DNA of 63,743 nt, from NCBI GenBank assembly GCA_038247205.1, contig JBBRVC010000002.1:1-63743 (forward strand), given 5' to 3'. Numbering within the stretch: position 1 is the first letter of the stretch; each line of letters opens with the position of its first letter. This DNA is from Bacteroidales bacterium. Lineage in GTDB: Bacteria; Bacteroidota; Bacteroidia; Bacteroidales; VadinHA17. A model generated the notes under the pieces. The model was not told the origin of the DNA. It saw only the letters and a program-made list of their open reading frames with translations, and searched no databases. The translations under genes and the position numbers were made by a program. This document shows positions 1 to 63,743 of this stretch, one piece after another.

Positions 1-960
1 ATATGCCCGGTTGGAACCTTATTGGGACTGATCTCAAAAGTATCTTTCCTGAGAATAAAATTTAATGAGAGTTCGTGCTCAAGATGCGGAAGATGTTCTG
101 TAGGATGTAAATCATCCTGCATTGACTTCCTTAAACATGATATTGATGTCAGCAGATGCGTCGGATGTTTCAATTGTATAAATTCCTGTCCTGATAAAGC
201 TATCTCTTATGGCATTGTAAATTTTAAAAGAAAGAAAAAAACTGAAATTGAGAAAACACAAAAATCAGAAGAAGCTCCCGATGTGAACAAGCGGAGAATA
301 ATTGCAGGATCTGTTCTGTTTATGCTGGGATTGTCAGGATATTTAAAAGCCCAGGAAAAAAGTATGCCTAAACCGACAAAAGACTCGACCGTAAAGGAAA
401 ACAGGAAGTATCCGGTATGTCCTCCAGGAGGAGGAAGCCTGGAGGATTTTAACAAGCACTGTATTGCCTGTTCATTATGCATCACTGCATGTCCTAATCT
501 TGTACTTCAACCCTCAATAAGAGAGTACGGTCTCACAGGAATCATGCAGCCGGTTATGGATTACCACAAAAGTTTCTGCACATATAATTGTACTGTTTGT
601 ACTGAAATCTGCCCTACTCAGGCATTAAAACCACTGATGCTTGAAGCAAAAAAACTTACACAACTGGGAAAAGCAATTTTTATAAAAGACAATTGCATTG
701 TTAAAACTGAAAAAACAGCTTGCGGCGCCTGTTCAGAAAGTTGCCCGACAAAAGCTGTCCATATGATTCCTTATGAAGGGAATCTGGTAATTCCGGAAGT
801 TACAGATGACATTTGTATAGGTTGCGGTCATTGCGAATTTGCATGCCCAACTACACCATATAAAGCTATATTTGTTGACGGTAATGCTGTACACATGGCT
901 GCCAAAAAACCTGTGAATGTGCAATCGGATATGAAAACACCAGTTGAATTTCCCTTCTGA
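1..960 (+). CDS. 4Fe-4S polyferredoxin-type iron-sulfur protein (5' end outside window)
   Basis: Six Cys clusters of ferredoxin type (CSRCGRCSVGC, CVGCFNCINSCP, CIACSLCITACP, CTVCTEICP, CGACSESCP, CIGCGHCEFACP). The frame stays open back to nt 1 (ICPVGTLLG...), so the TTG at 22 in the ORF track is not the true start. Confidence 0.8.
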   Translation: MCPVGTLLGLISKVSFLRIKFNESSCSRCGRCSVGCKSSCIDFLKHDIDVSRCVGCFNCINSCPDKAISYGIVNFKRKKKTEIEKTQKSEEAPDVNKRRIIAGSVLFMLGLSGYLKAQEKSMPKPTKDSTVKENRKYPVCPPGGGSLEDFNKHCIACSLCITACPNLVLQPSIREYGLTGIMQPVMDYHKSFCTYNCTVCTEICPTQALKPLMLEAKKLTQLGKAIFIKDNCIVKTEKTACGACSESCPTKAVHMIPYEGNLVIPEVTDDICIGCGHCEFACPTTPYKAIFVDGNAVHMAAKKPVNVQSDMKTPVEFPF

Positions 961-1114
961 TTATAAATTTCATACAGTTTATTTCAGGCTATCATCAAAA
1001 CATGATAATTATCTGCTTTGGGTTCCCCTAATCAGCTAATTTTGTATTAATTAATATTTAGCTGACAAATCTATGGGAATGAATCCAACATATATTTAGC
1101 ATATTGGAATAGCA

Positions 1115-1489
1115 GTGAGCGATCTCGAAACGGCAAAAGCATTTTATGAAAATATATTTGGGCTGAAGTGTTACAGTGTCGAGGAAGTGCCTGAACAAAA
1201 AGTGCGGACAGCATTTTTTATGGTTGGGCAGACTAAGATCGAGTTGCTGGAATCAACTTCACCTGACGGCCCTATTGGCAAGTTTATTGAAAAGAGGGGA
1301 GAAGGCATTCATCATATCGCATTTGCAGTGAAAAATCTTACTGAACAATTGGAATATGCTGAAAGCAAAGGTGTTAAATTAATCGACAGTACTCCCAGGA
1401 AAGGGGCTGAAGGACTTGATATAGCATTTCTGCATCCTAAATCTGCTTCTGGAGTCCTCATAGAGATATGTGAAGATAAAAATCATTGA
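1115..1489 (+). CDS. mce: methylmalonyl-CoA epimerase (VOC/glyoxalase fold); N-terminus interrupted by an in-frame TAG
   Basis: Motifs GEGIHHIAFAV, PRKGAEG, IAFLHPKS and GVLIEICE are typical of methylmalonyl-CoA epimerase. The track start is a GTG. The conserved HIGIAV segment lies just upstream, behind a TAG (see finding). Confidence 0.75.
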   Translation: MSDLETAKAFYENIFGLKCYSVEEVPEQKVRTAFFMVGQTKIELLESTSPDGPIGKFIEKRGEGIHHIAFAVKNLTEQLEYAESKGVKLIDSTPRKGAEGLDIAFLHPKSASGVLIEICEDKNH

Positions 1490-1690
1490 AACAATTTTTT
1501 CCTGCGTATGGAAAACCAGGAGAAAGGGTTTTACAGATTGAAAGACTGGGAGCAGATCCGGCCAATCACCTCCTAATGCATGCTATGACTTCAAACATTT
1601 CAGGCGTAATCGGTTCAGCAGCAGCAACTGGTATTCTTCTTGGGTTTCTTGGATAATATTTATTAGGTTTGTATAACAATACCTGAGTTT

Positions 1691-2914
1691 ATGAAAACAG
1701 CAACAGCAGGTAACGCAGGCCCTAAAATCAGATCTGATTGTGAAGTAATTCTGAAACTCAGAGATGAAGGTGGGATCAGCATCGATATTAAGTCCAAGGT
1801 AAAAGCCTTATACGGCGAATCAATTAAAAATCAATGCATTGATATACTTAATTATTTTGGAATATCCAATGCCTTCTTAAATATTGATGATTCGGGAGCA
1901 TTACCTTTTGTAATTTCTGCAAGGCTGGAAGCAGCCATAAAAAAGCTTATTACAACTGATCTTGAATATTTGCCGGACCTTATACCGGAAAACGCTTACC
2001 CTTCAAAGGCTGAGCGGTTCAGATTTTCAAGACTTTATCTGCCCGGAAATAATCCTTCCATAATGATTAATGCAGGATTGCATTCTGCGGATGGAATTAT
2101 TCTGGATCTTGAAGACTCGGTTGCACCTTCTAAAAAGGATGAAGCCAGAATACTCGTGCGTAATGCTTTACGTCAGATCGACTTCCGCGGAGCTGAAAGA
2201 ATGGTAAGGATTAACCAGGGAAAGCAAGGGATTTATGATCTTGATTGTATGATAAGAAATAATGTTAACCTGGTTATTGTTCCAAAATGCGAAACTCCTG
2301 AACAAATAGTTGTAATCAATGCAAAAATTGAAGAGATAAGAAGCAGACATAATCTGACAAATCCGGTCTTTTTGATGCCGGTAATAGAAAGTGCCCTCGG
2401 AATAGAAAATGCTTTCAGCATAGCAAAAGCCTCGGCAAGTGTTGTTGCAATTGCTATAGGGCTTGAGGATTATACTGCCGACCTTGGTGTGCCAAGAACA
2501 CTTGAAGGAAGAGAGTCATATTACGCAAGAACACGTCTTGTAGTTGCTGCCAAGGCTGCCGGAATACAACCAATTGATTCAGTTTTTTCAGATGTTGGTG
2601 ATATGGAAGCTTTGAAAAAAAATGTATTGGATTCCAGAGCATTGGGTTTTGAAGGGATGGGTTGTATTCACCCACGGCAGATCGCGGTTATAAAAAAGGC
2701 ATTTACCCCTGATGAGATTGAATTAAAAAAGGCAAAAGAGATTGTCATTGCATTTAAAGATGCAGAAAAAAAAGGATTGGCAGTTGTGGCTCTGGGTGCA
2801 AAGATGATTGATCCGCCTGTTGTGGCAAAAGCTCAGAAAACTATTGATCTGGCTGTCAGACTTCAATTGATTAAGCCAGACTGGGCAGATGAGGAAATCC
2901 AAAATAATTGTTAA
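1691..2914 (+). CDS. citE: citrate lyase acyl-carrier (gamma, CitD) fused to citrate lyase beta subunit (CitE, citryl-CoA lyase)
   Basis: The N-terminal ~95 aa align by eye to CitD (AGNAG..IRSDCEV matching AGTLESGDVMI, and LNIDDSGALPFVISARLEAAI matching [20 protein letters not shown]). The rest carries HpcH/CitE motifs (SRLYLPGNNP, IILDLEDSVAP, GLEDYTADLG, GMGCIHPRQI). Confidence 0.75.
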   Translation: MKTATAGNAGPKIRSDCEVILKLRDEGGISIDIKSKVKALYGESIKNQCIDILNYFGISNAFLNIDDSGALPFVISARLEAAIKKLITTDLEYLPDLIPENAYPSKAERFRFSRLYLPGNNPSIMINAGLHSADGIILDLEDSVAPSKKDEARILVRNALRQIDFRGAERMVRINQGKQGIYDLDCMIRNNVNLVIVPKCETPEQIVVINAKIEEIRSRHNLTNPVFLMPVIESALGIENAFSIAKASASVVAIAIGLEDYTADLGVPRTLEGRESYYARTRLVVAAKAAGIQPIDSVFSDVGDMEALKKNVLDSRALGFEGMGCIHPRQIAVIKKAFTPDEIELKKAKEIVIAFKDAEKKGLAVVALGAKMIDPPVVAKAQKTIDLAVRLQLIKPDWADEEIQNNC

Positions 2915-2918
2915 CCCC

Positions 2919-4475
2919 ATGACTGTTAAAACAGTAATAAACGCGGCCGGCCGGAGTATACCACTGGAGATTAACGGAAAGCAGGCAATTCCATTTGCCG
3001 GAGTCGGAAAACACCATCCCTCAGGTCATAAGTACTCACCATTGATATCATCTTGCATCGATTTTCCGGAAGATGGCAATAAGGTTATAACATCTTTGAA
3101 AGATGCACTTATCAAATGCGGGTTACGCGATGGTATGACAATTTCGACACATCATCATCTGAGGGATGGTGATCTTGTCAGCAACAAGATATTTGATATT
3201 GCATCAGAATTGGGAGTGAAGAATCTGGTATGGTTCCCTTCTGCATCATTTCCGTGCAATGACCCTCTGATAAAGTATCTTGAAGATGGTACAATTAACA
3301 GGATCGAGGGAAGTATGAACGGTCCGTTGGGTAGATTTGTTTCTGACGGAGGAATGAAAGGAACAGCAGTACTCAGGTCTCACGGAGGTCGGGTCCAGGC
3401 AATCCAGGATGGTGAAGTAAAGATTGACATTGCAGTTCTTGCGGCACCCTCATCGGATGCTTTTGGAAATGCCAGGGGTACGGGAGGAAAATCTGCCTGC
3501 GGAGTATTAGGCTATGCAAAAACAGATTACATGTATGCCGATAAAGTGATCGTAGTTACTGATAATCTGGTAGATATGCCGTGTTTTCCCATGGAGATAG
3601 AAGGCAATTATGTCGATTGTGTTGTCGTTGTTGATAAGATTGGGATTCCTGAAAAGATTATATCAGGAACTACACAGATTACAAAAAGTCCCGACAGGCT
3701 ATTAATAGCAGAATTAACTGCTTCCTTTCTTGAGAAATCAGGAATACTGAAAGATGGTGTTACAGTTCAGGCAGGAGCGGGTGGTACTTCTCTTGCCATT
3801 GCTGTGTTTCTTCATGAAATTCTGAAAAGAAATGGCTGGAGTTCGAAGTATGGCTTCGGCGGGAGCACACAATATATGGTGAAAATGCTTGAAGAGGGTC
3901 AGATGAAATTTATTCTCGATGCCCAGGCATTTGATCTTGAAGCTGTTAAATCTATTGAATTGAATCCCAATCATGTTCAATATCCCGTTTACAATGCGTA
4001 TAATTTTCATTCAAAGGGCAACCTCACCAGTATGATGGACATTATGATACTTGGGGCTACTGAGGTTGATCTCAACTTCAATGGCAATGTTGTAACCCAC
4101 TCTGACGGATATCTTCTTCACGGAATAGGAGGCTGGCAAAACTGCCTTCATGCCAGGAATGTAATTCTTCCGATACCATTGTTTCGTGACAGAATTCCGG
4201 TAATTGTTGATGAAGTGACAACAATTTGTGGACCCGGCGAACTCATAGATGTTATTATAACTGAAAGAGGTATTGCAATTAACCCGTTAAGAAAAGACCT
4301 GATAGAAAGTGTCAAGGGAAGCGGGCTTCCTTTAAAATCTATCAGGGAACTTAAAGATGAAGCCGAAAGAATATGCGGAAAACCTCAGAAGCCTATTTTT
4401 GAAGATGTTATTGTGGCAGCCATCAAGTGGGTAGATGGAACTGTAATTGATGTAGTAAGAAAAATAAAAAAATAA
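2919..4475 (+). CDS. citF: citrate lyase alpha subunit (citrate CoA-transferase)
   Basis: About 520 aa directly after citE. CitF-like segments are present ([37 protein letters not shown]). I prefer the ATG at 2919, just after the citE stop at 2914, over the overlapping track start at 2889. Confidence 0.85.
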
Positions 4476-4480
4476 GTTTT

Positions 4481-4642
4481 ATGGAAAAATACAAATGCCT
4501 GGTGTGTGGTTACATTTATGATCCGGCCGACGGAGATCCCGAAGGTGGAATACTGCCGGGGGTCGATTTCAATGATCTGCCATCAGATTATATATGCCCC
4601 ATCTGTGGTGCAGGTAAAGAGGAATTTATTGTTTATGAATAA
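4481..4642 (+). CDS. rubredoxin (53 aa, below the ORF-track cutoff)
   Basis: Manual translation gives [53 protein letters not shown]. It has the two CxxCG knuckles (CLVCG, CPICG) and the YDP/DLP spacing of rubredoxins. Confidence 0.85.
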
Positions 4643-4656
4643 CGTTCTTATCAGTT

Positions 4657-4688
4657 ATTCCTGCCTCTCATGAATTTTCGGCAGGAAT
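4657..4688. terminator. 9-bp perfect inverted repeat at the convergent rubredoxin/pepD junction
   Basis: ATTCCTGCC-14 nt-GGCAGGAAT. The right arm overlaps the last pepD codons. No strong T-run. Confidence 0.35.
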
Positions 4689-6134
4689 ATTCTTTATAAC
4701 ATCGATGAGCAGATCCCAGAACATTTGTGTAGATCTGATTTCAATTTTCTCCTCCGGGGTATGCGCTCCCCTGATAGTCGGTCCTATCGAAATCATGTCG
4801 ATTCCTTTGTATTTCTCATATATAAGTCCACACTCCAGTCCGGCATGTATTGCTTTCACCTGGGGTTCTGTTCCAAATAGATCAGTATAAGATTTACGTG
4901 TTAATCTGAGAATTTCTGAATTCAAATCAGGTTTCCACCCCGGATATCCATCGGAATGAACGACTTCTGCACCTGCGAACCGGAATATTGACTCTATTTT
5001 TAGAGCAATATCAAATTTGGCTTTTTCAACCGAACTTCGCTGGGTTGTTACAATTTTCACAGTATTTTCATTTGTGAATTTTACAGAAGCCAGGTTAGTA
5101 GATGTTTCAACGAGATCTTCCATTTCTTTTGACCAGTCAATAACACCGTGAGGACAAGCCGTGATTGCATCGATAAGTTTAATCTGACTTACCTGATCCA
5201 TTATAAACTGTGGAAGCGCTGTTTCTTTTGAAGTAATTTTCAGATCTTTTTCTGTAGCCTCAAGTTCTTCTGTTACAAGAGCATAGAATTTATTCACAAA
5301 ATTTTTAACTTCGGCAGTTAAAGAACTTTTTAACACAATAGTTGCAAAGGCTTCGCGGGGAATAGCATTGCGTAGGTTTCCCCCATCAATATAACTGATA
5401 GAGATCCCATATTGGTTTGTAAGTTCATGTAATAACCGGTTCATTATCTTTACCGAATTTCCATAGCCTTTGTGTATCTCATCGCCTGAATGACCTCCGT
5501 GAAGGCCTGTAATGGCAATTTCAAGAGCAGAAGTGTTATCACCTGGTGGTACCGAATTATACTTCATTGTTCCTACTGTATCCATTCCTCCGGCACATCC
5601 GATAAAGAGAATTCCTTCATCCTCCGAATCAAGATTGATAAGAACTCTACCCTCGAAAAAATCCGGTTTCAGGTTTATGGCTCCTGTCATACCTGATTCT
5701 TCATCAACAGTAAAGAGACATTCAATTTTACCTGCCTGAAGGTTTTTGTCTGTGAGAATTGCCATCTGTGTTGCAATTCCAATACCATCATCTGCTCCCA
5801 GTGTTGTTCCGATGGCACTTATCCAACCATCTTTTAGAACCGGTACTATTGGATCTGTCGTCCAGTTGTGTGGATTATCTGCATTTTTTTCACCGACCAT
5901 ATCCAGGTGGCTTTGCAGTACGATAGTCTTTATATTTTCCATTCCCCGAGATGCAGGTCTGATTAACAGTATGTTGCCTGTTTCGTCTTCTCTCGCTTCG
6001 ATTCCGTTTTCTTTTGCAAACAGAATCATGTATTTCCTTATCTTCCCTTCATTCTTTGAAATTCGCGGTATTTTGCAGATCTCTTCAAAGTATTTCCAGA
6101 TTGGTGCGGGACTTATATTTTCAAAAATTGTCAT
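4668..6134 (-). CDS. pepD: aminoacyl-histidine (Xaa-His) dipeptidase, M20 family
   Basis: 488 aa with PepD-type motifs: QSHLDMV, GADDGIG, VDEESGMTG, GLHGGHSG and GLECG near the C-terminus. Confidence 0.85.
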   Translation of the reverse strand: MTIFENISPAPIWKYFEEICKIPRISKNEGKIRKYMILFAKENGIEAREDETGNILLIRPASRGMENIKTIVLQSHLDMVGEKNADNPHNWTTDPIVPVLKDGWISAIGTTLGADDGIGIATQMAILTDKNLQAGKIECLFTVDEESGMTGAINLKPDFFEGRVLINLDSEDEGILFIGCAGGMDTVGTMKYNSVPPGDNTSALEIAITGLHGGHSGDEIHKGYGNSVKIMNRLLHELTNQYGISISYIDGGNLRNAIPREAFATIVLKSSLTAEVKNFVNKFYALVTEELEATEKDLKITSKETALPQFIMDQVSQIKLIDAITACPHGVIDWSKEMEDLVETSTNLASVKFTNENTVKIVTTQRSSVEKAKFDIALKIESIFRFAGAEVVHSDGYPGWKPDLNSEILRLTRKSYTDLFGTEPQVKAIHAGLECGLIYEKYKGIDMISIGPTIRGAHTPEEKIEIRSTQMFWDLLIDVIKNIPAENS

Positions 6135-6260
6135 TCAGGATCATCAATAAATTGGTCACAAAAGTATTATATAATATAACCTTATTATATGATTTTCCGC
6201 ATATATAGATTTTAAATATTTTCTTTAAATTTACGAAAAGTCACTAAAAATATTCAAAAG

Positions 6261-7454
6261 ATGGCAAGGAGAAAAATAGTAGCATTACCGGGTGACGGCA
6301 TTGGAAAGATTGTACTTGAACAAGCCATCAGAGTTTTGGATGCAGCTGGGTATGAAGCAGATTATATTTATGGGGATATTGGCTGGGAGTTTTGGTGCAG
6401 AGAGGGAAATCCATTACCTCAGAGAACAATCGACCTGATTTCAGAACATAAAATTGCGCTTTTTGGAGCCATCACTTCCAAACCAAATGATGAGGCCAAA
6501 GCTGAGCTAGACTCTGCATTGCAAGGGAAGGGTTTTAAATATTCAAGCCCTATTGTCGGTCTTAGACAACTTTTCAATCTTGATATATGTGTCCGTCCAT
6601 GCAAATCCTATAAAGGTAATCCTCTTAATTTTATTAGGAGAGGAAAGGGTAACACAATTGAGGAGCCACGTATCAATGTAGTTATTTTCAGGCAGAATAC
6701 TGAATGCCTCTATTCGGGGGTAGAGTGGACTAACCCTCCTTCCCAGGTTTACCAGGCGCTCAGAACGCATCCTAAATTTACAGAAAACTTTGGTAATGTT
6801 CCAGTGGAAGAGCTTTCAATTTCAACGAGGATATTTACAAAAAGAGCAACTGTAAGGATTTTAAATGCCGCTTTTGAATACGCAAAGAAATATGGATATA
6901 AATCTGTTACTCTTTGCGAAAAGCCGAATGTTATCAGGGAAACATCAGGAATGATGTGGCAGCTTGCAAAAGAGATTCAGAAAAAATCGTTTCCTGATAT
7001 TAAACTCCTGAATACAAATATAGATGCCCAGATGATGTGGCTGACAAAAAACCCTGAAGACTATGGAGTTATTGTTGCCGGAAACATGTTTGGTGATATT
7101 GCTTCGGATGCCTTTGCGGGACTGATTGGAGGCCTGGGATTCGCATGCAGCGCTCAGTTTTCTGAAGATGAGATCGCTGTTTTCGAACCGACTCACGGCT
7201 CTGCTCCAAAATATGCTGAATACATTATTCCGATTATAAATCCGATTGCCATGGTAGAATCAGCTTGTATGATGCTTGATTATCTTGGAGAAAGGAATAT
7301 TTCTTCAAGGATTCGGAAAGCTGTGACGGAAGTTATTGAAGATGGGAAAGTTAGGACTTACGACATGATGAAAATGCCGGGACGGCCTGAAGTAATAAAC
7401 CATGGCGCTGCTTCGACTATTCAGATGACAGATGCGATAATTTCAAAAATTTAA
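6261..7454 (+). CDS. isocitrate/isopropylmalate dehydrogenase family protein
   Basis: N-terminal IVALPGDGIG, LRQLFNLDICVRP, and NMFGDIASD followed by EPTHGSAP, which are typical of beta-decarboxylating dehydrogenases. Substrate cannot be assigned by eye. Confidence 0.7.
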   Translation: MARRKIVALPGDGIGKIVLEQAIRVLDAAGYEADYIYGDIGWEFWCREGNPLPQRTIDLISEHKIALFGAITSKPNDEAKAELDSALQGKGFKYSSPIVGLRQLFNLDICVRPCKSYKGNPLNFIRRGKGNTIEEPRINVVIFRQNTECLYSGVEWTNPPSQVYQALRTHPKFTENFGNVPVEELSISTRIFTKRATVRILNAAFEYAKKYGYKSVTLCEKPNVIRETSGMMWQLAKEIQKKSFPDIKLLNTNIDAQMMWLTKNPEDYGVIVAGNMFGDIASDAFAGLIGGLGFACSAQFSEDEIAVFEPTHGSAPKYAEYIIPIINPIAMVESACMMLDYLGERNISSRIRKAVTEVIEDGKVRTYDMMKMPGRPEVINHGAASTIQMTDAIISKI

Positions 7455-7473
7455 ATGCATTAATATAAGTGTA

Positions 7474-8025
7474 ATGACTGACGAAGTAAAATTGCTTTGG
7501 CCTGAGCTTGAATGGATAAAAGATTACCAGCTTAGGGAAAAAACGGCAAAAACATGGGAAATTGCTCTCGAAAGAAGCGTGCTGTCGTCAGAAGACCTCA
7601 ACAGAATACCGTTTACATTACTCTGCGGTCCTGAACTGAAAGTAAGCTTCATGGATCATAAAAGGTGTGTGGTCCATATCGCGAAAGAAAGCGGGGAGAA
7701 AATGAATAAATTCTTTCAGTCAGACTTACCTGTCAATATGGACGTATTAATATCCGGTGCTATTTTAGCCGATGTTGGCAAACTTCTTGAATATGAGCTT
7801 GATAAAGAAGGTAAAGCTGTTCAGGGAAAGTACGGACAATATCTGAGACATCCCTTTTCAGGTGTTTCTCTGGCTGAAGAGTGCGGTGTTCCACCTGAAG
7901 TCTGTCATATTATTTCTGCCCATGCTCATGAAGGCGACCTGGTAAAAAGAACAACGGAAGCCTACATAGTCCATCATGCAGATTTTATGACTTTTCTGCC
8001 CTTTAAAAGCAGGCTGATGATATAA
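7474..8025 (+). CDS. HD-domain phosphohydrolase family protein
   Basis: His/Asp pattern (HIAKES..., LADVGK, AHAHEGD, HHADF) consistent with the HD superfamily. Weak call. Confidence 0.5.
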   Translation: MTDEVKLLWPELEWIKDYQLREKTAKTWEIALERSVLSSEDLNRIPFTLLCGPELKVSFMDHKRCVVHIAKESGEKMNKFFQSDLPVNMDVLISGAILADVGKLLEYELDKEGKAVQGKYGQYLRHPFSGVSLAEECGVPPEVCHIISAHAHEGDLVKRTTEAYIVHHADFMTFLPFKSRLMI

Positions 8026-8036
8026 TCTGTAATGAT

Positions 8037-9950
8037 TTACCCCAGCTTCATTTTTTCAACTTGTTCAATATTCCTTTCATTAGTAACTGCCTTGGCATCA
8101 ATAGTATACAGATAGTCAATCAGATCCTGGTATTTATCCATTATTTTCCCCCGCACAATTTTCATTGTTGAGTTCATTAGGCCATTGTCTTCGGTAAAAC
8201 TTTCCTCAAGAATACCTATTGCAACAGGAAGCCATCGTTGGGGAAACATATTTCCATGCTTACCATTAGCCCTGTATTCATTAACTTCACTTTCCAGAAG
8301 TAATATTACCGCACGTTTCCCTTCATCAGAGTCAGCTGTCAGGTCCTTTTCTTCAAGATACACTTTTAAAGCATGCTGGTTTGGAATAATCAGAGCCACT
8401 GTATATGGCTTCTGATTATTATAGAGCATACACTGGTCGATATATTTTGATTGTTCTGAGATTGCTTCTTCAATACCTTCAGGGCTGAATTTTTCTCCGT
8501 CATCAGCGATAAGAAGGCTTTTAAACCGGCCAAGAACATAAATAAAACTGTCTTTCGACATATAACCCATATCACCTGTGTAGAGCCATCCATCTTTTAT
8601 AGATTCCTTAGTTGCCGTATCATTTTTCCAGTATCCATGCATTACATTTCCTCCACGGATAACGATTTCGCCTTTTTGTCCGGCAGGTAATTCATTACCC
8701 TCGTCGTCGCAGATTTTCAGATCCATATTATTTATAAGCACACCTGAGGATCCTAGTTTATGCCTGCTTGTGGAGTTGGAAGAGATTACAGGAGATGCTT
8801 CTGTCAATCCATATCCCTGATACATCGGAATTCCAAGAGCATAAAAAAATCTCTGGAGTTCAATATCCAGAAGGGCTCCCCCGCCAATAAAATAATCAAG
8901 TTCCCCGCCATAACCTTCCCTTATCTTACTGAATAAGATTCTGTCATATAATTTTAGAAGAGGTTCTTTAAGTTTCTGAATACCTCTTCCTTTGTTCCAT
9001 CCTTCTTTATTATAGGAATACGAAATCTTCAGAGCATGGTTAAACATTAATTCAACTAGTTTTCCTTTCTCCTTTATTCCCTTTTCAATATTTTTTCTGA
9101 AGTTTTTTGCAATTGCCGGCACACTCATTAAAAGGTTAGGCTTTATCTCTTTAAGACATCCCGGAAGATTCCTGAGAGTCTCTATCGGCGTCTTTCCGGT
9201 TTTTACAGATGCAATGCTGGCACCTTTTCCCATAAATGCATAAATTCCGCATGTATGTCCGAAGGAGTGATCCCATGGTAATATGAGAAGTGTCTTATAG
9301 AAAGAGGGTATATCCATTAAGCTATATGCCTGATATACATTTGTGACATAGTTGCCATGAGTCAGCATAATACCTTTGGGGTCTGCAGTTGTTCCTGAAG
9401 TGTAGCAGATATTTGCAATATCATTAGGGGAGATGCTTATCCTCAACGCATCAAACCTGGCTATATTCTCAGGCGAATCCAGCCACTCCCTTCCTATCTT
9501 TCTTACTTCATTAAAATGAATCTCGTTGGGTGCATATTCTTCCTGAGTATCGAAATGAATAAGCTTCTCAATTGTATGACAATCTTTTAAAACATCTTTT
9601 AATTTCTGAGCCTGAATAGATGAGGTTAAAATCATTCTGGAATCGGAATGGGTCACCCTGAATTTTATCTCTTCAGGATTAAGCTTTGATGAAAGAGGAA
9701 CGTTTATTGCTCCGGCAAAAAGGATTCCCAGTTCTCCGATAACCCAACTATTGCGCCCTTCAGAAATGAGGCTTAGTCTGTCCCCTTTTTTAATACCTAG
9801 TTTAATAAGGCCGGCAGCAAATTCGTAAACCTGTTTTTTTGTCTCACCATAGGTTGTTCCTTCATATTTATCATTGGGCTTTTCCCACAAATAAACATTG
9901 CTGCTGTACGTTTCAACACTTTCTTCAAAGAATTGTATCAATGATTTCAT
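8037..9950 (-). CDS. long-chain-fatty-acid--CoA ligase (AMP-forming)
   Basis: AMP-binding signature YTSGTTADPKG, plus GYGLTE, TGDMGY and a C-terminal NSTMKIVR motif. Confidence 0.8.
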   Translation of the reverse strand: MKSLIQFFEESVETYSSNVYLWEKPNDKYEGTTYGETKKQVYEFAAGLIKLGIKKGDRLSLISEGRNSWVIGELGILFAGAINVPLSSKLNPEEIKFRVTHSDSRMILTSSIQAQKLKDVLKDCHTIEKLIHFDTQEEYAPNEIHFNEVRKIGREWLDSPENIARFDALRISISPNDIANICYTSGTTADPKGIMLTHGNYVTNVYQAYSLMDIPSFYKTLLILPWDHSFGHTCGIYAFMGKGASIASVKTGKTPIETLRNLPGCLKEIKPNLLMSVPAIAKNFRKNIEKGIKEKGKLVELMFNHALKISYSYNKEGWNKGRGIQKLKEPLLKLYDRILFSKIREGYGGELDYFIGGGALLDIELQRFFYALGIPMYQGYGLTEASPVISSNSTSRHKLGSSGVLINNMDLKICDDEGNELPAGQKGEIVIRGGNVMHGYWKNDTATKESIKDGWLYTGDMGYMSKDSFIYVLGRFKSLLIADDGEKFSPEGIEEAISEQSKYIDQCMLYNNQKPYTVALIIPNQHALKVYLEEKDLTADSDEGKRAVILLLESEVNEYRANGKHGNMFPQRWLPVAIGILEESFTEDNGLMNSTMKIVRGKIMDKYQDLIDYLYTIDAKAVTNERNIEQVEKMKLG

Positions 9951-10115
9951 CTATCAGGTTTTTTTTTAAGATGCCTAATATACGAAATCCGGGATATATT
10001 ATTGAAGTCACCAAATATTATATAGCTTGTTTAAGTTTTCAATATTTTGTATATTTGATAACTGATCTTCGTAATTTACTGATATGCAGTTTTCTCCTAA
10101 TAAAAATCGAGCGTT

Positions 10116-10580
10116 ATGAAACAATTCTCATTTATCTTTTTATTTATTTCTCTGACCATTCTTCCATCCTGTAAGTTTTTCAAGGAAAGAGGCTTATTCA
10201 ATAAAAAAGCCCAGACGCTTGTACTATTAAAAGCACGTCAGGATAGCCTGCGGATAGCAGATTCACTCCGAAATGTTCAGAATCAATTACTTGCGTTGGA
10301 AAATGCGCGGCTCGATTCGATAAACAAGGCTACTGATGAGAAACTGGCACTTTCACGGTATAATATAATTGTTGGGAGTTTCATTACGCATGATTATGCA
10401 GTTGCATATGCTGATCAATATCGCAAAGAAGGTTACGAAACCAAAATTATTCCACTTGAAGGGACTAAGTTCGAATTGGTTGCAGCTGAGTCGTATGAAA
10501 AATTCAGTCAGGCTGTTAGCCGGCTGAATCAGTTTCAGGACACCGTCAATATTGATGCCTGGCTCTATATCAGAGAATAA
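10116..10580 (+). CDS. SPOR-domain lipoprotein
   Basis: Lipoprotein-like signal (FLFISLTILPSC), a coiled segment, then a C-terminal SPOR-like block (YNIIVGSF..YAVAYADQYRKEGYETKIIP...FELVAAESY). Confidence 0.55.
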   Translation: MKQFSFIFLFISLTILPSCKFFKERGLFNKKAQTLVLLKARQDSLRIADSLRNVQNQLLALENARLDSINKATDEKLALSRYNIIVGSFITHDYAVAYADQYRKEGYETKIIPLEGTKFELVAAESYEKFSQAVSRLNQFQDTVNIDAWLYIRE

Positions 10581-10583
10581 AAG

Positions 10584-11849
10584 CTATTTTCTGAATATCG
10601 TTTCTTCACGGTCTGGTCCTACGGAAACCATAGTAACCGGTATTCCTGTGTGTTTCTCCACGAATTCGATATATTTCTTAAGAGCACCGGGCAGATCGTT
10701 GTACTCTTTCAAAGATGAGATATTTTCTTTCCAGCCTTTAAGCTCAGTGTAAACTGGTTTAATTTCCGATTCGCTGCTGTATGGGATTTCTGTACAATCT
10801 TTGCCATCAACATTATAGGAGGTACATACTTTTATGGTATCAAAGCCCGAGAGCACATCAGCTTTGGTCATGAAGAGTTTTGTAATCCCATTAACCATTA
10901 TTGAATACTTCAAAGCCGGCAGATCAAGCCAGCCACAGCGTCTTGGCCGACCAGTTGTTGAGCCGAATTCGCGGCCTATATCTCTTAAACTTGCACCGGT
11001 CTCATCGAATAATTCTGTAGGAAAAGGCCCGCTGCCCACCCTCGTGCAATATGCTTTGAATATGCCGAATATTTCGCCTATTTTTTTTGGAGAGATGCCC
11101 AGACCGGTACATGCTCCCGCACTAATTGTGTTTGATGATGTAACAAAAGGATACGATCCGAAGTCTATGTCAAGCATTGTGCCCTGGGCACCTTCAGCAA
11201 GAATCTTCTTTCCGTTTGAAGAAAGTTCGTTTACAAGATATTCGGTATTGATGATCCTGAATTTTTTCAACATTTCAATTCCTTCAAACCAGCCGGCTTC
11301 ATATTCTTTTATGTCAAAATTGAACTCAAAGGTTTGAAGCATTGAAAGGTGTCTGTTAAGATGAAGTTTATAGATGTCCATAAAATCAGTGCGGTGAATA
11401 TCTCCTACGCGCACGCCGTTGCGAGCCGTCTTATCAGTATAAGCCGGTCCGATTCCCTTAAGGGTAGATCCAATTTTGGCGTTTCCTTTATGTTGCTCAT
11501 ATGCATTATCAAGCATTCTGTGACCGGGAAGTATAAGGTTAGCCCTTGTGGAAATTATAAGTCTTTTGGCAAGTTCGCTAACCGGCGGGCCAAGAGTTTC
11601 TATCTCTTTTTTAAAGACAGCCGGATCAATAACTACTCCATTTCCAATAATATTGATTTTATCGGGATGAAAAATTCCTGATGGAATAAGGTGTAGTACA
11701 TGTTTAACATTATTAAACTCGAGTGAATGACCTGCATTTGGCCCTCCCTGAAACCTGGCTATAATATCATACACAGGACTTAGTGCATCAACTATCTTAC
11801 CCTTTCCTTCATCACCCCATTGCAGGCCTAACAGTATGTCAATGTTCAT
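10584..11849 (-). CDS. purA: adenylosuccinate synthetase
   Basis: Canonical N-terminus LGLQWGDEGKGK, then GPNAGH, GTTGRPRRCGW and a C-terminal VSVGPDREETI. Confidence 0.95.
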   Translation of the reverse strand: MNIDILLGLQWGDEGKGKIVDALSPVYDIIARFQGGPNAGHSLEFNNVKHVLHLIPSGIFHPDKINIIGNGVVIDPAVFKKEIETLGPPVSELAKRLIISTRANLILPGHRMLDNAYEQHKGNAKIGSTLKGIGPAYTDKTARNGVRVGDIHRTDFMDIYKLHLNRHLSMLQTFEFNFDIKEYEAGWFEGIEMLKKFRIINTEYLVNELSSNGKKILAEGAQGTMLDIDFGSYPFVTSSNTISAGACTGLGISPKKIGEIFGIFKAYCTRVGSGPFPTELFDETGASLRDIGREFGSTTGRPRRCGWLDLPALKYSIMVNGITKLFMTKADVLSGFDTIKVCTSYNVDGKDCTEIPYSSESEIKPVYTELKGWKENISSLKEYNDLPGALKKYIEFVEKHTGIPVTMVSVGPDREETIFRK

Positions 11850-12040
11850 ATTAGAGATTTTTCCGTTACTAAAATAAGCGAGTTACAAGTTACAAATTAA
11901 TTCAACATATTACTTTATACTGTAAAGTTTGTTAAAAAATGCGTTTTGCCGCCGGCGGCATAGTGTTTTCGATAATTTGGAAAAATGATTCATAATTCAT
12001 AGTTTTATCCAATCACATAAACTAATATTTATATTAAAAA

Positions 12041-12589
12041 ATGCTTATGAAAAAAATTGTACTCTTATCATTAGCCATGTTGCTGACTTTTGGCTCTTTT
12101 GCACAGGAAAAACCTGTTTCAACCGAAAAAAATGTGTTGAAAGTTAATACTCTTAGCCTTGTTCTTGGAACCGGATCAATCTTTTATGAGCACGGATTTT
12201 CAGACAAAATTTCGGGTCAGCTTGGTCTTGGCTATCTGAACTATGGCAACGACGATAACAGGTTCAGCGGATTATTCATTACACCAGAGCTCAGATTTTA
12301 TCCTAAAGCCAATGCTATAGATGGTATGTATATTGCTCCTTATCTGAGATATCAGAATCTGACAGTTAAGGTTGATCCAGATAAAGCATCTCTTACCAAT
12401 TTCGGTGGTGGTCTGGCTTTTGGAAGACAGTGGATAACTAACTCCGGTTTCACAATGGACCTGTTTTTCGGAGGTCATTATACAAGCGCAAGTCTTGATG
12501 TTAAAAGCGGAAGTGAATCAACTTTTAATATCGGCGCTTTCGATGGTTTCGGAGTCAGGGTTGGTTTTGCCCTTGGTTTCGGATTCTAA
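12041..12589 (+). CDS. small outer-membrane beta-barrel protein (DUF3575-like)
   Basis: Signal peptide ending FGSFAQE, alternating amphipathic strands, and a C-terminal GFALGFGF aromatic terminus. Confidence 0.5.
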   Translation: MLMKKIVLLSLAMLLTFGSFAQEKPVSTEKNVLKVNTLSLVLGTGSIFYEHGFSDKISGQLGLGYLNYGNDDNRFSGLFITPELRFYPKANAIDGMYIAPYLRYQNLTVKVDPDKASLTNFGGGLAFGRQWITNSGFTMDLFFGGHYTSASLDVKSGSESTFNIGAFDGFGVRVGFALGFGF

Positions 12590-12609
12590 GACTTCATGTT
12601 CATAAATAG

Positions 12610-12636
12610 AGCTGTACCATTTGGACAGCTTTTTTA
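12610..12636. terminator. hairpin plus T-run between convergent genes
   Basis: AGCTGT-ACCATTTGG-ACAGCT followed by TTTTTT. It sits between the stops at 12589 (+) and 12648 (-). Confidence 0.6.
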
Positions 12637-12647
12637 TGAAACCTTAT

Positions 12648-13118
12648 TCATTCTTTAACTCTGATATTACCATAAATATACAGTGAATGATATACTGCAG
12701 TAAAATTATGCAGTTCACTTGCTGTCTTAATAATTTCATTTATCCGTGGATCGCAGAACTCAATCACCTTCCCGGTCTCAATATCAATAAGATGATCATG
12801 CTGGCTGCACTGATAGGCTTTTTCAAATTGCGCGATATTTTTTCCAAACTGATGCTTTATCACAAGATTACAATCGAGAAGCAGTTCAATAGTATTATAT
12901 AGAGTAGCTCTGCTTACCCTGTAATTTTTGTTTTTCATAAAAATGTAAAGTGATTCAATGTCGAAATGACCTGCTCTGGAATATATTTCGTCAAGAATCG
13001 CATACCTTTCGGGTGTTTTTCTGTGGCCCTTCTTTTCAAGATATTCAGTGAAGATTTTCTTAACTGTCGACCTGGTGTCATCACTAATCATATCGGGACT
13101 TATTAAATAGAATAACAA
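12648..13118 (-). CDS. Fur-family transcriptional regulator
   Basis: Winged-helix segment ([14 protein letters not shown]...[22 protein letters not shown]) and a C-terminal HDHLID..C motif. The start may be the internal Met at 13091. Confidence 0.7.
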
Positions 13119-13165
13119 AAATAGGTATTTTTTTGTTATTACTATGATTAAGAGATTGGTAAAAA

Positions 13166-15451
13166 TTAATTTGAGAAATCCTCTACCCTCTTTACGTTAT
13201 CGATACCTTTTATGTTCGATATTTTAAGGATGAGATTGTTAAGATCCTTTGTATGATGAACATACAGATCAATTGTCCCTTCAAAAATTCCGTTCTTTAC
13301 AGAGATATTTATGTTGGTCATGTTAACCTTAAGTTCTGAAGAAATAATATTTGTTATATCATTTACAAGACCAATTCTGTCTATACCCGTCATACTTATC
13401 CTGGCCAGAAATGAAACCAGTTTGTGAATTGCCCATTTGACAGCAATTATTCTGTTACCTTCATTGGACATTATCCTGATCGCAATGGGGCATTTGGGTT
13501 TATGAATAATTATTGGACCGTCAGGAGATCTGTATCCCGTAACTTCATCACCCGGAATAGGATTACAGCATTTAGCTATCTCGTATGACTGTTCTGCATT
13601 ATTTACATTTTCTCTCAGAAGGAACGGGGCGCTTCTGTCTATCTCTTCTTCAGGCGGACCTGTTGTCTCTTTTATTCCTTTTTTAAGTCCTATTAATTTC
13701 AGGTCCCAGTATTTGATTACATCTTTCGAAAGGTTTTTCTTAACTATCTTTTTTAAATTATCAAGATTAATAGTGCCTGCGTCAATTCCAAGGTATAGCT
13801 CGTCCTTATTAAGAACCTCATACGCCAGAATCAATTTTTTCAGGATCTCTGAATTTGGTGTTACACCCAGTTCATTTAGCTTTGATTCGAGAATTTCCAT
13901 CCCATTTTGCAGACGATCCTTTGTCTGGATTTTAAGAACGTTCATTATTGATTCCTTAGCCTTGGAAGTGCGGACGAATGAGAGCCATTCTTTTTCAGGT
14001 TTGGCAATATCTGAGGTTATAACCTCTACCTGGTCTCCGCTCATGAGAACAGCATTAATCGGATTTAATTTATAGTTTATTTTTGCGCCGATGGCCTTAT
14101 TTCCAATTTCTGTGTGTATTTCATATGCGAAATCCAGTACAGTCGCACCCTTTGGCAGGCTAACGAGTGTTCCCTTTGGAGTAAAAACCATTATCTCCGA
14201 CGAAAACAGATTCATTTTAAACTCGTCGAGAAACTCAATCGGGTCTTCAAGGGGATTCTCAAGCATGAGTCTGATCTTTTTAATCCACTTGTCCAGTTCA
14301 CTCTCCTGGGAGTCATCACCTTTATATTTCCAGTGAGCAGCGTAACCTCTCTCGGCTATCTCATCCATTCGTTTGCTTCTGATCTGCACTTCTACCCAGT
14401 TACCTTCAGGTCCCATCACAGTTACATGCAATGCCTCGTAACCATTTGGTTTTGGCCTGCTTACCCAGTCTCTCAACCGGTCGGGTTTTGGCAGGTATGA
14501 ATCAGTTATAATAGAATAAATATTCCAGCACTGTGTCTTCTCGGGAATTCCCTGGATCGGCTCAAAAACTATCCTTACAGCAAGAACATCATAAACCTCC
14601 TCGAAAGGAACATTTTTTGCCTGCATCTTCTTCCAGATGGAAAAAATTGATTTGGGACGACCGCTGATATCAAATACAAGACCCGTCTCTGTTAGTTTAT
14701 CAATTATCGGAAGTGAGAATTTATTGATAAGCGAAATATATTTCTTTTCACTATGCCTTAGCTTACCTGCGATTTCATCGTATATCTGCGGTTGCCTGAA
14801 CTTGAAACTCAGATCTTCCAGTTCACTCTTTATGGCATATAATCCAAGTCTGTTAGCCAATGGGGCGTAAAGAAAGATTGTTTCGCCTGCAACTTTCATT
14901 TTTTTATGCTCAGGCATGGAATCAAGAGTCCTCATATTATGAAGCCTGTCGGCTATCTTAATTAGAATTACCCTTAAGTCATCGGAAAGTGTGAGCAGCA
15001 TCTTCCTGAAATTCTCAGCCTGCAGCGATGAGGAATTCTCTTTATTATAGGTGCCTGATATTTTTGTGAGTCCATCAATTAGGGAAGCTATTTTCGGATC
15101 AAAATCTCTTCTTACATCATCAAGGGAATATTCCGTATCTTCAACAACATCATGCAATAAAGCCACGGTTATTGACCGGGCACCAAGTCCAATCTCCTGG
15201 TTTACAATTTTCGCAACGGAAATAGGATGAACAACATATGGCTCACCCGATTTCCGCCTCATGTTCCAGTGAGCTTCATTTGCTATTTTAAAGGCCTTAT
15301 CAATAAGCTCGAGATCACCGGGTTTGTTACACCTCAGGAGGTTTTTTACAAGTGAATCATATTCAAATTGAATACGTTCCGCATCTTCATTATCAAAAAT
15401 ATCCTTGTTACCCATAAAAGTATCAGAAGCATTTTCCTTAACAGGATGCAA
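13166..15451 (-). CDS. spoT: bifunctional (p)ppGpp synthetase/hydrolase (RelA/SpoT homologue)
   Basis: HD hydrolase motif ([15 protein letters not shown]), synthetase block ([27 protein letters not shown]), a TGS segment and a C-terminal ACT-like segment. Confidence 0.9.
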
Positions 15452-15509
15452 ATATAGCTTTATATATACAAATTTCGTACAATATCAGGCAGAACCGGGA
15501 GGTGATTTC

Positions 15510-16997
15510 TTACCTGACCCGTACAATTGTTACTGTTCCTGTTCTTGTTACCGATTTCCCGGAAGGTCCTATGGCCTTAAGAAACCATAGATATACATCC
15601 TGAGGTAATGGACTTCCGTTCAGTGATCCGTCCCACTCTTCTGAATCACTTTTACTCTCAAATACAGTCTTGCCTTTTCTATCGCTGATAACCAAATGAT
15701 AATTTCCAGGAATAAAGGATAATACAGGTTTGAACTTATCATTTACCATGTCCCCATCGGGGGTAAAGAGATTAGGCACGGTAATAATTTCCGTGGTGGC
15801 AGAACATTTTACCGCAGAGCTGCTTTCACTATTTACTCCTCTCGGATTCCCGTTTTCAACAGCAATAATCCGGAAGCATACCTCGTTGCCGGTTATCCTG
15901 TACATAATTTCTGAATAACTGATCATATACATAGTGTCGGCCGGTGATGTTATTGAAAGCTGCTCGTAACCGTCACCTGTTTTAACAAATAGCTTATAAT
16001 TTTCAAGTGAACCCAGCCAGCCTCTGTATGCATTCCACGTAAGGTTAATAACATCACCCACTCTGGCAAGCGATAATACCATATTCGATGATACAGTTGA
16101 GCTGGTAACCGGAATATTGCAATTATTTATTGCAGAAAGCCTGTAAAAATGGACTGTGTTCACATCAGCTTCATTATCAATATATTGTATTTTCCCGTTG
16201 TTTTGGGAGAGTGTTGCAATAGGTTGAAATGGTACGGACCACCCATTTTTTCTTTCCAGTAGGAAGTTTGTAATCTCTGAAAAAGGATCAATTGTATAGG
16301 ATATTGATATCTTATTATCCTCATTTACTGTGACATAATCGGAGCTGATCCAATCCGGGGGTCTTTGCATATCGGTTGAAAGACAACTTATATTTGAAGC
16401 AGAAATCCCTCCGCCATCAAGAATTGCCTTTACCATAAAACAATATTCTGTGTCAGTTTCAAACTCTGAAAGAGTAAGATTGGTAATCCTTGCATCCACG
16501 GGTAAAACCTCTGTTACGGAAGTTCCATTCCTGGTTATATGCAAATCATACTTTAAGACAGATTTCGGATAATCAGGATATATATTCCATTTTATCTGGA
16601 TTTCTCTTTTGCAGGTATCGATTTCGGGACTGCAGAAAATTGTATTTATTGAATTTGAAAGAGGGCTTTCACAATCAGGCAGCCTTAATGCTGATACTAC
16701 GTACGAGAGGCTGAAATACTTTGATGCGGTTGTGATGTAGCTATAAGTTGTGGCTTCCGGGTCCCATAATGTGTCAAGGGGCATTCCGTCTCCGTTTTCA
16801 AATGTGTAGATGATATAGGCTGCAACGCCTGAAGAAGGGCTGAGTTCCCAGTTTAATTCCGTCCTTCCGTTTGCGGGATTTACAGATACAGCCAGAAGCG
16901 TCGGGGATAGGGGCACAGTACAAACAGTCTGAGCTTCACAAACAAGTGAATAACTGATAAGAAAAGTTAAAATAATTGATTTATACCATTTTTTCAT
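15510..16997 (-). CDS. secreted repeat protein with T9SS type-B (gliding-motility-associated) C-terminal sorting domain
   Basis: Signal peptide, Ig/FN3-like repeats, and a C-terminal VPNLFTPDGDMVNDKFKP...GTVTIVR block characteristic of the type-B CTD. Its start overlaps the upstream stop by 4 nt (ATGA). Confidence 0.7.
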   Translation of the reverse strand: MKKWYKSIILTFLISYSLVCEAQTVCTVPLSPTLLAVSVNPANGRTELNWELSPSSGVAAYIIYTFENGDGMPLDTLWDPEATTYSYITTASKYFSLSYVVSALRLPDCESPLSNSINTIFCSPEIDTCKREIQIKWNIYPDYPKSVLKYDLHITRNGTSVTEVLPVDARITNLTLSEFETDTEYCFMVKAILDGGGISASNISCLSTDMQRPPDWISSDYVTVNEDNKISISYTIDPFSEITNFLLERKNGWSVPFQPIATLSQNNGKIQYIDNEADVNTVHFYRLSAINNCNIPVTSSTVSSNMVLSLARVGDVINLTWNAYRGWLGSLENYKLFVKTGDGYEQLSITSPADTMYMISYSEIMYRITGNEVCFRIIAVENGNPRGVNSESSSAVKCSATTEIITVPNLFTPDGDMVNDKFKPVLSFIPGNYHLVISDRKGKTVFESKSDSEEWDGSLNGSPLPQDVYLWFLKAIGPSGKSVTRTGTVTIVRVR

Positions 16998-18274
16998 AAA
17001 TCACCGGCGGTAATTTCATATAGATCTTCCAGCTTGTAATACGTTGAAGCCAGTGCAATTATTTCGTCAGGGGTGATTGTTTTAATCTTTTCTGACAACC
17101 TGTAATAATAAGAATAGTCAAGGCCGAATTCCCATACTGACTTAAAACTGTCTGCGCAGGCAAATGGTCCGTCAAACATTCTTATCAGATCACCCAGCAT
17201 ATAGTTCTGCACAACCTCCAGTTCATCCTTTTTTACGGGTTCCCTGTGCAATAATTCTATTTCTTTATATATCTCGTCAATAGCCTTGCGGGTATTGTTT
17301 ATTCCAACATCGGTTGAAATGACCTTATAACCTGAAAGATCCAAAGAGGTGACATAAGATCCGATGCCATATGTAAAACCTTTATCTTCCCTGATATTTT
17401 TCATAAGTCGTGATCCGAAATATCCCCCAATAATTGCATCCAGCACCTTTAATCCCGGATAATCAGGATGTCTTTTATTAATTGTATCTGATCCGATCCT
17501 GACTGAACATTGAGTCGATCCTGAGTGACGAATGTGAACCTTCTTTTTAGTACTTCCTTTTAGCTTATTGCCCGGGTCTTCGATGTATATATTTGGTGAT
17601 GATAAACTTCCGAATAATCTGTTAATAATTGTTACTGCATTTTCCGGAATTTTACCTGAAATTATTATTGCCATATTTTCTGCTTTGTAGTATTTCTGAT
17701 GAAAATCCTTCAATACCAATGCAGTCATGTTTTCAAAATCTTCAACGACAAATTTCCTTCCGTAAGGATGATGTTTTCCAAAAACTGATTCAAAAAACTG
17801 ATCCATTGCGAGATTTTGAACCTTTTCCTTGTTAACACGAAACCAATTCAGTCTCTTATTCATTAATGCTCTGAGCTCATTCTCAGGAAAGAGTGGTTTG
17901 AATAGTATTTCGGCGGCCAGTTCAAGGACTTTTTCAATATGTTTATTAAGGATATATATAACAAGACCTGCATTGTCTTTCTCAGTATACAGATTAATAA
18001 ATGAACCGTAAAAATCAATCAACTCTTTTAATTCGATTGCTGAATAGTTTTCTGATCCGTCTGTAAGCATCTGGTTTGTTGTTGAAGCAAGAAGGGGCAG
18101 ATATTCGTTAACCTGGCCGGCTTTAAAGGTAAATTCAACCCTCACTATATCTTCAGTTCCGGATTCGATAAGGTAGACCGGGATTTCGTTATCAAGTCTT
18201 ACTGACAGGTCTTTTGGAATCAATGGATCACCAATATGATAAACAAGAGGTTGTATTCTCTGGAGTTCGTTCAT
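16994..18274 (-). CDS. M16-family peptidase, non-catalytic partner subunit
   Basis: Insulinase-like fold pattern without HxxEH. It is translationally coupled to the catalytic M16 gene upstream by a 4-nt overlap. Confidence 0.7.
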   Translation of the reverse strand: MNELQRIQPLVYHIGDPLIPKDLSVRLDNEIPVYLIESGTEDIVRVEFTFKAGQVNEYLPLLASTTNQMLTDGSENYSAIELKELIDFYGSFINLYTEKDNAGLVIYILNKHIEKVLELAAEILFKPLFPENELRALMNKRLNWFRVNKEKVQNLAMDQFFESVFGKHHPYGRKFVVEDFENMTALVLKDFHQKYYKAENMAIIISGKIPENAVTIINRLFGSLSSPNIYIEDPGNKLKGSTKKKVHIRHSGSTQCSVRIGSDTINKRHPDYPGLKVLDAIIGGYFGSRLMKNIREDKGFTYGIGSYVTSLDLSGYKVISTDVGINNTRKAIDEIYKEIELLHREPVKKDELEVVQNYMLGDLIRMFDGPFACADSFKSVWEFGLDYSYYYRLSEKIKTITPDEIIALASTYYKLEDLYEITAGDL

Positions 18275-19521
18275 TTTTTGTTATTTCTGGTTGATTTGTA
18301 GTAAAGTGTGCTGCAGTTAGAATCGGTCAGGAATTTTTGTGTGGTTTCTATAACCAGCTTCTGATCTGTTTTTCTGAACATTTCAACTTCCGTATTTATC
18401 CTTTCAGGATCGCCAAGTAACTCGTAAAGAGCAAGATTTACCGCTTTGTTCAGAATACTTGTGTAAGAAAATACAAGGGATGACTCATACCTGTTTTTTA
18501 CTTTTTCAAGTTCTCTTTCATCGGTTATATTCTCTTTCAAATCGCTGATAACTTTGTTAACCTCTTCTTCACCATTCTGAATATCAACACCATCCATAAG
18601 TTTTCCATGCAATATTATTAATCCGGGATCGGAGTCTGAGGTTATGTAGGCATTGATATCGCTGAACAGTTTCTTGTCTCTGACCAGCCTGTTATATAGC
18701 CTGCCCGACTCTCCTCCTGCCAGCAGGTCGGTTATAAGGTCAAGAGCATAAAAATCAGGATCATTTCGCTTTCCGGTGTGCCACACTTTATATAATGCAT
18801 TTGCAGGAACATCTCTTTCTATTGTGATTCTTCTTTCACTTTGTTGCTCCGGTTCTGGGGGAAGGTTCCTTTTGTCAATATTCCTACTTTCAATTGGTCC
18901 GAACCATTTTTGTGCAAGGCTTAAAGCTTTGTCGGGAGTAATGTTTCCGGTTATTGTAAGTATCGCTGAATTTGGGGCATAATGTGAATAGAAGAATTTT
19001 GTAATAGTATGAAGGTCAGTGTTTTCAATATGAGAAATATCCATTCCGATAGTTGGCCACCGGTATGGGTGTACTTTGTAAGCCAATGGCCTTAACTTAA
19101 GAATAGCGTCACCGTAGGGCTGGTTAAGATACCGTTGATTAAACTCCTCAATCACTACTTTTTTTTGAGTGTCAAGGCTTGATTGAGAGAAATCGAGTGC
19201 CAGCATACGGTCTGATTCCAGCCAGAATCCGGTTTCGATATTTGATGCAGGAAGTGTGAGATAATAATTTGTTATGTCATTGTTTGTGAAAGCATTGTTT
19301 TCTCCCCCTGCCAACTGAAGGGGGCCATCAAAATCAGGAACATTTACAGATCCGCCAAACATCAGATGTTCAAAGAGGTGGGCAAGGCCTGTTGCAGAAG
19401 GATCTTCGTCCCTCGAGCCGACGTCATACAAGATGTTTAAAGCAACAAGTGGAGTTGACCTGTCTTCATGCACCAGGACTTTTAAGCCGTTTTCAAGAGA
19501 AAATCTGCTATATTTTATCAT
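18271..19521 (-). CDS. M16-family zinc peptidase (insulinase-like)
   Basis: Inverted zinc motif HLFEHLMF near the N-terminus, followed by the NAFT..D.T.Y pattern. Confidence 0.85.
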   Translation of the reverse strand: MIKYSRFSLENGLKVLVHEDRSTPLVALNILYDVGSRDEDPSATGLAHLFEHLMFGGSVNVPDFDGPLQLAGGENNAFTNNDITNYYLTLPASNIETGFWLESDRMLALDFSQSSLDTQKKVVIEEFNQRYLNQPYGDAILKLRPLAYKVHPYRWPTIGMDISHIENTDLHTITKFFYSHYAPNSAILTITGNITPDKALSLAQKWFGPIESRNIDKRNLPPEPEQQSERRITIERDVPANALYKVWHTGKRNDPDFYALDLITDLLAGGESGRLYNRLVRDKKLFSDINAYITSDSDPGLIILHGKLMDGVDIQNGEEEVNKVISDLKENITDERELEKVKNRYESSLVFSYTSILNKAVNLALYELLGDPERINTEVEMFRKTDQKLVIETTQKFLTDSNCSTLYYKSTRNNKK

Positions 19522-19635
19522 ATTGAATGATCTGTATTGATACTAAACGGTTAATAAAACATGTTGGTTAAATCTTGAGACAAACTTACTTAAAAAACAG
19601 GGAAGCATAAGTAATGTTTTTATATTTGCACCATC

Positions 19636-21411
19636 ATGTTTCAGAATCGATTCTTAAAGAAGATATTTAATCTGCGTGCGATTGATTTCGACCAGGTTAA
19701 ACTTATATACATTCTGAGTTTTGTTGTCGGTTTGCTTAGTGCACTTGCTGCTGCCATACTTAAGAATGCTTTACATTTTACCAATCAGATAGTGACAGGT
19801 GGAATAACCAGGGAATCGGGAAGTTACCTGTATCTTGTGTATCCCGTTATTGGTATGCTTCTTACATTGATCTTTGTAAGATATTTAGTGAAAGATAAAA
19901 TCGGTCACGGCATTAGCCGGGTACTTTTTGCTATCTCAAAAAGGAAAGGTTACATAAAGGCACATAACACATGGACCTCAATATTAGCTAGCACCCTCAC
20001 AATTGGACTCGGAGGTTCAGTAGGAGCAGAGGCACCCATCGTACTGACAGGATCCTCAATCGGGTCCGCCATCGGACGATTCTTCAAACTTAATTACAGA
20101 AGTATTACATTATTAATTGGTTGCGGAGCAGCAGGGGCTGTATCAGGAATTTTTAAAGCACCTATCGCCGGAATAGTCTTTACGCTGGAGATTCTGATGC
20201 TCGACTTGACAATATCATCTATAGTTCCATTACTGATATCGTCTGTCACAGCTGCAACAGTTGCATATTTCCTGATGGGAGACAAGGTACTTTTTACCTT
20301 CAATGTTACCGAGGCGTTTCTGATCTCAAATATCCCATGGTATCTGTTGCTTGGAGTAATTTCGGGATTTATTTCACTCTATTTTTCGAAGATGACCTTA
20401 TTTCTTGAAGGAAGCTACGACAAGATAAAAAATGTCTTTGTGCGGTTAATGATCGGAGGTTTGGTGCTTGGCGGACTTATTTATCTGTTTCCGCCCTTTT
20501 ATGGTGAGGGCTATGATACTATAATGTTACTTCTTCAGGGGAATACCGAATCAGTTTTGGGAGATAGTATTTTAGGTCAATTATCTGAAAATTATTATGT
20601 TATCATCCTTTTCATGCTTGGGCTGGTACTTCTCAAAGTAATTGCAAGCAGCTCGACAAACGGGGCAGGTGGGGTAGGAGGTATTTTTGCCCCCACGTTG
20701 TTTATAGGTGGCGTTAATGGTTTTTTTGTTGCAAGTCTGCTTAACCGGTTTTTTGGTGCAGGGATTCCCGATAACCGCTTCGTACTTGTTGGGATGGCAG
20801 GAATGATGGCAGGTGTAATGCACGCACCTCTTACAGCAATATTCCTGATCGCCGAAATTACCGGAGGGTATGATCTGCTCATCCCTCTGATTATAACCTC
20901 AACTGTGGCTTACATAACCGTAAGAAGTTTTGAAAAGCACTCAATATATCATGTTCAGCTCGCAAAAAGAGGTGAGTTGATAACCCACGATAAAGACAAG
21001 GCGGTACTTACTTTCATGGATTGGCGCAAAGAAATTGAAACTGAGCTTATCACCGTAAAAGGTACAGATACATTGGGAGACCTGGTTAAAGCTATTGCAA
21101 AATCAAAACGGAATCTGTTCCCGGTGGTCGATAAGTATAATATTCTCGAAGGTGTTGTATCTCTTGACGACGTGCGGGAAATAATGTTCAAATATGAGCT
21201 GTATGATTCAGTTTTTATGAAAGATATTATGACAATTCCTCCCTCATACATCGACCGAAGGGAGAATATTGAAACTGTAATGGAGACATTCAGGAAAACA
21301 GATGCATGGAACCTTCCAGTACTTGATTCGGGTTACTACGTGGGATTTTTATCGAAATCAAGAATATATGCAACATACCGTGAATTATTGATAGAGTTTT
21401 CTGAAGAATAG
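19636..21411 (+). CDS. ClC-type chloride channel with C-terminal CBS pair
   Basis: ClC selectivity motifs GGSVGAEAP, GIFKAPIAG and GGIFAPTL, multiple TM helices, and a CBS-like C-terminal ~140 aa. Confidence 0.85.
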   Translation: MFQNRFLKKIFNLRAIDFDQVKLIYILSFVVGLLSALAAAILKNALHFTNQIVTGGITRESGSYLYLVYPVIGMLLTLIFVRYLVKDKIGHGISRVLFAISKRKGYIKAHNTWTSILASTLTIGLGGSVGAEAPIVLTGSSIGSAIGRFFKLNYRSITLLIGCGAAGAVSGIFKAPIAGIVFTLEILMLDLTISSIVPLLISSVTAATVAYFLMGDKVLFTFNVTEAFLISNIPWYLLLGVISGFISLYFSKMTLFLEGSYDKIKNVFVRLMIGGLVLGGLIYLFPPFYGEGYDTIMLLLQGNTESVLGDSILGQLSENYYVIILFMLGLVLLKVIASSSTNGAGGVGGIFAPTLFIGGVNGFFVASLLNRFFGAGIPDNRFVLVGMAGMMAGVMHAPLTAIFLIAEITGGYDLLIPLIITSTVAYITVRSFEKHSIYHVQLAKRGELITHDKDKAVLTFMDWRKEIETELITVKGTDTLGDLVKAIAKSKRNLFPVVDKYNILEGVVSLDDVREIMFKYELYDSVFMKDIMTIPPSYIDRRENIETVMETFRKTDAWNLPVLDSGYYVGFLSKSRIYATYRELLIEFSEE

Positions 21412-21527
21412 TTAAACAAATTTTAATATAATGAAACTCACATGATTGCTCACAATCACAAATACGATAAAAATATAAATTTCAATCATGTGCGGTTCCA
21501 TCGTACCATTAAAATAAAAATTTTATT

Positions 21528-22811
21528 ATGATGAAAAGAGACACCATTATTTTCGACCTTATTGAGAAGGAGCATCAGCGCCAGCTTAACGGAATCGAGC
21601 TTATAGCTTCGGAAAACTTTGTAAGTCCTCAGGTTCTTGAAGCCATGGGATCAGTAATGACAAATAAATACGCCGAAGGTTATCCGGGCGCACGTTATTA
21701 TGGGGGTTGTGAGGTGGTTGATGAGTCGGAGCAGATAGCTATTGACCGTCTGAAACAGCTTTTTAATGCCGATTACGCAAATGTTCAGCCACATTCCGGT
21801 GCACAGGCGAATATGGCTGTTTTTATGTCAGTTTTAAAGCCTGGTGATACATTTATGGGACTTAATCTAGCACATGGGGGGCATCTTTCTCATGGGTCTC
21901 CTGTTAATTCATCCGGACTCTTCTATAAACCTGTTGCATACAGTGTAAAGGAAGAAACAGGGATAGTTGACTATGATATGATGGAGAAAATAGCTTTAAA
22001 GGAAAAGCCAAAGATGATCATTGGAGGTGCTTCTGCATATTCCCGTGATTGGGACTACGGCCGAATGCGCAGAATCGCCGATATGATAAATGCAATGCTG
22101 GTTGTGGATATGGCTCATCCGGCAGGGCTAATCGCTGCAGGTTTACTGAATAACCCTCTTAAACATGCTCACATTGTTACCTCTACAACACACAAGACCC
22201 TTCGGGGACCAAGAGGAGGTATAATTTTGATGGGGAAGGATTTTATTAATCCCTGGGGTATTACAACCCCGAAGGGAGAGATCAGAATGATGTCTTCTTT
22301 ACTTAATTCAGCAGTATTTCCGGGCATACAGGGTGGTCCGCTTGAGCACGTTATTGCTTCAAAAGCTGTTTCCTTTGGCGAAGCACTTGATCCTAAGTTC
22401 AAAGAGTACCAGATTATGGTTAAAAAGAATGCATCGGAAATGGCTAAATCCTTCATGAACAAGGGATATAAAGTAATTTCTGATGGAACTGAAAATCATC
22501 TGATGTTAATAGATCTGAGAACAAAGTTTCCTGATATTACCGGAAAAAAAGTTGAAAACACTCTTGTAAGGGCGCATATTACAGTTAATAAGAATATGGT
22601 TCCTTTCGATAGTCGTTCACCGTTCCTGACTTCCGGACTAAGAGTGGGAACACCTGCGGTTACAACACGTGGAATGAACGAAGAACACATGAGTTTGATA
22701 GTTGACCTTATTGATGAGGTTATATCAGACATAGAGAATGAATCCGTTATAATAAGTGTTGGTCAGAGAGTTGAAAAACTAATGAAATCATTTCCTCTGT
22801 TTAGCATGTAA
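21528..22811 (+). CDS. glyA: serine hydroxymethyltransferase
   Basis: [21 protein letters not shown], and [14 protein letters not shown] containing the PLP lysine. Confidence 0.95.
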
Positions 22812-22971
22812 TTGTGATTTTATCGCAGAGCCCTTCGGGGTTCACTCCGCTGGAGAGAACACATCAGAAGTTAAAGTTTTAGGAAGTTCAAAGAATAGGA
22901 GTATTTATTTTAATTAGACAGTTAGGAAAATTATTATAACTTTACTAGGATAGTATAACAACTCTTTCGCT

Positions 22972-23355
22972 ATGAATGAAAAGAAGTTAATTTTTGTCGT
23001 AGATGACGATCCTCTTATTAATACACTTGTTGTTAAGAGGTTTACTGCAGCAGGGTATAACCTTGAAGCCTTTGTATATGGAGAAGACTGTCTGAAAGAG
23101 TTAAACAAAAATCCGGATCTTATCATTCTTGACTACTTTTTCATTAACAAAAATGCTGAAGTAATGAATGGCATGGAGGTTTTTGAAAAAATCAAAAAAG
23201 TTAAACCTAAATTGCCTGTAATTATGTTGTCTGCACAGGAAAAAGGGGAAATAGTACTGGAACTTGCACGTAAAGGTATAGATGACTACATCATAAAGGA
23301 TCACAACCTTATTGATAATCTGAATATTGCAATAAAAGAGATCTTTGAGAGATAA
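22972..23355 (+). CDS. stand-alone response-regulator receiver domain (CheY-like)
   Basis: VVDDD acidic pocket, ILDYFF phospho-acceptor Asp context, MLSAQ and a conserved Lys (IIKD). No output domain. Confidence 0.8.
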   Translation: MNEKKLIFVVDDDPLINTLVVKRFTAAGYNLEAFVYGEDCLKELNKNPDLIILDYFFINKNAEVMNGMEVFEKIKKVKPKLPVIMLSAQEKGEIVLELARKGIDDYIIKDHNLIDNLNIAIKEIFER

Positions 23356-23359
23356 CTTT

Positions 23360-24250
23360 TTATTTGAGAATAAAATTGTAGGTTATTGTACCTTTTTGAA
23401 TAACAGGAGCATCCGGCTTGGTATCGAACCTTGCCTGTAGTGCGGCTTCTTTTGCAACTCTCAGTAAATAGTCATCGAGTGTAGTTGATCCTTTTATACC
23501 TGGAACTGCCTGTATTACTTTTCCTGACCTGTCGACGATAACTTCAACAACAACCCTACCTTCACCCTGGTAATCATACTTTGGAGATGGCAATGCCTGA
23601 AACCCACGTCCCTGTAACTCATATGCTATTCCTTTGTCTCCGAGTCCCGAACCTTCGCCTCGGACAGTAGAATTTACTGATCCGGTAGCAGAGCCCTGGT
23701 TACCATCGCCTCCGGTAATACCCTCACTTGTTGATGAGGTACCTGCGTTTTTGGAGTTTGCGAGGGCGTTTTTAGTTCTGTTAATTATATCAGTCTGCCG
23801 TTGTTGCTCTGCAAGTACCCTTTTTCGTTCAATCTCTTCTTCCTGCTTGCGTATTCTTTCAGCCTCGAGTTCAGCTCTTAGTTTTTTATCGGCTTCAATT
23901 TTTTCTAGTTTTCTCTTTTCAGCCTCCGGGTCCACTTTCTTTACTTCAGGTGCTTCCTCAGTATTTTGAGTAAGGAGTGGCTCTTCTTCAGTGATTTCTT
24001 CAGCCTGACTGGTTGACGGTACTGACTGAGCCTTTTGAGCGGGTTCGGAGGGCTCTATCAATCCTGATCCGGTGTCATCCGTACCGAAATTGACAATTAT
24101 GCCTTCTTCAACTTCAGGAGGGGGAGGAACAGAAAAACTCACAAGGATCAACAGAAGGAATAATACTACATGATAAATGATTGTTCCAACAAGACCTTTA
24201 CCTCTTTCAGAAGGAAGCTTGTGCAGATCGTTATTTGGGAGTCGTTGCAA
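23360..24250 (-). CDS. tonB: TonB-family energy transducer
   Basis: N-terminal TM anchor, a Pro/Glu/Lys-rich spacer, and a TonB_C-like end (GRVVVEVIVDRSGKV...GTITYNFILK). Follows exbB-exbD. Confidence 0.7.
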   Translation of the reverse strand: MQRLPNNDLHKLPSERGKGLVGTIIYHVVLFLLLILVSFSVPPPPEVEEGIIVNFGTDDTGSGLIEPSEPAQKAQSVPSTSQAEEITEEEPLLTQNTEEAPEVKKVDPEAEKRKLEKIEADKKLRAELEAERIRKQEEEIERKRVLAEQQRQTDIINRTKNALANSKNAGTSSTSEGITGGDGNQGSATGSVNSTVRGEGSGLGDKGIAYELQGRGFQALPSPKYDYQGEGRVVVEVIVDRSGKVIQAVPGIKGSTTLDDYLLRVAKEAALQARFDTKPDAPVIQKGTITYNFILK

Positions 24251-24623
24251 TTATCAGTTTATAATTATTTGTTTGGGCAATATTCATTACTCTGACCGCA
24301 TTTTCAAACGGGACACTTTTATCAACATGCAATGATATGTATGTATCCGGATTACTTCCGAGTTTTTGTTTCAGAACAGTTTCGAGATCATCAATGCTGA
24401 CCGGTTGAGTCTCAACAAAATATTGCAGATCACGTGTTATGGAAACAGTTGTCTGAGGTTTAGCTGAAGTTTGTGTACTCCCTTTAGGAAGAAGTAATTT
24501 CAAAGCAGTAGGATGAACCATGGTAGACGTTAACATAAAAAAGATGAGAAGGTTAAAGACTACATCCGTCATCCCGGTTGAACTAAAGTTTATACTAATT
24601 TTATTTCTTTGGGATAGTGCCAT
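24231..24623 (-). CDS. exbD: biopolymer transport protein ExbD/TolR
   Basis: 130 aa with the MTDVVFNLLIFFM TM segment and the ExbD periplasmic pattern. Confidence 0.8.
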   Translation of the reverse strand: MALSQRNKISINFSSTGMTDVVFNLLIFFMLTSTMVHPTALKLLLPKGSTQTSAKPQTTVSITRDLQYFVETQPVSIDDLETVLKQKLGSNPDTYISLHVDKSVPFENAVRVMNIAQTNNYKLIIATTPK

Positions 24624-24624
24624 C

Positions 24625-25317
24625 TTACCGTTCAGTTTTTACTGGTTCATTCAAAATATCCATAAATTCCGTAAGTGTTGCCTCGAGGTTAAAGACAACT
24701 TTTTCCACCCTGACAACCAAGGAATTGTATGCAAAATAACCAAGAATTCCAACAATTAATCCGGCAACAGTTGTAATAAGAGCTGTATAAATACCATCAG
24801 ACATCATTGATACTTCAATATTATTACCTGCAAGTGACATTGCATAGAATGATTGCACCATTCCGATAACAGTTCCAAGAAATCCAAGCATAGGTTCAGC
24901 GCCGGTTATTGTCGCCAGAGTTGGGAAACCTTTTTCAAGTTTTGAAATCTCGAGCTTGCCGACGTTTTCAATTGCTGTACTTATATCGTGTAATGGCCTT
25001 CCTAGGCGATTTATTCCTTTTTCAACCATTCTTGCCGATGGTGAATCAGTATTTTTACACAAAGCCATTGCAGAATCAATTTTGCCATCATGGATATAAT
25101 CTTTTATCCTGTTCATGAAATTCTGATCTTCCTGGGTAGCTTTCCTTATTACATAGAATCTTTCGATAAATATATAGGCGGCCACAAATGAAAGCAAAAG
25201 AATGGGGATCATTACCCAACCTCCTTTTACAGCCAGATCAAGTAGTGTTAGTTTTGCCATACCAACATTTTCAACAGGCAGAGATACATCCTGGAACATC
25301 GACATTATGAATACCAT
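24625..25317 (-). CDS. exbB: MotA/TolQ/ExbB proton channel
   Basis: Three TM segments and the conserved C-terminal block GFLGTVIGM...AL.TT..GL.VGI. Confidence 0.85.
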   Translation of the reverse strand: MVFIMSMFQDVSLPVENVGMAKLTLLDLAVKGGWVMIPILLLSFVAAYIFIERFYVIRKATQEDQNFMNRIKDYIHDGKIDSAMALCKNTDSPSARMVEKGINRLGRPLHDISTAIENVGKLEISKLEKGFPTLATITGAEPMLGFLGTVIGMVQSFYAMSLAGNNIEVSMMSDGIYTALITTVAGLIVGILGYFAYNSLVVRVEKVVFNLEATLTEFMDILNEPVKTER

Positions 25318-25473
25318 ACTTTATTTATTAATTTATTGTAAATACTGTTATTTTTCAATGTATCGGCTATTAAGCGCGAAGTTATTAAAAAACGCAAAGC
25401 TAACATGTTATATTATGTATGAATTACTAAGAATGACGTAATATTTATTAACTATTTTAATTTGAAATCAACT

Positions 25474-28400
25474 TCAACGTTTTTCTACAACCGGGATTTC
25501 TTCCTTTTTCATTTCCGATTTACTTTTTCTACGAAAAAGATCTGAGAATCTGGAAAATTCCTGTTGGTAAAAAAGTCCAATCCCCTGGGTATAATCTGCT
25601 TGTTTCCCGGTATAAGGGTTATTGTATCTGTTAAAAACTTTAAACCTGATTTTTTCGGTAATCTTAACCTCTGCATCAAAATCACCGGATATCTGGTTCG
25701 TTGCACTATTCTGATTTCCGCTACTTCCCGTTCCCCTGAAATTTATGAGAACTTTATCATTTAATAACTGGGTTGATAATGCTACTTCCAGTTCCTGTGA
25801 GTTTACATTTTTATCACCTGGTCTGTAAACAAATCCAAGATCAACATCGCCGCTTATCTGTGATAACCAGTTACTTATCTGGTTTGAAAGCATTTCGGTG
25901 GTCGTAACTGCCATCGCAGAAGAGCCTGAAGTTGAAGTATAAGTTGCAAGAAAACTATTCATAACCAGAAGGTAAAAAAACTGCCGGTTAAGTTCCTCCT
26001 CCGTTGTTATTTTACTCTTAAGGTATGACTTTGTTGCTTCATCAGCGTTGGGTAATTCTATGGCAAGTTTAACAACCGGATTGAAAAGTTTTCCCGTAAG
26101 ATTTAATTGAATTTCAACGTTTGTTCTTTCTTTATATTTTTCATCCTGATCGAGGATTTGAAATAAAGAAGTAGTAAGCCCATACTTCGCAATAATATCT
26201 ATTTCAGCATTATCTATATCGCCGTTAAATGTGATTCGTCCCCCGTTCTCCACATCAAATGATTTATTAAGTATGTTTCCTAGTGTGAAGAGGTAATCGC
26301 CCTTTTCAATAATATAATCTCCGGAGATTTTAAAATTGCCCTGTTTATCAAGATTAATATTGAGATCGCCTGAGCCGGTACCAGTCATTTCATCGCCGAC
26401 TTTTGCGTCAAAAATAAGTTTTACTTCTGCATCAGGTGTTACCTCAAGATCAAAATTCAAGTCCATCCCTGTAGGTTTTGTCTCTGCGACAATATTCATA
26501 ACTGCATTCTTTAAAGAATCGGGATCGATAAAGGAAATAAACGAGTATTCTGATACAGACAGACCTGAGGTAAGCGGGATAAAAAATTTGGTGTTTTTAT
26601 CTGTACGGGCTGATATATCGAAACCTATTGTTTTCTCGTCTATCTTGATGGTAGTCACACCCGTGGCATAGGCCGTACCATAGAATAATTCATTGTCTTT
26701 TGGTTTTGTATTGAGAACCTGAAACTGGTTGGTATTTACTACAAGATCAGTACTGTAGTTTTTAAAATTTTTATGGTAAACATACCCATTAAGGGTAGCA
26801 TTATTCCCTCTTTGATCAGTAAGTTTGACTGTGTTGAATTTTATCCCATTTTTATCAAAGCGGACTGTATCATTAAGAATATACACCGATTGCAGGTAGT
26901 CGATTTTTAATGAAGCATTCTGAGCCATAACAGCACCATTAAGGGTCAAACTATTCATTCCTCCGGATAATTTTACTTTTCCTGAAACCGATCCTGAAAT
27001 GTCCGATGCGAATATTTTTAGTAGTGGATTGAGAGCACCAATTGGTAATTTATCAGCCAGCAGATCAATGTTAATTTTCTTTGAAGCAGGATCATAATGG
27101 CCCTTTATATCAAACAATTTCTTTCCGTTCAGATTGTTGCCCGCATCTATATTGACAACTCTTTTTAGTGCATCCCATGCCGAAACTATAGAAATATTTC
27201 CGTAATTATTATTTAGAATTGAAAAACTGTCTACTCTCAAATTTGTCTCCAGAAGAAGGTTTTTATAGATGTCTGTGAGAAAAATATTCCCGTTGAGTGT
27301 GCCTCTCAAATTAAGAGGTATCGTGGGTGCTTTACTTCCATCCTTCTTACTGACATAATTAAGAGGAGAAATATCTATTCCTTTGAATCTAAGGCGTAAA
27401 GTATCTGAGGGATTTTCTGAAATTGCACCGTCAACCTGATAATAGCGTTCATTACTAATGATATTAATTCTATTGATCTTAATCGAATTTGAATCGACTA
27501 TCACATCCGATTGCTTAATCTTCCATAGGTTATTTTTCACATATATATCAGAGGAATCAATATTTACACTGAGGATCGGATTCCCCTGTCCGTTTACAGG
27601 GCGGGAAAAGTTACCAATTGCTGCAAACCGGCCTTTGTTCAGAATTTCCTCTTTGTTATCCCAGTTAACTGAAAAATCGAAGTGGTCGGGTTTGGCATCA
27701 AAATTTACCGAAAAATCCTTAAGGTCGGTTTGTCCCATAAAAGTAATGGAAGATGTAGTTACATCCGCAGAAAATTCATTGCCTGTTATAAGTGCATCAA
27801 GGTTTAAATCGTGTAATATATTGTTTTTAAACTCGAAAGATTTTGCATACCCTGTTATTCTGATAATACTATCGGTCGATATTATGCCACTCAAATAACT
27901 CTTCTCAGAAAAATGCAAGCCGGTTCTGAAGAAATTATTGATCTTTTCTGTGTTTTTGAAGTTTACGGAAAAGGTAAAGTTATTGTTGCCGGGAATAGCC
28001 TGTTTTTCTGTTTCTCTGGTTTTTGAAGGCATAAAACGGGCAAATGTGGATTTAAACAATTCACCCAGTCCTGAAAAACTATAATATCCTTTCAGATCGG
28101 CATCGGCAAAGTCGGTCCTGAGGCTTATAACAGGTTTTCTATTCTCGGTATACGTTCTGATGGAAAAATCGTCAAGATCAAGGTCGGTACCATATTTTCT
28201 TATTTTTGAATTCAATACTCTTATCTCACCATCAAGATTATCAATGCTGTTACCACTGAAATTTGATGTCAGCAAAAGGGTTAATGAAGAAGTTGTGTCT
28301 TTTGTATCGAAATTCAGTTTATGAAGGTTAGCTTCATTAAGGTTCAGTGTAAAATCAAATTCAGGAAGGTCCCCACTGAAGTTGAACATTCCCATTAGGT

Positions 28401-29910
28401 CCATTGTAATATTTTCGTCTACAATGTTGACATTGCCATCCCATGTTTTTTCAGTGAAGAAGCCTTTTAGTTCTATATCCCGGTATGTGTATCTGTTGAT
28501 CTCGACACTGTCAATTTCACCGGTTAGACTGGCCGCAAACTTTTCAAGTGATGATGCATACCCGTCGATATTGGCTTTCATGCTCAGCCTGCCAAGTAAT
28601 TTAGTATTACCAGATACCCTGCCAAGGTCTATGTTGCTTCCAGTGATAAGTCCCTTGATCCTGTACCTGTCTGCCTCAGGTCGTAACGATATATCAGTCC
28701 GGATATTTCCAAGGTCTGTTGTGATATCTCCATAAGTAACAAAATCGGTCGTAAATCCTGTAAAACTGCCGTCGAAAGCTACATTTCCTAACCTGTACAA
28801 AAACTCTGGTACCTTGATTTTGCCTTTACCGGGCATTTCAAAATATCCAATATCCTTTGCATTGGTAGTCAGGCTGTTAATTCCAAGGTACATGAATGTA
28901 TTTTCAATATTTGGCAATCCGGAAAAATCAAAATCACAATCCAGTCTGGTATTTTCCCTGTATGCAAGGTTGATATTACGGCCTCTTAGTTCTGAGATTG
29001 TACCAAAAATTCTTCCTGTTAACCAGATAGTCTCACTTGTATTATTCGCAAAAGGAATGAAATACTTCAGATCCGAGGTATTGATTAAGGATTCTTCAAA
29101 TTCAACATCAAGTCTGACCTCTTCGCTAAAATTTTGAAATGAGTTTATTGAATCAGGACGGATCTCCAGTTTGCTGAGATTCAGGATGCTGCTGTCAGCA
29201 TTAATGTAAATTGTCTTGAGCAGGATGTTTTGATTTGTAAATGTTACAGCACTGTTTAGTTTTTTTATCCGAAATCCACTATCCTCGGCTAATCCAAGAT
29301 TATAAACGTCAAAAGACGTTGTATCATCCGCTACTTTGAAATTCTCAATAATTCCGTTTATTGCTGAAAATTTAAGATTATTGAAATCAATACCGGATTT
29401 ACTCTCCTTCTTACTTTGATTCACCATTGAGAATCGGGCATTGCTTATTTCGATTTGGTTGATAATAAAAGAGCTTCTTGAATCTTTTGTGGTATCGCCG
29501 GGTGATATTAGCATATCAAGGTACCAGGTAAGATTCATTTTGCCCGCTGAATCGGTAACAAATGAAATCACAGGATCAATGAGACTTACTTTTCCCAGTC
29601 TGTAGGATTTTGCTTTCAGGTTTATTCGTCTTATGGATATGCGTAATTCCCTGGAATAAATGAGTGTATCCCTATGCTGGTCTTCTATTAGCAAGTCGCT
29701 TATATTAAGCCTGTTAAAGAAAACGTATTCAATCCTCCCTATTGAAATTTTGGATTGTATCTCATGCGACAGATGGTTTGTAATTCTCTTTACTGCGAAG
29801 GTCTGCACTTCAGGGATTCGAAGAATGAGATAAAGCAGTGTAGGAAGGGTAATGATTATCCCGATCAATATTATGAAATATTTTAATGATTTTTTAATAT
29901 TTTTGTCCAT
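25474..29910 (-). CDS. tamB: translocation and assembly module protein TamB-like (DUF490 C-terminus)
   Basis: About 1480 aa with an N-terminal TM anchor (YFIILIGIIITLPTLLYLIL), long beta-rich repeats and a DUF490-like C-terminal region. I prefer the Met at 29910 (MDKNIKK) over the track start at 29937. Confidence 0.7.
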   Translation of the reverse strand: MDKNIKKSLKYFIILIGIIITLPTLLYLILRIPEVQTFAVKRITNHLSHEIQSKISIGRIEYVFFNRLNISDLLIEDQHRDTLIYSRELRISIRRINLKAKSYRLGKVSLIDPVISFVTDSAGKMNLTWYLDMLISPGDTTKDSRSSFIINQIEISNARFSMVNQSKKESKSGIDFNNLKFSAINGIIENFKVADDTTSFDVYNLGLAEDSGFRIKKLNSAVTFTNQNILLKTIYINADSSILNLSKLEIRPDSINSFQNFSEEVRLDVEFEESLINTSDLKYFIPFANNTSETIWLTGRIFGTISELRGRNINLAYRENTRLDCDFDFSGLPNIENTFMYLGINSLTTNAKDIGYFEMPGKGKIKVPEFLYRLGNVAFDGSFTGFTTDFVTYGDITTDLGNIRTDISLRPEADRYRIKGLITGSNIDLGRVSGNTKLLGRLSMKANIDGYASSLEKFAASLTGEIDSVEINRYTYRDIELKGFFTEKTWDGNVNIVDENITMDLMGMFNFSGDLPEFDFTLNLNEANLHKLNFDTKDTTSSLTLLLTSNFSGNSIDNLDGEIRVLNSKIRKYGTDLDLDDFSIRTYTENRKPVISLRTDFADADLKGYYSFSGLGELFKSTFARFMPSKTRETEKQAIPGNNNFTFSVNFKNTEKINNFFRTGLHFSEKSYLSGIISTDSIIRITGYAKSFEFKNNILHDLNLDALITGNEFSADVTTSSITFMGQTDLKDFSVNFDAKPDHFDFSVNWDNKEEILNKGRFAAIGNFSRPVNGQGNPILSVNIDSSDIYVKNNLWKIKQSDVIVDSNSIKINRINIISNERYYQVDGAISENPSDTLRLRFKGIDISPLNYVSKKDGSKAPTIPLNLRGTLNGNIFLTDIYKNLLLETNLRVDSFSILNNNYGNISIVSAWDALKRVVNIDAGNNLNGKKLFDIKGHYDPASKKINIDLLADKLPIGALNPLLKIFASDISGSVSGKVKLSGGMNSLTLNGAVMAQNASLKIDYLQSVYILNDTVRFDKNGIKFNTVKLTDQRGNNATLNGYVYHKNFKNYSTDLVVNTNQFQVLNTKPKDNELFYGTAYATGVTTIKIDEKTIGFDISARTDKNTKFFIPLTSGLSVSEYSFISFIDPDSLKNAVMNIVAETKPTGMDLNFDLEVTPDAEVKLIFDAKVGDEMTGTGSGDLNINLDKQGNFKISGDYIIEKGDYLFTLGNILNKSFDVENGGRITFNGDIDNAEIDIIAKYGLTTSLFQILDQDEKYKERTNVEIQLNLTGKLFNPVVKLAIELPNADEATKSYLKSKITTEEELNRQFFYLLVMNSFLATYTSTSGSSAMAVTTTEMLSNQISNWLSQISGDVDLGFVYRPGDKNVNSQELEVALSTQLLNDKVLINFRGTGSSGNQNSATNQISGDFDAEVKITEKIRFKVFNRYNNPYTGKQADYTQGIGLFYQQEFSRFSDLFRRKSKSEMKKEEIPVVEKR

Positions 29911-29983
29911 TGAATGCGGGTAAAAAACAATTATCAAAATAACCTAAAATATACCAAAAATCAAAGCACTAAACACTCTCACA

Positions 29984-30988
29984 ATATTAGCAATTGAATC
30001 ATCCTGCGATGATACCTCAGTAGCCGTAATCCGGGATGGTTATGTACTTTCTAACCTGATAGCCAACCAGGATATTCACAGAACCTATGGCGGGGTTGTC
30101 CCCGAGCTTGCCTCCAGGGCTCATCAGGCAAATATTGTACCAGTAACTGATCTTGCGATAAAAAAAGCGGATATTAAAATTGATGAAATTCAGGCAGTAG
30201 CTTTTACCAGGGGGCCGGGTCTTCTTGGATCTTTGCTTGTGGGAACATCATTTGCCAAAGGTTTTGCGCTTGCTCAGAATATACCCCTTATTGAAGTTAA
30301 CCATCTTCAGGCGCATGTTCTGGCACACTTTATAAATGAAAAAGATAAGGAAAAGCGCTTGCCTTCTTTTCCGTTTCTATGTCTGCTCGTTTCAGGCGGA
30401 CATACCAGGATTATAGTGATGAAGAGTCACCTGGAATGGGAGATAATTGGGAATACGATTGATGATGCTGCAGGGGAAGCGTTCGATAAATGTGGTAAAG
30501 TGATGGGTCTGCCTTATCCTGCGGGGCCTGTAATTGATAAAATGGCTTCTTTAGGTAACAAAAAAGCTTTTAATTTTCCAAAACCACAGGTACGTGGACT
30601 TGATTTCAGTTTCAGTGGTTTGAAAACCAGCTTTTTATATTTTCTGAGAGATCAATTAAAAATTGATCCGGGTTTTATTGAAAGTAATAAACTTGATCTT
30701 TGTGCTTCACTTCAGCATGTGATTATTAATATTCTAACCGGTAAACTCATTAAAGCTTCAATTGAGACCGGTATAAGGGAAATAGGAATAGCAGGAGGCG
30801 TTTCGGCAAATTCGGGTTTAAGAAATGCAATGTCTGAGGAAGCTATAAAAAGGGGCTGGAACCTTTTTATTCCTCCTTTTAGCTATACTACAGATAATGC
30901 AGCCATGATAGGGATTGCAGGTTACTATAAATATCTGAGAGGAGAATTCTCAGATCAGAGCGTTTCACCGCTGGCCAGATTAGATTAA
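29984..30988 (+). CDS. tsaD: tRNA N6-adenosine threonylcarbamoyltransferase TsaD; start codon non-canonical or uncertain
   Basis: Manual translation upstream of the track start gives ILAIESSCDDTSVAVIRDG...GGVVPELASRAHQ..., continuing into LLVGTSFAKG, EVNHLQAH and SGGHT. No ATG, GTG or TTG lies in frame between the stop at 29945 and 30233. Confidence 0.85.
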   Translation: MLAIESSCDDTSVAVIRDGYVLSNLIANQDIHRTYGGVVPELASRAHQANIVPVTDLAIKKADIKIDEIQAVAFTRGPGLLGSLLVGTSFAKGFALAQNIPLIEVNHLQAHVLAHFINEKDKEKRLPSFPFLCLLVSGGHTRIIVMKSHLEWEIIGNTIDDAAGEAFDKCGKVMGLPYPAGPVIDKMASLGNKKAFNFPKPQVRGLDFSFSGLKTSFLYFLRDQLKIDPGFIESNKLDLCASLQHVIINILTGKLIKASIETGIREIGIAGGVSANSGLRNAMSEEAIKRGWNLFIPPFSYTTDNAAMIGIAGYYKYLRGEFSDQSVSPLARLD

Positions 30989-31040
30989 ACAATAGTAGTT
31001 TGTAAGGTAAATTTTTTTAATTTCAGCAAATTTTTTATTA

Positions 31041-31412
31041 ATGAAGGAACTGAAGTTTTCACCCACAAAGAACTCACCGGAGATACTGCTTAGCCCCGAT
31101 GGAATAATAAAGATCAGTGGGCGGTCAATTCATGAAAATGTTGCTGAATTCTATGCTCCGGTAGAGGTATGGGTAAGTGAATATATTGAAACACCAGCAG
31201 ATATAACTTATTGTGATATAAACCTTGAATACTTCAATAGCGCCAGTGCTAAAGTTTTTATCCATCTGCTTCAAAAAATTATTTATGTGACACTTAAGGA
31301 TAAAAAATTTGTTTTCAACTGGTATTATGAAGATGGAGATGAAGATATTCTTGAAAGAGGTGAATACTTTGCTTCAATTCTTGATGTTCCATTCAATTTC
31401 ATAAAAATCTGA
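31041..31412 (+). CDS. DUF1987 / SiaC-like small regulatory protein
   Basis: 123 aa. The N-terminal pattern FSPTKNSPEILLSPDGIIKISGRSIHENV..FY.P and the NWYYE.GDED block are typical of DUF1987. Confidence 0.6.
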   Translation: MKELKFSPTKNSPEILLSPDGIIKISGRSIHENVAEFYAPVEVWVSEYIETPADITYCDINLEYFNSASAKVFIHLLQKIIYVTLKDKKFVFNWYYEDGDEDILERGEYFASILDVPFNFIKI

Positions 31413-31428
31413 TAATTAACAGTTTAAA

Positions 31429-31995
31429 TCATTTACATCCTTTTTTATCGTGTTTTTTTTTGGTCTGATTAAATGCTTTCAGGTATATCAGCGAAATAGA
31501 GAAGAAAGTTACCCCCAGTAATAGGAGGAGAACAAATATGAACACCGATGGTTGCTCTAGACCCGGAATAGGATGTTTAAGCCTGTAGATATACCCAAGT
31601 ATTGTGTAAACAAGCAGGAGCACTGATATTATCAGACTGAAAATAATAGTTGTTCCATCAAATATTCTCGTGGTTTTATAGAATCTGGTTTCCTTAAAAT
31701 GCGCGTATGATGCCCTGGCATAAGCATTTGCCCTTTTATGAGACCTGTCCTGGCGGTATTTCCTCCAGTCTTCCATGGCCTGATTATAAGCTTCGTCGCT
31801 GTGAGCTATCTTGTCAAAATTAGCAAGGAGAAATTCATATGCTTCAGTTGCATTAATGAACATATCCTTAGCTTCAGGCGAATGATTGATATCGGGATGA
31901 TACGTTCGGGCCTTTTTACGATATGCTCTTTTAACATCCTCGATAGAGGAGTCAGATGTTAGACCCAGAACTTCATAATAATCTGACAGTGTCAT
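31429..31995 (-). CDS. J-domain (DnaJ-like) membrane protein
   Basis: DYYEVLGL...YRKKARTYHPD (HPD motif), followed by two C-terminal TM helices. Confidence 0.8.
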   Translation of the reverse strand: MTLSDYYEVLGLTSDSSIEDVKRAYRKKARTYHPDINHSPEAKDMFINATEAYEFLLANFDKIAHSDEAYNQAMEDWRKYRQDRSHKRANAYARASYAHFKETRFYKTTRIFDGTTIIFSLIISVLLLVYTILGYIYRLKHPIPGLEQPSVFIFVLLLLLGVTFFSISLIYLKAFNQTKKKHDKKGCK

Positions 31996-32079
31996 TATTA
32001 TGGAAATTTTGATACAATTAACGAAAAATTATTCGTTTTTCAGGTCTGATCCTTTAATTAGTTAACGAATGAGTTGAGA

Positions 32080-32658
32080 TTATGATTTAATAATTCCCGT
32101 AAAACCCATGAACGCTAGTGCAAGTATTCCCGCTGTAACAAGTGAAATAGGAACCCCTCTCATCCCTTTTGGGATTGTAACCAGGTCAAATTGTTCTCTC
32201 ATGCCGGCAAGAATGGTCAGAGCAAGCCCGAAGCCTACTGCTGTTGCAGAACTATAGACTACACCTTCAATCAGGTTGTAGTTTTTCTTGATAACAAGTA
32301 TCGCAACTCCCAATACTGCGCAATTGGTGGTAATAAGAGGAAGGAATATTCCAAGTGCCTGGTAAAGTGGCTGACTTATTTTTTTGAGGATAATCTCTAC
32401 CATCTGTACCAATGATGCTATAACAAGGATAAAGGTAATTGTTTGCATGAATCCGATACCAAGCCTTTCAAGCACATATACCTGGATAAGATAGGTCGTT
32501 AAAGTTGCAAGGACTGTTACAAATGTGACAGCGCCTGTCATTCCCAAAGCTGTAGTTACTTTATTGGAAACACCCAGGAAAGGACATATTCCAAGGAACT
32601 GCGCAAGGACAACGTTATTAATGAATATGGCTGAGATAATTATTAAAATATATTCCAT
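32080..32658 (-). CDS. rnfA: Rnf electron transport complex subunit A
   Basis: Polytopic ~190 aa with the NNVVLAQFLGICPFLGVS N-terminus. Last gene of the rnf cluster. Confidence 0.9.
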   Translation of the reverse strand: MEYILIIISAIFINNVVLAQFLGICPFLGVSNKVTTALGMTGAVTFVTVLATLTTYLIQVYVLERLGIGFMQTITFILVIASLVQMVEIILKKISQPLYQALGIFLPLITTNCAVLGVAILVIKKNYNLIEGVVYSSATAVGFGLALTILAGMREQFDLVTIPKGMRGVPISLVTAGILALAFMGFTGIIKS

Positions 32659-32669
32659 TGTTACTGACT

Positions 32670-33251
32670 TTAAGTTCTTTTAATCCGGTTTATGAGTGCG
32701 ATGAGATAACCCAGGCCTATGAAGGCTCCGGGTGCCAGGATAAACACAAGTATGCCATCACCCTGAATAAGCTTTAATCCGAAAATTGCACCGTTTCCCA
32801 GCAACTCGCGGATGGCTCCAAGGATACCAAGCGCCATTGTGAAGCCAAGTCCCATTCCTGCACCATCGAGAAATGAACTGAATACTGAGTTTTTACTTGC
32901 AAAGGCTTCTGCGCGACCAAGTACTATACAGTTGACGACTATGAGCGGAATGAAAATACCCAGTTTTTCATATAAGGATGGCACATATGCCTGCATAAGA
33001 AGATCTACAATTGTTACAAACGATGCGATGATAAGCACAAAAGCAGGGATCCTTACCTTATCAGGTATAAGATTAGCAAGGGATGATATTACTACATTCG
33101 ATCCGATAAGAACGAAGGTTGTTGCAATTCCCATTCCTAATCCATTCATTGATGATGATGTTGTTGCAAGGGCGGGACAGGTTCCGAGGACCAGAACCAG
33201 TAAAGGATTTTCTCTCAGAAAACCTTTATTGAAATTTTGCAGCTGATTCAT
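32670..33251 (-). CDS. rnfE: Rnf electron transport complex subunit E
   Basis: NPLLVLVLGTCPALATTSS motif. Paralogue of RnfA. Confidence 0.9.
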   Translation of the reverse strand: MNQLQNFNKGFLRENPLLVLVLGTCPALATTSSSMNGLGMGIATTFVLIGSNVVISSLANLIPDKVRIPAFVLIIASFVTIVDLLMQAYVPSLYEKLGIFIPLIVVNCIVLGRAEAFASKNSVFSSFLDGAGMGLGFTMALGILGAIRELLGNGAIFGLKLIQGDGILVFILAPGAFIGLGYLIALINRIKRT

Positions 33252-33823
33252 TTCAATCCTCCTTTCATTATGGTTTTATATGCACGATCAACAGCATCGC
33301 AAAAGGCTCTTGAACTGATTGTAGCTGCTGTTATAGCATCAACAGGCCCTCCGTCTTTTTTCACTTTTAAGATATATTCTGAAGGATTTTTTTCTAAAAA
33401 TTGATCCTTGAACTTAGCTTCTGTCATTTTTGTTCCAAGGCCAGGAGTCTCTTTATGATCGAGGACAGTAATGTTAATGATGGTACCATCTGGTTTAAAA
33501 CCGGCCATTAGATTTATTCTGCCGCTGAAACCGTTTAATGTGTAAGTATTCACAGCATAGCCTATTAAGACGCTGTCTTTCTTTGCCGGATAAATATCAA
33601 GGCTGTCTCCTTCTCCCGTGGGAAGACGAAACATCTCAGTATTGGGGTCATTTGTAAACCCCGGGGTTACAAGTTTTATTGCGTCAATTTTTTTATTGAG
33701 AATTGACATCTCGATTGGTATTTTTGTCTTTTCATAAACAAATCCCAGACATGCTGATGCTACAAGTGCCAGAAGTGTCAGCGACAGCACCATGTTCTTA
33801 AAAGTTGATTCTGTCTTAGCCAT
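33248..33823 (-). CDS. rnfG: Rnf electron transport complex subunit G (FMN-binding)
   Basis: N-terminal anchor, ETPGLG and the DAITAATISS flavinylation motif. Confidence 0.85.
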   Translation of the reverse strand: MAKTESTFKNMVLSLTLLALVASACLGFVYEKTKIPIEMSILNKKIDAIKLVTPGFTNDPNTEMFRLPTGEGDSLDIYPAKKDSVLIGYAVNTYTLNGFSGRINLMAGFKPDGTIINITVLDHKETPGLGTKMTEAKFKDQFLEKNPSEYILKVKKDGGPVDAITAATISSRAFCDAVDRAYKTIMKGGLK

Positions 33824-34814
33824 TTTTCACCTCTCCAAATCTTTTAGGTTTAATATATGTATTCATAAGAGGTACGAACGCATTCATTATGAGAATTGCG
33901 AAGGAAACACCTTCAGGATAAGCACCCCAGACCCTTATTATAACTGTTAGCATCCCAATACCACATCCGTATATCAGCATGGCTTTTTTGTTCATCGGTG
34001 ATGTTACGTAATCGGTGGCCATAAAAATTGCTCCGAGTAGCAGTCCTCCTGTTAACATATGAAATACAGGATCAGCATTTTTAACAGGATTTACAACCCA
34101 GAGTATAGTTGTGAATATCGCTACCGTACCAATAACAGATACAGGGATATGCCATGTAATAATCTTTTTTACAAGAAGATAGGCAAATCCTAACAGAAGG
34201 GCAACTGCCGCAACTTCTCCAAGTGATCCAGCCATTTTGCCCAGAAACATTTGTGATGGCGAAGGGATAGTGCTCATAAGTTGCTGAAGCGGTTCTCCGT
34301 TTTTCAGACCTTCTTTTACTATTGCAAGAGGAGTAGCACCTGTTACAGCATCTGTATAGCCTGTCTTTAACCCCGCCGGAACAGGCCAGCTTGTCATTTG
34401 AACCGGAAATGATATCAGCATAAAAACACGTCCGACAAGTGCGGGATTGAATGGATTGTTTCCAAGTCCGCCAAATGTCATTTTAGCAACTACAATAGCG
34501 GCAAAGCTGCCGATAATAATTGTGTAAACCGGGATGTTTGATGGAAGATTAAATGCCAGAAGCATCCCTGTTACCAACGCTGAACCATCTGTGATTGAAA
34601 CTGGTTTCTTTAAGAAGAATCTTTGAATAAGATATTCGAAAACAAGACAGGAGACAATAGAAGTTAATGTAACAATAACCGCACCATATCCAAAATAAAA
34701 AACCGATGTGATGAGAGCCGGAATAAGAGCTACTGCCACACCAATCATCAGCTTTCTTGTTGTTTCTGTTCCGTGCGTCTGAGGCGACGGGGAAATATTA
34801 AGAAGATCACTCAT
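33816..34814 (-). CDS. rnfD: Rnf electron transport complex subunit D
   Basis: Polytopic 332 aa with NPALVGR, DAVTGATPL and ATDYVTSP motifs. Confidence 0.9.
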   Translation of the reverse strand: MSDLLNISPSPQTHGTETTRKLMIGVAVALIPALITSVFYFGYGAVIVTLTSIVSCLVFEYLIQRFFLKKPVSITDGSALVTGMLLAFNLPSNIPVYTIIIGSFAAIVVAKMTFGGLGNNPFNPALVGRVFMLISFPVQMTSWPVPAGLKTGYTDAVTGATPLAIVKEGLKNGEPLQQLMSTIPSPSQMFLGKMAGSLGEVAAVALLLGFAYLLVKKIITWHIPVSVIGTVAIFTTILWVVNPVKNADPVFHMLTGGLLLGAIFMATDYVTSPMNKKAMLIYGCGIGMLTVIIRVWGAYPEGVSFAILIMNAFVPLMNTYIKPKRFGEVKNG

Positions 34815-34832
34815 ATAGAAAAAAATAGCTAA

Positions 34833-36167
34833 TTATTTGATGTTTCTTTCACGTACCATTCTGGTAACCGTTGATTTTCCAAGGCGTATGTAGTCAAGAA
34901 TAGGACGGCTTGCAGGACAGATATAACTGCATGAGCCGCATTCCATACAATCTGTAATCTTCTCTGATTCAGCTCTTTCAAAAAGTCCTTTTTCAGACAA
35001 TGTCATAAGCAGGTAAGGTTCCAGATTAAGAGCGCATACAGAAACACATTTTGCACATCGAATGCATGGTTCCGGTTTATTTCTCTCCGATTCGGCAGCA
35101 GGAAACAATACTATACCTGATGTTCCTTTGACAATTGGAATATCAAGATTGCTGATTGCCTTGCCCATCATCGGACCACCCGAAACTATTTTTCCTGTAT
35201 CGGCCGGCATACCACCTGCTGCTTCAATTAGTTTTCTAACCGGGGTCCCTGTTCTTACAAGGTAGTTTCCCGGATTTGGAAGGGATTTTCCGGTTATTGT
35301 AACTACTCTTTCAAAGAGTGGTTTATTCTTTTGAACAGCCTCATAAACAGCATAAGCAGTACCGACGTTATGAACCACGGCTCCCACATCAATGGGAAGT
35401 TTTCCTGAAGGCACTTCTTTGTTTATCAACGCTTTAATTAACTGTTTTTCAGCTCCCTGGGGGTATTTAACTTTTAGGGCATGAATGCTTATTCCCTTGA
35501 ACATCGTGACAAGTTTTTGCATTGATGCGATGGCGTCGGGTTTGTTGTTTTCGATGCCTATCATTGCTCTGTCAACATTAAGTGCCTTCATAATGATGGA
35601 AACACCAACCAGGATTTCCTGACCTCTTTCGAGCATAAGTCGATGATCGGATGTAAGGAATGGCTCACATTCCACACCATTGATAATTAGCACATTGCAC
35701 TTTTTACCTATGGGAACTGAAAGTTTGACATGAGACGGAAATGTAGCTCCTCCCAGTCCCACGATCCCGCAGTCAAAGCACTTCTTTATGATTTCTTCCG
35801 CTGAAAGCTTAATTTCAATGATTATCTCTTTACTTCTGTCAATTGTCTCGAGCCATTCATCTCCTTCAACATCAATATAAACAGCATTCTGCTTATATCC
35901 GGAAGTATCAATTACTGAATCTATCTTACTTACCGTTCCTGATACGGAAGAATGAATGTTTGCAGATACAAATCCCTTCCCTGTAGCAATTATCTGTCCT
36001 GCTTTGATTTTATCTCCTTTGTTCACAGATGCAACCGCTGGCGCGCCTATATGCTGGGATATTGGAATAGTAACACTCTCAGGTATAGAAAGCGATGTAA
36101 TTGGAAAATTCGCTGTCAGCTTATTTTCAGGTGGATGAACACCTCCGATGGGAAATGTTTTCAACAC
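34833..36167 (-). CDS. rnfC: Rnf electron transport complex subunit C
   Basis: VGLGGATFP NADH/FMN-site pattern and two C-terminal 4Fe-4S motifs (CIRCAKCVSVC, CMECGSCSYICP). Confidence 0.9.
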   Translation of the reverse strand: MLKTFPIGGVHPPENKLTANFPITSLSIPESVTIPISQHIGAPAVASVNKGDKIKAGQIIATGKGFVSANIHSSVSGTVSKIDSVIDTSGYKQNAVYIDVEGDEWLETIDRSKEIIIEIKLSAEEIIKKCFDCGIVGLGGATFPSHVKLSVPIGKKCNVLIINGVECEPFLTSDHRLMLERGQEILVGVSIIMKALNVDRAMIGIENNKPDAIASMQKLVTMFKGISIHALKVKYPQGAEKQLIKALINKEVPSGKLPIDVGAVVHNVGTAYAVYEAVQKNKPLFERVVTITGKSLPNPGNYLVRTGTPVRKLIEAAGGMPADTGKIVSGGPMMGKAISNLDIPIVKGTSGIVLFPAAESERNKPEPCIRCAKCVSVCALNLEPYLLMTLSEKGLFERAESEKITDCMECGSCSYICPASRPILDYIRLGKSTVTRMVRERNIK

Positions 36168-36197
36168 TATCGTATATTTAAAATATTAAACATCTTA

Positions 36198-37061
36198 TTA
36201 TCCATTAATTTTCTCAGTTTCAACTATCTCTTTAATTTTCCTTGGAGGAAAATTCAGTTCAATAATTGCATTGGTTGGACATTCGGTAACACATTTTCTG
36301 CAGAATGTGCATTTAGTTGCATCGATATAGGCGAGGTTATTCTCGATGGTGATAGCATTAAACTCGCACACTTTCAGGCATTTATTACAGGCAATACATG
36401 CCACTTTACAAGCTCTTCTTGCAGGTCCGCCCTTATCGCAGTTTGAGCAGGCAACATATATCTTCCTGTCTTTCTTAGCTTTTTTTCTTAGTTCTATAAT
36501 GTGCCGCGGGCAAGCTTTAACACATGCACCGCATGAAACGCATTTATCGTCAATAATAACCGGAAGACCTGTCACAGAATCCATAAACATCGCATCAAAT
36601 GAGCATGCTCTCACGCAATCGCCATTACCAAGACAACCATAGCTGCAGTCTGTTTCACCAATGTAGAGGCTATGAGAAATTCTGCAATCAGGAACGCCAT
36701 CATATTTTGAGGTGCGGGGTCTGTACTCACCTGAGCCATTACACAGAAGTGTAGCCACAAGAGGGTCAGTTATAGGAGCCACTTTGCCGAGAATTGATGC
36801 TGCATTTACCATAACAGCCGCCCCACCTACAGGACAGGACAATCCATCGAAGGTTTCAGCATTTACAAGTGCCTCTGCAAAGTTGCGACAACCTGCAAAA
36901 CCGCACCCCCCGCAATTAGCTGCCGGCAGGATTTCCTGGATCTGATCTATTCGTGGATCTTCAAAAACCTTGAATTTTTGTGCTACAAAATATAGTATCA
37001 CTGCTGAGATAAGAGCAAGGACACTTAAACTTATAACTGTAATAAGAACTGTAGAACCCAT
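36198..37061 (-). CDS. rnfB: Rnf electron transport complex subunit B (polyferredoxin)
   Basis: N-terminal anchor, the CGGCGFAGC cluster, then several CxxCxxCxxxCP motifs. Confidence 0.9.
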   Translation of the reverse strand: MGSTVLITVISLSVLALISAVILYFVAQKFKVFEDPRIDQIQEILPAANCGGCGFAGCRNFAEALVNAETFDGLSCPVGGAAVMVNAASILGKVAPITDPLVATLLCNGSGEYRPRTSKYDGVPDCRISHSLYIGETDCSYGCLGNGDCVRACSFDAMFMDSVTGLPVIIDDKCVSCGACVKACPRHIIELRKKAKKDRKIYVACSNCDKGGPARRACKVACIACNKCLKVCEFNAITIENNLAYIDATKCTFCRKCVTECPTNAIIELNFPPRKIKEIVETEKING

Positions 37062-37064
37062 TAA

Positions 37065-37517
37065 TTAAGCTTTTATCGTAAACGTAAATTTTTTATCAAT
37101 CTTATTTCTGAATAAGTACATAATGAAATAATAAGGTGCCAGAACAGAAAGTGAAAAAAGTCCTGCAGTTAATTCACTTATTGAAAAAGAGATAAGTATG
37201 ATCAGCGTTAAAATTACCATAAGCAAAGGCATGATGTAACCCAGAATTACTGCAGCGTAACCCATTGATTGAGTCATCATTACTGTTACCAAATCCCCGG
37301 CACTTACACTATAATTTCCCAGAACTTCAACTATTTTTTCCTCTTTTCCGGTAAGAGCACATGAACCTTCAGCATGGCATCCGGAACAGGCATGGAGTGA
37401 AGTTATCTTAACAAAAACTGATTTGCCATCTGTCTGCTGAACTACACCATCGTGCTGAATAGTCTCTTTAAAATCTGACCTGGCCATTATATACCCCAAT
37501 TTTTTTTGAACGCCCAA
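37065..37517 (-). CDS. rseC: RseC/MucC-family (SoxR-reducing system) membrane protein
   Basis: Cys-rich N-terminus (CSGCHAEGSC), two TM helices, and a position immediately upstream of rnfB. The true start may be the Met at 37487. Confidence 0.65.
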   Translation of the reverse strand: MGVQKKLGYIMARSDFKETIQHDGVVQQTDGKSVFVKITSLHACSGCHAEGSCALTGKEEKIVEVLGNYSVSAGDLVTVMMTQSMGYAAVILGYIMPLLMVILTLIILISFSISELTAGLFSLSVLAPYYFIMYLFRNKIDKKFTFTIKA

Positions 37518-37605
37518 ATTTGGCGATTACTGCGTAATATGAACCTGTTTTTTGTCAGTTTTTAACTGTTGTATTATTATTTAAATTGATTCTAATTTAA
37601 AATAA

Positions 37606-39717
37606 TCAGCTTATATTACTCCACGACTGCTTTTGGATGAAAAGATGTTTTAACTGTGTTCTTAATACAACATTCTGATCGTGTTCAAGTAACGGATCGT
37701 TATCCAGTATATCTTCTGCAATCTTCCTTGCGTATTGTATCAGCTGACCATCTTTGCCAAGATTTGCGATCTTTAGGTCAAAAGGAACGCCACTCTGAAC
37801 AGTACCTTCTATATCACCTGGCCCTCTTAGCTGCAGGTCCTTTTCAGCGATATCGAATCCATCAGTGGTACTGACCATAACCTCTATTCTCTTTACAGCC
37901 TCCTTCGACAATTTATCCGAACTCATTAATATGCAGTATGACTGGTCAGCGCCTCTGCCTACCCTGCCTCTTAACTGATGCATCTGGGAGAGACCAAACT
38001 TCCCGGCACTCTCAATTATCATTACTGTAGCGTTTGGAATATCGACACCGACTTCTATTACCGTTGTGGCTATAAGAATGTGAGCGTGCCCATCCTTAAA
38101 AAGTTTCATGGATGCTTCCTTATTAGCTGATGACATCTTACCATGAACAACACTTACACAGTATTTTGGCGCAGGAAATACCCTTGTGATCGTATCCCAG
38201 CCATCCTCGAGATTCTTGTAATCGAGTTTTTCTGATTCAGTGATCAATGGATAAACCACATATATCTGGCGTCCTTCAGCAATTTGATTTCTGATAAATC
38301 CAAACACCTTATTTCTTTCAGGATCTGTAAAATGCATTGTTTTAACAGGGATCCTGCCGGGGGGTAATTCATCAATCACCGAAACATCGAGGTCTCCGTA
38401 AAGAGTCATAGCCAGAGTCCTTGGTATAGGTGTTGCTGTCATTACAAGAATATGAGGCGGATTAAGGTTTTTTTCCCATAATTTCGCTCTCTGTGCAACC
38501 CCGAACCGATGCTGCTCATCAATAATTACCAGTCCGAGATTACCGAACTTAACCGTTTCCTCTATAAGGGCATGAGTTCCAATAAGTATATGTAAAGAAA
38601 GGTCGCTGAGAGATTCATCGATTGATTTACGCAGGCTTTTTTTTGATGATCCCGTAAGAAGCTGAACTTTGATGTTAATCCCTTCAAGGAATTTGGTGAT
38701 GGTTTTATAATGCTGATTTGCAAGAATTTCCGTTGGTGCCATGAGGCATGCCTGATAACCATTGTCAAGAGCGATAAGCATACTCATCAGTGCTACAAGG
38801 GTTTTCCCGCTGCCAACATCACCCTGCAGGAGGCGGTTCATTTGTTTCCCTGACCCTATGTCTTTTCTGATCTCTTTCATTACTCTTTTCTGTGCAGTGG
38901 TAAGGTCAAAGGGAAGGTTGTTAAAGTAAAAATTATTGAAATTTTCGCCAACATTGGAAAAAACAAATCCCCTGAATTTTCTGTTTCGGGTCACTTTAAG
39001 GCGGAGCAGATTTAGTTGGATATAAAAAAGCTCTTCGAATTTGAGACGATACCTTGCCTTTTCAAGTTCTTCATTATCAGCAGGAAAATGAATCTTATGC
39101 AAAGATTCATGAAGAGGCATTAGTTTATATTTTGTAACAATATGTGCAGAAAGGGTCTCAGGGATCCTTGCCGGTAGCTGTTTCAGAAGATTGCTTATAA
39201 GCTTGCTTAAAGCTTTTGATGTAAGGAATTGATTTTTCAGTTTTTCAGTTGTGCTGTATTGAGCCTGAAGGGCTGAATTGATCCTTTCATCACGCTTATC
39301 GGCCGATTCAATTTCAGGATGGATAATATTTATCATGCCGTTAAACACACCGGGCTTTCCGAAAACAATAAATTCTTTTCCGGGAGGAAAAGTTCCCGGT
39401 ATCCATTTTGTTCCTTTAAACCAAATCAGTTTGAGAGTGCCTGTTTCATCCTGCAGATCTGCGGTAAGTCTTTTTCCGGGGCCGTTACCCTCTGTTGCAT
39501 AACCTTTAATTATACCTTTTATCTGTACAAAAGGAAGATCCGGATCCATTTCCGAAATCCTGTAATACCGGGTTCTGTCAATATATTTATATGGGAAATG
39601 ATAGAGCAGGTCGGCAAATGTATTTATACTCAATTCTTTACTAAGAAGCTCGGCTCTTTTTGGACCAACCCCTGTAAGATACATTATGTTTGTGCTGAGA
39701 AATTCCTGAGCCACCAT
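37606..39717 (-). CDS. recG: ATP-dependent DNA helicase RecG
   Basis: Wedge/OB N-terminal region, Walker A GDVGSGKT, DEQHRFG, TATPIPRT and QLRGRVGRG. Confidence 0.9.
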   Translation of the reverse strand: MVAQEFLSTNIMYLTGVGPKRAELLSKELSINTFADLLYHFPYKYIDRTRYYRISEMDPDLPFVQIKGIIKGYATEGNGPGKRLTADLQDETGTLKLIWFKGTKWIPGTFPPGKEFIVFGKPGVFNGMINIIHPEIESADKRDERINSALQAQYSTTEKLKNQFLTSKALSKLISNLLKQLPARIPETLSAHIVTKYKLMPLHESLHKIHFPADNEELEKARYRLKFEELFYIQLNLLRLKVTRNRKFRGFVFSNVGENFNNFYFNNLPFDLTTAQKRVMKEIRKDIGSGKQMNRLLQGDVGSGKTLVALMSMLIALDNGYQACLMAPTEILANQHYKTITKFLEGINIKVQLLTGSSKKSLRKSIDESLSDLSLHILIGTHALIEETVKFGNLGLVIIDEQHRFGVAQRAKLWEKNLNPPHILVMTATPIPRTLAMTLYGDLDVSVIDELPPGRIPVKTMHFTDPERNKVFGFIRNQIAEGRQIYVVYPLITESEKLDYKNLEDGWDTITRVFPAPKYCVSVVHGKMSSANKEASMKLFKDGHAHILIATTVIEVGVDIPNATVMIIESAGKFGLSQMHQLRGRVGRGADQSYCILMSSDKLSKEAVKRIEVMVSTTDGFDIAEKDLQLRGPGDIEGTVQSGVPFDLKIANLGKDGQLIQYARKIAEDILDNDPLLEHDQNVVLRTQLKHLFIQKQSWSNIS

Positions 39718-39800
39718 TTTTTAGCCATTTGTACGTAGAAAAGATATCCGAAATTAAGTATTTTTGGGGTCCCTGCCAACTATTAAGATTGAATGTGAAA

Positions 39801-40589
39801 ATGATTTTTTTCAGAGTGTTGAATTTCCTGAAATATTTGGTGTTTTCAAAGCACAGAAATGGCCATGGGATTCATAGTCCTTTTGTTTTTAAGATTGTAT
39901 CGGAGATATTGAGGAATAAAATCAATCCTGATGTTGTCTTAAAGATTGAAAAGAGAAGGAAAGAGCTGATCTCAGATAAAAGGACCATTATTGTGAGGGA
40001 TCTGGGTGCCGGATCCAAAAAAATGAATAAAAGTCAACGAAAAGTGTCAGATATAGCACATAATTCTTCAGTAACTAAAAAGTATGGCGGTTTGCTGACC
40101 GCTATGGCCGCTGAGTTTGGCCAGCCATATATTATAGAATTTGGCACATCACTTGGTATCAGCACAATGTACCTTGCTTCGGGATCGCCTGAAACACAGG
40201 TATATACTATGGAAGGATGCCCTGCTACTGCTGATATTGCCAGAGAAAATTTTGAGTGTGAAAGATTTAACAATATAAGGCAGCATATTGGACCTTTTGA
40301 TAATCTTTTACCGGCTATTAAAGAGATATCAGGAGAACCTGGTCTGGTTTTTATAGATGGGAATCACCGTAAGGATCCTGTAGTAGATTATTTTTATCAG
40401 ATGAGTGAAAAATCAGGTAATAACACTGTAATAATTATTGATGATATTCATAACTCAAAAGAAATGGAAGATGCATGGAATATTATCAGACAGCATGAAA
40501 AAGTCACGACTACTATTGATATAAACAGAATAGGGATAGTTTTCTTCAGGTATGGGTTAACACATCATGATTTTTATATCCGGTATTAA
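39801..40589 (+). CDS. class I SAM-dependent methyltransferase (O-methyltransferase-like)
   Basis: IIEFGTSLGISTMYLA (motif I) and VFIDGNHRKD. I prefer the ATG at 39801. The track start at 39729 would leave only 11 nt after the divergently transcribed recG start (39717) for both promoters. Confidence 0.65.
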   Translation: MIFFRVLNFLKYLVFSKHRNGHGIHSPFVFKIVSEILRNKINPDVVLKIEKRRKELISDKRTIIVRDLGAGSKKMNKSQRKVSDIAHNSSVTKKYGGLLTAMAAEFGQPYIIEFGTSLGISTMYLASGSPETQVYTMEGCPATADIARENFECERFNNIRQHIGPFDNLLPAIKEISGEPGLVFIDGNHRKDPVVDYFYQMSEKSGNNTVIIIDDIHNSKEMEDAWNIIRQHEKVTTTIDINRIGIVFFRYGLTHHDFYIRY

Positions 40590-40662
40590 CATAATTAAAT
40601 ATTTATTAATTTCTAATTTGGTTAATTTAATCTAATTTCGAAAATTCAAAATTTTAAGCATT

Positions 40663-41364
40663 ATGGACAAAGTAATTGAGATTCGCGATATTGTCAAGAA
40701 TTATCAGGTTGGGTCACAGATCGTCAGGGCTTTAAGATCGGTTTCTGTCAATATTCATCGTAACGAATATGTTGCCATTATGGGCCCTTCAGGTTCAGGT
40801 AAATCAACACTGATGAACCTTCTCGGATGTCTTGACACACCAACCAGCGGATCATATATCCTCAATGGGACTGATGTAAGTAAAATGGAGGATGATTACC
40901 TTGCCGAAATCAGGAATAAGGAGATTGGTTTTGTATTTCAGACTTTCAATCTTTTACCACGCTATACTGCCCTTGAGAATGTTACCTTGCCATTGATATA
41001 CGCTGGTATTTCAAAGATTGACAGGGAGAAGCAGGCAATTGAGACACTTGAGCAGGTAGGATTAAGCGACAGGATGACTCATAAACCAAATGAACTATCA
41101 GGAGGACAGCGGCAGCGTGTTGCCATAGCCAGAGCCCTTGTTAACAGGCCTTCTATCATTCTGGCTGATGAACCGACAGGTAATCTGGACAGTAAAACTT
41201 CGCTCGATATTATGGGTCTGCTTGATGCTATCCATAAAAAAGGAAATACTGTAATTCTTGTAACTCATGAGGAGGATATAGCACGACATGCACACAGGAT
41301 CATTAGGTTGCTTGACGGCGAAATATCGCAGGATTATTTAAATGAGCACATTACAAAAGTCTGA
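40663..41364 (+). CDS. ABC transporter ATP-binding protein (MacB/LolD-type)
   Basis: Walker [11 protein letters not shown]-loop, signature [15 protein letters not shown], and Walker [12 protein letters not shown]. No permease gene is adjacent. Confidence 0.9.
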
Positions 41365-41393
41365 TAGCCTGAGCTATTGAAAAAGAATTCAAC

Positions 41394-41930
41394 ATGAAAA
41401 TATATACCCGTACAGGTGATGATGGTACTACATCTTTGGCAGGTGGTATCAGAATATCAAAATCTCATATCCGTGTAGAGGCATACGGGTCTGTGGATGA
41501 ATTGATTGCCTGGATCGGTCTTATTCGGGATCAGGCCACCGACCGGAAAAAAATTCTTCTTTTCATACAGGATCAGTTGATGAAATGTGCCGCAGCGCTT
41601 GCCTCTGACCCTGAGACCAGGAAAAGTTCTCAATTTTCTCCGGATGAAAATTCTGCAGAAGTACTGGAAAAGGAGATTGACATTATGGAATCAGAAATGC
41701 CTGTTCTGAAGAATTTTATTTTACCAGGAGGCAATGTTCTGGTTTCACATTGTCATATAGCAAGATGTGTGTGCCGTCGTGCAGAAAGGATAGTTATTAA
41801 GCTGACTGAAACAGAAAATACGCCTGAAATTGTATTAATGTTTCTGAACAGACTTTCCGATTATTTGTTTGTACTATCCAGAAAGATTTCTCTAGAGCTT
41901 GATATTGAGGAGATTAGATGGCCTCTTTAA
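41394..41930 (+). CDS. PduO-type ATP:cob(I)alamin adenosyltransferase
   Basis: N-terminal KIYTRTGDDGTTSL motif, LPGG, and a C-terminal LNRLSDYLF. Confidence 0.85.
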   Translation: MKIYTRTGDDGTTSLAGGIRISKSHIRVEAYGSVDELIAWIGLIRDQATDRKKILLFIQDQLMKCAAALASDPETRKSSQFSPDENSAEVLEKEIDIMESEMPVLKNFILPGGNVLVSHCHIARCVCRRAERIVIKLTETENTPEIVLMFLNRLSDYLFVLSRKISLELDIEEIRWPL

Positions 41931-42023
41931 TTAGTTGAAAATCTTTAAAACTGGTATTGTTTTTTATCTAAAATATTTTATATTTGCAAACTTTGTTTAA
42001 AATATTAAATTGAAATTCAAACT

Positions 42024-42245
42024 ATGTACTGGACACTTGAATTAGCATCAAAACTAGAGGATGCTCCATGGCCTGCAACAAAAGATGAGCTTATTGATTT
42101 TGCCATTAGGTCAGGTGCCCCAATGGAAGTTATAGAGAACCTGCAGGAAATAGAGGATGAGGGAGATATATATGAAAGTATTGAAGATATCTGGCCGGAT
42201 TATCCGAGTAAAGATGATTTCTTTTTCAACGAAGACGAATATTAA
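42024..42245 (+). CDS. DUF2795-like small acidic protein
   Basis: 73 aa with the pattern WPATKDELIDFAIRSGAP..VIENLQEIED. Weak family recall. Confidence 0.5.
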   Translation: MYWTLELASKLEDAPWPATKDELIDFAIRSGAPMEVIENLQEIEDEGDIYESIEDIWPDYPSKDDFFFNEDEY

Positions 42246-42249
42246 AAAA

Positions 42250-42286
42250 AAGGGCGCTGTATAAGTATAAGTGCCCTTAATTTTTT
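42250..42286. terminator. bidirectional hairpin terminator
   Basis: AAGGGCGC-loop-GTGCCCTT (8 bp including one G-T pair), flanked by an A-run upstream and a T-run downstream. It sits between convergent stops at 42245 and 42277. Confidence 0.65.
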
Positions 42287-43857
42287 ATAAAAATATCCTC
42301 AATCTTCTTTGGTCTGATACTGTCAAGCCATTCAAAGCCTTTAAGCCGTAATTTATCGGAAGGCAGTCCGAGCGGTGGATTAATCAAACCTTCAGGTGTC
42401 TCAAACTGTGTTATATCAGTTATCGCTCCCTCTTTAACATAAATCTGGATCCGGGCGCATGTTCCGGTATTTACACCGACAATATTATCATTATCAACCA
42501 TGTGATATATAGATTCACCATTACCCACCACATCGATTTTATAGAGTTCATTATTTTCAAAATATCCGGTAAGGTTTCTGCCTTTTATCTGATTAAATCG
42601 TAGGGTATCGACCTGACTTGTAACAAATGCTGAATTGTAAAGCTCCATCCTGTCGGTATCTCCGTTCTTAGTAAAGACCGCCATTGAATCGGAGGTAAGT
42701 TGACTTTCCTCAGACCAGATCACCGGTGATTCATAAAATCTTATAACAGAGTCTCTGAACGAATAGGAGAGGGAGTCGCATTTTGCCTGAAAGTTCCGGC
42801 TGAAGATACGGCATCCATAATAGGCTCTCATAAGCCTGTAACCCGTTAGTGACGTATCTGCAATGGTATTTGCCCTTATGGTATCAGCGTGAAGGAACAG
42901 CGAATCATTATCAGAAAATTGTATGAATACAGCTCTGTCGGTGACAGTGAAACGTTCTGGTTGTTTGTAATACCAGGCATAGTTACCTGTCACCATTATC
43001 TTATTATTTGTATCTGCAATACTCACATTTCCAAATGATTGGCCATATCCGGTATTGTTTTCATAGTATAATGAATCGCCCTTGATGATTTGTTGTTTGT
43101 TATCTATAAGAGCATTTTTCCATAAACGAGTAACATCAAGTTTGGTATCGTACCATCCTTTTTCGCAATAAACATAAATACTGTCACCTTTCATTTCTGT
43201 TGGTCCGGTAAAGAATGCGGTTTCAGTTTCAGTATTGTAATCCATTGTGTCTGCAGTCATTATATAATCAGGATTAACTATCTTAACACTATCCTTGAAG
43301 TTGAAAAGGCTTTGATTAACATAATAAACACCAATAAGACTGGTGAGGGTGTTATCCGAATTTATAATTCTACCTCCCGTGTTATAGCGGGCAATTTCAT
43401 TTTTGACATCATACTCAACTGCATCTGTATAAAGATGAGTTTCTTTATCAATAAGTTCTACATTTTTGGTGACAAAAGCTATTTCATTCCGCCTGTCATA
43501 AAAAAGGTGATCTCCATATAAATCGAGAGTATCACCCTGTTCAATATGCACATTACTAAATGCTGTTAACTCGTTGTTATCATTAGCGAGGTGCGCGCTA
43601 TCGCATGTCATTGTAATATCATTGTGTTTCAAAACAACATTTCCAAGAAGCCGGTTTATGTCTTTACCGGTTTGCTTATCCTTTATAATATATGTATCAT
43701 CAGCATTTAACAGTTCTATAGTCCTTCTGCCGGAAGATCTTGGCGATGTCCCCTGAGACTGGATTACCTGAGAAAATGCAAGAAAGATCAGAACATAATA
43801 AACAGGTCTGAAAAATGCTGCTGTGAAAAAGTATCCGGGTATTTTTATTTCAACCAT
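42277..43857 (-). CDS. OstA/LptD-N-terminal-like periplasmic protein
   Basis: Signal/anchor, then repeated beta-jellyroll-like segments (ADS..YD......A.F.GNV). Sits upstream of the SurA-like genes, as is common in Bacteroidota. Confidence 0.55.
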   Translation of the reverse strand: MVEIKIPGYFFTAAFFRPVYYVLIFLAFSQVIQSQGTSPRSSGRRTIELLNADDTYIIKDKQTGKDINRLLGNVVLKHNDITMTCDSAHLANDNNELTAFSNVHIEQGDTLDLYGDHLFYDRRNEIAFVTKNVELIDKETHLYTDAVEYDVKNEIARYNTGGRIINSDNTLTSLIGVYYVNQSLFNFKDSVKIVNPDYIMTADTMDYNTETETAFFTGPTEMKGDSIYVYCEKGWYDTKLDVTRLWKNALIDNKQQIIKGDSLYYENNTGYGQSFGNVSIADTNNKIMVTGNYAWYYKQPERFTVTDRAVFIQFSDNDSLFLHADTIRANTIADTSLTGYRLMRAYYGCRIFSRNFQAKCDSLSYSFRDSVIRFYESPVIWSEESQLTSDSMAVFTKNGDTDRMELYNSAFVTSQVDTLRFNQIKGRNLTGYFENNELYKIDVVGNGESIYHMVDNDNIVGVNTGTCARIQIYVKEGAITDITQFETPEGLINPPLGLPSDKLRLKGFEWLDSIRPKKIEDIFIKN

Positions 43858-45206
43858 TCTTTCTTAAGGAATTCGCAGGATTTGAACTCTTCGCTTATTT
43901 TAATATAGGTTGATTCGAGCTTCTTTTTTATCCAGTTTTCATAAACTTTTGAGCGCTCATTTGATAAGGCTGCATTATAAAGATTCTGATAATCATCTTT
44001 AAGATTTGCCCTGTGCGCCGGAAGTTCTTTATCCAGCTTAACAATCCTGAATACAATATTTCCGTCTTCATCAGTAGTTCTGAATGGCTCAGAGATCTCA
44101 CCAACCTTCATTTCTCTGACTTTAACATACATTTCAGGGTTAAGTTCTTCAAGTGTAAACCAAGTTACTCTATCGGAAGGATTCGTACTGACAAACTTTC
44201 CACCGTTTACCCGGCTGTCTTTATGTGTCGACAGCATTCTGGCGGCTATATCAAACTTAATACTATCACTTCTTATAAGGTCCGCAATGCTATCGAGCCT
44301 GTTCATTGCTCTAGAGGCCTGTTCCGCTAACACCTTTGGTTTAATTAATATGTGTCTTGTGTTAACCATATCACCTTTACGATCAATAAGTTGTATAATG
44401 TGAAAGCCATAACGGGTCTCTACAATTTTTGAAACAGTATTCTTTGTAAGACTAAATGCTGCATCAGCATATTCCTTTTCCAGTTCACCACGGGTAAGAA
44501 ATCCGATTTCTCCTCCTACTTTTGCAGCTTCGGGATCTTCAGAATATAATCTTGACAAAACCTCAAAACTCTTACCGGCAAGGATTTCACTCCTAATATC
44601 GAGAAGCTTCTGTCTGGCAGCAGCTTTGTTTTCTTCATTTGAAGGAGGATCAAGCTGAAGAAGACTTAGTTGTACTTTTGCCGGAACCAGTGGAAGGGAG
44701 TCTTTTGGAATATTGGCATAAAATCTTTTCAGTGCTGCAGGGGTAATAGTAATATTCTCAGCTATGGTTGCCTGTACTTCATTTATTGTCTCCTGTTCAA
44801 GCATTGATTTTCTTATATCGCGGCGAATTTCAATCATGCTTTTTTTAAAGTATTCTTCCAGTGCCTTTTCGCTTCCTGCCTGCCTGATGGCATCATTGAT
44901 CCTCATATTCAGATTTCCTTCAACCACATCTTCTGTAACAATGACACTGTCAATTCGTGCCTGATCGAGAAACAGTTTGGAGACAAGTAGTTGTTCAAGA
45001 ACACTGCATCTGAGTTGATCTGCCGGCTGCTTATTCCCGTTCCTTCTTATCTCTGAGATCATATTCTCAACATCTGAAAGGTAGATGACCTCGTTCCCCA
45101 CTATTGCTGCAACGGATTCAACCAACACCTGTGATTTGGCATAAAAGGTGCCGGACAGCAATAACCCTACCAGTATAACAACGAATTTCAAGTCTCTTTT
45201 CATCAT
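43845..45206 (-). CDS. surA: SurA-like periplasmic peptidyl-prolyl isomerase
   Basis: Signal peptide, SurA N-domain pattern, and parvulin blocks (GGEIGFLTRGEL...YGFHIIQLIDR). Confidence 0.8.
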   Translation of the reverse strand: MMKRDLKFVVILVGLLLSGTFYAKSQVLVESVAAIVGNEVIYLSDVENMISEIRRNGNKQPADQLRCSVLEQLLVSKLFLDQARIDSVIVTEDVVEGNLNMRINDAIRQAGSEKALEEYFKKSMIEIRRDIRKSMLEQETINEVQATIAENITITPAALKRFYANIPKDSLPLVPAKVQLSLLQLDPPSNEENKAAARQKLLDIRSEILAGKSFEVLSRLYSEDPEAAKVGGEIGFLTRGELEKEYADAAFSLTKNTVSKIVETRYGFHIIQLIDRKGDMVNTRHILIKPKVLAEQASRAMNRLDSIADLIRSDSIKFDIAARMLSTHKDSRVNGGKFVSTNPSDRVTWFTLEELNPEMYVKVREMKVGEISEPFRTTDEDGNIVFRIVKLDKELPAHRANLKDDYQNLYNAALSNERSKVYENWIKKKLESTYIKISEEFKSCEFLKKEWLK

Positions 45207-45213
45207 AAATTAA

Positions 45214-46059
45214 TTAATAAATCTTAAAATTATTTTCTTTAAGTGCATCATTATATATACCATTTTCCAGAGTCTGAATAAACTCAAATCTTCGGTTATT
45301 CAGAATAACTCTTTTAATATCTTCTATCATATAATCAAAAGGAGCCAGGTTAGATCTTAATCTGTAATCTCTGATAGAAATAAGGTAGACTGCAGCCGAA
45401 TCATTTGTTTCAAAAAAGGTGTTCTGCCGGAGAAAATTCTCTTCATGCTCAATATCCTGTCTTAATTCAATTGTAAGTCGGTCCAGTGTGACCCATTGCT
45501 CATTAAAGTCATCAAATTTTTCAGCAAACTGAAAACAAAAACTTTCAAGTTGTTGAAGGTCTCTCTGGTCATTTGACCGTATAAGTGTCCTTATTTTATC
45601 AATGACCGGTGTTTCGACCGGCAATTTTATGAACAACGCCTTTACAATATTTGATGTAAGTATAAAGCTTTTCTCATTAGAAATATAATAATTCTCAAGT
45701 TCTTCCTCTGAAACAATCGTGTCCATTTTCTCAAGCATCATCTGCCTTTGATACTGATATATAAGTAGGTTAGACCTCGTTTCTTCAATCTGCAGATCTA
45801 TTTCCTTCTTTAAATCAATGGACAGGTTTTCTTCAGCTTTCTGCAATACAAGCTCCTTTTTTGCCCATTTGTTAATATATGTCTGGATAATTCCAATGCT
45901 ATCATTTCCGCGTGATCCACGCTTCATGAGTGGCGGGATTTCATCATAATACAGTGTCACATTTCCAACTTCAGCAACAGGAACCCGTGTATCCTGATTT
46001 TTATAATTGCATCCTGAAAGCACACAAATGGACAAGAAAATAAAGATTGGTCTATTCAT
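45214..46059 (-). CDS. lipoprotein, SurA-N-like / hypothetical
   Basis: Lipobox FLSICVLSGC. No catalytic motif recognised. Confidence 0.4.
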   Translation of the reverse strand: MNRPIFIFLSICVLSGCNYKNQDTRVPVAEVGNVTLYYDEIPPLMKRGSRGNDSIGIIQTYINKWAKKELVLQKAEENLSIDLKKEIDLQIEETRSNLLIYQYQRQMMLEKMDTIVSEEELENYYISNEKSFILTSNIVKALFIKLPVETPVIDKIRTLIRSNDQRDLQQLESFCFQFAEKFDDFNEQWVTLDRLTIELRQDIEHEENFLRQNTFFETNDSAAVYLISIRDYRLRSNLAPFDYMIEDIKRVILNNRRFEFIQTLENGIYNDALKENNFKIY

Positions 46060-48019
46060 CTGTCAATTTCTTTTTCACATGTGTGAGAACCTGATTGTCA
46101 ATTGAAACGGTATATTTTTGCTTTAATTGTCTTATCCACTCCGTCTCAAGTTCATCCTGATATCCTTTCATCATCTCTTCCTGGACCTGCTCATATGGCA
46201 GAGGAGCCGGTTCAAAAACTTTTTTGACAACAATAACAGGAGGATTATTTTCCGATGTGCTGAACACGGTTCCCTTCACCCATTTTATTTTGTCTATCCG
46301 AGGGTCTTCACCTTCAAACCAGGTTCTATCTTCTATCAGTAGCAGGGTATCACCTTTTTTGCTGAATTTATCCATTAACAATTTGTCAGGATCTGATTTC
46401 CGGGAGAGTTTCTTATATGCTGAAATGAGTTTTTTTTCATTACCTGGTGATTTGAGGGAATATATTCTGGCCTCCACAGCCATGGGTGTAAGGTAGTCTT
46501 TTTTATGCCTTTCATAGTAATTTCGAAGACCAATGGAATCTTCGCTCACTTTATCCCAAACATTTCTTTCTGATATATCAAAGAGAAGTATTCCATCGTG
46601 GAATTCATTCATAAGGTATCTGAAGTCGGGATATTTCTTCTCGAGCATTGAATTTTCATAAGCTGTAATATGGTCAGATACTCGTGTATCAATTGATCTG
46701 TCAATAAAGTACTTTGTACTATCAGTTGCAATCATGGGACCTCTTTTTTCAATAAAAGCAGCAAATTCTCTGATTGTAAATCGCTGATCTGCAAATGTGT
46801 ATAAATTGCCTGCGGGCATTGAATCTCTTTTATACTTTGATAAACCCCGCATTATCAGGGTATCGGTCTGACTAATAAACCAGTTATATGCAGGTGTATT
46901 GATTTTAAACTTATATTCCTTTTTAAGCTTTTCAATAAGGGACTTCTTACTTATCGAATTCAGGTATGACTGGTTTATTTTACTATCCAGGAATGATCTG
47001 GCTTCCTCAAATGTGCCGGGTGCTTTTTTGTCGAGAAGCTTAATAATATGCCAGCCATATAAACTTTTGACAGGTCTGGTAAACTGACCGGTATCCTTTA
47101 TTGAGAATGCAGCTTCTGCAAAGTCAGGAATTACCTCGCCTGATCCAAACCAGTTTAGCTTACCTCCATTTACTCCCGATTCTTTATGATCTGAATACTT
47201 TTTGGCAAGCTCAATGAATGATCCACCCTGAGCAAGTTCGTTATAGATGAGGTTCATTTCAGCTTCCGCCGCTTTTGACTCCTTTTCGCCGTTACCCGGT
47301 TGAACGGCCTTCATTATGTGGGCAACCTGGATTCTTCCTCTCGATTGTCTCCTGTCCGTTACTTTAATAATATGATATCCGTATGGAGTTCTTACAAGTT
47401 CCGAGATTGCTCCCTTTTTAAGATTGTATGCTGCATCTTCAAAGGGCATAATCATTTGAAATACTGAGAAATAACCAATATTTCCTCCGTTTGTCACAAC
47501 TGATTTGTCATCAGAAGAGCCTCTGGCCACCTGTTCGAAAGGTTCACCTCCGGCTACTCTTACCCTGATATCATTTGCTTTGGTCCATGCCCTTAGTGTA
47601 TCTTCGGGTGATGCTTCGGGTAAACAAGCAATCAGAATATGCCAGGCATTTATCTCAGTAAGGTATCTCTGATAAGCTTTCGCAAGAACTTCCTCTTTGG
47701 TTTTGGGATCTGTAAGATAATTCTGAGCCAGTTGATTTCTATATCCGTTTAATTCATTTTTGAATGACCTGGTTGTGTCGAGACCTTGTTTTATGGCATC
47801 TGCAACCTTTAGTTTAAATGAGATGAACTGCTGAAGGTATTCATCTATATTAAGTGTCTTCCCCGGTTCAATGCTTTTTTTGTACATCCTGATGAATTCT
47901 CCGGCTTCAGTATTTCTTCCTTCAATTTTCAGAAGAGTTTTGTCATTCACATCCTGTGCCTGGAGCAACTCCGGCAGAAGAAGAATCATGACAATTGTCT
48001 GAAACGATATGAATTTCAT
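46052..48019 (-). CDS. PpiD/SurA-like peptidyl-prolyl isomerase with two parvulin domains
   Basis: Two parvulin blocks (GGNIGYFSVFQM..YGYHIIKVTDR and GGKLNWFGSGEV..YGWHIIKLLDK). I prefer the Met at 48019 (MKFISFQ signal), which avoids overlap with guaB. Confidence 0.75.
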   Translation of the reverse strand: MKFISFQTIVMILLLPELLQAQDVNDKTLLKIEGRNTEAGEFIRMYKKSIEPGKTLNIDEYLQQFISFKLKVADAIKQGLDTTRSFKNELNGYRNQLAQNYLTDPKTKEEVLAKAYQRYLTEINAWHILIACLPEASPEDTLRAWTKANDIRVRVAGGEPFEQVARGSSDDKSVVTNGGNIGYFSVFQMIMPFEDAAYNLKKGAISELVRTPYGYHIIKVTDRRQSRGRIQVAHIMKAVQPGNGEKESKAAEAEMNLIYNELAQGGSFIELAKKYSDHKESGVNGGKLNWFGSGEVIPDFAEAAFSIKDTGQFTRPVKSLYGWHIIKLLDKKAPGTFEEARSFLDSKINQSYLNSISKKSLIEKLKKEYKFKINTPAYNWFISQTDTLIMRGLSKYKRDSMPAGNLYTFADQRFTIREFAAFIEKRGPMIATDSTKYFIDRSIDTRVSDHITAYENSMLEKKYPDFRYLMNEFHDGILLFDISERNVWDKVSEDSIGLRNYYERHKKDYLTPMAVEARIYSLKSPGNEKKLISAYKKLSRKSDPDKLLMDKFSKKGDTLLLIEDRTWFEGEDPRIDKIKWVKGTVFSTSENNPPVIVVKKVFEPAPLPYEQVQEEMMKGYQDELETEWIRQLKQKYTVSIDNQVLTHVKKKLTDE

Positions 48020-48038
48020 CAGGATTAGCTGATACCGG

Positions 48039-49520
48039 TTATTCAAATGACTTTCTGCTGTAATTTGGAGCTTCTCTGGTAATTGTAACATCATGAGGAT
48101 GACTTTCCAGAATTCCTGAATTGGTAATTCTTACAAATTTACCATCTCTTTTCAGTATCAAAATATTTTTAGCGCCCAGATAACCCATTCCGGCCCTTAA
48201 GCCACCCGTCATCTGGTAAATTACTTCTGAAAGTTTTCCTTTGTATGGGACTCTTGCTGCAATACCCTCAGGAACAAGTTTACTTATGTCATCCTCCATA
48301 TCCTGAAAATACCGGTCCTTAGAACCTTGCTGCATAGCCTCAATAGATCCCATGCCCCTGTAGGCTTTAAATTTGCGACCGTTATAAATAATTGTTTCGC
48401 CTGGCGATTCCTCCACCCCGGCAAATAATGATCCTGCCATTATTGAATCGGCACCTGCAGCAATTGCCTTTATTATATCACCTGAGTATCTGATTCCGCC
48501 ATCGGCAATTACAGGTATACCTGACCCCTCTATAGATTTTGAAACATCATAAATAGCAGATAGCTGAGGAACACCGACACCGGCAACTACTCTTGTGGTA
48601 CATATTGATCCCGGACCAATTCCTACTTTTACGGCATCAGCACCTTCATCAACGAGCCTTCTGGCAGCTTCAGCTGTTCCAATATTACCGGCTATCACGT
48701 CAATTGCAGGGTAATTTCTTTTTATCTCTTTTAAAATATTTATAACATTTATAGAGTGTGCATGAGCTGTATCTATTGAGATGGCATCAACGTTTGCATT
48801 AATCAGAGCTTCAACTCTCTTTAGAGTATCCGCCGCTATACCTACCGCACCTGCGACTCTTAATCTGCCTTTATCGTCCTTGCATGAGTTGGGACGATCT
48901 TTTGTTTTGGTAATATCCTTATAGGTAATTAGTCCGATGAGCTTGCCTGCGTCGTCGATCATCGGAAGCTTTTCAATTTTATGTTTCTGAAGAATCCTCG
49001 CTGCTGCCTCGAGGTTTGTCTGGTGGTTGGTAGTGATGAGATTTGTAGTCATCACTTCGGTAATTTTACGGCTGCGGTTATTTTCAAACCTGAGATCCCT
49101 GTTTGTTACAATTCCTTTCAGGATTCCGTTGGTGTCAATAACAGGTATTCCTCCGATCTTGTACTCACTCATCAGATTCATTGCCTCTCCGACGGTCGCA
49201 TCGAGCAGAATGGTTATCGGGTCGAAAATCATCACATTCTCTGCTCTTTTTACCCTCTTAACCTGGGAAGCCTGCTTTTCAATCGACATATTTTTATGGA
49301 TCACTCCTATGCCTCCCTCTCTGGCAATAGCAATTGCAAGTTCATCCTCAGTAACAGTATCCATGGCAGCTGAGACAACCGGTGTATTGATACGGATGTT
49401 TCTTGTGAACATTGAGCTGAGGTCCACTTCGCGGGGAAGTACCTCAGAATATGAAGGAACAAGAAGAACATCATCAAATGTTAGACCTTCATATAATATT
49501 TTATCATTTAAGAATGACAT
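48039..49520 (-). CDS. guaB: IMP dehydrogenase
   Basis: [10 protein letters not shown], a CBS pair, the catalytic loop [11 protein letters not shown], and GGIRYSGD. Confidence 0.95.
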
Positions 49521-49756
49521 TGGATGGAGTATTAGTTTGCTGGCGCAAATTACAAAAAAATCAGGACTCTGAAAATATCTCTAATTTTTACCGGAATACA
49601 CGGCTCAAAGGTCCACTGAGTGCACGATTTATCAATATTAATCTGTATTTGCTCAAAATTCTAAATGACCCTTTAGTGTCATTTAGCCATGCCGGAGTAC
49701 ATCATCATAAGAAATTGAAATACAGTTGTTACATTTGTGGAAGGAGTATACCGGAA

Positions 49757-51667
49757 ATGAATATTGAAGAATACAGGTTGATTTTAACCAGGTATTGGGG
49801 TTTTACATCTTTCAAACCTTTGCAGGAGGATATCATAAGATCTGTAGCGGAAGGAAAGGATTCACTTGGTCTGATGCCAACAGGAGGGGGGAAGTCGCTG
49901 ACATTCCAGGTTCCAGCCCTTGCAAAAGAAGGTATATGCCTGGTGATTACTCCCCTGATCGCACTAATGAAAGACCAGGTAAACAGACTCAATAGTTTGG
50001 AAATTAAGGCTATGGCTATTCATTCAGGCATGTCGGCCGAAGAAATAGATATAACTCTTGAAAACTGTATTTATGGTGAAGTTAAATTTTTATATGTATC
50101 CCCTGAGAGAATTGCGACGAGGCTTTTTCAGGCAAGGGCACCAAAACTAAACCTTTCTCTTGTGGCGATCGATGAAGCTCACTGTATTTCGCAATGGGGA
50201 TATGATTTTCGTCCGTCATATCTTAAGATCATCGCTTTGAGGGATATTATTTCTGAAAAAGTGCCTTTTCTTGCACTTACAGCTACGGCGACACCGTTTG
50301 TGATTGAAGATATAATTCAGAAACTGGGCTTCAGGGAAAAAAATATTTTCAGAACCAGTTTTGCCAGAAAAAATATCTCCTACCTCGTACGCAATGTTGA
50401 GGATAAAGGATCATATCTGATTAATACCCTGCAAAAAATTAAAGGCAGTGGCATCATTTATGTAAGAAGCAGGAAACGGTGCAAAGAAGTTGCAGAACTG
50501 CTTGTGGCAAATGGCATTAATTCAGATTATTATCATGCAGGTTTGCCCGAAGAGGTAAAGGACAAAAAGCAAACATCATGGAGCATTGGAGAAACCAGGG
50601 TGATTGTTGCAACAAACGCGTTCGGGATGGGTATTGACAAAGCCGAAGTGCGATTCGTAATACATTGGGATATACCGGAATCGATTGAGAGTTATTTTCA
50701 GGAAAGCGGACGGGCCGGAAGGGATAACAAACCTGCCTTCGCAGTTCTTTTGTATACCCCGACAGACAAAAAACGATTAAATGATTCTCTAAGGCAGAAA
50801 TTTCCGCCAATAGAAAAGATTAAAGATATATATGAAGCATTATGCAATTTTCTTCAGGTACCCCAGGGATCGGGAAAGGACAATGTATTTGACTTTAATA
50901 TGTCTGAATTCGTATCACGGTACCGGCTTCCTGTGATTGAAACTTACAACAGCCTCTTATTTCTTCAGAGAGAAGGCTACCTCGAATTCACTGAAGAAAT
51001 AAATAATCCCTCAAGGGTGCATTTTGTTGTTGGCCGGGACGATCTTTATAAATTTCAGGTAGCCAATGAGCCTTTTGATGGATTTATTAAGCTTCTTCTG
51101 AGATCTTATTCAGGAATGTTCTCAGAGTTTGTACCCGTTAACGAAGATTTACTTGCTAAGAAATCAGCGATTACCAGAGATGCTGTATATCAATATCTTG
51201 TGAAGCTTTCTGCCATGAATGTAATAAAATTTATTCCGGGTAAAAAAACCGCGCTTGTGATATTTACTGAAGAAAGGCTGGTTAGAAAAGCATTATTAAT
51301 CTCCCCTGATAATTATTTAAAAGTTAAGGAGAAGTATATTGTCAGGCTCAACAGAATGATGGATTATGCTGACAGTACAACAAGATGCAGATCTGTCATG
51401 CTTCTGGATTACTTTGGTGAAGAATCGGAGCGGTGCGGGGTATGTGATGTGTGTCGTGAAAGGAATGAACTTGACCTTAGTAAATATGAATTTGATATCA
51501 TTCTTGAAAAAATAAAAAAGATACTGGAGGAAGACGGCATTGATGCCGGACAACTCGTTAAAATGATGGGTCTCCCTGAGGAAAAAGTAATAAAAGTGGT
51601 GCGCGGGCTGCTGGACCGGGATAAAATTATTCAGGACAAAGATCATAAACTGAGCTGGAAGACCTGA
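49757..51667 (+). CDS. recQ: ATP-dependent DNA helicase RecQ
   Basis: FKPLQEDII, Walker A MPTGGGKS, DEAHCISQWGYDFRP, TATAT, and a zinc-binding CRxxxLLxYFGE...CGVCDVC. I prefer the Met at 49757. The 102-aa upstream extension in the track overlaps guaB. Confidence 0.9.
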   Translation: MNIEEYRLILTRYWGFTSFKPLQEDIIRSVAEGKDSLGLMPTGGGKSLTFQVPALAKEGICLVITPLIALMKDQVNRLNSLEIKAMAIHSGMSAEEIDITLENCIYGEVKFLYVSPERIATRLFQARAPKLNLSLVAIDEAHCISQWGYDFRPSYLKIIALRDIISEKVPFLALTATATPFVIEDIIQKLGFREKNIFRTSFARKNISYLVRNVEDKGSYLINTLQKIKGSGIIYVRSRKRCKEVAELLVANGINSDYYHAGLPEEVKDKKQTSWSIGETRVIVATNAFGMGIDKAEVRFVIHWDIPESIESYFQESGRAGRDNKPAFAVLLYTPTDKKRLNDSLRQKFPPIEKIKDIYEALCNFLQVPQGSGKDNVFDFNMSEFVSRYRLPVIETYNSLLFLQREGYLEFTEEINNPSRVHFVVGRDDLYKFQVANEPFDGFIKLLLRSYSGMFSEFVPVNEDLLAKKSAITRDAVYQYLVKLSAMNVIKFIPGKKTALVIFTEERLVRKALLISPDNYLKVKEKYIVRLNRMMDYADSTTRCRSVMLLDYFGEESERCGVCDVCRERNELDLSKYEFDIILEKIKKILEEDGIDAGQLVKMMGLPEEKVIKVVRGLLDRDKIIQDKDHKLSWKT

Positions 51668-51685
51668 CTGTTAATTAATTAACAG
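51668..51685. repeat. perfect 18-nt AT-rich palindrome directly after the recQ stop
   Basis: CTGTTAATT/AATTAACAG. Possibly a weak terminator hairpin or recognition site. Confidence 0.3.
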
Positions 51686-52059
51686 TATTTTCAAAGACAG
51701 TTTATTACTATCTCCTGCGGCTTTCCTCCATCAAGGGAAACGACGGTGGCTTTTACTTTGCCATTGACAACATCACAATTCTCAACAGCATTGTTACTGT
51801 TTACCATGACCGGAAAACTGTTCAAGAAGGAATTGATACAGATTGTAACACTTCAATAGTGGATGTATGGCACAAATTTTCTTAGTGAAAAGGGTTTGTT
51901 GAAATCGAGTTCGTTTAGTAAGTTTACAGTAGAAAAAATCTTTGTGAAAGAGACCCAAGTTAAAATTTGGCTTTTATTAGGGTTGAAAAATATGTAAGAC
52001 TAAGGGTGGGTTATTAGAGCAAAAGCTTAAGGACATAACTATGCATTTATTCTAATTCG

Positions 52060-52668
52060 ATGTCGACACCAGGGTTACAACATGTGAACAGCGAAAAGAG
52101 CCAAACCATATTTATAAAAAATATGGTTTGTTCATCATGTATCCGGGTGGTTAGGGAGGACCTGACCAAACTGGGTATAACTGTACTCGATGTTAAGCTG
52201 GGCGAAGCAACCATTGTTTACAACCGGGATAAGATAAGTAAACAAGATATAGATCAGGTACTGAATAGTTTTGGGATGGCTCTGATTATAAATAAGGATG
52301 AGCTTTTGGTGGAGCAAATCAAACAAACTGTTATTGAACTGGTTCACCACATGAACAATGTGAATTCAATTGCCCGGAAATCGGAATACCTGGTAGAGAA
52401 GATGGGAAAAAGCTACCAGACACTGTCCAAACTCTTCTCACGATTCGAGACCATAACCCTCGAACGTTACATCATTCTCCAGAAAATAGAACGGGTAAAA
52501 GATCTGGCCATGGAAGACAATATTTCATTGAGTGAAATTGCATGGATGATGGATTACAGCAGTCCAAATCATCTATCCAGCCAATTCAAAATCATCACCG
52601 GCGTTTCCCTGTCCGAATTCAAAAAAAATTCCACAATCCATCGTAAGCCAATCAACAATCTTTACTGA
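52060..52668 (+). CDS. AraC-family transcriptional regulator with N-terminal heavy-metal-associated (HMA)-like domain
   Basis: N-terminal IFIKNMVCSSCIRVVREDLTKLGI...GEATIVY resembles the ferredoxin-like HMA fold with an MxCxxC motif. The C-terminus carries an AraC HTH (SLSEIAWMMDYSSPNHLSSQFKIITGVSLSEFKK). Confidence 0.75.
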   Translation: MSTPGLQHVNSEKSQTIFIKNMVCSSCIRVVREDLTKLGITVLDVKLGEATIVYNRDKISKQDIDQVLNSFGMALIINKDELLVEQIKQTVIELVHHMNNVNSIARKSEYLVEKMGKSYQTLSKLFSRFETITLERYIILQKIERVKDLAMEDNISLSEIAWMMDYSSPNHLSSQFKIITGVSLSEFKKNSTIHRKPINNLY

Positions 52669-52675
52669 TTACCGT

Positions 52676-52698
52676 ATTTTGTAAATCATTTACAAAAT
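52676..52698. promoter_or_regulatory. 11-1-11 perfect palindrome (candidate operator or weak terminator) between regulator and operon
   Basis: ATTTTGTAAAT-C-ATTTACAAAAT, 8 nt after the AraC stop. A TAnnTTTG-like Bacteroidota -7 element (TATTTTTG, 52727-52734) lies about 22 nt upstream of the next ATG. Confidence 0.4.
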
Positions 52699-52755
52699 CA
52701 TATAGCACTTCCTTTTCGCTCTATATTATTTTTGTATTCATAAAAACTAATTGAG

Positions 52756-53019
52756 ATGAAAATAACTGACGAAGTAAGAATAAGCGACAATGGTTTCGTT
52801 TTTAATTCGAATACTGGCGATTCGTTCAATGTCAATGCAACCGGGCTTGAGCTAACAAAGCTGATTGCCCAGGGTCACGACTTTGAATCCATCAAAGCCA
52901 AATTTCTGGCGAAATACGATATCGACGACCTGTCTTTTGAAAAAGACTTCTATGAGTTCTGTGCATTGATTAAGCACCATCAACTCACCACAACCGAAGA
53001 TCCACTTGATTTCAAATAA
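52756..53019 (+). CDS. PqqD-family (RRE-like) small protein
   Basis: 87 aa. FVFNSNTGDSFNVNATGLELTKLIAQGHDFESIKAKFLAKYDIDDLSFEKDFYEFCALIKHHQL matches the PqqD consensus layout (N.tG..f.LN.tG..i...l..G.s...i...l...Y.v....l..D...F...L...gL). Confidence 0.7.
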   Translation: MKITDEVRISDNGFVFNSNTGDSFNVNATGLELTKLIAQGHDFESIKAKFLAKYDIDDLSFEKDFYEFCALIKHHQLTTTEDPLDFK

Positions 53020-53026
53020 GTCAACC

Positions 53027-54067
53027 ATGATAAAATTAACAGTAGCTGTTACCGGGCTCAACAACACGGATAATCCGGGGCCTGGCGTACCGGTAATCCG
53101 ATCGTTAAAAGAATCGACCGAATTTGAGCTAAGGATTATCGGGTTGGTTTACGAAACCCTTGAACCGGGGATTTATATGGAAGGATTATGCGATAAGATA
53201 TTCCAGATTCCCTATCCATCAGCAGGTTCCAACGAATTAATCGACCGCATTGAGGCCATCCACAACATGGATCCCATTGATGTAATCATTCCCAATTTCG
53301 ATTCTGAACTCTATTCGTTTATGAAAAGCGAGGAGCGTTTACGTAAATGTGGCATACACACTTTTCTGCCTACCATAAAGCAATTTCAGGAGCGGGATAA
53401 AGACCAGCTACCCGAATATGGTGAAAAATATGGCATCAAAGTGCCGGCAAGTTTAAACCTTGGCAGCCATAACCAAATATCAGAAATTAAAGAGAAATTT
53501 GAGTATCCTGTAATGGTGAAGGGTAAGTTTTACGATGCATACATAGCTTACAACACTGAACAGGTGAAGCAGGCCTTCAATAAGATTTCGTCAAAATGGG
53601 GATTGCCCGTTATCATTCAGAAATTTGTGAAAGGTACCGAGGTTAATGTGGTTGCACTGGGCGATGGTCAGGGGAATACTATTGCAGCCGTGCCCATGCG
53701 CAAGCAATACATTACCGATAAAGGTAAGGCCTGGGGCGGTATCACTTTATCAGACGAGAAAATGCTTGCTATTACGCGGGGTTTGATTCGTAAAACCAGA
53801 TGGAAAGGTGGCATGGAGCTAGAAATGATTAAAACAGTTGCCGGTGAGTATTACCTCATTGAGATTAATCCCCGCATCCCTGCTTGGGTTTATTTGGCTG
53901 TTGGTGCCGGACAAAATATTCCCGAAGCCCTTGTGAAACTGGCGTTGGGTCTTGAGGTAGCTCCTATGGAATCGTACAAATCGGGAAAAATGTTTGTGCG
54001 TTATTCATACGACATTATTGTTGACCTCGAGAAGTTTGAAAGTATTGCAATGAATGGAGAAATTTAA
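53027..54067 (+). CDS. ATP-grasp family ligase
   Basis: YPVMVKGK (ATP Lys), IIQKFVKGTEVNV (hinge), and GGMELEMIK...YYLIEINPRIP (Mg/ATP-binding E..E.N). I prefer the ATG at 53027, 7 nt after the upstream stop. Confidence 0.8.
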   Translation: MIKLTVAVTGLNNTDNPGPGVPVIRSLKESTEFELRIIGLVYETLEPGIYMEGLCDKIFQIPYPSAGSNELIDRIEAIHNMDPIDVIIPNFDSELYSFMKSEERLRKCGIHTFLPTIKQFQERDKDQLPEYGEKYGIKVPASLNLGSHNQISEIKEKFEYPVMVKGKFYDAYIAYNTEQVKQAFNKISSKWGLPVIIQKFVKGTEVNVVALGDGQGNTIAAVPMRKQYITDKGKAWGGITLSDEKMLAITRGLIRKTRWKGGMELEMIKTVAGEYYLIEINPRIPAWVYLAVGAGQNIPEALVKLALGLEVAPMESYKSGKMFVRYSYDIIVDLEKFESIAMNGEI

Positions 54068-54080
54068 TAACCAATGTATT

Positions 54081-55424
54081 ATGGAAAATATTAAATACGA
54101 AAAACCAACCATCAATAAAATTAATGCAGGTATGCCCAGCAAATTCGGTATGCCTGTAAAACAGAGAATCATTTCAGAAATCGATGGATTTAATGTTACA
54201 TCGTTGATCGAAGAGTATGGCTCGCCCTTGTTTGTGGTTTCTGAAAAAACCATTCGAGATGTATATACCGAGGCAAAACGTGCTTTCGAAACGAGGTATC
54301 CAAAAGTGCAATTTGCATGGTCGTATAAAACCAATTATCTCGATGCAATTTGCAGTATTTATCATAACGAAGGTTCTTGGGCTGAAGTTGTTTCGGGTTT
54401 CGAATTCGAGAAAGCACTTTCGTTAGGGGTTAACGGCACGCAAATCCTATTCAATGGACCCGATAAATCGGAGGCCGATCTGACCATGGCCATCGAACAT
54501 AATGCTTGCATACACATCGACCATTTTGATGAGCTTTATCAACTGATTGAGATAACGCGAAAAATGCAGAAAAAAGCAAGGGTAGCCATTCGCATCAATT
54601 TGGATGCAGGGATTTATCCCATCTGGGACCGATTTGGTTTCAACTATGAAAATGGCGATGCTTGGAACGCCATCAACAGGATTATGCTGACCGATAGTCT
54701 TGAATTAATTGGATTGCATACCCACATTGGAACATACATTATGGCTCAGTCTGCATATGCCATTGCCGCGTCAAAGTTGGCAAACCTTTATATGGCCATT
54801 CATCGCAAATTCGACTATTGGTTAAAGTACATCGATTTGGGCGGTGGTTTTGCTTCAAAAAATACATTAAAAGGGGCATATATGCCCGGTTCCGAAACCT
54901 GTCCGTCGTTCGATGAATATGCCGAAGCCATCTCTAATGCGCTCATTTCATCCGAAATTCCACACGAAAATTTACCGGTGCTTTTTCTCGAAACCGGAAG
55001 GGCATTAATCGATGATGCCGGGTATTTGCTCACCACAGTGATTGCCAACAAACGGTTGAATGGAGGCAGGCGCTCCATGGTGATCGATGCCGGAATTAAT
55101 TTGCTGTTTACCTCGTTCTGGTATAACCTTGGGATTTATCCGTCGAAAGAGATTTCAGGACATTCCGAAGAGTCGACTATTTATGGACCGTTGTGCATGA
55201 ATATCGATGTTATCCGCGATGCCATTGTTTTTCCACAGGTGAAACCCGGTGATCAACTGGTTGTTGAGCGTGTAGGTGCTTACAATATGACGCAATGGAT
55301 GCAGTTTATTAAATATCGACCCAATGTGGTTTTGATTGATATGGATGGTAAAGCGCACATTATCCGAAAAAAGGAGAGCCTCGAAACTTTCAAAAAGATG
55401 GAGCTAAATCCAAAATTAGAGTAA
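54081..55424 (+). CDS. fold-III (Orn/DAP/Arg-type) PLP-dependent decarboxylase
   Basis: Hallmark motifs in order: FAWSYKTNY (PLP Lys), LHTHIGT, YIDLGGGF, LFLETGRAL (EPGR-like), and GPLCMNIDV (C...D). The start is 54081, or 54054 if it overlaps the upstream gene. Confidence 0.85.
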   Translation: MENIKYEKPTINKINAGMPSKFGMPVKQRIISEIDGFNVTSLIEEYGSPLFVVSEKTIRDVYTEAKRAFETRYPKVQFAWSYKTNYLDAICSIYHNEGSWAEVVSGFEFEKALSLGVNGTQILFNGPDKSEADLTMAIEHNACIHIDHFDELYQLIEITRKMQKKARVAIRINLDAGIYPIWDRFGFNYENGDAWNAINRIMLTDSLELIGLHTHIGTYIMAQSAYAIAASKLANLYMAIHRKFDYWLKYIDLGGGFASKNTLKGAYMPGSETCPSFDEYAEAISNALISSEIPHENLPVLFLETGRALIDDAGYLLTTVIANKRLNGGRRSMVIDAGINLLFTSFWYNLGIYPSKEISGHSEESTIYGPLCMNIDVIRDAIVFPQVKPGDQLVVERVGAYNMTQWMQFIKYRPNVVLIDMDGKAHIIRKKESLETFKKMELNPKLE

Positions 55425-55434
55425 ATAAGCAGGT

Positions 55435-57657
55435 ATGGGTAATATCATAAAAAAGTTGGGCGATGAAGCTCTCTCTTCTGTGTTGAACAGCTACTCACAG
55501 GTCTTTTTTTCCACATCGAAAGTGTTGGCCTTATGCCTGCTATTTATCAGTTTTTTCGATTATGGAGCTGGCATTGGCGGATTTATTGCAGTGGTAATTG
55601 CCAACTTATTGGCTCATTTTCTGGGTTACAATGCCTATTTTAGAAAGGCGGGGCTTTACGGTTTCAACAGTTTGTTGGTGGGATTAGGGGTAGGCTTGAT
55701 ATTTCAATCTTCCTTTGAACTTTACATACTTATTGCCATTGCAACAACCACTTGTTTTTTCCTTACCATTGTTTTTCAGGGAGTGCTCGGAAAATATGGG
55801 CTTCCTTTTTTAAGCATACCCTTTTTAATTACCATATGGATCATCACTTTATCGGTTGACCAACTAACTTCCCTGAATATTAGCGAACGGGGAATTTACA
55901 CCTACAATGAACTTTACGGACTCGGCGGTCATGTAATGGTTAGCTTGTATAACTGGTTAGATAAGTTTGTGACCTCTTCATTTATACGGATTTATTTTTA
56001 TTCACTTGGAGCCATATTTTTTCAAAAGGGATTGCTTGCCGGGATCATTATTTCGTTTGGAATTTTGATCTATTCGCGAATTACCTTCGTGCTTTCAATA
56101 TTGGGCTATTCGGTGTCGTATCTCTTTTATGTATTGGTTGGGATCGAATTTAACTCGTTGAGCTATACTTTTATAGGATTCAATTATATTCTGACTGCGA
56201 TTGCGTTGGGGGGCTATTACTTAATTCCGGGACGAATCAGTTACGCATGGATTATCATACTTTTACCATCGGTTGTATTGGTCACAATCAGTGCACAACA
56301 GATTTTTTATCAGTTCCATATTTCGCCCTATTCGCTTCCGTTTAACATGGTGGTGTTGATGTTCATTTATGCGTTAAAACTTCGTGAGAAAAGACCCAAA
56401 GGTTTGCTCGAAACACCTGTGCAGTTGGGCAATCCCGAGAGAAACCTCTACCTGCAATCGGGCAATATGAAACGATTCCCGACAAAATATGCGGTTTCGG
56501 CTTCGCTGCCTTTTTTTGGCGAATGGGAAGTTAGCCAGGGACATAAAGGTGAGATTACGCATAAAGGGGCCTGGCAAAATGCCTGGGATTTTATTGTTAC
56601 CGATAAAGATGGCAGGCAGTATAAAGGAAGTGGCGATTATCCTGAAGATTATTATTGCTTTGGGAAAGTAATTGTAGCTCCTTATGATGGCACTGTGATT
56701 GAAATTGTGAATTCCATACCCGACAACAGCATTGGCGATGTGGATACCAAAAATAATTGGGGTAATACAATCATCATAAAACATGGTTTCGATATTTATT
56801 CGAAATTGTGCCATCTGAAATACCACTCTATCGAAGTTAAGGTAGGCGATAATGTTAAACAGGGACAATTGCTCGGAAAATGTGGCAACTCAGGTCGATC
56901 ACCTTATCCACATCTGCACTTTCAGTTTCAGTCAACACCATACATTGGCTCTCCAACCATCGATTATCCATTTGGCCATTATCTGCTAAGGGGTGAAAAA
57001 TACACTTTCAAAACGTTTTCATTTCCACAAAAAGGCGATGTAGTGGCCAATCCGGTTAAAAATGTGATGTTGGCAAATGTGATGCATTTTACGCCAGGAC
57101 AAAAAATTTGTGGCGAATTTCAGGTTACATCGATTAAAACCGGATTGAAGATACACGAAGAGTACTTCAAATGGAGAGTTGATACTGATGTGTTCAATTC
57201 AACCTATTTCGAATGTGAAGAGGATAAGTCGATTGCATACTTGTACAATAATGGCAACTTGCACTATTTTACTAATTTTACAGGGAAAAGAGAGTCGCCT
57301 TTGTATTGGTTTTTTCTAGCCTTTATTAAAGTTCCTCTTGGATTTTTACCCAATAGCAACATTCATGATCAAGTACCTCTAAATTTGTTGTTTGGCGGTC
57401 TGTTGAAGTTTATTCAGGATTTTGTTGCCCCGTTGTTCCTTTTTCTGAAGGTCAATTACCGGCTTGAAATCAAAGAGGCAGGCGACATCCTTTCGTCGGG
57501 CGATTTGAAGATGGTTGCCGAAATCTCAAAGAAGATTGCGGGCAGGGAGACAGATAAATATCTTTTCGATATTGGGATTAATGAAAATGGGGTTTTTGAA
57601 ATTGAAATTCTAACAGGAGAGCTTAAAATCAATTTAAAATGTCGAAACGAATCGTAA
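55435..57657 (+). CDS. fusion protein: urea-transporter (UT)-like polytopic channel, M23 metallopeptidase domain, and an unassigned ~240-aa C-terminal domain
   Basis: aa ~10-320 form ~9-10 TM helices with UT-family motifs (NSYSQVFFS, GLYGFNSLLVGLG). aa ~355-500 form M23 (THKGAWQNAWDF, then GNSGRSPYPHLHFQ with HxH). I recognise nothing in aa 501-740. Confidence 0.75.
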   Translation: MGNIIKKLGDEALSSVLNSYSQVFFSTSKVLALCLLFISFFDYGAGIGGFIAVVIANLLAHFLGYNAYFRKAGLYGFNSLLVGLGVGLIFQSSFELYILIAIATTTCFFLTIVFQGVLGKYGLPFLSIPFLITIWIITLSVDQLTSLNISERGIYTYNELYGLGGHVMVSLYNWLDKFVTSSFIRIYFYSLGAIFFQKGLLAGIIISFGILIYSRITFVLSILGYSVSYLFYVLVGIEFNSLSYTFIGFNYILTAIALGGYYLIPGRISYAWIIILLPSVVLVTISAQQIFYQFHISPYSLPFNMVVLMFIYALKLREKRPKGLLETPVQLGNPERNLYLQSGNMKRFPTKYAVSASLPFFGEWEVSQGHKGEITHKGAWQNAWDFIVTDKDGRQYKGSGDYPEDYYCFGKVIVAPYDGTVIEIVNSIPDNSIGDVDTKNNWGNTIIIKHGFDIYSKLCHLKYHSIEVKVGDNVKQGQLLGKCGNSGRSPYPHLHFQFQSTPYIGSPTIDYPFGHYLLRGEKYTFKTFSFPQKGDVVANPVKNVMLANVMHFTPGQKICGEFQVTSIKTGLKIHEEYFKWRVDTDVFNSTYFECEEDKSIAYLYNNGNLHYFTNFTGKRESPLYWFFLAFIKVPLGFLPNSNIHDQVPLNLLFGGLLKFIQDFVAPLFLFLKVNYRLEIKEAGDILSSGDLKMVAEISKKIAGRETDKYLFDIGINENGVFEIEILTGELKINLKCRNES

Positions 57658-58973
57658 TGATATGTGCTTTGGTTGGCTTATTTACAACCATTGTGGCGCA
57701 AGGAAAATTAAATATTGAGGAAGTTGACAAATATTCGTACCAGCTATACCAGGAAGAAAAATGGGATGAATTGATCAAATACTCACAGGAATCAATGGAG
57801 CAGGGGATCGATTTTTTTTATCTCAGGGCAAGAACCGGAATTGCATGGTACAACCTGGGGAAATATAGAAATGCTTCTACCTGGTTTATTCGGGCTGGTG
57901 AAAACGATCTTTCGGCTGACTGGCTGCAGGAATATTTGTACTATAGCCTTATTTTTAGCGGGCGAACATTGGATGCCAACAAATATGCATCTTCTTTTTC
58001 AGATGCCACGACAAAGAAAATTGGCTTTAAACGGGCAGCAGTCACTAATTTGACTTATGAAACCGGATACAGTTTTAATACCGATTTTGATGATTTGAAA
58101 ATACGTGATTTTAAATCTGAAGCGAACCTCGGCGACGATTATGGCGAGGCGTATTTGCTTAAAAATTACATATTCCATTCGTTCGATCTTTTTCATCGAA
58201 TTGCACCAAATTTCACATTGCAGCACAACCTTACCTACATCGGGGTAAACCGTGAAACGCTGGTTGATTGGGTGACACAAACCACATCGCCTGTTCAGGT
58301 GAAGGAGTTGCAGTATTATGTTAGCCCTGTTTGTGTGATTGGCAAACGACTGAATGTTTCAACCTCATTGAATTATATATTAGGAAATGCCGATGTTTAT
58401 GCCGGGTCATTAAATTCAAATTTGGATAAGGTCTATACCGTTTCAAAGTCAAAATATAGCGATTATTTAGTCTCATCTTCGGTTTGGTCTCATTTGGGCA
58501 ACCTGTCATATGGCGTTGAGATCAACGGTGGTGACATAAGCAATTCCAGATTCTATCAGGTTTCGGGTTGGGGTACCTGGTATCCGCTTTCGAACTTAAA
58601 TCTCTATTTTACGCCCAGAATTTACTTTAAATCTGACAACGATATCAATAGTTTTGCTTTTAAAGCCATGGGCATTTCGGGTGGGGCGCAATTGGGTCAA
58701 TTCCATCTTTATGGGCAATATTTGTTTGGCGATATGGAAAACTTTGTTGAGTCGGCCGGATCTGTTATTGCCAATTACCCTGGCCGATCGGATTGGAAAC
58801 TGATGGGGAGTCTCTATTTTCCATTTTCTAAAAGATATCAATTTGTGTTGCGTTACATCAATCAGAATATTATTGAAGAATATCAGGTTTATACAGCAGG
58901 GGAGAAAAGTAATTCACTAGAATATAGCTACTTGAAAAATACATTAACAGGAGGAATATCATGGACATTTTAA
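57639..58973 (+). CDS. outer-membrane beta-barrel protein with N-terminal helical (TPR-like) region
   Basis: Signal peptide MSKRIVMICALVGLFTTIVAQ, a helical ~100 aa, then long runs of alternating amphipathic strands. The terminus is the OMP-type GGISWTF. The start overlaps the upstream stop by 19 nt. Confidence 0.5.
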   Translation: MSKRIVMICALVGLFTTIVAQGKLNIEEVDKYSYQLYQEEKWDELIKYSQESMEQGIDFFYLRARTGIAWYNLGKYRNASTWFIRAGENDLSADWLQEYLYYSLIFSGRTLDANKYASSFSDATTKKIGFKRAAVTNLTYETGYSFNTDFDDLKIRDFKSEANLGDDYGEAYLLKNYIFHSFDLFHRIAPNFTLQHNLTYIGVNRETLVDWVTQTTSPVQVKELQYYVSPVCVIGKRLNVSTSLNYILGNADVYAGSLNSNLDKVYTVSKSKYSDYLVSSSVWSHLGNLSYGVEINGGDISNSRFYQVSGWGTWYPLSNLNLYFTPRIYFKSDNDINSFAFKAMGISGGAQLGQFHLYGQYLFGDMENFVESAGSVIANYPGRSDWKLMGSLYFPFSKRYQFVLRYINQNIIEEYQVYTAGEKSNSLEYSYLKNTLTGGISWTF

Positions 58974-59584
58974 AAAGGATTTTATTTGTAGTTGGATTTT
59001 GTTTGGTTGTGAACTCAGGATTCACACAATCAAACCAAGCTTCATTGCAAGCTGCATTTTTGAAAAGTTATACATTTGAAAAAAGTGGTGATTTCAGTGC
59101 ATCGATGAATGCTTTGAAAAACGTATACGACGAATCATCGTATGAATTGAATCTTAGGTTGGGATGGCTGAATTACAATGCTGGATTATTCGACGAATCG
59201 GTCATTTTTTACAAAAAGACACAGAAGCTTAAACCTTATTCGGAGGAAGCTCGGTTTGGATTGATACTACCACTTTCGGCCCTGGGTAAATGGAACGAAG
59301 TAATTAATATTTACGACGAAATCCTTCAATTAAGCCCAAATAACACGGTTGCTATTTACCGGCTGGGACTTGTATATTATGGACGCAAGGAGTATGACAA
59401 AGCCAATTCACTATTTAATAAGGTGGTCGATTTATATCCGTTTGGTTATGATGGGTTATTGATGTTGGGATGGACATCTTATTTTCTGGGTAATTCAAAC
59501 CAGGCCAGGATACTTTTTAATAAAGTACTCCTTTATAACCCTGGCGATAAATCGGCAACGGAGGGATTGAGCTTACTCAAATAA
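58961..59584 (+). CDS. secreted tetratricopeptide-repeat protein
   Basis: Signal peptide (FVVGFCLVVNSGFTQ). At least four TPR-like units (e.g. A..YRLGLVYYGRKEYDKANSLFNKVVDLYP). The start overlaps the upstream stop by 13 nt. Confidence 0.75.
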   Translation: MDILKRILFVVGFCLVVNSGFTQSNQASLQAAFLKSYTFEKSGDFSASMNALKNVYDESSYELNLRLGWLNYNAGLFDESVIFYKKTQKLKPYSEEARFGLILPLSALGKWNEVINIYDEILQLSPNNTVAIYRLGLVYYGRKEYDKANSLFNKVVDLYPFGYDGLLMLGWTSYFLGNSNQARILFNKVLLYNPGDKSATEGLSLLK

Positions 59585-59633
59585 ATAATCAAAACAGAAT
59601 GATAAAGAGAAATGTTTTTACTAGTTATTCATC

Positions 59634-59798
59634 TTACTTCCGCCTAATACCTGAATTAATTTCAATTTTTGAATTACCTGAAATAATTGAAAAAGTGCTG
59701 TCAGTTCGTACGGCCTGAGATTGTCCTGCAATATTATTGCATATACCTGATAATCCGGAAATAATGAGGATGAAGGTTGTTAGTATTTGAAATCTCAT
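59634..59798 (-). CDS. small hypothetical secreted peptide (54 aa from the internal Met)
   Basis: MRFQILTTFILIISGLSGICNN looks like a signal peptide, followed by ~30 polar residues. No homology recognised. Coding status uncertain. Confidence 0.3.
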   Translation of the reverse strand: MRFQILTTFILIISGLSGICNNIAGQSQAVRTDSTFSIISGNSKIEINSGIRRK

Positions 59799-59857
59799 CT
59801 TAAAATTTAATTTAATACCAAAGTACAACCTGTTTTTGTGTCATTTTCAAATTAAAA

Positions 59858-59901
59858 TCAATGAGTGAGGGAGTGTTTATTGAACTTCCCTCTCTCATTG
59901 A
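59858..59901 (-). terminator. long imperfect hairpin downstream of the SusD remnant
   Basis: TCAATGAGTGAGGGAG-loop-CTTCCCTCTCTCATTGA (about 14 Watson-Crick pairs plus 1 wobble pair and one mismatch), followed on the minus strand by a T-rich run. Confidence 0.55.
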
Positions 59902-59915
59902 TGAGTTTAAAGATA

Positions 59916-60329
59916 TTAGTTATAACCAGGGTTTTGCAAAAGCCCGGGGATTAAATCTACCTCAGTTTGTGGTTTAGGTAATAACTTATTATATTCGGCA
60001 ACATAAGGATAAAGGGCTATATTAGCAGACACAACTTGTTCTTTACGAACAAGGTCAAACCATCTTTTACATTCAAATGCCAATTCCCATTCGCGTTCTT
60101 TTATAACTGCAGCATCAAAATCAGCTTTTGACATTCCTGATGGAAGATCAGGATAAACAGCGGGATTGAAGCCGCCAGCTCTTCTTCTTACTTTATTAAG
60201 AGCCTCAAGTGCTTCTGCTGAAGGAGCTCCTTCTGCCATGTTTGCTGCTTCAGCATAGATTAATAATACCTCTGCATATCTGTTTATTGGGAAGAATCCA
60301 TCTCCACCGCCCTTTAATCGATTTTTCAT
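59916..60329 (-). pseudogene. RagB/SusD-family nutrient-binding lipoprotein, C-terminal ~135-aa remnant only
   Basis: YAEVLLIYAEAANM..., ALNKVRRRAG, REREWELAFECKRWFDLVR and a terminal LLQNPGYN form the conserved SusD C-terminus. Full-length SusD proteins are roughly 450-600 aa with a lipoprotein signal. Here the ORF begins 3 nt after a terminator hairpin, and no SusC gene is present. Confidence 0.75.
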
Positions 60330-60332
60330 AAA

Positions 60333-60370
60333 AAAAGGGGAATACCCGATTCAACAGGCATTCCCCTTTT
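60333..60370. terminator. strong hairpin terminator after the DUF362-propeller gene
   Basis: AAAAGGGGAAT-loop-ATTCCCCTTTT (11-bp stem, with A- and T-runs forming its outer base pairs). Lies between the stop at 60390 and the SusD-remnant start at 60329. Confidence 0.65.
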
Positions 60371-60389
60371 ATAAACTTAAATTAAATTT

Positions 60390-63170
60390 CTACTGATAGC
60401 AAACCAGTGCACCATCATTATAAACCATCAGCCCATTGTCTGTGCCGAGGTAGATGAGACCATTCTTATCTATCACTATACTCAAAATATTATCGCTGAT
60501 AAGTCCGTCTTTCATTGTATAAGAAATCCACTCCGTACCATCAAAAATTGATAGCCCTCCCTGTGTCCCAAACCAGACTTTTCCTTCAGGGTCAGTAGCG
60601 ATTGCCTGAACAAAGTTATTTATCAAACCGTTCTCAGTGTTATATATTGTCCAGTTTTCCAGAGTGTTAAACCCTTTATGTTTACCAACACCCATGTCTG
60701 TTCCGAACCATTGTATTGAGTCATGGTCAATGCAGATGCTATAAACATTATCGGAAGGTAGTTCGATAGGACCCCATTGTGCATAGGAAGAAGCACCTGA
60801 AATTCCATCTACTTTATCTTTGAAAACTCTGGTTATACCGGCTCCCTTTGTTGCAACATAAAGAGAATCTCCATTAAGGCTTGTAGCCATGGCTGTTACA
60901 GGGAAATCCTTGAACATGTCAAGCGGATAAGTTCTCATATATGCCGGAGTAAGCCATTTTTTATCAGAAAGTGCTGATATTCCGTTATTTGTACCGAACC
61001 AGCGTAAATTATTTCTTCCAATTACAACTGAAAGCACACTGTCGCTTAATATGGCAGATCCGGCTTTATTGAATGTGGCAGTTGCTGAGCCTGGTTCAAT
61101 CGGAAGTGAAGCGGTAACAGCTCCCTGTCCGGTGGCAATCCATAATCCCGGTCCTTCTTTTGATAGTTCATATACGAGGTCATTAAGCTGGCCACCGGGT
61201 ATGTTTTCAGAAACCAGCGCAAATCTGCTGTTGACAATTCCGGCATCGGTTAAGAACCATTTTCCATTATTGTCGTCAACTACTGCGGCATAAAACTTCT
61301 TTCCCTTCAATGCATCGATCAAAGGTCGTTTAGTTACTGATTTGAAAGTACCACTTTTATTCTCAGTGGTTACCGCTGCAGATGCTGGAGGTCTGACGTC
61401 AGCCGGAGGTAATACTACTGTTGCGGGAACAACATCCTTACCTGATTTTACTTTTTTTGCTTTAGCTGGCTTTATTTTGGAAGGTATCGTAATAAGTTCG
61501 ATGCCGGTATTTTTGCCAAGATTTCGTGAATACTGTTTATTATCAGGATTGTTCCAATGCTCATGAATTCCAAGGCTGGTTAAAGGTTTTCCGCTATTAT
61601 CAGGGTCATATGTTATGCCAATCGGCCAGTTGGCAGGATCGGCAGCCTGATGCAGATAATCATCCACTCCGTTTACATTTGGCATAGTTTCAATCCTTGC
61701 ATTACGGGGGTCATGAGTGTATGTGCCATTCCATTCCGTTCTGAGGAAATCATAACATACTGATTCAAGGGCAACCTGATCCTGCGAAATGAAGATTGAA
61801 TTGCTCCAGTCATTATTAAATGGTGACATGAAATACTTAACGGGTTGTCCTCCTTCAGAAGCGCCGCCACCGAATAAGCCGTCAACTACAAATAGTAAAG
61901 TATTCTGACCCAGATACTTGCTCCCCATAAGGTCTACAAAAACACGATACTTGCGATATCCGCCGTTTGTAGGTTTTGCTTCTGCAACAGGTGAAACATG
62001 TGAATAATGAAGATGATATGCACCTGCTCTTGAATGAGATCCGAAATGATTCTTTGCAGTGAGAGTTATCCCTGACCTGAGGTGAGGTTTAAAATTTGCT
62101 ACATTGATCATGTAATCAGCATTCTCGATAACATCGTAGAATCTGTCAGTCTGTGATTTATCAGAATAAAAAATAAGTTCATTGACTGTAGGTTTGATCA
62201 GGGTTCTTCCGTGTTGCGTTGTTACATTATCGATGATACCTACATTTGGGAATTCTGCTCTCCATACATCGGAATTATGACCAAAAACATGGTTCTGAGG
62301 GTCACCTATAGAAATATCTTCCTGTGCAACTCCTGCCTCATTTATTAGTTGCCTTAATATCTCAAGCACTACTGAAGGGCCAGTCTGGCAAGTACCAAAG
62401 GTTGGATTCGCAGATGGACGAAGGTTAAACCCATTAGCCATATCATCCTTGCTGAGGGCACCTCTTGCGCTTGTCTGATTTATCTTGATAAATATTTTTT
62501 CTCCTTTTGTATATCCTTTATCGACATTTTTTTTCTTCAGATTAAAGCTGTGAAAGATAGCGTCCCATGATTCAGCAGCATTTTTTTTCCCTGATAGTTT
62601 CAGAACAGATTCGCTCACCATTTTACTAACAACCTTATGATCTGTATTTCCGGGATTATAAAAATAGCCCTCCATGTTTTCATTAGTTGCATTTTTGTCC
62701 CATGCCCATATTACCCTGCCGGGATTTATTCCAACCGGTGTCCCAATGGGTTGATTAGGTCCGTCGTCAGGCCCGGTGGAGGCTTTAGCAAGTGCTGAAG
62801 CATTCTGACTGCCCTGAATGATTGAAAATACCATACCTCCTGCAGCAGCAAAAATGAAAGCTCCGGCGGCAATGTATTTAGCACGTAACAAATTTAGTTT
62901 GGCCTTCCGGAGAGCGACCATAATTCCTCCAAGAGTGAGAATATATAAAACAAACCCCGACATAAATGGAGCAGCAACTCTCATGCATGGATAACTTGCT
63001 CTGGAAGGTTTTGGGATGACCCTGACAAGGAACCAGATGGTTGATATTATTCCCAGGAGATAAAATGTCAGTCTTGGAGGAAGATGTTTTTCACTCATCC
63101 AGTTTCGTATAGCTCCTAATTTCCCTTTGAGTTTAAGTACATCAAATTTATCTATTTTCAACATTTTCAA
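60390..63170 (-). CDS. membrane-anchored DUF362-domain protein fused to a two-component-regulator-type beta-propeller
   Basis: N-terminal TM helices with KPSRASYPCMRVAAP. DUF362-like core (IFIKINQ..., NFKPHLRSGITLTAKNHFGS). A Pro/Ala linker, then six or more repeats of the WFGT/ATxxG type (LWIATGQGAV, LRWFGTNNGI, LYVATKGAGI, IQWFGTDMGV, KVWFGTQGGL, LIYLGTDNGL). Confidence 0.6.
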   Translation of the reverse strand: MKMLKIDKFDVLKLKGKLGAIRNWMSEKHLPPRLTFYLLGIISTIWFLVRVIPKPSRASYPCMRVAAPFMSGFVLYILTLGGIMVALRKAKLNLLRAKYIAAGAFIFAAAGGMVFSIIQGSQNASALAKASTGPDDGPNQPIGTPVGINPGRVIWAWDKNATNENMEGYFYNPGNTDHKVVSKMVSESVLKLSGKKNAAESWDAIFHSFNLKKKNVDKGYTKGEKIFIKINQTSARGALSKDDMANGFNLRPSANPTFGTCQTGPSVVLEILRQLINEAGVAQEDISIGDPQNHVFGHNSDVWRAEFPNVGIIDNVTTQHGRTLIKPTVNELIFYSDKSQTDRFYDVIENADYMINVANFKPHLRSGITLTAKNHFGSHSRAGAYHLHYSHVSPVAEAKPTNGGYRKYRVFVDLMGSKYLGQNTLLFVVDGLFGGGASEGGQPVKYFMSPFNNDWSNSIFISQDQVALESVCYDFLRTEWNGTYTHDPRNARIETMPNVNGVDDYLHQAADPANWPIGITYDPDNSGKPLTSLGIHEHWNNPDNKQYSRNLGKNTGIELITIPSKIKPAKAKKVKSGKDVVPATVVLPPADVRPPASAAVTTENKSGTFKSVTKRPLIDALKGKKFYAAVVDDNNGKWFLTDAGIVNSRFALVSENIPGGQLNDLVYELSKEGPGLWIATGQGAVTASLPIEPGSATATFNKAGSAILSDSVLSVVIGRNNLRWFGTNNGISALSDKKWLTPAYMRTYPLDMFKDFPVTAMATSLNGDSLYVATKGAGITRVFKDKVDGISGASSYAQWGPIELPSDNVYSICIDHDSIQWFGTDMGVGKHKGFNTLENWTIYNTENGLINNFVQAIATDPEGKVWFGTQGGLSIFDGTEWISYTMKDGLISDNILSIVIDKNGLIYLGTDNGLMVYNDGALVCYQ

Positions 63171-63238
63171 TCTTTATTAATTCAGTGTTTGTAATAAGTT
63201 TATTTTTTGTAACAATTACATTCATTATTATTGGCTAA

Positions 63239-63743
63239 TTATTTCAGCTCCACAAATGTGAAATATTGCTTAAGGAAATAGTCCGGAAATGCCATATTTC
63301 CAATATTTGCCCGCCTTATAGTCAACTCGGTTCCATTTTTATCGTTATACCTGTAGCCATGTGTATCAAAAACGATAGGTTCACCTTTATAGCTTCCAAG
63401 GTACAACTGGCTGTGACCACTGCTGCAAGTCTGAATAGTTGTGAACGGTTCATTTGCCAGTATTGCTTTGTACTGAGCTTCTTTTCCTTCTTTCGGATAA
63501 ATAAATGTTGGATTTGAATTATAAGCAGAGATCATACCACCCATGGCCGGTAATTTAAATCCAAAAACAGCAAAAATATCTCTGAGCTGTGTGGCATGAT
63601 CTCTTCCAAAAAAGCCCCCCGTCCAGTCGTAGAGATTATCCTGAAGCTTAAATACCTGATTAATAATGTTTTTGCGGGTATAAGGCAGATATCCTTTACT
63701 TACATCTGCATCTGCAGCAAGCCATGCTTCCTGGATTAAAAGC
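63239..63743 (-). CDS. NlpC/P60-like protein, C-terminal part (5' end outside window)
   Basis: The frame is open to the window edge. Manual translation reads ...LYDWTGGFFGRDHATQLRDIFAVFGFKLPAMGGMISAY..., then SSGHSQLYLGSYKGEPIVFDTHGY. The layout resembles the P60 Y.WGG..(DCSG)..F...G..LP / GH..iY.G....H pattern. Confidence 0.35.
   Translation of the reverse strand, partial: LLIQEAWLAADADVSKGYLPYTRKNIINQVFKLQDNLYDWTGGFFGRDHATQLRDIFAVFGFKLPAMGGMISAYNSNPTFIYPKEGKEAQYKAILANEPFTTIQTCSSGHSQLYLGSYKGEPIVFDTHGYRYNDKNGTELTIRRANIGNMAFPDYFLKQYFTFVELK

Follow-up and report, generated by a model that had tools for sequence, protein, structure and literature searches.

A conserved cassette that links a PqqD-like protein, an ATP-grasp ligase and a FigC-like decarboxylase to a UT-family channel and an outer-membrane module

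Given a block of genes that combines peptide- or carrier-type chemistry with envelope proteins, in a stretch of 63,743 nucleotides from a Bacteroidales bacterium (GCA_038247205.1 JBBRVC010000002.1:1-63743; hereafter the window), we wondered whether these genes form a genuine unit and, if so, what such a unit might make and where the product might go. A preliminary description had read positions 52060-59584 as one tightly spaced seven-gene operon. All seven plus-strand open reading frames are present across this interval, and the profile-HMM check that the description had proposed, a Pfam scan of the seven proteins, reproduced every domain call:

52060..52668, + strand: AraC-type regulator with an N-terminal HMA-like (MxCxxC) domain (Pfam HTH_18 2e-12, HMA 0.0037)
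52756..53019, + strand: PqqD-family protein of 87 aa, RRE-like (Pfam PqqD 6.4e-05)
53027..54067 (longest ORF from TTG 53006), + strand: ATP-grasp ligase (ATPgrasp_Ter, ATP-grasp_3, CPSase_L_D2)
54054..55424 (probable start 54081), + strand: fold III PLP decarboxylase (Orn_Arg_deC_N + Orn_DAP_Arg_deC)
55435..56394, + strand: UT channel domain, residues 1-320 of the fusion protein (Pfam UT 1.3e-54)
56395..56950, + strand: basic linker and M23 metallopeptidase domain (Peptidase_M23 1.7e-16)
56951..57657, + strand: C-terminal beta-rich domain of the UT-M23 protein, without Pfam match
57639..58973, + strand: outer-membrane protein with a TPR-like helical domain and a 14-strand beta-barrel (AlphaFold2 model)
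58961..59584, + strand: small TPR protein of 207 aa (multiple TPR Pfam families)

From the PqqD gene onward, the spacing of 7-13 nt or overlap given in the preliminary description is recovered when the likely start codons are used. Specifically, the PqqD stop at 53019 is followed by the ATP-grasp ATG at 53027, which is also the start of the database copy of this protein (346 aa); the ATP-grasp stop at 54067 precedes the probable decarboxylase start at 54081, a second Met at which orthologues open with MEKLNYEKP; and the decarboxylase stop at 55424 precedes the UT-M23 start at 55435. The UT-M23 gene overlaps the barrel gene (57639/57657), which in turn overlaps the TPR gene (58961/58973), and the gap between the regulator and PqqD measures 87 nt. 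The block had also been called the only non-housekeeping one in the window, which does not hold, since a truncated SusD gene and a 926-aa DUF362/Reg_prop protein come directly after it.

At least 564 species-level genomes hold a relative, and conservation was assessed in 80 of them. In this sample, the trio of PqqD, ATP-grasp and decarboxylase was found in 59 of 60 testable loci and the pair of barrel and TPR protein in all 71 testable loci, and the genes flanking the cassette differ among relatives. Because PqqD, TPR and the four genes between them are collinear in practically all related loci with enough flank, their arrangement is far beyond chance, and the chance juxtaposition that the preliminary description had named as its own possible undoing is not what we see. 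The conserved unit thus consists of PqqD, ATP-grasp ligase, fold III decarboxylase, UT-M23 fusion, outer-membrane barrel and TPR protein; the seventh gene of the original proposal, the AraC/HMA regulator, neighbours the unit on the same strand in just 11 of 58 testable relatives and is a lineage-specific accessory outside the conserved core. Its HMA match lies below the Pfam cut-off, yet the MxCxxC motif is present and its CxxC is retained in orthologues, and in this lineage the cassette is preceded by a regulator whose HMA-like domain is a putative metal-binding one. In 36 of 68 relatives the cassette is followed by an eighth gene, for a T9SS-sorted protein; these proteins are homologous nowhere beyond the sorting domain, and the gene is missing from the window, where all six core ORFs are full-length.

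The cassette extends to distant loci with GC contents of 0.28-0.70, which retain PqqD, decarboxylase, UT and ATP-grasp, the last often in doubled form. In several of them (L086, L094, L095 and L096) a doubled ATP-grasp is combined with UT-SIR2, in L093 the fusion is UT-SIR2-GNAT, and L089 retains UT-M23 in a more distant version of the cassette (ATP-grasp identity 46%, GC 0.59). Every full-length distant cassette examined has the UT domain, except L091, where the trio is present without UT; the UT channel, beyond just the M23 domain, is a universal part of the core. The universal parts are accordingly a PqqD-like adaptor, an ATP-grasp ligase, a FigC-type PLP decarboxylase and a UT-family channel carrying an amide-hydrolysing, most probably cytoplasmic, domain. 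A TPR protein of ~200 aa recurs with them, usually beside a small outer-membrane barrel, and in L094 a full-length homologue of it (28% identity, E 1.4e-20) adjoins the UT-SIR2 cassette. The division between cytoplasmic chemistry and an envelope module, drawn beforehand from this one locus, thus holds and recurs in distant lineages. Taken together, the cassette is real, is conserved in hundreds of bacterial species and has no match to described pathways, and we read the block in the window as one example of an envelope-spanning system that is widespread and uncharacterised.

On the cytoplasmic side, the small protein exceeds the Pfam PqqD gathering score only just (6.4e-05) and is conserved across 64 loci; the NCBIfam lasso and WgkC chaperone models also match it, below their cut-offs (lasso chaperone, 21.6 versus 70 bits). 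It is the partner of the ATP-grasp ligase, to which it is fused in P0457/L093, and the ligase is in turn fused to the decarboxylase in P0407, on 7 contigs. The C-terminal tail of the PqqD protein is not conserved, with clades ending in DPLDFK, LLENE, LRLLL, IIKKAA or AKANG, and this variability counts against a LysW-like carrier role. A LysW/LysX carrier system was rejected on this ground and on the ligase itself, which is not RimK/LysX-like (16.7 bits with the RimK model). The ligase falls into a CPS-like/ATPgrasp_Ter clade: its best models are ATPgrasp_Ter and the CPS-like PRK12767, and among solved structures the nearest is 2pn1 (uncharacterised), with carbamoyl-phosphate synthetase next. 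At E<=1e-30 the ligase matches 230 cluster representatives, including tandem-doubled (~710 aa) and decarboxylase-fused forms. Some ATP-grasp relatives occur in quite other contexts, beside T9SS cargo or inside glycan loci.

The decarboxylase is an alanine-racemase-fold (fold III) PLP enzyme of the FigC/DAPDC "clade 2". A search of the PDB returned FigC (7kh2, 3.1e-62) far ahead of DAPDC (1.5e-37) and BtrK (1.6e-26), and the NCBIfam models FslC (244 bits, cut-off 500) and LysA TIGR01048 (227 bits, cut-off 297.9) were both matched below threshold. Read against the published FigC analysis (PMC7857480), the catalytic Cys-Met pair (C354-M355) is kept; of the citrate-contacting residues, T327 and Y331 are kept as well, H357, R387 and N389 are replaced by Ile, Gln and Met, and T330 by Trp. 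The Cys-Met pair stands where an Asp would bind a free side-chain amine, and in specialised metabolism the clade-2 enzymes that are neither DAPDC nor D-ODC act on conjugates made by a ligase (PMC7857480). A diaminopimelate decarboxylase (LysA) was rejected on the sub-threshold equivalog score and on the Met that, as in FigC, takes the place of Asp after the catalytic Cys.

The fusion protein connects this chemistry to the membrane. Pfam UT covers 291 of 292 profile positions (1.3e-54), and alignment with the Desulfovibrio UT structure 3k3f shows that the pore motifs SQVFF, GLYGFN and LPxx[ST]xPF are kept. With this fold and the paired pore motifs, the putative channel domain belongs to the UT family; it is not an equivalog of Yut (118 versus 274.6 bits, NCBIfam). 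In the hydrolase half, the HxH motif and the catalytic His region of M23 are canonical, the first zinc motif (H376-x8-D385) carries an insertion, and all zinc and catalytic residues, H376 and D385 included, are invariant. The M23 family is known from peptidoglycan hydrolases, as the names of the PDB matches reflect. The basic stretch KLREKRPK follows the last UT transmembrane segment, and SIR2 or SIR2 plus GNAT sits at the M23 position in distant cassettes. Because the segment after the last transmembrane helix is rich in K and R, and because the replacements SIR2 and GNAT need NAD+ and acetyl-CoA, we place the M23 domain most probably in the cytoplasm rather than the periplasm. The same two observations speak against a peptidoglycan endopeptidase with an extracytoplasmic site, a candidate judged, like the placement, on indirect evidence. 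The fusion that had been proposed to combine release with inner-membrane passage is thus confirmed as a fusion, with its hydrolase most probably on the cytoplasmic side. An AlphaFold2 model of the whole protein has low overall confidence (mean pLDDT 53.5), although 10-residue blocks within the last ~190 residues mostly reach 55-92, with dips to 43-54; the C-terminal domain bears a weak LolA-like fold resemblance (E ~1e-4, target-normalised TM score ~0.4, rmsd ~9 A).

The barrel protein has no Pfam or NCBIfam match, and its homologues number only 317, all "hypothetical", "TPR repeat protein" or unnamed. Its AlphaFold2 model is of high confidence (mean pLDDT 86.5) and combines a TPR-like helical domain with a 14-strand beta-barrel whose best PDB matches are FadL and TodX (TM score 0.45-0.56), with PgaA and BcsC far below FadL. 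Exopolysaccharide secretion of the PgaA/BcsC type was rejected on these matches, on the 14 modelled strands and on the lack of a glycosyltransferase. Both the barrel and the TPR protein begin with signal-peptide-like sequences, as read by eye, and on this basis the 207-aa TPR protein is probably periplasmic.

Searches for a known pathway bore out the earlier statement that none could be named: no characterised one was matched in Pfam, NCBIfam, PADLOC, Rfam or the searchable literature, nor did we find a dedicated family model or paper on the cassette. The PADLOC anti-phage models matched none of the seven proteins, nor a UT-SIR2 homologue. Across 81 loci, intergenic DNA within 3 kb of the cassette contained no conserved ORF of at least 18 aa with an ATG start, a search that leaves room for a very short precursor or one encoded elsewhere; nothing conserved emerged from the 350 nt upstream of PqqD, and no riboswitch was found. 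Lasso, microviridin and polyamine assignments had been set aside from the outset, rightly. Neither Pfam nor NCBIfam revealed an Asn-synthetase-like cyclase or a transglutaminase-like leader peptidase of a lasso cluster among the seven proteins, and a microviridin-type graspetide is contradicted by a CPS-like ATP-grasp, by the failure of any graspetide maturase model to match and by the lack of a precursor. Likewise, a rhizoferrin-type NIS siderophore would call for an IucA/IucC synthetase, absent here and from the distant cassettes, and a butirosin-type carrier pathway for a PP-binding domain, which the small protein, of the PqqD family, does not have.

What is directly observed is which domains the proteins carry, that the genes are co-conserved and in places fused, that the decarboxylase has a FigC-like active-site signature, and that M23 gives way to SIR2 in distant cassettes; from this we infer an order of steps, a substrate amino acid and a product. 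Although it falls somewhat short of an even chance, the account that we favour is that the ligase appends an amino acid, the decarboxylase turns it into an amine and the channel-tethered amidase frees a small product for export. Placed by PqqD on an acceptor, which may be a peptide or protein segment or another carboxylate, the ATP-grasp ligase would form an amide and so attach an amino acid whose alpha-amino-acid head stays free. The decarboxylase would then strip the alpha-carboxylate of the conjugated amino acid to leave a terminal amine, by analogy with FigA/FigC, SbnH, AcsE and BtrJ/BtrK. At the cytoplasmic mouth of the UT pore, M23 (in other lineages the sirtuin domain) would cut the non-standard amide to give a small amine or amide, which could exit by the UT channel and then cross the periplasm and outer membrane with the TPR and TPR-barrel proteins. 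Where the preliminary description had proposed a modified peptide or an amino-acid-derived small molecule, the peptide loses ground with no precursor found, and an amino-acid-derived amine or amide is better supported.

Several observations sit uneasily with this export account. No acceptor or precursor was found, nor any conserved small ORF in or near the cassette, and the very narrow UT pore would admit no product other than a very small or thread-like one; alternatively, the UT domain might anchor the protein in the membrane or act as a sensor. If the amide made by the ligase is also the one that is cut, the net result is amino-acid decarboxylation at the cost of ATP, which needs a rationale such as protection or channelling. 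Moreover, the M23 half is poorly modelled (pLDDT 53.5) and its topology is predicted, L091 has the trio without UT, and some ATP-grasp relatives live in quite other contexts.

It is tempting to consider that the acceptor is itself a protein. In that case, PqqD would bind a segment of a secreted protein (TPR or T9SS protein) or a precursor encoded elsewhere, ATP-grasp and decarboxylase would install an aminoacyl-derived amine, and M23 or SIR2 would edit or remove it, in a RiPP-like post-translational modification. In PQQ, lasso and related pathways, PqqD-family proteins serve as RREs that bind peptides, sirtuins are protein-lysine deacylases, and secreted proteins are found close by: a large secreted repeat protein comes right before PqqD, of TPR type in L086, L087 and L093 and as T9SS cargo in L081-L083, T9SS cargo precedes ATP-grasp in L084, and 36 of 68 relatives have the gene for a T9SS-sorted protein after the cassette. 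We nevertheless consider modification unlikely: there is no conserved small ORF, the T9SS partners share only their sorting domain, the window lacks the T9SS gene although its six core ORFs are full-length, secreted proteins would need to be modified before Sec export, and the invariant UT channel is left unexplained. The characterised neighbours of the decarboxylase clade, FigC, SbnH and AcsE, raise the alternative of a metallophore, in which ATP-grasp would replace the NIS synthetase of rhizoferrin, staphyloferrin B and achromobactin, the FigC-like enzyme would decarboxylate the conjugate and the product would bind metal. The HMA-like CxxC domain of the local regulator, a TonB-dependent receptor and DUF4249 pair between the AraC/HMA regulator and PqqD in L002, and a TonB_C protein upstream in L091 would fit; however, the replacement of FigC H357, R387 and N389 by Ile, Gln and Met, the absence of an IucA/IucC synthetase, a regulator (11/58) and a receptor (a single locus) that are lineage-specific, a core without receptor and a pore too small for a siderophore-sized molecule make it improbable.

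The direction of flow might also be reversed, with an amide or urea-like solute entering by the barrel and UT to be cleaved by the tethered hydrolase and processed by ligase and decarboxylase, or with decarboxylase and channel serving pH or nitrogen homeostasis. UT proteins are bidirectional channels, the FadL-like barrel resembles a family of uptake channels, catabolic operons are often under AraC regulators, and an ammonium transporter and a P-II protein lie beside the L094 cassette. Yet AraC and the Amt/P-II pair are non-conserved neighbours, every characterised ATP-grasp ligase or clade-2 decarboxylase is biosynthetic, and the conserved core is devoid of catabolic dehydrogenases, aminotransferases and urease, so that we give uptake, catabolism or stress response little credence. 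Finally, iterated ligation of Glu or Asp by the side-chain carboxylate with alpha-decarboxylation would yield an oligo- or poly-(4-aminobutyrate or beta-alanine), a thread-like polyamide without side chains passing the amide-binding UT pore to a TPR/beta-barrel module of the kind that exports exopolysaccharides, while M23 or SIR2 trims it or frees it from a primer. TPR plus beta-barrel is a hallmark of polymer export (PgaA, BcsC, both among the fold matches but far below FadL), distant cassettes have doubled ATP-grasp modules, M23 enzymes favour side-chain-free Gly-Gly or isopeptide bonds (names of PDB matches), and BtrJ/BtrK run one ligate-decarboxylate-ligate cycle (drawn in part from PMC7857480). 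This argument from chemical logic concerns a polymer that is not known, the barrel is 14-stranded and FadL-like instead of 16-18-stranded, and no measurement suggests that polymers pass UT pores; we regard it as very improbable.

Returning to the export account, the cassette may, although we hold this with considerable doubt, stand for a new class of envelope-spanning pathway, probably in several phyla. In it, an RRE-guided ATP-grasp ligase and a conjugate-specific decarboxylase would build an amine-bearing amide on a carrier, and a UT-fused cytoplasmic amidase (M23 in Bacteroidota, a sirtuin elsewhere) would release it into the channel for export by the TPR/barrel proteins. Its extreme form, a side-chain-free polyamide threaded through the UT pore, strikes us as far-fetched.

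Parallels to known systems are each partial. The pairs represented by FigA/FigC (rhizoferrin), SbnH (staphyloferrin B), AcsE (achromobactin) and MccE (microcin C) share with the cassette a decarboxylase to which FigC is closest, the Cys-Met signature, the coupling or fusion to an amide-forming ligase and the logic of ligating and then decarboxylating the conjugate. They differ in that the cassette ligase is ATP-grasp plus PqqD instead of an IucA/IucC NIS synthetase, in that the citrate residues are changed, and in that export would rely on the UT-hydrolase fusion, TPR protein and barrel instead of an MFS pump. Butirosin BtrI/BtrJ/BtrK offers a similar trio of an ~87-aa protein, an ATP-dependent ligase and a DAPDC-like decarboxylase (BtrK, 1.6e-26), and in that pathway amide cleavage at a later step releases or deprotects the product. 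The small protein of the cassette is PqqD-like and not a phosphopantetheinyl carrier, acyltransferase and monooxygenase are lacking, and the amide hydrolase is tethered to a channel. Peptide-scaffold pathways with an RRE (PQQ, mycofactocin, 3-thiaglutamate/PEARL) likewise place a PqqD-type adaptor beside a modifying enzyme, and a peptidase could free the product; the cassette has no scaffold gene and no radical-SAM or PEARL enzyme, and its UT channel and envelope module are without counterpart there. C39-ABC exporters join a cytoplasmic peptidase domain to the protein that exports across the inner membrane, an arrangement suggestive of coupling between cleavage and export, whereas the cassette has a passive UT-family channel with M23 or SIR2 and no known double-glycine precursor. 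PgaA, BcsC and AlgK-AlgE, for their part, resemble its outer-membrane module in the fusion of a TPR domain to a barrel and in an extra periplasmic TPR protein, whereas the barrel of the cassette has 14 strands, is nearest to FadL/TodX and is accompanied by no glycosyltransferase synthase.

The seven plus-strand ORFs that a preliminary description had placed at 52060-59584 are all present as described, and every domain call made there is reproduced by profile searches. With the most likely start codons, the spacers measure 7, 13, and 10 nt and two gene pairs overlap, in agreement with the tight spacing claimed, while the regulator lies upstream of PqqD across a gap of 87 nt.

Features of the cassette and its right flank in the window
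52060-52668, plus strand: AraC regulator (HTH_18/AraC, with a weak N-terminal HMA-like match carrying an MxCxxC motif)
Window cassette, plus strand: PqqD protein (profile match)
Likely start ATG at 53027, plus strand: ATP-grasp ligase (ATPgrasp_Ter, ATP-grasp_3, and CPSase_L_D2; the database copy has 346 aa)
Likely start at the second Met, 54081, plus strand: decarboxylase (Orn_Arg_deC_N and Orn_DAP_Arg_deC; start chosen by orthologue N-termini)
UT domain at 55435-56394, plus strand: UT-M23 protein (UT, 1.3e-54, fused to Peptidase_M23, 1.7e-16)
Window cassette, plus strand: barrel protein (without a Pfam or NCBIfam match)
Window cassette, plus strand: TPR protein (profile match)
59634-59828, minus strand: 64-aa ORF with a signal-peptide-like start, right of the cassette
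59916-60329, minus strand: SusD gene fragment (C-terminal 137 residues only)
60390-63170, minus strand: 926-aa protein (N-terminal membrane segment, DUF362, and Reg_prop, i.e., two-component regulator propeller, repeats)

The GC content of the cassette region is in line with the rest of the window, and a mobile-element border check found no flanking direct or inverted repeats of note. A promoter and terminator scan, with a tool that does not cover Bacteroidota promoters, returned the same counts as shuffled sequence, and no riboswitch or leader was matched at E ≤1 in the window or at the gathering threshold in six related loci. The cassette had been taken for the only non-housekeeping block, which does not hold, since the DUF362/Reg_prop gene immediately beside it is another. 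Farther left, the longest RecQ-like ORF (49451-51667) shares about 70 nt with the beginning of the divergently oriented IMP dehydrogenase gene (48039-49520); RecQ probably starts at a Met inside this ORF, further downstream.

We used an alignment of homologues of UT-M23, the urea-transporter-family channel fused to an M23 peptidase domain, to scan one genome per species. At least 564 stretches encode a relative, and for the best 80 loci, which were fetched (fetched loci carry L handles), gene presence was counted by tblastn with the window's proteins. The PqqD, ATP-grasp, and decarboxylase genes lie directly upstream of UT-M23 in 59 of the 60 testable loci, and the barrel and TPR genes downstream of it in 71 of 71. 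The sole exception to the upstream trio, L020 (8156-9460), has an integrase-like gene in place of the upstream part. Collinearity is kept down to 46% UT-M23 identity, with median identities of 52% (barrel) to 80% (decarboxylase), and in no relative was the cassette found beside the genes that border it in the window (IMPDH, RecQ, the SusD fragment, and the 926-aa protein). The genes are co-conserved and collinear while their flanks differ, which clearly speaks against the chance juxtaposition that the preliminary description had named as its counter-hypothesis: the six-component cassette is conserved in hundreds of species. The seventh gene of the unit first described, the AraC/HMA regulator, falls outside it, being adjacent in 11 of 58 testable loci; the CxxC of its HMA-like domain is conserved, which suggests metal sensing. 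Specific organism labels among the relatives are mostly Marinilabiliales (Prolixibacteraceae, Maribellus, Draconibacterium, Mariniphaga, and Mangrovibacterium); many others read just Bacteroidota or Bacteroidales, and a few we take for mislabelled bins.

The cassette is tolerant of insertions. Between the decarboxylase and UT-M23 genes, L023 carries two ORFs (140 and 146 aa; 8376-9722) that are identical to each other over a long stretch and possibly represent a transposase, and L030 an Mfd/TRCF gene (6383-9727). The regulator and PqqD are separated by a DDE transposase in L010 (1734-3221) and by a TonB-dependent receptor (CarbopepD_reg and Plug) with a DUF4249 protein in the close relative L002 (2609-7087).

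In 36 of the 68 testable relatives, clustering of flanking ORFs revealed an eighth gene immediately behind the TPR gene (e.g., L001:14239-15072); its product of ~265-277 aa carries the C-terminal sorting domain (Por_Secre_tail) of the T9SS secretion system. There is no trace of this gene in the window, where the 64-aa minus-strand ORF and the SusD fragment stand instead. This absence, together with a SusD gene of which only the C-terminal 137 residues are left, indicates that the right border has been rearranged or deleted, in keeping with the disturbed border that the preliminary description had noted. Among the T9SS proteins associated with different cassettes, no homology is detectable. The barrel protein, whose N-terminus reads by eye as signal-peptide-like, was modelled with high confidence (AlphaFold2, alignment of 20 homologues, pLDDT 86.5); the predicted fold comprises seven TPR-like helices and a 14-strand β-barrel. 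Its best PDB matches are FadL and TodX (TM scores of 0.45-0.56), with PgaA and BcsC far lower.

The ATP-grasp protein falls in a CPS-like clade of which little has been characterised. Among solved structures, the uncharacterised 2pn1 matches it best and carbamoyl-phosphate synthetase comes second; RimK, Ddl, and PylC are only marginal matches. Among 1.84 billion cluster representatives, 230 relatives were found at E ≤1e-30, many of them tandem duplications of ~710 aa. A domain scan of the odd-sized relatives identified PqqD fused to ATP-grasp (PqqD::ATP-grasp, P0457) and ATP-grasp fused to the decarboxylase (P0407, seen on 7 contigs). The fusions and the invariant order of the genes together show that PqqD, the ligase, and the decarboxylase act jointly. 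A LysW-like carrier role for PqqD was rejected because its C-terminal tail is not conserved between clades. The ATP-grasp family evidently serves several different systems: relatives at 42-50% identity occur without the decarboxylase or UT. One follows a T9SS-sorted protein and an 85-aa PqqD-like protein in a Crocinitomicaceae genome (L081:8537-11047), one stands directly after a 1263-aa T9SS-sorted protein (L084:4087-9056), and one lies within a glycan-type locus with MBOAT, glycosyltransferase, and epimerase genes (L085:5442-9047).

Looking up the contigs that encode distant ATP-grasp relatives yielded further versions of the cassette. A more divergent one (L089/L090; 46% ATP-grasp identity, GC 0.59) encodes PqqD, ATP-grasp, decarboxylase, UT-M23, and TPR proteins, followed by a protein of 307 aa whose N-terminus is signal-peptide-like and whose last residue is Phe. 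In four others, PqqD, a doubled ATP-grasp, and the decarboxylase are followed by a UT fused to SIR2 rather than to M23, at GC contents of 0.70 (L086), 0.67 (L094), 0.28 (L095), and 0.39 (L096); L087 and L088 are partial copies of this type. L093 encodes a TPR protein, PqqD fused to ATP-grasp, a protein of 290 aa, the decarboxylase, and a UT-SIR2-GNAT protein, and L091 has PqqD and a fused ligase-decarboxylase without UT. The decarboxylases of these distant loci share 36-53% identity with the window's (E 1e-74 to 1e-165) and are nearer to it than FigC, the N-citrylornithine decarboxylase, is. Directly upstream of PqqD, L086 encodes a TPR protein with a signal-peptide-like N-terminus, in which Leu-Gly-Cys is possibly a lipobox. 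The 197-aa TPR protein beside the L094 cassette is a full-length homologue of the window's (28% identity, E 1.4e-20), and its gene adjoins that of a 292-aa protein with a signal-peptide-like N-terminus and a C-terminal Trp. An ammonium transporter and a P-II protein also adjoin the TPR and barrel-like genes there (L094:13884-15752), an arrangement that may reflect chance or a connection with nitrogen metabolism. No sequence homology is detectable between the barrel-like partners of different cassette types, so their equivalence is one of position. Taken together, a four-part core of PqqD, ATP-grasp, clade-2 decarboxylase, and UT-hydrolase fusion recurs in unrelated genomic backgrounds, and M23 is exchanged for SIR2 on the UT scaffold. 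The GC and gene contents of these loci suggest a spread over several phyla.

Among solved structures, the decarboxylase is closest to FigC/FslC (7kh2; 3.1e-62), with diaminopimelate decarboxylases (1.5e-37) and BtrK (1.6e-26) well behind, and it scores under the NCBIfam cut-offs for both FslC and LysA. FigC acts in rhizoferrin synthesis and has been grouped with DAPDC, SbnH, AcsE, MccE, and BtrK in "clade 2," whose members other than DAPDC and D-ODC were concluded to use conjugated amino acids as substrates in specialised metabolism (PMC7857480). The same work lists the specificity residues (PMC7857480). In a residue-level alignment, the window's decarboxylase has Met after the catalytic Cys, as does FigC, where DAPDC and ODC have an Asp that binds a free distal amine. 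FigC T327 and Y331 are retained, whereas the citrate-contacting H357, R387, and N389, plus T330, are replaced by Ile, Gln, Met, and Trp. The retained Cys-Met pair and the altered citrate contacts suggest as substrate an amino acid with its distal group already tied up in an amide, the acyl part of which would be something other than citrate and probably less polar.

When aligned with the Desulfovibrio UT structure, the UT domain is seen to retain the pore motifs. Both LPxxTxPF threonines are serines in the window's protein, and an Ala, invariant in the 12-sequence alignment A1, occupies the position aligned with dvUT Glu187. Given these substitutions (two Ser and one Ala, at residues 127, 193, and 300), pore selectivity may differ from that of true urea channels. 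The catalytic equipment of the M23 domain looks intact, with a canonical GNxxxIxHG...HL...PHLHF half and with H376, D385, H460, H493, and H495 invariant, although there is an insertion in the first zinc motif. SIR2 requires NAD+ and GNAT requires acetyl-CoA, and the C-terminal extension of UT must therefore face the cytoplasm in those versions. Directly after the last hydrophobic helix, the window's UT-M23 has the stretch KLREKRPK, UT-SIR2 proteins have an equally basic stretch at the same place, and in UT proteins, as far as known, the N- and C-termini both face the cytoplasm. From these observations, we infer a cytoplasmic M23 domain. Such a location would be uncommon in a family familiar from peptidoglycan hydrolases; to our knowledge, a cytoplasmic M23 peptidase has not been described. 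The last ~240 residues are without a family match, and the AlphaFold2 model of the M23 and C-terminal half is poor (pLDDT 53.5, shallow alignment); a weak LolA-like resemblance in the last ~190 residues may serve as a lead rather than a result.

These features can be combined into a tentative scheme, to which we give somewhat less than an even chance, of ligation, decarboxylation, tethered release, and export. The ligase, guided by PqqD, would attach an amino acid by an amide bond to a carboxylate or amine acceptor, and the decarboxylase would then convert the appended amino acid to an amine. M23 peptidases and sirtuins both cut side-chain-amine or other non-standard amides (D-Ala-mDAP and Gly-Gly bridges in the first case, N-ε-acyl-lysine in the second), and it is for this reason that we propose a release or deprotection of the product by the UT-tethered domain, where the UT pore opens to the cytoplasm. 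Export would follow through this pore, with the TPR protein and barrel responsible for the step at the outer membrane.

Other readings must be weighed against this scheme. The cassette might modify a secreted protein or an unlinked peptide, which we regard as unlikely. As for a linked precursor peptide, no conserved ORF was found when the 350 nt preceding PqqD were examined in 64 loci, and in 81 loci clustering of the 18-90-aa intergenic ORFs up to 3 kb from the cassette returned only PqqD and alternative-frame artefacts. The HMA-AraC regulator, the kinship of the decarboxylase with siderophore enzymes, and the insertion of a TonB-dependent receptor and DUF4249 pair in L002 would all suit a metallophore, yet we consider such a product improbable, and we rate a role in uptake or homeostasis just as low. 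The chance that the cassette secretes a thread-like polyamide appears slim. Searches with PADLOC gave no defence-system match for the cassette proteins.

If the ligation-to-export mechanism holds, UT channels, which we know so far only as pores for urea and small amides, would also serve as exporters coupled to biosynthesis, and the functional equivalence of M23 and sirtuin domains would point to the cleavage of isopeptide or N-acyl-amine bonds. It would also place a PqqD/RRE protein, coupled here to an ATP-grasp ligase and a FigC-type decarboxylase, outside classical RiPP logic. As the cassette is found in at least 564 genomes at species level, and against widely differing GC backgrounds, its product probably matters for the physiology of the envelope or for interactions in sediment and soil. 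The cassette is widespread and entirely uncharacterised, and the putative cytoplasmic M23 domain and the exchange of M23 and sirtuin on a urea-channel scaffold are surprising. Since cultivable carriers exist (Maribellus, Draconibacterium, and Mariniphaga), the cassette is directly testable.

Full-text literature searches combining the parts of the cassette found no paper, the arrangement is not described in the papers found on graspetides and on RREs, and a description of the export/release module was found nowhere. The cassette fails defining features of each of the known systems compared with it, namely lasso peptides, graspetides, NIS siderophores, LysA, the Btr carrier pathway, LysW systems, exopolysaccharide secretion, and known defence systems. 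Peptidase-exporter fusions and TPR-porin secretion modules bear a looser likeness to it. FigA/FigC, SbnH, AcsE, and BtrJ/BtrK share with it the proposed order of "ligate, then decarboxylate," which the coupling to PqqD would extend beyond siderophores and butirosin. The cassette is best placed as a variant of these specialised-metabolite pathways, and it may prove to form a category of its own.

Follow-up and report, generated by a model that had tools for sequence, protein, structure and literature searches.

The window analysed here is a 63,743-nucleotide stretch of DNA from a Bacteroidales bacterium (GCA_038247205.1 JBBRVC010000002.1:1-63743). Between positions 52756 and 55424, three open reading frames on the + strand encode a PqqD/RRE protein, an ATP-grasp ligase and a PLP decarboxylase with an alanine-racemase fold, confirming the near-abutting triad reported in a first-pass annotation. 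That annotation overlooked both the continuation of the operon past the triad and a leader-like tail on the decarboxylase. The conserved cassette reaches 59584, taking in a fusion of a urea-transporter-family (UT) domain to an M23 peptidase, then a TPR/barrel-like protein and then a TPR protein; three to four conserved genes lie past the triad, and the whole is described here as a six-gene system. The features are as follows:

52060-52668, + strand: AraC-type regulator with an N-terminal HMA-like (CxxC) domain (HTH_18 2e-12; the HMA match is weak)
52756-53019, + strand: most likely a discrete RRE of the PqqD family, lasso-B1 type, 87 aa (N27 at 52834-52836, D64 at 52945-52947, F68 at 52957-52959)
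53027-54067, + strand: ATP-grasp ligase, 346 aa (the mechanical ORF runs from TTG 53006)
54054-55424, + strand: PLP decarboxylase of the FigC/BtrK/LysA clade, alanine-racemase fold
54087-54149, + strand: leader-like N-terminal tail of the decarboxylase, proposed RRE ligand (K12-x-x-Y15-E-K-P18-T-I20-x-K22...G26-M-P-S-K30-F-G32)
55435-57657, + strand: UT membrane domain (1.3e-54) fused to an M23 metallopeptidase (1.7e-16)
57639-58973, + strand: secreted 444-aa protein with a signal peptide and N-terminal TPR (no Pfam match; TPR assigned by family profile)
58961-59584, + strand: secreted 207-aa TPR protein (matches to TPR families), the final conserved gene of the cassette

The true start of the ATP-grasp gene is probably ATG 53027, since homologues measure 346-348 aa, and this leaves a gap of 7 nt after the PqqD stop codon. 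As most decarboxylase homologues begin at the residue aligned with M10, translation of this gene likely starts at ATG 54081 (a coordinate calculated from where the ORF begins), 13 nt past the ATP-grasp stop codon.

Gene order was identical in essentially all of the 80 Bacteroidota loci long enough to reveal it, and was found again in Myxococcales, Rokubacteria, Nitrospinota and two unassigned loci; a four-gene core is present in Bacteroidota, Myxococcota, Methylomirabilota and Nitrospinota. Two proteins are natural fusions, one of PqqD to ATP-grasp (P0337) and one of ATP-grasp to decarboxylase (P0287). The triad arrangement is far beyond chance, and because its synteny spans phyla and such fusions exist, comparison of the loci supports the view that the three genes form a functional unit. 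The absence of a precursor-peptide gene, noted previously, was borne out: the genes abut, and when small ORFs from 83 related loci were clustered by blastp, which is weak for peptides of less than 30 aa, only the PqqD gene itself recurred. Neither these 83 loci nor the distant ones had a conserved small ORF within +/-10 kb, and none of the loci examined carried RiPP maturases (B2 peptidase, lasso cyclase). No riboswitch was found, PADLOC defence models gave zero matches among the six cassette proteins, and a literature search returned no paper describing this gene combination. In our model the cassette represents a widespread, uncharacterised multi-gene system, with the triad as its putative cytoplasmic catalytic core.

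The 87-aa protein scored 23.7 bits against the Pfam PqqD model (cut-off 23.4), and its nearest sequence relatives are the lasso B1 RREs and LppB, with family profile E-values of 1.6e-14 for TbiB1, 8e-12 for TfuB1 (FusB1), 6e-7 for PbaB1, 3e-4 for LppB and 2e-3 for true PqqD. The fold is shared as well. An AF2 model gave a beta3-alpha3 arrangement (E7-9, E14-17, E22-25, H28-38, H43-53, H58-74), the three strands and three helices of a winged helix-turn-helix, which Foldseek aligned with TbiB1 and TfuB1 from leader complexes at a TM of 0.75; the final 12 residues are predicted to be disordered. Only F16, G21, N27 and F68 are universally invariant among 78 Bacteroidota and 6 distant homologues. 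N27 and F68, an Asn/Phe pair common to the lasso RREs and LppB, align with LppB N33 and F74, which grip the proline of the leader in solved structures of RREs with their leaders, while Y54, L72, L77 and L26 align with LppB Y60, M78, L83 and L32. Residue 64 corresponds to LppB D70 and PbaB1 Q79, which hydrogen-bond the leader Tyr or Trp. Of the Lys, Cys, Ser and acidic residues outside the RRE core, none is invariant in the same homologues. A C-terminal PLDF tail is restricted to one clade; in other homologues the tail is short and variable, the protein either stopping straight after helix 3 or carrying unrelated residues, and the last residue may be K, V, N, E, D, S, A, G, Q or Y. The PqqD fold that the first-pass annotation had placed in a carrier position is thus upheld and the covalent carrier role is not, as no attachment residue is conserved. 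The protein is most likely a lasso-B1-type RRE, resembling a leader-peptide receptor rather than a carrier.

Discrete lasso RREs recognise a [Y/W]xxPx[L/V/I/F/A] motif (PMC13381572, PMC6784204). The putative ligand here also bears such a motif, as [YF]xxPx[ILMV] occurs in 76 of 78 decarboxylase N-termini, in 73 of them at a fixed distance, against a shuffling expectation of 6.6%. Within the tail consensus, K-x-x-[YF]-E-[RK]-P-x-I-x-[KR]-...-G-[MV]-P-x-K-F-G, the segment [YF]-E-[RK]-P-x-I...K-F-G matches the lasso-leader motif YxxPxL. The tail has no counterpart in alignments with FigC and LysA, and across the 63.7-kb window the pattern [YFW]E[RKP]Px[ILMV] hit only the decarboxylase tail and one random 21-codon ORF. 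In the type B loci (L085 and L087) the motif is shifted and reads Y-E-P-M-x-L.

The aromatic residue of the tail (position 15) covaries with RRE residue 64. Tyr is paired with D, N, E or H at residue 64 in 39 loci and Phe with Y, S, F or L in the other 39, so that the pairing holds in 78/78 with zero exceptions. By mutual information, column 64 ranks first within the RRE (1.0 bit; runner-up 0.58) and tail position 15 ranks first of the approximately 1,540 columns of the decarboxylase, ATP-grasp and UT-M23 proteins (0.997 bit; runner-up 0.72), making the two a reciprocal best pair. Shared ancestry may inflate covariation between linked genes; on simple neighbour-joining trees from either enzyme, at least five coincident switches are required. 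From the motif and the covariation, the RRE most likely binds the leader-like decarboxylase tail, although the conserved tail could instead serve as an active-site lid. Lasso RREs bind a precursor peptide, whereas the apparent ligand here is the N-terminal tail of an enzyme. The RRE is accompanied by an ATP-grasp and a PLP decarboxylase, with no B2 peptidase, lasso cyclase or kinase. What is new is a decarboxylase carrying a leader-like tail, the proposed ligand of a lasso-type RRE.

The ATP-grasp protein matched ATPgrasp_Ter, ATP-grasp_3 and CPSase_L_D2, was modelled by AF2 with a pLDDT of 92.5, and retains invariant ATP- and Mg-binding residues. Its closest structure is the uncharacterised 2PN1, followed by biotin carboxylase, CPS, PurK and L-amino-acid ligases. 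The likeness to LysW/LysX drawn in the first-pass annotation did not extend to this enzyme, which is not of the LysX/RimK type: TIGR00768 (rimK_fam) gave 16.7 bits against a cut-off of 143.4, and neither LysX nor RimK appeared among the best 50 Foldseek structural neighbours. Amide ligation is the activity suggested by analogy, but it is not certain, because the nearest characterised neighbours include bicarbonate-activating enzymes besides the L-amino-acid ligases.

Pfam placed the decarboxylase in Orn_Arg_deC_N (1.4e-29) and Orn_DAP_Arg_deC (1.5e-13). The hallmark motifs claimed for it are present and are kept across 73 homologues: the PLP Lys K92 in SYKTNY, HTHIGT, GGGF, ETGR, C381...D385 and GAYN. 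The pocket comprises T353, W356, Y357, C381-M-N-I-D385, Q414, W415 and M416; the CMNID and TQWMQF motifs were also read by eye in the fusion protein P0287. A plain LysA or SpeC orthologue, the case that would have overturned the earlier proposal, was checked by sequence and rejected. TIGR01048 gave 227.1 bits against a cut-off of 297.9; T353 replaces the distal-carboxylate Arg (M. jannaschii R343) and the loop reads C381-M-N-I-D, not C-E-S/T-G-D, both being invariant in the 73 homologues. The specificity residues of ornithine decarboxylase (ODC) are likewise absent. In placing the enzyme relative to LysA and BtrK, sequence scores favour FigC/FslC: the closest solved relative is FigC (7KH2, 3e-62), followed by LysA (1e-37) and BtrK (1.3e-26). 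The likeness to BtrK therefore stands as detectable homology, but BtrK is neither the closest relative nor an orthologue.

Identity with the FslC/FigC N-citrylornithine decarboxylase was also rejected, as NF041039 gave 243.9 bits against a cut-off of 500 and the citrate-binding residues are replaced, FigC H357, R387, N389 and T330 corresponding to I384, Q414, M416 and W356. By alignment T353, Y357 and M382 equal FigC T327, Y331 and M355, so both enzymes have a T/Y pair on an opened specificity helix and a Met beside the catalytic Cys; the distal pocket differs, and its substituted residues are invariant in the 73 homologues. With this open hydrophobic distal pocket (W356, I384, Q414, W415, M416), the enzyme seems suited to a tether that is aliphatic or neutral, not to citrate. 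The non-LysA members of this LysA-related clade (FigC/FslC, SbnH, BtrK and MccE) act on amino acids that are tethered via their side chain, in the case of FigC/FslC an amide-tethered ornithine, and the logic of tethered-residue decarboxylation proposed earlier fits this placement. Since the three genes are linked as a unit, the clade takes tethered substrates, and the LysA and ODC specificity residues are absent, a ligate-then-decarboxylate logic for the triad is reasonable by analogy. The same logic is found in rhizoferrin synthesis, where FigA/FigC (FslA/FslC) ligate ornithine via its side-chain amine and then decarboxylate it. The rhizoferrin ligase, however, is an NIS synthetase rather than an ATP-grasp, and that pathway is without the RRE, UT fusion and TPR partners that are all present in the cassette.

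In the UT fusion, the UT domain occupies residues ~14-314 and M23 residues ~360-500, followed by a ~240-aa C-terminal region of unknown fold. PF03253 (UT) matched with 185.8 bits, spanning 2-291 of 292 positions, and the UT motifs LPxxSxPF (LPxLSxPF) and LPFN, as well as the M23 ligands H376, D385, H493 and H495, are kept in at least 95% of 60 sequences. Equivalog-level identity with the bacterial urea transporter Yut was rejected (TIGR03441, 117.9 bits against a cut-off of 274.6). Elsewhere, orthologous UT fusions bear an intact SIR2 or SIR2 plus GNAT instead of M23; their intact sirtuin motifs and GNAT need NAD and acetyl-CoA, and the soluble part of the fusion is probably cytoplasmic. We infer what the UT domain does, and what M23 does as against SIR2, from domain identity only.

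The 444-aa protein, conserved 3' of the UT-M23 gene in 55 loci, matched TPR by family profile over residues ~37-120, and its ~320-aa C-terminal part, which terminates in W-x-F, resembles an outer-membrane barrel. The 207-aa TPR protein is also conserved in 55 loci and has a signal-peptide-like N-terminus. Synthase-dependent export sets such as PgaA, BcsC and AlgK/AlgE combine TPR with an outer-membrane barrel. The cassette is similar in that a secreted TPR protein and a TPR-plus-barrel-like protein, the barrel fold being putative, come after an inner-membrane component, but here that component is of the urea-transporter family and there is no glycosyltransferase.

The model that we favour, with confidence a little better than even, is an RRE-scaffolded ligate-then-decarboxylate complex within the six-gene cassette. 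The RRE would be a non-covalent docking subunit whose peptide groove takes the decarboxylase N-terminal segment Y15-E-K-P18-T-I20, bound as YxxPxL leaders are in lasso and LPP RREs. It probably keeps the ligase and decarboxylase together, as lineages exist with RRE::ATP-grasp and ATP-grasp::decarboxylase fusions. The ATP-grasp would form an amide in such a way that an alpha-amino-acid head group stays free, and the FigC-like decarboxylase would strip the alpha-carboxylate, giving an aminoalkyl amide as the presumed product. The cytoplasmic domain fused to UT (M23; SIR2 or SIR2 plus GNAT elsewhere) may then cleave or edit an amide borne by a primary alkyl amine, and transport would be outward, across the envelope by way of the UT domain, secreted TPR proteins and barrel-like protein.

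Four other readings were weighed against this model. The RRE-guided complex could be taken a step further if the decarboxylase tail were leader and core at once, with the RRE presenting K30, the near-universal Lys at +15, to the ATP-grasp for acylation by Glu or Asp through the side-chain carboxyl. In cis or trans, the decarboxylase domain would take off the alpha-carboxylate to leave an omega-amino acyl group, repeated rounds might build an unbranched oligoamide, and SIR2 or M23 would free the omega-amino acyl unit for export via the UT, TPR and barrel proteins. RRE logic puts the segment downstream of a leader motif into the partner enzyme, and Y15 and G32 are 17 residues apart, just as Y(-17) is from the core in lasso precursors. 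Every tail has a basic residue at +15 from its aromatic (K in 75 of the 80 that were aligned, with mis-registered rows making up part of the remainder). A Lys side chain would suit the hydrophobic distal pocket, both SIR2 and GNAT target lysine, and M23 cleaves amides that are unhindered. We nevertheless consider this unlikely: the Arg at +15 in P0287 suggests an electrostatic, not nucleophilic, role, K30 lies only ~7 residues ahead of the conserved fold, and it is hard to see what stoichiometric self-modification of an enzyme would bring, short of chain building. If this reading is true, a lasso-type RRE would be guiding amino-acid chemistry that is self-templated and enzyme-tethered. An orphan RiPP pathway is improbable; in it, the RRE would recognise a YxxPxL-type leader on a precursor peptide whose gene lies at another genomic site. 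The ATP-grasp would add an amino acid to the peptide and the decarboxylase would make an amine cap, after which M23 would cut off the leader and the UT-like and TPR/barrel proteins would export the peptide. The leader cleft of the lasso-type RRE is intact, the partner domains M23, SIR2, GNAT and TPR are peptide-directed, and MccE of microcin C provides a clade-2 decarboxylase precedent in a RiPP pathway. Yet the small-ORF searches described above gave no candidate within +/-10 kb, the perfect covariation with the decarboxylase tail already explains the RRE ligand, and enzyme identity of 60-89% across genera is unusual for RiPP tailoring enzymes.

The systems cited in the first-pass annotation imply a covalent carrier, with the ATP-grasp loading an amino acid via its side chain onto the PqqD-like protein as in LysW or BtrI, the decarboxylase trimming the tethered residue and a hydrolase freeing the product. 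In BtrI/BtrJ/BtrK, an ATP-grasp does ligate via a side-chain carboxyl, after which BtrK, a member of the LysA clade, decarboxylates the carrier-tethered Glu at the alpha position, and the LysW/LysX layout is formally alike in its small protein, ATP-grasp, downstream enzymes and releasing hydrolase, for which an M23 or SIR2 domain is on hand here. The disordered C-terminal tail of the small protein is also often acidic. BtrI, however, is an acyl carrier protein, its equal length of 87 aa being read as coincidence, and the small protein of the cassette lacks both the zinc-ribbon fold and the conserved C-terminal EDWGE-like motif of LysW. Its family-wide invariant residues are those of the RRE core and proline clamp, the PLDF tail is clade-specific, and the supposed tether varies while the enzyme pockets are invariant. 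The ATP-grasp, too, is not of LysX/RimK type. A carrier role is very improbable. A carboxylase-type ATP-grasp, like biotin carboxylase, CPS or PurK, acting in nitrogen scavenging on urea or a different small nitrogen compound that the UT domain imports, is likewise highly unlikely. Those enzymes are among the top structural neighbours, tandem double ATP-grasps occur in some lineages as in CPS, the UT domain is present throughout, and Sigma-54/NtrC-type regulators, GlnD and glutamine synthetase are found close to several distant loci. But these nitrogen-gene neighbours vary from locus to locus, L-amino-acid ligases are structurally just as close, a biotin carrier or amidotransferase partner is absent, and the extended-pocket FigC-like decarboxylase and the RRE are left without a role.

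Of 80 related loci, about 24-30 have a homologue of the AraC-type regulator immediately 5' of the PqqD gene. The regulator, the Cys motif of which is variable among homologues, is thus a common but non-universal upstream neighbour of the cassette.

Three consecutive ORFs on the + strand at 52756-55424 had been described in the first-pass annotation as encoding a small PqqD-like protein, an ATP-grasp ligase and a fold-III PLP decarboxylase, and the ORFs were confirmed, as were their domain families by Pfam and NCBIfam searches. The unit continues past this triad with three further genes, separated from it and from each other by small overlaps or gaps, as listed below together with the regulator gene that precedes it.

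52060-52668, + strand: AraC-type regulator with an HMA-like N-terminal domain (NMVCSSC), present 5' of the cassette in approximately one third of loci
52756-53019, + strand: PqqD-like protein of 87 aa (Pfam PqqD, 23.7 bits against a threshold of 23.4)
53006-54067 (ORF), + strand: ATP-grasp protein, likely start ATG 53027, 346 aa, in the "carbamoyl-phosphate-synthase-like" PRK12767 group (Pfam/NCBIfam)
54054-55424 (ORF), + strand: alanine-racemase-fold PLP decarboxylase, likely start ATG 54081 (Pfam/NCBIfam)
55435-57657, + strand: UT membrane domain fused to an M23 peptidase, 740 aa (Pfam)
57639-58973, + strand: secreted 444-aa protein with N-terminal TPRs and a C-terminal W-x-F ending (family profile)
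58961-59584, + strand: secreted TPR protein of 207 aa (TPR families)

The start codon of the ATP-grasp gene is likely ATG 53027 because a length of 346 aa is typical of its homologues, and that of the decarboxylase gene is likely ATG 54081 because the residue aligned with M10 opens most homologues. The six cassette genes were found in identical order wherever the locus was long enough among the 80 related loci that were fetched, and the same order was recovered in two separate neighbourhood look-ups. In the regulator, the Cys pair of the HMA-like domain is variable among loci (CxxC, xxCC or lost), so metal sensing by this protein is not universal, and a link between the cassette and metals through the regulator was dropped for want of conservation of this motif.

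The first-pass annotation had assigned the small PqqD-like protein the role of a covalent carrier, loaded with an amino acid by the ATP-grasp ligase in the manner of LysW or BtrI. An AF2 model of the 87-aa protein has the three-strand, three-helix RRE fold followed by a disordered tail, and it superimposes on the leader complexes of TbiB1 and TfuB1 with a TM-score of 0.75. A profile of the small protein's family, built across several phyla, matched the lasso RREs TbiB1 (1.6e-14), TfuB1 (8e-12), PbaB1 (6e-7) and LppB (3e-4), and true PqqD at only 2e-3. An invariant attachment residue was sought on the small protein, and no conserved Lys, Cys or acidic residue was found across all lineages; the C-terminal P-L-D-F is kept in the clade of the window and lost in other clades, where the C-terminal tail is short and often acidic with a variable last residue. 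The sole residues invariant across all lineages are F16, G21, N27 and F68, of which N27 and F68 align with N33 and F74 of LppB, which form a clamp around the leader-motif proline in the crystal structure (PMC13381572). With no conserved attachment residue, and with the proline clamp within the invariant set, the carrier assignment is probably wrong.

The earlier statement that the operon holds no precursor-peptide gene agrees with two further searches. When non-overlapped ORFs of 15-110 aa were clustered in 83 loci, a procedure insensitive to very short peptides, nothing was recovered besides the PqqD gene and antisense shadow ORFs, and manual listing of the ORFs between genes at the distant loci revealed none that is conserved. 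As a precursor gene was absent, a ligand for the RRE was sought inside the operon. The decarboxylase carries an N-terminal extension of approximately 38 residues that is missing from alignments of FigC and LysA, with the consensus K-x-x-[YF]-E-[RK]-P-x-I-x-[KR]-[IL]-x-x-G-[MV]-P-x-K-F-G; in the window protein, the segment containing Y15, P18 and I20 reads MENIKYEKPTINKINAGMPSKFG. Of 78 homologues, 76 carry the core [YF]xxPx[ILMV], and in 73 its spacing to the catalytic domain is fixed, compared to 6.6% expected in shuffled tails; two Rokubacteria/Nitrospinota loci have the variant Y-E-P-M-x-L. Judged by sequence, this core is the motif that discrete lasso RREs recognise, [Y/W]xxPx[L/V/I/F/A] (PMC13381572, PMC6784204, PMC10368454). 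A six-frame search of the whole window with [YFW]E[RKP]Px[ILMV] returned the decarboxylase tail and one random 21-codon ORF only. The spacing from Y15 to G32 is 17 residues, equal to the one that separates Tyr(-17) and core residue +1 of lasso precursors.

In LppB, D70 hydrogen-bonds the leader Tyr, and the equivalent residue of PbaB1 is Q79 (PMC13381572). LppB D70 aligns with RRE residue 64 (numbering checked on 11 residues), and the prediction was made in advance that residue 64 would follow the choice of Tyr or Phe in the tail. Tyr tails were accompanied by D, N, E or H at residue 64 (39 loci) and Phe tails by Y, S, F or L (39 loci), with zero exceptions. Column 64 had the highest mutual information of the RRE columns (1.0 bit, the next being 0.58), and tail position 15 ranked top of approximately 1,540 columns taken from the decarboxylase, ATP-grasp and UT-M23 proteins (0.997 bit, the next being 0.72), making the two a reciprocal best pair. 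Neighbour-joining trees were built from the decarboxylase core and from the ATP-grasp; on each of them, both characters required at least five changes, and these always coincided. Since residue 64 follows the tail Tyr/Phe without exception and the switches coincide, these data are strong indirect evidence for the predicted binding of the decarboxylase tail by the RRE in the known leader-binding geometry, and they point to specific residues for point mutation. In a more radical and less probable reading, the near-universal Lys at +15 of the tail may be an acylation site; one fusion protein carries Arg at this position, which speaks against it. We concluded from the covariation and the invariant clamp that the RRE is a putative docking subunit, and the main result appears to be a lasso-type RRE recognising the leader-like tail of an enzyme, within a widespread, uncharacterised biosynthesis-and-export cassette.

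All of the hallmark motifs reported earlier for the decarboxylase are present and conserved across 73 homologues. Its best solved relative is the N-citrylornithine decarboxylase FigC/FslC (7KH2, 3e-62), followed by LysA (1e-37), BtrK (1e-26) and SbnH (8e-13), and it scores under the curated NCBIfam cut-offs of both FslC and LysA. The pocket was mapped using the FigC structure paper and a pairwise alignment; in FigC, citrate is bound by T330, H357, R387 and N389 (PMC7857480), which correspond to W356, I384, Q414 and M416 in the window protein. T353 occupies the place of the Arg with which LysA contacts the distal carboxylate, and the Cys loop reads C-M-N-I-D, compared to C-M-Q-H-D in FigC and C-E-S/T-G-D in LysA. 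The enzyme thus shares with FigC the Thr at the specificity position and the Met after the catalytic Cys, but differs in the citrate ligands. The pocket residues are invariant in 73 Bacteroidota homologues, and visual inspection of the distant fusion protein P0287 also showed CMNID and TQWMQF. Because of its proximity to FigC, the replaced ligands and this invariance, the decarboxylase is placed by sequence comparison in the clade acting on side-chain-tethered amino acids, with a predicted distal pocket that is its own, fixed and more hydrophobic. Orthology to LysA, ODC, FslC or BtrK was rejected on scores and pocket residues, and the same differences speak against the plain LysA/SpeC orthologue that had been named as the outcome contradicting tethered chemistry.

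In the ATP-grasp protein, the nucleotide- and metal-binding residues are all invariant in an alignment of homologues. The AF2 model (pLDDT 92.5) is nearest to the uncharacterised structure 2PN1, and then to biotin carboxylases, CPS, PurK and L-amino-acid ligases, with neither LysX nor RimK among its top 50 structural neighbours. A LysX/RimK identity was rejected on family score and structural neighbours, and the neighbours were also set aside as a substrate clue, 2PN1 being uncharacterised and the rest generic.

An exhaustive search of 50%-identity representatives gave 230 clusters of ATP-grasp relatives below 1e-30, among which are two natural fusions, PqqD::ATP-grasp (P0337) and ATP-grasp::decarboxylase (P0287). 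At least 596 of the 600 pattern matches listed from a collection of species-representative genomes encoded a relative. ATP-grasp homologues are plentiful in Bacteroidota, the closest (89% identity) being in Prolixibacteraceae MAGs, a group to which the window therefore probably belongs; the system is also present in Myxococcota, Methylomirabilota and Nitrospinota loci, and Terriglobales is listed among the source names of relatives. Three layouts were seen in the distant neighbourhoods. In Myxococcales and one unassigned locus, the order is PqqD, ATP-grasp, decarboxylase and UT-M23, followed by TPR or other secreted proteins. In Rokubacteria and Nitrospinota, a secreted TPR protein comes first, ahead of PqqD, a tandem double ATP-grasp, decarboxylase and UT-SIR2. 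The third layout opens with a large secreted TPR protein and continues with PqqD, either free or fused, then ATP-grasp, an ATP-grasp paralogue (1e-50 against the family profile), decarboxylase and UT-SIR2-GNAT. The core shared by all of them thus consists of an RRE, one or two ATP-grasps, a decarboxylase and a UT-family protein; secreted TPR proteins stand alongside it in the Bacteroidota cassette and in five of the six distant loci. No curated family model for the system was found, nor was a published description of this combination of PqqD/RRE, ATP-grasp, decarboxylase, UT, SIR2 and M23 found in the literature. A plasmid collection searched with the fusion protein returned generic decarboxylases only, with no annotated plasmid-borne relative. 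PADLOC gave no defence-system match for the cassette, and a defence reading was rejected on this basis. Nothing relevant was found among riboswitches or other RNAs in window 51500-60500 or in the six distant loci.

UT domains fused to an intact SIR2 domain, with or without GNAT, occur at L084 7233-9344, L085 13541-15229, L087 13541-15256 and L088 13695-15761 (distant loci), and no published description of this architecture was found. The NAD, catalytic His and zinc motifs of the SIR2 domains are intact, and the M23 zinc ligands are conserved. As NAD and acetyl-CoA, the substrates of SIR2 and GNAT, are cytoplasmic, the domain after UT would be cytoplasmic as well, and by homology of position the M23 domain of the window protein probably is too. 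M23 and SIR2 are amide-cleaving, and GNAT is amide-forming.

The putative docking role of the RRE, together with the gene fusions, suggests that the RRE would hold ligase and decarboxylase together for ligation and then decarboxylation of a tethered amino acid. The ligate-then-decarboxylate logic of the first-pass annotation is reasonable with a FigC-clade decarboxylase, and the part that did not stand is the carrier role of the PqqD-like protein. Such a reaction would yield an unhindered amide on a primary alkyl amine, a bond suited to cleavage by M23 or SIR2 and formation by GNAT, and passage through the envelope would involve the UT domain together with the 444-aa protein and the secreted TPR proteins. 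The product would come from a FigC-like decarboxylase whose invariant pocket is new, and would leave via a UT-like protein fused to M23, SIR2 or GNAT; it could be a novel amine or amide of sediment and soil bacteria that is secreted or belongs to the envelope. RREs are taken to indicate ribosomal peptide pathways and serve as such in genome mining; if the docking model is true, a lasso-type RRE has apparently been co-opted for a leader-like tail on an enzyme. This would account for at least one class of precursor-less "orphan" RREs and would make the leader-RRE interaction usable as a general protein-docking device.

In Prolixibacteraceae, DUF2202 (ferritin-like), Metal_resist and DUF4405 genes often adjoin the cassette, as does an ECF sigma/zf-HC2 anti-sigma pair (19 loci in all, e.g. 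L001 5754-9657 and L003 17841-20802), which hints that the cassette is tied to envelope or metal stress. Cassettes of distant lineages adjoin histidine kinases, sigma-54 (NtrC-type) activators, GlnD or glutamine synthetase (L085 6553-7992 and 21716-22136; L087 4579-7424; L088 15826-17169; L089 4823-8392), and these neighbours may reflect nitrogen-related regulation. A Mariniphaga locus (L017 10001-11029) encodes an ATP-grasp homologue of 73% identity with no detectable PqqD, decarboxylase or UT neighbours, which may be a relocated or remnant copy.

Elsewhere in the window, two consecutive PPIC-type peptidyl-prolyl isomerase genes (43845-48094, - strand; SurA-like, 453 aa, and 680 aa) flank a 281-aa ORF with no Pfam match. 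Directly 3' of the cassette, a 137-aa ORF (59916-60329, - strand) matches the C-terminal half of SusD/RagB only (profile 150-297), and probably represents either a fragment of a gene or one with a wrongly called start. A putative IMP dehydrogenase (48039-49520, - strand) and a divergent putative RecQ-like helicase (49451-51667, + strand) were both read from translation only. Because the helicase ORF has a long N-terminal extension and begins approximately 70 nt inside its neighbour, its true start is probably further downstream.

Follow-up and report, generated by a model that had tools for sequence, protein, structure and literature searches.

The principal finding of this analysis is a gene that encodes a fusion of a urea-transporter-fold (UT) membrane domain, an M23 metallopeptidase domain and a family-specific C-terminal domain (CTD), and that is set in a conserved six-gene operon. 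The gene lies in a 63,743-nucleotide stretch of DNA from a Bacteroidales bacterium, the whole of which is called the window here. The operon context, which was absent from a preliminary description of the same DNA, constitutes the main clue to function.

A conserved channel-peptidase fusion

The fusion gene and its domains have the following coordinates in the window:

55435..57657 (+), UT-M23-CTD fusion gene, a single open reading frame of 740 aa
55474..56376 (+), UT membrane domain, aa 14-314 (Pfam UT, Foldseek)
56500..56934 (+), M23 metallopeptidase domain, approximately aa 356-500, with its Pfam core at aa 410-499 (Pfam, Foldseek, invariant residues)
56947..57654 (+), family-specific CTD, aa 505-740, modelled as an open, predominantly beta barrel with short helices (AlphaFold)

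The single 740-aa reading frame and the sequence motifs SQVFF, GLYGFN and PHLHFQ, all recorded in the preliminary description, were recovered in the protein, and an AlphaFold model of its whole length gave a mean pLDDT of 88.1 and a pTM of 0.77. The best 120 homologues are about 656 to 784 aa long (mostly 739-741) and contain both Pfam domains without exception. Relatives are encoded in at least 564 GTDB species genomes, with cultured carriers that include Mariniphaga, Maribellus and Draconibacterium. A survey of the UT+M23 architecture and its genomic partners, which had been suggested earlier, revealed both this wide distribution and a colinear operon of six genes. The fusion is a membrane protein widely conserved in Bacteroidota, and an assembly or frameshift artefact, once a concern for the gene, is excluded by its retention in hundreds of species. 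In distant members the M23 domain is the best-conserved part (52% identity), compared to 37% for the UT domain and 28% for the CTD. The UT+M23 architecture is mentioned in one 2026 paper, and our literature search found no reported function for the fusion or for its operon.

The membrane domain and its pore

The Pfam UT profile (PF03253) matched aa 14-314 with E=1.3e-54 and 185.8 bits (cut-off 25), spanning profile positions 2-291 of 292. Foldseek superposed the region on the dvUT structures 3k3f and 3me1 (E ~1e-15, target-normalised TM 0.83-0.87), revealing the ten-helix inverted-repeat fold; in the AlphaFold model the number of helices equals that of dvUT, and the pLDDT of the region is mostly above 85. 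The proposal that the N-terminal part is a UT-like channel, which a failure to score as UT would have undone, is consequently well founded.

The selectivity filter of dvUT comprises 12 reported positions (compiled in PMC4357013). In the fusion these correspond to Q22, V23, F77 and L126 (Si), L81, S127, L253 and S300 (Sm), and A193, I194, F196 and Y299 (So), with positions in the second half of the UT domain mapped by local alignment to a dvUT fragment. Of the 12 positions, 10 are identical or conservatively replaced. The Si and most of the Sm positions are kept, and the asparagines of the two GFN signatures are retained in 50/52 and 52/52 members. The dvUT Sm threonines T130 and T294 have become serine in 49/52 and 44/52 members, and family-wide replacements affect E187 of the So site (Ala, Ser or Gly) and L293 (Tyr or Phe). 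With so much of the filter retained, the pore is expected by homology to be narrow and to fit small planar amides, not peptides. If it behaves as in dvUT, it would pass only urea and similar small planar solutes, and any exported product would have to be very small or thread-like.

The fusion shares with UT/SLC14 channels (dvUT, Yut, ApUT and UT-B) a full-profile UT match, the dvUT fold, both GFN signatures and a filter with 10 of its 12 positions identical or conservatively replaced. However, it differs from them in having some 420 additional C-terminal residues that include an enzyme domain, in scoring far under the cut-off of the Yut equivalog model TIGR03441 (117.9 versus 274.6 bits), in the Sm threonine-to-serine changes and the loss of E187 and L293, and in the lack of urease or urea-metabolism genes close to the gene.

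The peptidase and C-terminal domains

Pfam Peptidase_M23 (PF01551) matched aa 410-499 with E=1.7e-16 and 60.6 bits (cut-off 28.7), in agreement with the M23 assignment originally made from the HxH of PHLHFQ. Foldseek matched the region to DipM, Csd, EnpA and LasA, and the nearest sequences were the peptidoglycan DD-peptidases Pgp3 (6jmx), MepM and ShyA. Five residues (H376, D385, H460, H493 and H495) are each invariant in 52/52 fusion members, at identities down to 31%. In alignments, H460 and PHLHF fall on the catalytic residues that were mutated in the 6jmx-series structures of the C. jejuni peptidoglycan peptidase, and H376 and D385 are the putative metal ligands of a first motif that reads T-H376-KGAWQNAW-D385. 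This H-x8-D spacing departs from the canonical HxxxD, a variation already noticed in the preliminary description; LasA-type M23 enzymes are likewise reported to have a widely spaced first motif. Judged by residue conservation, the zinc peptidase is catalytically intact. A degenerate LytM factor with ligands unconserved in orthologues, which had been raised as a possible objection, is ruled out because the five catalytic residues are invariant and the domain is the most conserved of the protein.

The domain resembles M23 enzymes such as lysostaphin, LytM, Pgp3 and LasA in its Pfam score above cut-off, its HxH, its catalytic His, its invariant His/Asp pair and its fold. It differs in its H-x8-D motif and in its setting, for the characterised enzymes are extracytoplasmic hydrolases of cell wall or elastin, whereas the fusion peptidase is joined to a channel and predicted to be cytoplasmic. 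This prediction follows from the UT fold, in which both termini lie on the same side, from the positive charge of residues 315-330 (five Lys and Arg, with two more at the N-terminus, versus two in the 38-residue central loop), and from the AlphaFold model, which has no transmembrane helix beyond residue 315. The M23 domain and CTD are thus probably on the cytoplasmic face, an unusual position for M23, and fold homology and charge bias together predict that the active site does not occupy the extracytoplasmic location of enzymes with peptidoglycan or secreted substrates.

Residues 505-740 gave zero family matches in a Pfam search. A search of 1.84 billion representative proteins matched 293 clusters, in which full-length proteins (~690-748 aa) all carried the domain at approximately residues 470-735 and shorter matches resembled gene fragments. 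In this search the CTD is restricted to the UT-M23 architecture, and the early remark that the last ~240 aa match nothing recognisable holds for a domain that is indeed family-specific. Structure prediction and Foldseek comparison of this part, also suggested at that stage, produced an open beta-barrel (pLDDT 93.4) with best matches to LolA (4ki3, 2zpc and 7z6w; E ~1e-4, probability 1.0) but with a TM of only 0.30-0.41 and an rmsd of ~10 Å. DUF1849, Rv2717c and CRABP-like barrels followed. The model therefore hints weakly at a LolA-like fold.

The operon and its regulatory elements

The genes and elements that accompany the fusion in the window are:

52060..52668 (+), AraC-family regulator (Pfam HTH_18, E=2e-12) that begins with an HMA-like domain (E=0.0037, under the Pfam HMA cut-off) and has MxCxxC at C24/C27
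52676..52698 (strand not assigned), perfect 23-bp palindrome ATTTTGTAAAT-C-ATTTACAAAAT, read from the sequence upstream of the operon
52727..52734 (+), TATTTTTG, putative -7 promoter element matching TAnnTTTG and lying 22 nt ahead of the start codon of the PqqD gene
52756..53019 (+), PqqD-like (RRE-type) protein, 87 aa, first operon gene (Pfam PqqD, E=6.4e-5, 23.7 bits, cut-off 23.4)
53006..54067 (+), ATP-grasp ligase (Pfam ATPgrasp_Ter, ATP-grasp_3 and CPSase_L_D2), with a reading frame that starts with TTG at 53006
54054..55424 (+), alanine-racemase-fold PLP decarboxylase of the FigC/FslC type (best PDB match 7kh2), with a possible start at ATG 54081
57639..58973 (+), outer-membrane protein, 444 aa, with a signal peptide, a short N-terminal TPR region and a putative beta-barrel ending in GGISWTF
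58961..59584 (+), secreted TPR protein, 207 aa, last operon gene in the window (Pfam TPR_2, E=1.4e-17, and other TPR families)

The order of the operon is PqqD-like chaperone, ATP-grasp ligase, FigC-like PLP decarboxylase, fusion, TPR and beta-barrel outer-membrane protein, and periplasmic TPR protein. These six genes, which overlap or are closely spaced, were colinear in 61/61 loci. The triad of PqqD-like, ATP-grasp and decarboxylase genes lies upstream of the fusion in 67 of the 68 loci with sufficient upstream flank, the outer-membrane and TPR genes lie downstream in 77/78, and the arrangement is kept down to members that are ~27-35% identical in the CTD.

Homologues of the AraC-family regulator adjoin the cluster, on its upstream or its downstream side, in divergent lineages as well as in 16 related loci, and the gene is a candidate for a dedicated operon regulator. 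Note that its CxxC is not kept in three loci (L044, L077 and L084). The 17-bp core of the palindrome occurs once in the window and recurs in L003, L010, L061 and L064, where it precedes the PqqD gene by the same distance; the palindrome is a candidate operator. The element TATTTTTG conforms to the Bacteroidetes -7 promoter consensus TAnnTTTG and may serve as the operon promoter.

Searches for other genes delimit the content of the cluster. Urease, amidase and nitrogen-regulation genes were absent from the clusters examined, IucA/IucC-type NIS synthetase was absent from every one of them, the operon contained no GT domain, and PADLOC defence-system models gave no match to the six operon proteins at E<=0.001. 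No conserved small ORF that could represent a co-encoded precursor peptide appeared in the 700 nt on either side of the cluster or in intergenic inserts. Clustered small ORFs considered as precursor candidates were rejected, because they arose from reading a conserved T9SS cargo gene out of frame; this gene follows the operon in 39/76 relatives and is missing here.

The upstream enzymes

The PqqD-like protein carries the conserved motif IS(D/E)xGFVFNxxTG(D/E)SFxLN and a C-terminal tail that is acidic in all lineages, with a terminal residue that is not conserved. It falls below the cut-offs of the NCBIfam lasso and PqqD chaperone models, and the recognition protein of a RiPP cluster is present here by 23.7 versus 23.4 bits. 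Homologues of the ATP-grasp ligase are 348 aa long and start 9-10 nt past the PqqD stop; the true start is probably the ATG at 53027. Its ExN motif (E286/N288) and many further residues are invariant in 16 members. The best PDB matches were the CPS large chain and 2pn1 (~1e-10 to 1e-11), and no close characterised relative was found in that search.

The decarboxylase is closest to N-citrylornithine decarboxylase (7kh2, 3.1e-62), compared to 1.5e-37 for DAP decarboxylase and 1.6e-26 for BtrK. All 75 members compared have K92, H224, G263, E313, R316 and C381, and the Cys-loop (C-M-N-I-D) is like C354-M355 of FigC. In place of H357, R387 and N389, which bind citrate in FigC, the protein has I384, Q414 and M416. 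The NCBIfam FslC model scored 243.9 (cut-off 500), and a Met occupies the position of the acidic residue that binds the substrate amino group in DAP decarboxylase. The pocket thus points to an amino-acid substrate whose side chain is amide-capped and non-acidic. The FigC subfamily works on amino-acid moieties tethered to larger scaffolds, and ATP-grasp ligases and FigC/BtrK-type decarboxylases are biosynthetic in all characterised cases (PMC7857480, PMC8503589).

With the FigA/FigC (FslA/FslC) rhizoferrin and SbnH systems the operon shares its closest solved decarboxylase relative, the Cys-Met loop and a ligate-then-decarboxylate logic, but it has no NIS synthetase, TonB receptor or MFS exporter. 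A siderophore pathway of the NIS (rhizoferrin or staphyloferrin) type was accordingly rejected on the missing synthetase, the low FslC score and the replaced citrate binders. The butirosin module (BtrI, BtrJ, BtrK and BtrG) also combines an ATP-grasp enzyme, a homologous PLP decarboxylase whose substrate is a tethered amino acid, a small partner protein and hydrolytic deprotection. However, its small protein is an acyl carrier protein and its hydrolase a gamma-glutamyl cyclotransferase, whereas the operon has a PqqD-like protein, an M23 enzyme and no aminoglycoside context. The LysW/LysX/LysK pathway employs a small acidic-tailed protein, an ATP-grasp enzyme, one or more modifying enzymes and a product-releasing zinc hydrolase. 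The operon encodes components of corresponding types, including the acidic tail, but a PqqD fold in place of the LysW zinc-ribbon, an unconserved terminal residue and M23 in place of M20.

The downstream envelope proteins

The family profile of the outer-membrane protein matches consensus TPR proteins at positions 66-93, and 7/15 members match Pfam TPR_1/TPR_2. The family alignment revealed alternating-pattern strands and a conserved C-terminal aromatic residue, from which we infer that the C-terminal part is a beta-barrel; comparison of this part with solved structures gave no detectable sequence match. The last operon protein has a signal-peptide-like N-terminus, and the protein is conserved in all lineages examined. 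TPR-porin exporters (PgaA, BcsC, PelB and AlgK/AlgE) likewise combine N-terminal TPRs with a C-terminal barrel, which is putative in the operon protein, possess an extra periplasmic TPR protein, and have both genes downstream of the inner-membrane component. They differ in that the operon has no glycosyltransferase synthase and its outer-membrane protein only ~2-3 TPR repeats. Synthase-dependent exopolysaccharide secretion was rejected, the operon having no GT domain.

A tentative pathway

The reading that we prefer is that the fusion is the inner-membrane component of a conserved envelope-spanning synthesis and export pathway, a tentative proposal that is possible but, taken as a whole, doubtful. 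The M23 domain and CTD would sit at the cytoplasmic face, probably three per UT trimer. The ATP-grasp ligase would join a carboxylate to an amine, leaving an amino acid tethered by its side chain with its alpha-amino-acid end free, which is the situation of the substrates of FigC, SbnH, MccE and BtrK. The decarboxylase would turn that free end into a primary amine, yielding an amide-linked, amine-terminated conjugate. M23 would hydrolyse an unhindered amide bond of the conjugate, freeing or maturing the product where the pore opens to the cytoplasm, a step comparable to the release of lysine from LysW by LysK or the removal of a protecting group by BtrG. The slender, uncharged, amide-containing product might then leave the cell by way of the UT-like pore in the inner membrane and the TPR-barrel protein in the outer membrane.

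Several observations count against the envelope-spanning pathway. A pore as narrow as homology with dvUT suggests would restrict the product to very small or thread-like molecules, and a passive channel does not set the direction of transport. A peptide or protein ligand is implied by the PqqD-like protein, yet the search for a precursor peptide found none. A hydrophobic ligand, at which the weakly LolA-like CTD hints, is unaccounted for, as is the T9SS cargo gene of the 39 relatives.

The preliminary description had proposed cleavage-coupled transport by analogy with peptidase-containing ABC transporters (PCATs). The logic of that analogy is sustained, the peptidase being predicted to be cytoplasmic like C39, fused to a membrane conduit and encoded with biosynthetic genes upstream and outer-membrane and periplasmic genes downstream. 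A peptide exporter in the PCAT sense is not: the peptidase is not C39, the domain searches gave UT and M23 only, with no ABC or nucleotide-binding domain or any other that could supply energy, a double-glycine precursor was not found, and the conduit has a passive channel fold that is narrow by homology.

Alternative explanations

A RiPP/PCAT-like system, a concrete version of the transport idea in the preliminary description, is unlikely. In it the PqqD-like RRE would bind a ribosomal peptide encoded elsewhere, the ATP-grasp ligase and decarboxylase would modify it, M23 would cut leader or scaffold, and a small moiety instead of the whole peptide would be exported. The conserved RRE-type motif and the predicted cytoplasmic peptidase on a membrane conduit fit this scheme. 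M23 enzymes classically cut Gly-Gly-type bonds, and 3-thiaglutamate biosynthesis uses a scaffold peptide with a protease that regenerates it. However, neither the flanks of the operon, before PqqD and after the TPR gene, nor its intergenic gaps contain a conserved small ORF, the PqqD score is at threshold, an ABC or ATPase domain is absent, and the pore is by homology too narrow for peptides. Moreover, PLP decarboxylases require a free alpha-amine, so that an ordinary peptide C-terminus cannot be the substrate.

Uptake and catabolism seem quite improbable. The outer-membrane barrel and UT domain would import a small amide or ureido compound, M23 would hydrolyse it at the cytoplasmic exit, and the ATP-grasp ligase and decarboxylase would process the products. 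The characterised bacterial UTs (Yut and ApUT) are uptake channels, the filter is mostly kept, and a hydrolase at the cytoplasmic mouth would maintain an inward gradient. Against this, the cluster has no urease, amidase or nitrogen-regulation gene, no catabolic role is known for a PqqD-like chaperone, a dedicated TPR-barrel would be unusual for a urea-sized solute, and the two upstream enzymes belong to types that are biosynthetic wherever characterised (PMC7857480, PMC8503589).

Editing of a cell-wall precursor or lipid-linked intermediate has equally poor prospects. Here the UT domain would be a trimeric anchor only, the cytoplasmic M23 domain and lipid-binding-like CTD would trim lipid-linked peptide stems at the inner leaflet, and the ATP-grasp ligase and decarboxylase would alter the diamino-acid position. 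The kinship of M23 with peptidoglycan DD-peptidases, the place of the decarboxylase within the DAP-decarboxylase clade, the addition of amino acids to peptidoglycan precursors by ATP-grasp ligases (Ddl and Aslfm) and the lipid-carrier barrels among the best CTD fold matches are all favourable. However, the filter and both signature motifs are conserved far beyond the needs of an anchor, the cluster lacks Mur, flippase and glycosyltransferase genes, Met replaces the acidic amino-group-binding residue, the LolA similarity is weak (TM <0.5), and the outer-membrane barrel and TPR proteins are left without a role.

A regulated channel is very unlikely. In this reading UT would form an ordinary channel for urea or small amides, gated by a regulatory or sensing module that M23 and the CTD form in the cytoplasm, and the operon partners would be functionally separate. 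Degenerate LytM domains are known regulators. In other lineages UT is fused to non-enzymatic cytoplasmic modules such as EF-hand and ankyrin (PMC12998343). Nevertheless, the catalytic residues are invariant in the most conserved domain of the protein, and the strict colinearity with the other five genes and the gene overlaps argue against separate functions.

Least credible of all is secretion of a polyamide free of side chains, in which, by extension of the logic of BtrJ and BtrK, iterative ATP-grasp gamma-glutamylation (or beta-aspartylation) of a terminal amine followed by decarboxylation would build linear oligo- or poly-(4-aminobutyrate or beta-alanine), the chain would thread through a slot-like UT pore, M23 would cut CH2-CO-NH-CH2, and the TPR-barrel would export the polymer as PgaA and BcsC do. 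BtrJ adds Glu to a BtrK-made amine in butirosin biosynthesis, M23 enzymes prefer glycyl-type bonds, TPR and barrel architectures export polymers in characterised systems, the decarboxylase pocket would suit an amide-capped neutral side chain, and serine at both Sm positions should widen the constriction slightly; but the reading is purely inferential, comparison of the ATP-grasp enzyme with polymerising ligases detected no specific resemblance, nothing evident would power translocation, and we know of no such natural polymer and of no demonstrated passage of a chain through a UT pore.

Given its place in a conserved six-gene operon, the fusion probably marks an uncharacterised synthesis-and-export pathway.

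A fusion of channel and peptidase

The open reading frame at 55435-57657 (+) encodes a protein of 740 aa, in which a full-length UT domain (aa 14-314; E=1.3e-54, profile positions 2-291 of 292 in Pfam-A) is followed by a Peptidase_M23 domain (aa 410-499; E=1.7e-16 in Pfam), both scoring far over the curated Pfam cut-offs. UT proteins are passive urea channels, while M23 peptidases are extracytoplasmic cell-wall hydrolases. The Pfam-A matches confirm the single frame with UT and M23 parts put forward in the preliminary description, and every motif quoted there (SQVFF, GLYGFN, PHLHFQ) was found in the protein. The last ~240 residues, which it could not assign, likewise gave no Pfam match (aa 505-740).

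Nearly all of the best 120 homologues are 739-741 aa long and each carries both domains. When GTDB was scanned with one genome for each species, relatives appeared in at least 564 species, mostly Prolixibacteraceae, Marinilabiliales and other Bacteroidota. The conservation of the fusion in these sets indicates that it is neither a product of chance nor of assembly, and a frameshift or assembly artefact is ruled out by full-length, colinear homologues across hundreds of genomes. Hosts in culture include Mariniphaga sediminis, Maribellus luteus, M. comscasis and Draconibacterium species, and since complete genomes exist for cultured hosts (Maribellus comscasis, Draconibacterium, Mariniphaga), the question is directly testable.

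Databases name the homologues "urea transporter" or "peptidoglycan DD-metalloendopeptidase", labels that probably mislead in both cases. M23 domains C-terminal to bacterial UTs were noted, and one model shown, in a 2026 survey of UT evolution that assigned no function (PMC12998343); our literature searches found no paper on the operon. The parts are thus already known; their combination and predicted location are uncharacterised.

The operon and its neighborhood

Six translationally coupled genes, overlapping or spaced by 10 nt, make up the operon, with the fusion gene in fourth place.

Genes of the operon (coordinates, strand, product, evidence)
52756-53019, +, PqqD-like protein (Pfam, motif alignment)
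53006-54067, +, ATP-grasp ligase (Pfam, residue conservation, PDB profile search)
54054-55424, +, PLP decarboxylase (Pfam, PDB match)
55435-57657, +, UT-M23 fusion with C-terminal domain (ORF, Pfam)
57639-58973, +, 444-aa outer-membrane protein with a short TPR region and a putative barrel ending in Phe
58961-59584, +, secreted TPR protein (Pfam)

Conservation was counted over 89 related loci from other genomes (L numbers, each with its own coordinates). Of the 68 loci whose flank was long enough, 67 have the upstream triad of PqqD-like, ATP-grasp and decarboxylase genes; the downstream pair occurs in 77 of 78, and all six genes were colinear in 61 of 61. This gene set also surrounds members that are just ~27-35% identical in the C-terminal domain. 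In Maribellus comscasis WC007 (CP046401.1) the operon maps to about 3.069-3.077 Mb. Since the genes flanking the operon are otherwise unrelated between loci, the operon constitutes a self-contained module. The sole locus with enough upstream flank in which the triad is not beside the fusion gene, a MAG contig (L020:1-9000), could represent a genuine operon split or a binning or assembly problem. The profile of the outer-membrane protein matched only TPR proteins and left the barrel unassigned. A defence system was rejected, as PADLOC returned no match for the operon proteins.

Some details of gene layout deserve mention. The mechanically called starts of the ATP-grasp (TTG 53006) and decarboxylase (ATG 54054) genes fall inside the preceding genes; judging from homologues of 348 aa and 446 aa, respectively, the true starts are probably ATG 53027 and ATG 54081. 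The gap between decarboxylase and fusion genes, 10 nt in the window, holds a shared palindromic repeat element of ~280-380 nt in close relatives, which is replaced by a small repeat-flanked DUF559-like ORF in L069.

Palindromic repeat or insert loci in related genomes
L001:8650-9000
L003:6540-6923
L008:8718-9000
L033:8720-9000
L061:6099-6379
L069:6140-6820

Directly 3' of the TPR gene, 39 of 76 loci (among them Maribellus comscasis and a lineage at 46% identity) carry a conserved gene for a protein of ~265-277 aa whose C-terminal domain is a T9SS sorting domain, Por_Secre_tail (e.g., L001:13239-14072, L088:14163-14954 and L089:14175-14972). The N-terminal part of this cargo protein (~170 aa) has no assignment. 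In loci L082 and L083 the PqqD and ATP-grasp genes are separated by a different T9SS cargo gene. Neither the cargo gene nor a remnant of it was found at 59585-59916 of the window. Immediately downstream of the operon there is a truncated SusD-like gene, a 137-aa ORF at 59916-60329 (-) that aligns solely to positions 151-297, the C-terminal half, of the SusD_RagB profile, and its presence suggests a rearrangement or deletion at the site where relatives have the cargo gene. Farther on, at 60390-63170 (-) and convergent with the operon, is encoded a 926-aa protein in which an N-terminal membrane segment and DUF362 are joined to two-component-regulator propeller repeats at the C-terminus. A gene for an MscS-type mechanosensitive channel occurs a few kb 3' of the operon in two unrelated lineages (L084:11663-12559 and L088:16057-16995), which may be coincidence or an osmotic link.

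Regulation

An AraC protein with an HMA-like N-domain is encoded in the window (52060-52668) and in several lineages. The HMA-like domain of the window's regulator carries MxCxxC. When regulators of this kind were compared among the window and loci L044, L075, L077 and L084, one or both HMA cysteines were missing in L044, L077 and L084, and metal sensing is consequently not family-wide. Other lineages have LytTR regulators, with a histidine kinase nearby in one. In a distant member (L086:1207-6038; GCA_003858645.1) the operon adjoins a LytTR regulator, an ECF sigma factor, Metal_resist, YHYH and SCO1/SenC, a single case in which a link to copper or metal stress is possible. Together, the HMA CxxC in the window and this one neighborhood give only hints of a metal-regulated operon. 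The gap between the AraC and PqqD genes contains a perfect 23-bp palindrome at 52676-52698, ATTTTGTAAAT-C-ATTTACAAAAT, a candidate operator whose 17-bp core recurs at equal position in four related loci (L003, L010, L061, L064). A putative -7 box resembling TAnnTTTG is located at 52727-52734.

Enzymes and the probable substrate of the decarboxylase

The nearest solved relative of the decarboxylase was FigC/FslC (3.1e-62), followed by DAP decarboxylase (1.5e-37) and BtrK (1.6e-26), and its catalytic residues were all invariant among 75 family members. FigC, SbnH, MccE and BtrK decarboxylate an amino-acid moiety that is side-chain-tethered to a larger scaffold (PMC7857480, PMC8503589). In the decarboxylase of the operon, as in FigC, a Met follows the catalytic Cys, whereas ODC and DAPDC have at this position an acidic residue that binds the side-chain amine. 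The citrate-binding residues of FigC (H357, R387, N389) are in turn replaced by I384, Q414 and M416, all invariant. These two features suggest as probable substrate an amino acid whose extension is amide-capped and non-acidic, and not a citryl conjugate. Membership in a rhizoferrin-like siderophore pathway was rejected, given the replaced citrate-binding residues and the lack of an NIS synthetase.

The ATP-grasp enzyme is intact; the PDB matches to its profile were all generic (CPS, biotin-carboxylase and PurD/K), with no informative close relative among them. In every lineage the PqqD-like protein retains an RRE-type motif, and its C-terminal tail is acidic. A search for a precursor peptide gene in the intergenic inserts and 700-nt flanks of ~80 loci found none; all that emerged were palindromic repeat elements and out-of-frame readings of the conserved T9SS cargo gene. 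Set between the RRE-type motif and the outcome of this search, a RiPP or scaffold-peptide version of the pathway appears unlikely.

Structure and location of the fusion protein

An AlphaFold model built from 52 family members (pLDDT 88.1, pTM 0.77) has a UT part that superposes on the Desulfovibrio urea channel dvUT with TM 0.83-0.87. The helix inventory of the model is that of dvUT, with no transmembrane helix beyond residue 315. The UT fold places both termini on one side of the membrane, which is cytoplasmic in UT-B. Five of the eight residues at 315-322 are Lys or Arg, and the 38-residue central loop has two. From these three lines we infer that the M23 and C-terminal domains are cytoplasmic, a predicted location that is atypical for M23 enzymes.

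The M23 part of the model matches M23 structures, and H460 and PHLHF align with catalytic residues of the Campylobacter jejuni peptidoglycan peptidase 6jmx. The variant first metal motif noticed earlier was borne out as H-x8-D in place of HxxxD. Residues H376, D385, H460, H493 and H495 are invariant in 52 of 52 sequences, at identities down to 31%, and in distant members the M23 domain is the most conserved (52% identity versus 37% for UT and 28% for the C-terminal domain). Judged by these residues, the peptidase is of the active type; a degenerate, LytM-type regulatory domain was ruled out by their invariance.

Residues of the dvUT filter (PMC4357013) were mapped with HMMER and local alignments, the second UT repeat via a short local alignment only. 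The cytoplasmic Si site (Q22, V23, F77, L126) and the central Sm leucines (L81, L253) are preserved, while Ser takes the place of both Sm threonines across the family (S127 in 49/52, S300 in 44/52) and, in the periplasmic So site, Ala, Ser or Gly stands in for E187 and Tyr or Phe for L293. The Yut equivalog model was missed widely (117.9 vs 274.6 bits). A filter kept in part, with replacements at So and Sm, argues in these alignments for a pore lining that is under selection, yet unlike that of a canonical urea transporter.

Several functions can be weighed against this structure. Editing of lipid-linked wall precursors, with the UT domain as anchor, seems improbable beside a selected pore lining, and we give uptake and catabolism the same low standing. 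A regulated urea channel is more doubtful still.

The C-terminal domain matched 293 clusters among 1.84 billion representative proteins searched, and every full-length match has it C-terminal, past residue ~470. Modelled alone (pLDDT 93.4), it came closest in fold to lipoprotein carriers of the LolA type and to further barrels, open or lipocalin-like. With TM-scores of 0.3-0.4, the LolA-type likeness of the model is only a hint.

A possible biosynthesis-and-export module

The most economical reading, which we advance tentatively and by analogy, is that of a biosynthesis-and-export module, its logic borrowed from the proven systems BtrI/J/K/G and LysW/X/K. The ATP-grasp enzyme would make an amide in which the alpha-amino-acid end stays free, and the decarboxylase would convert this end to a primary amine. 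The cytoplasmic M23 domain would then cut an unhindered amide, releasing or maturing the product beside the pore, and the slender, neutral product would pass through the UT-like pore and then the outer-membrane barrel. The analogy with peptidase-containing ABC transporters drawn in the preliminary description holds only at the level of logic, in that a predicted cytoplasmic peptidase is joined to a conduit, and fails as membership.

The least probable alternative, and a very remote one, is that the operon makes and secretes a linear oligo- or polyamide free of side chains, for example poly-4-aminobutyrate or poly-beta-alanine. The ATP-grasp ligase and the FigC/BtrK-type decarboxylase would work iteratively, and the UT-fold pore, repurposed from passing single planar urea molecules, would thread a chain built of planar amides. 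The M23 domain, on the cytoplasmic side, would cut this chain at glycyl-like bonds, and the TPR-barrel protein would provide outer-membrane passage. If true, this reading would bring a new biopolymer and a new translocation principle.

A UT channel and an M23 peptidase are thus welded in one protein, with the peptidase apparently inside the cell, and selection has preserved the catalytic site and, for the most part, the pore lining. In at least 564 species this fusion is bound into an operon that also encodes a ligase and a decarboxylase, along with a peptide chaperone and outer-membrane proteins. If the biosynthesis-and-export reading is right, the UT fold would serve as conduit for a biosynthetic product and not for urea, M23 enzymes would gain a new substrate class, and the final hydrolytic step would be coupled to membrane passage in a new, ATP-free way.
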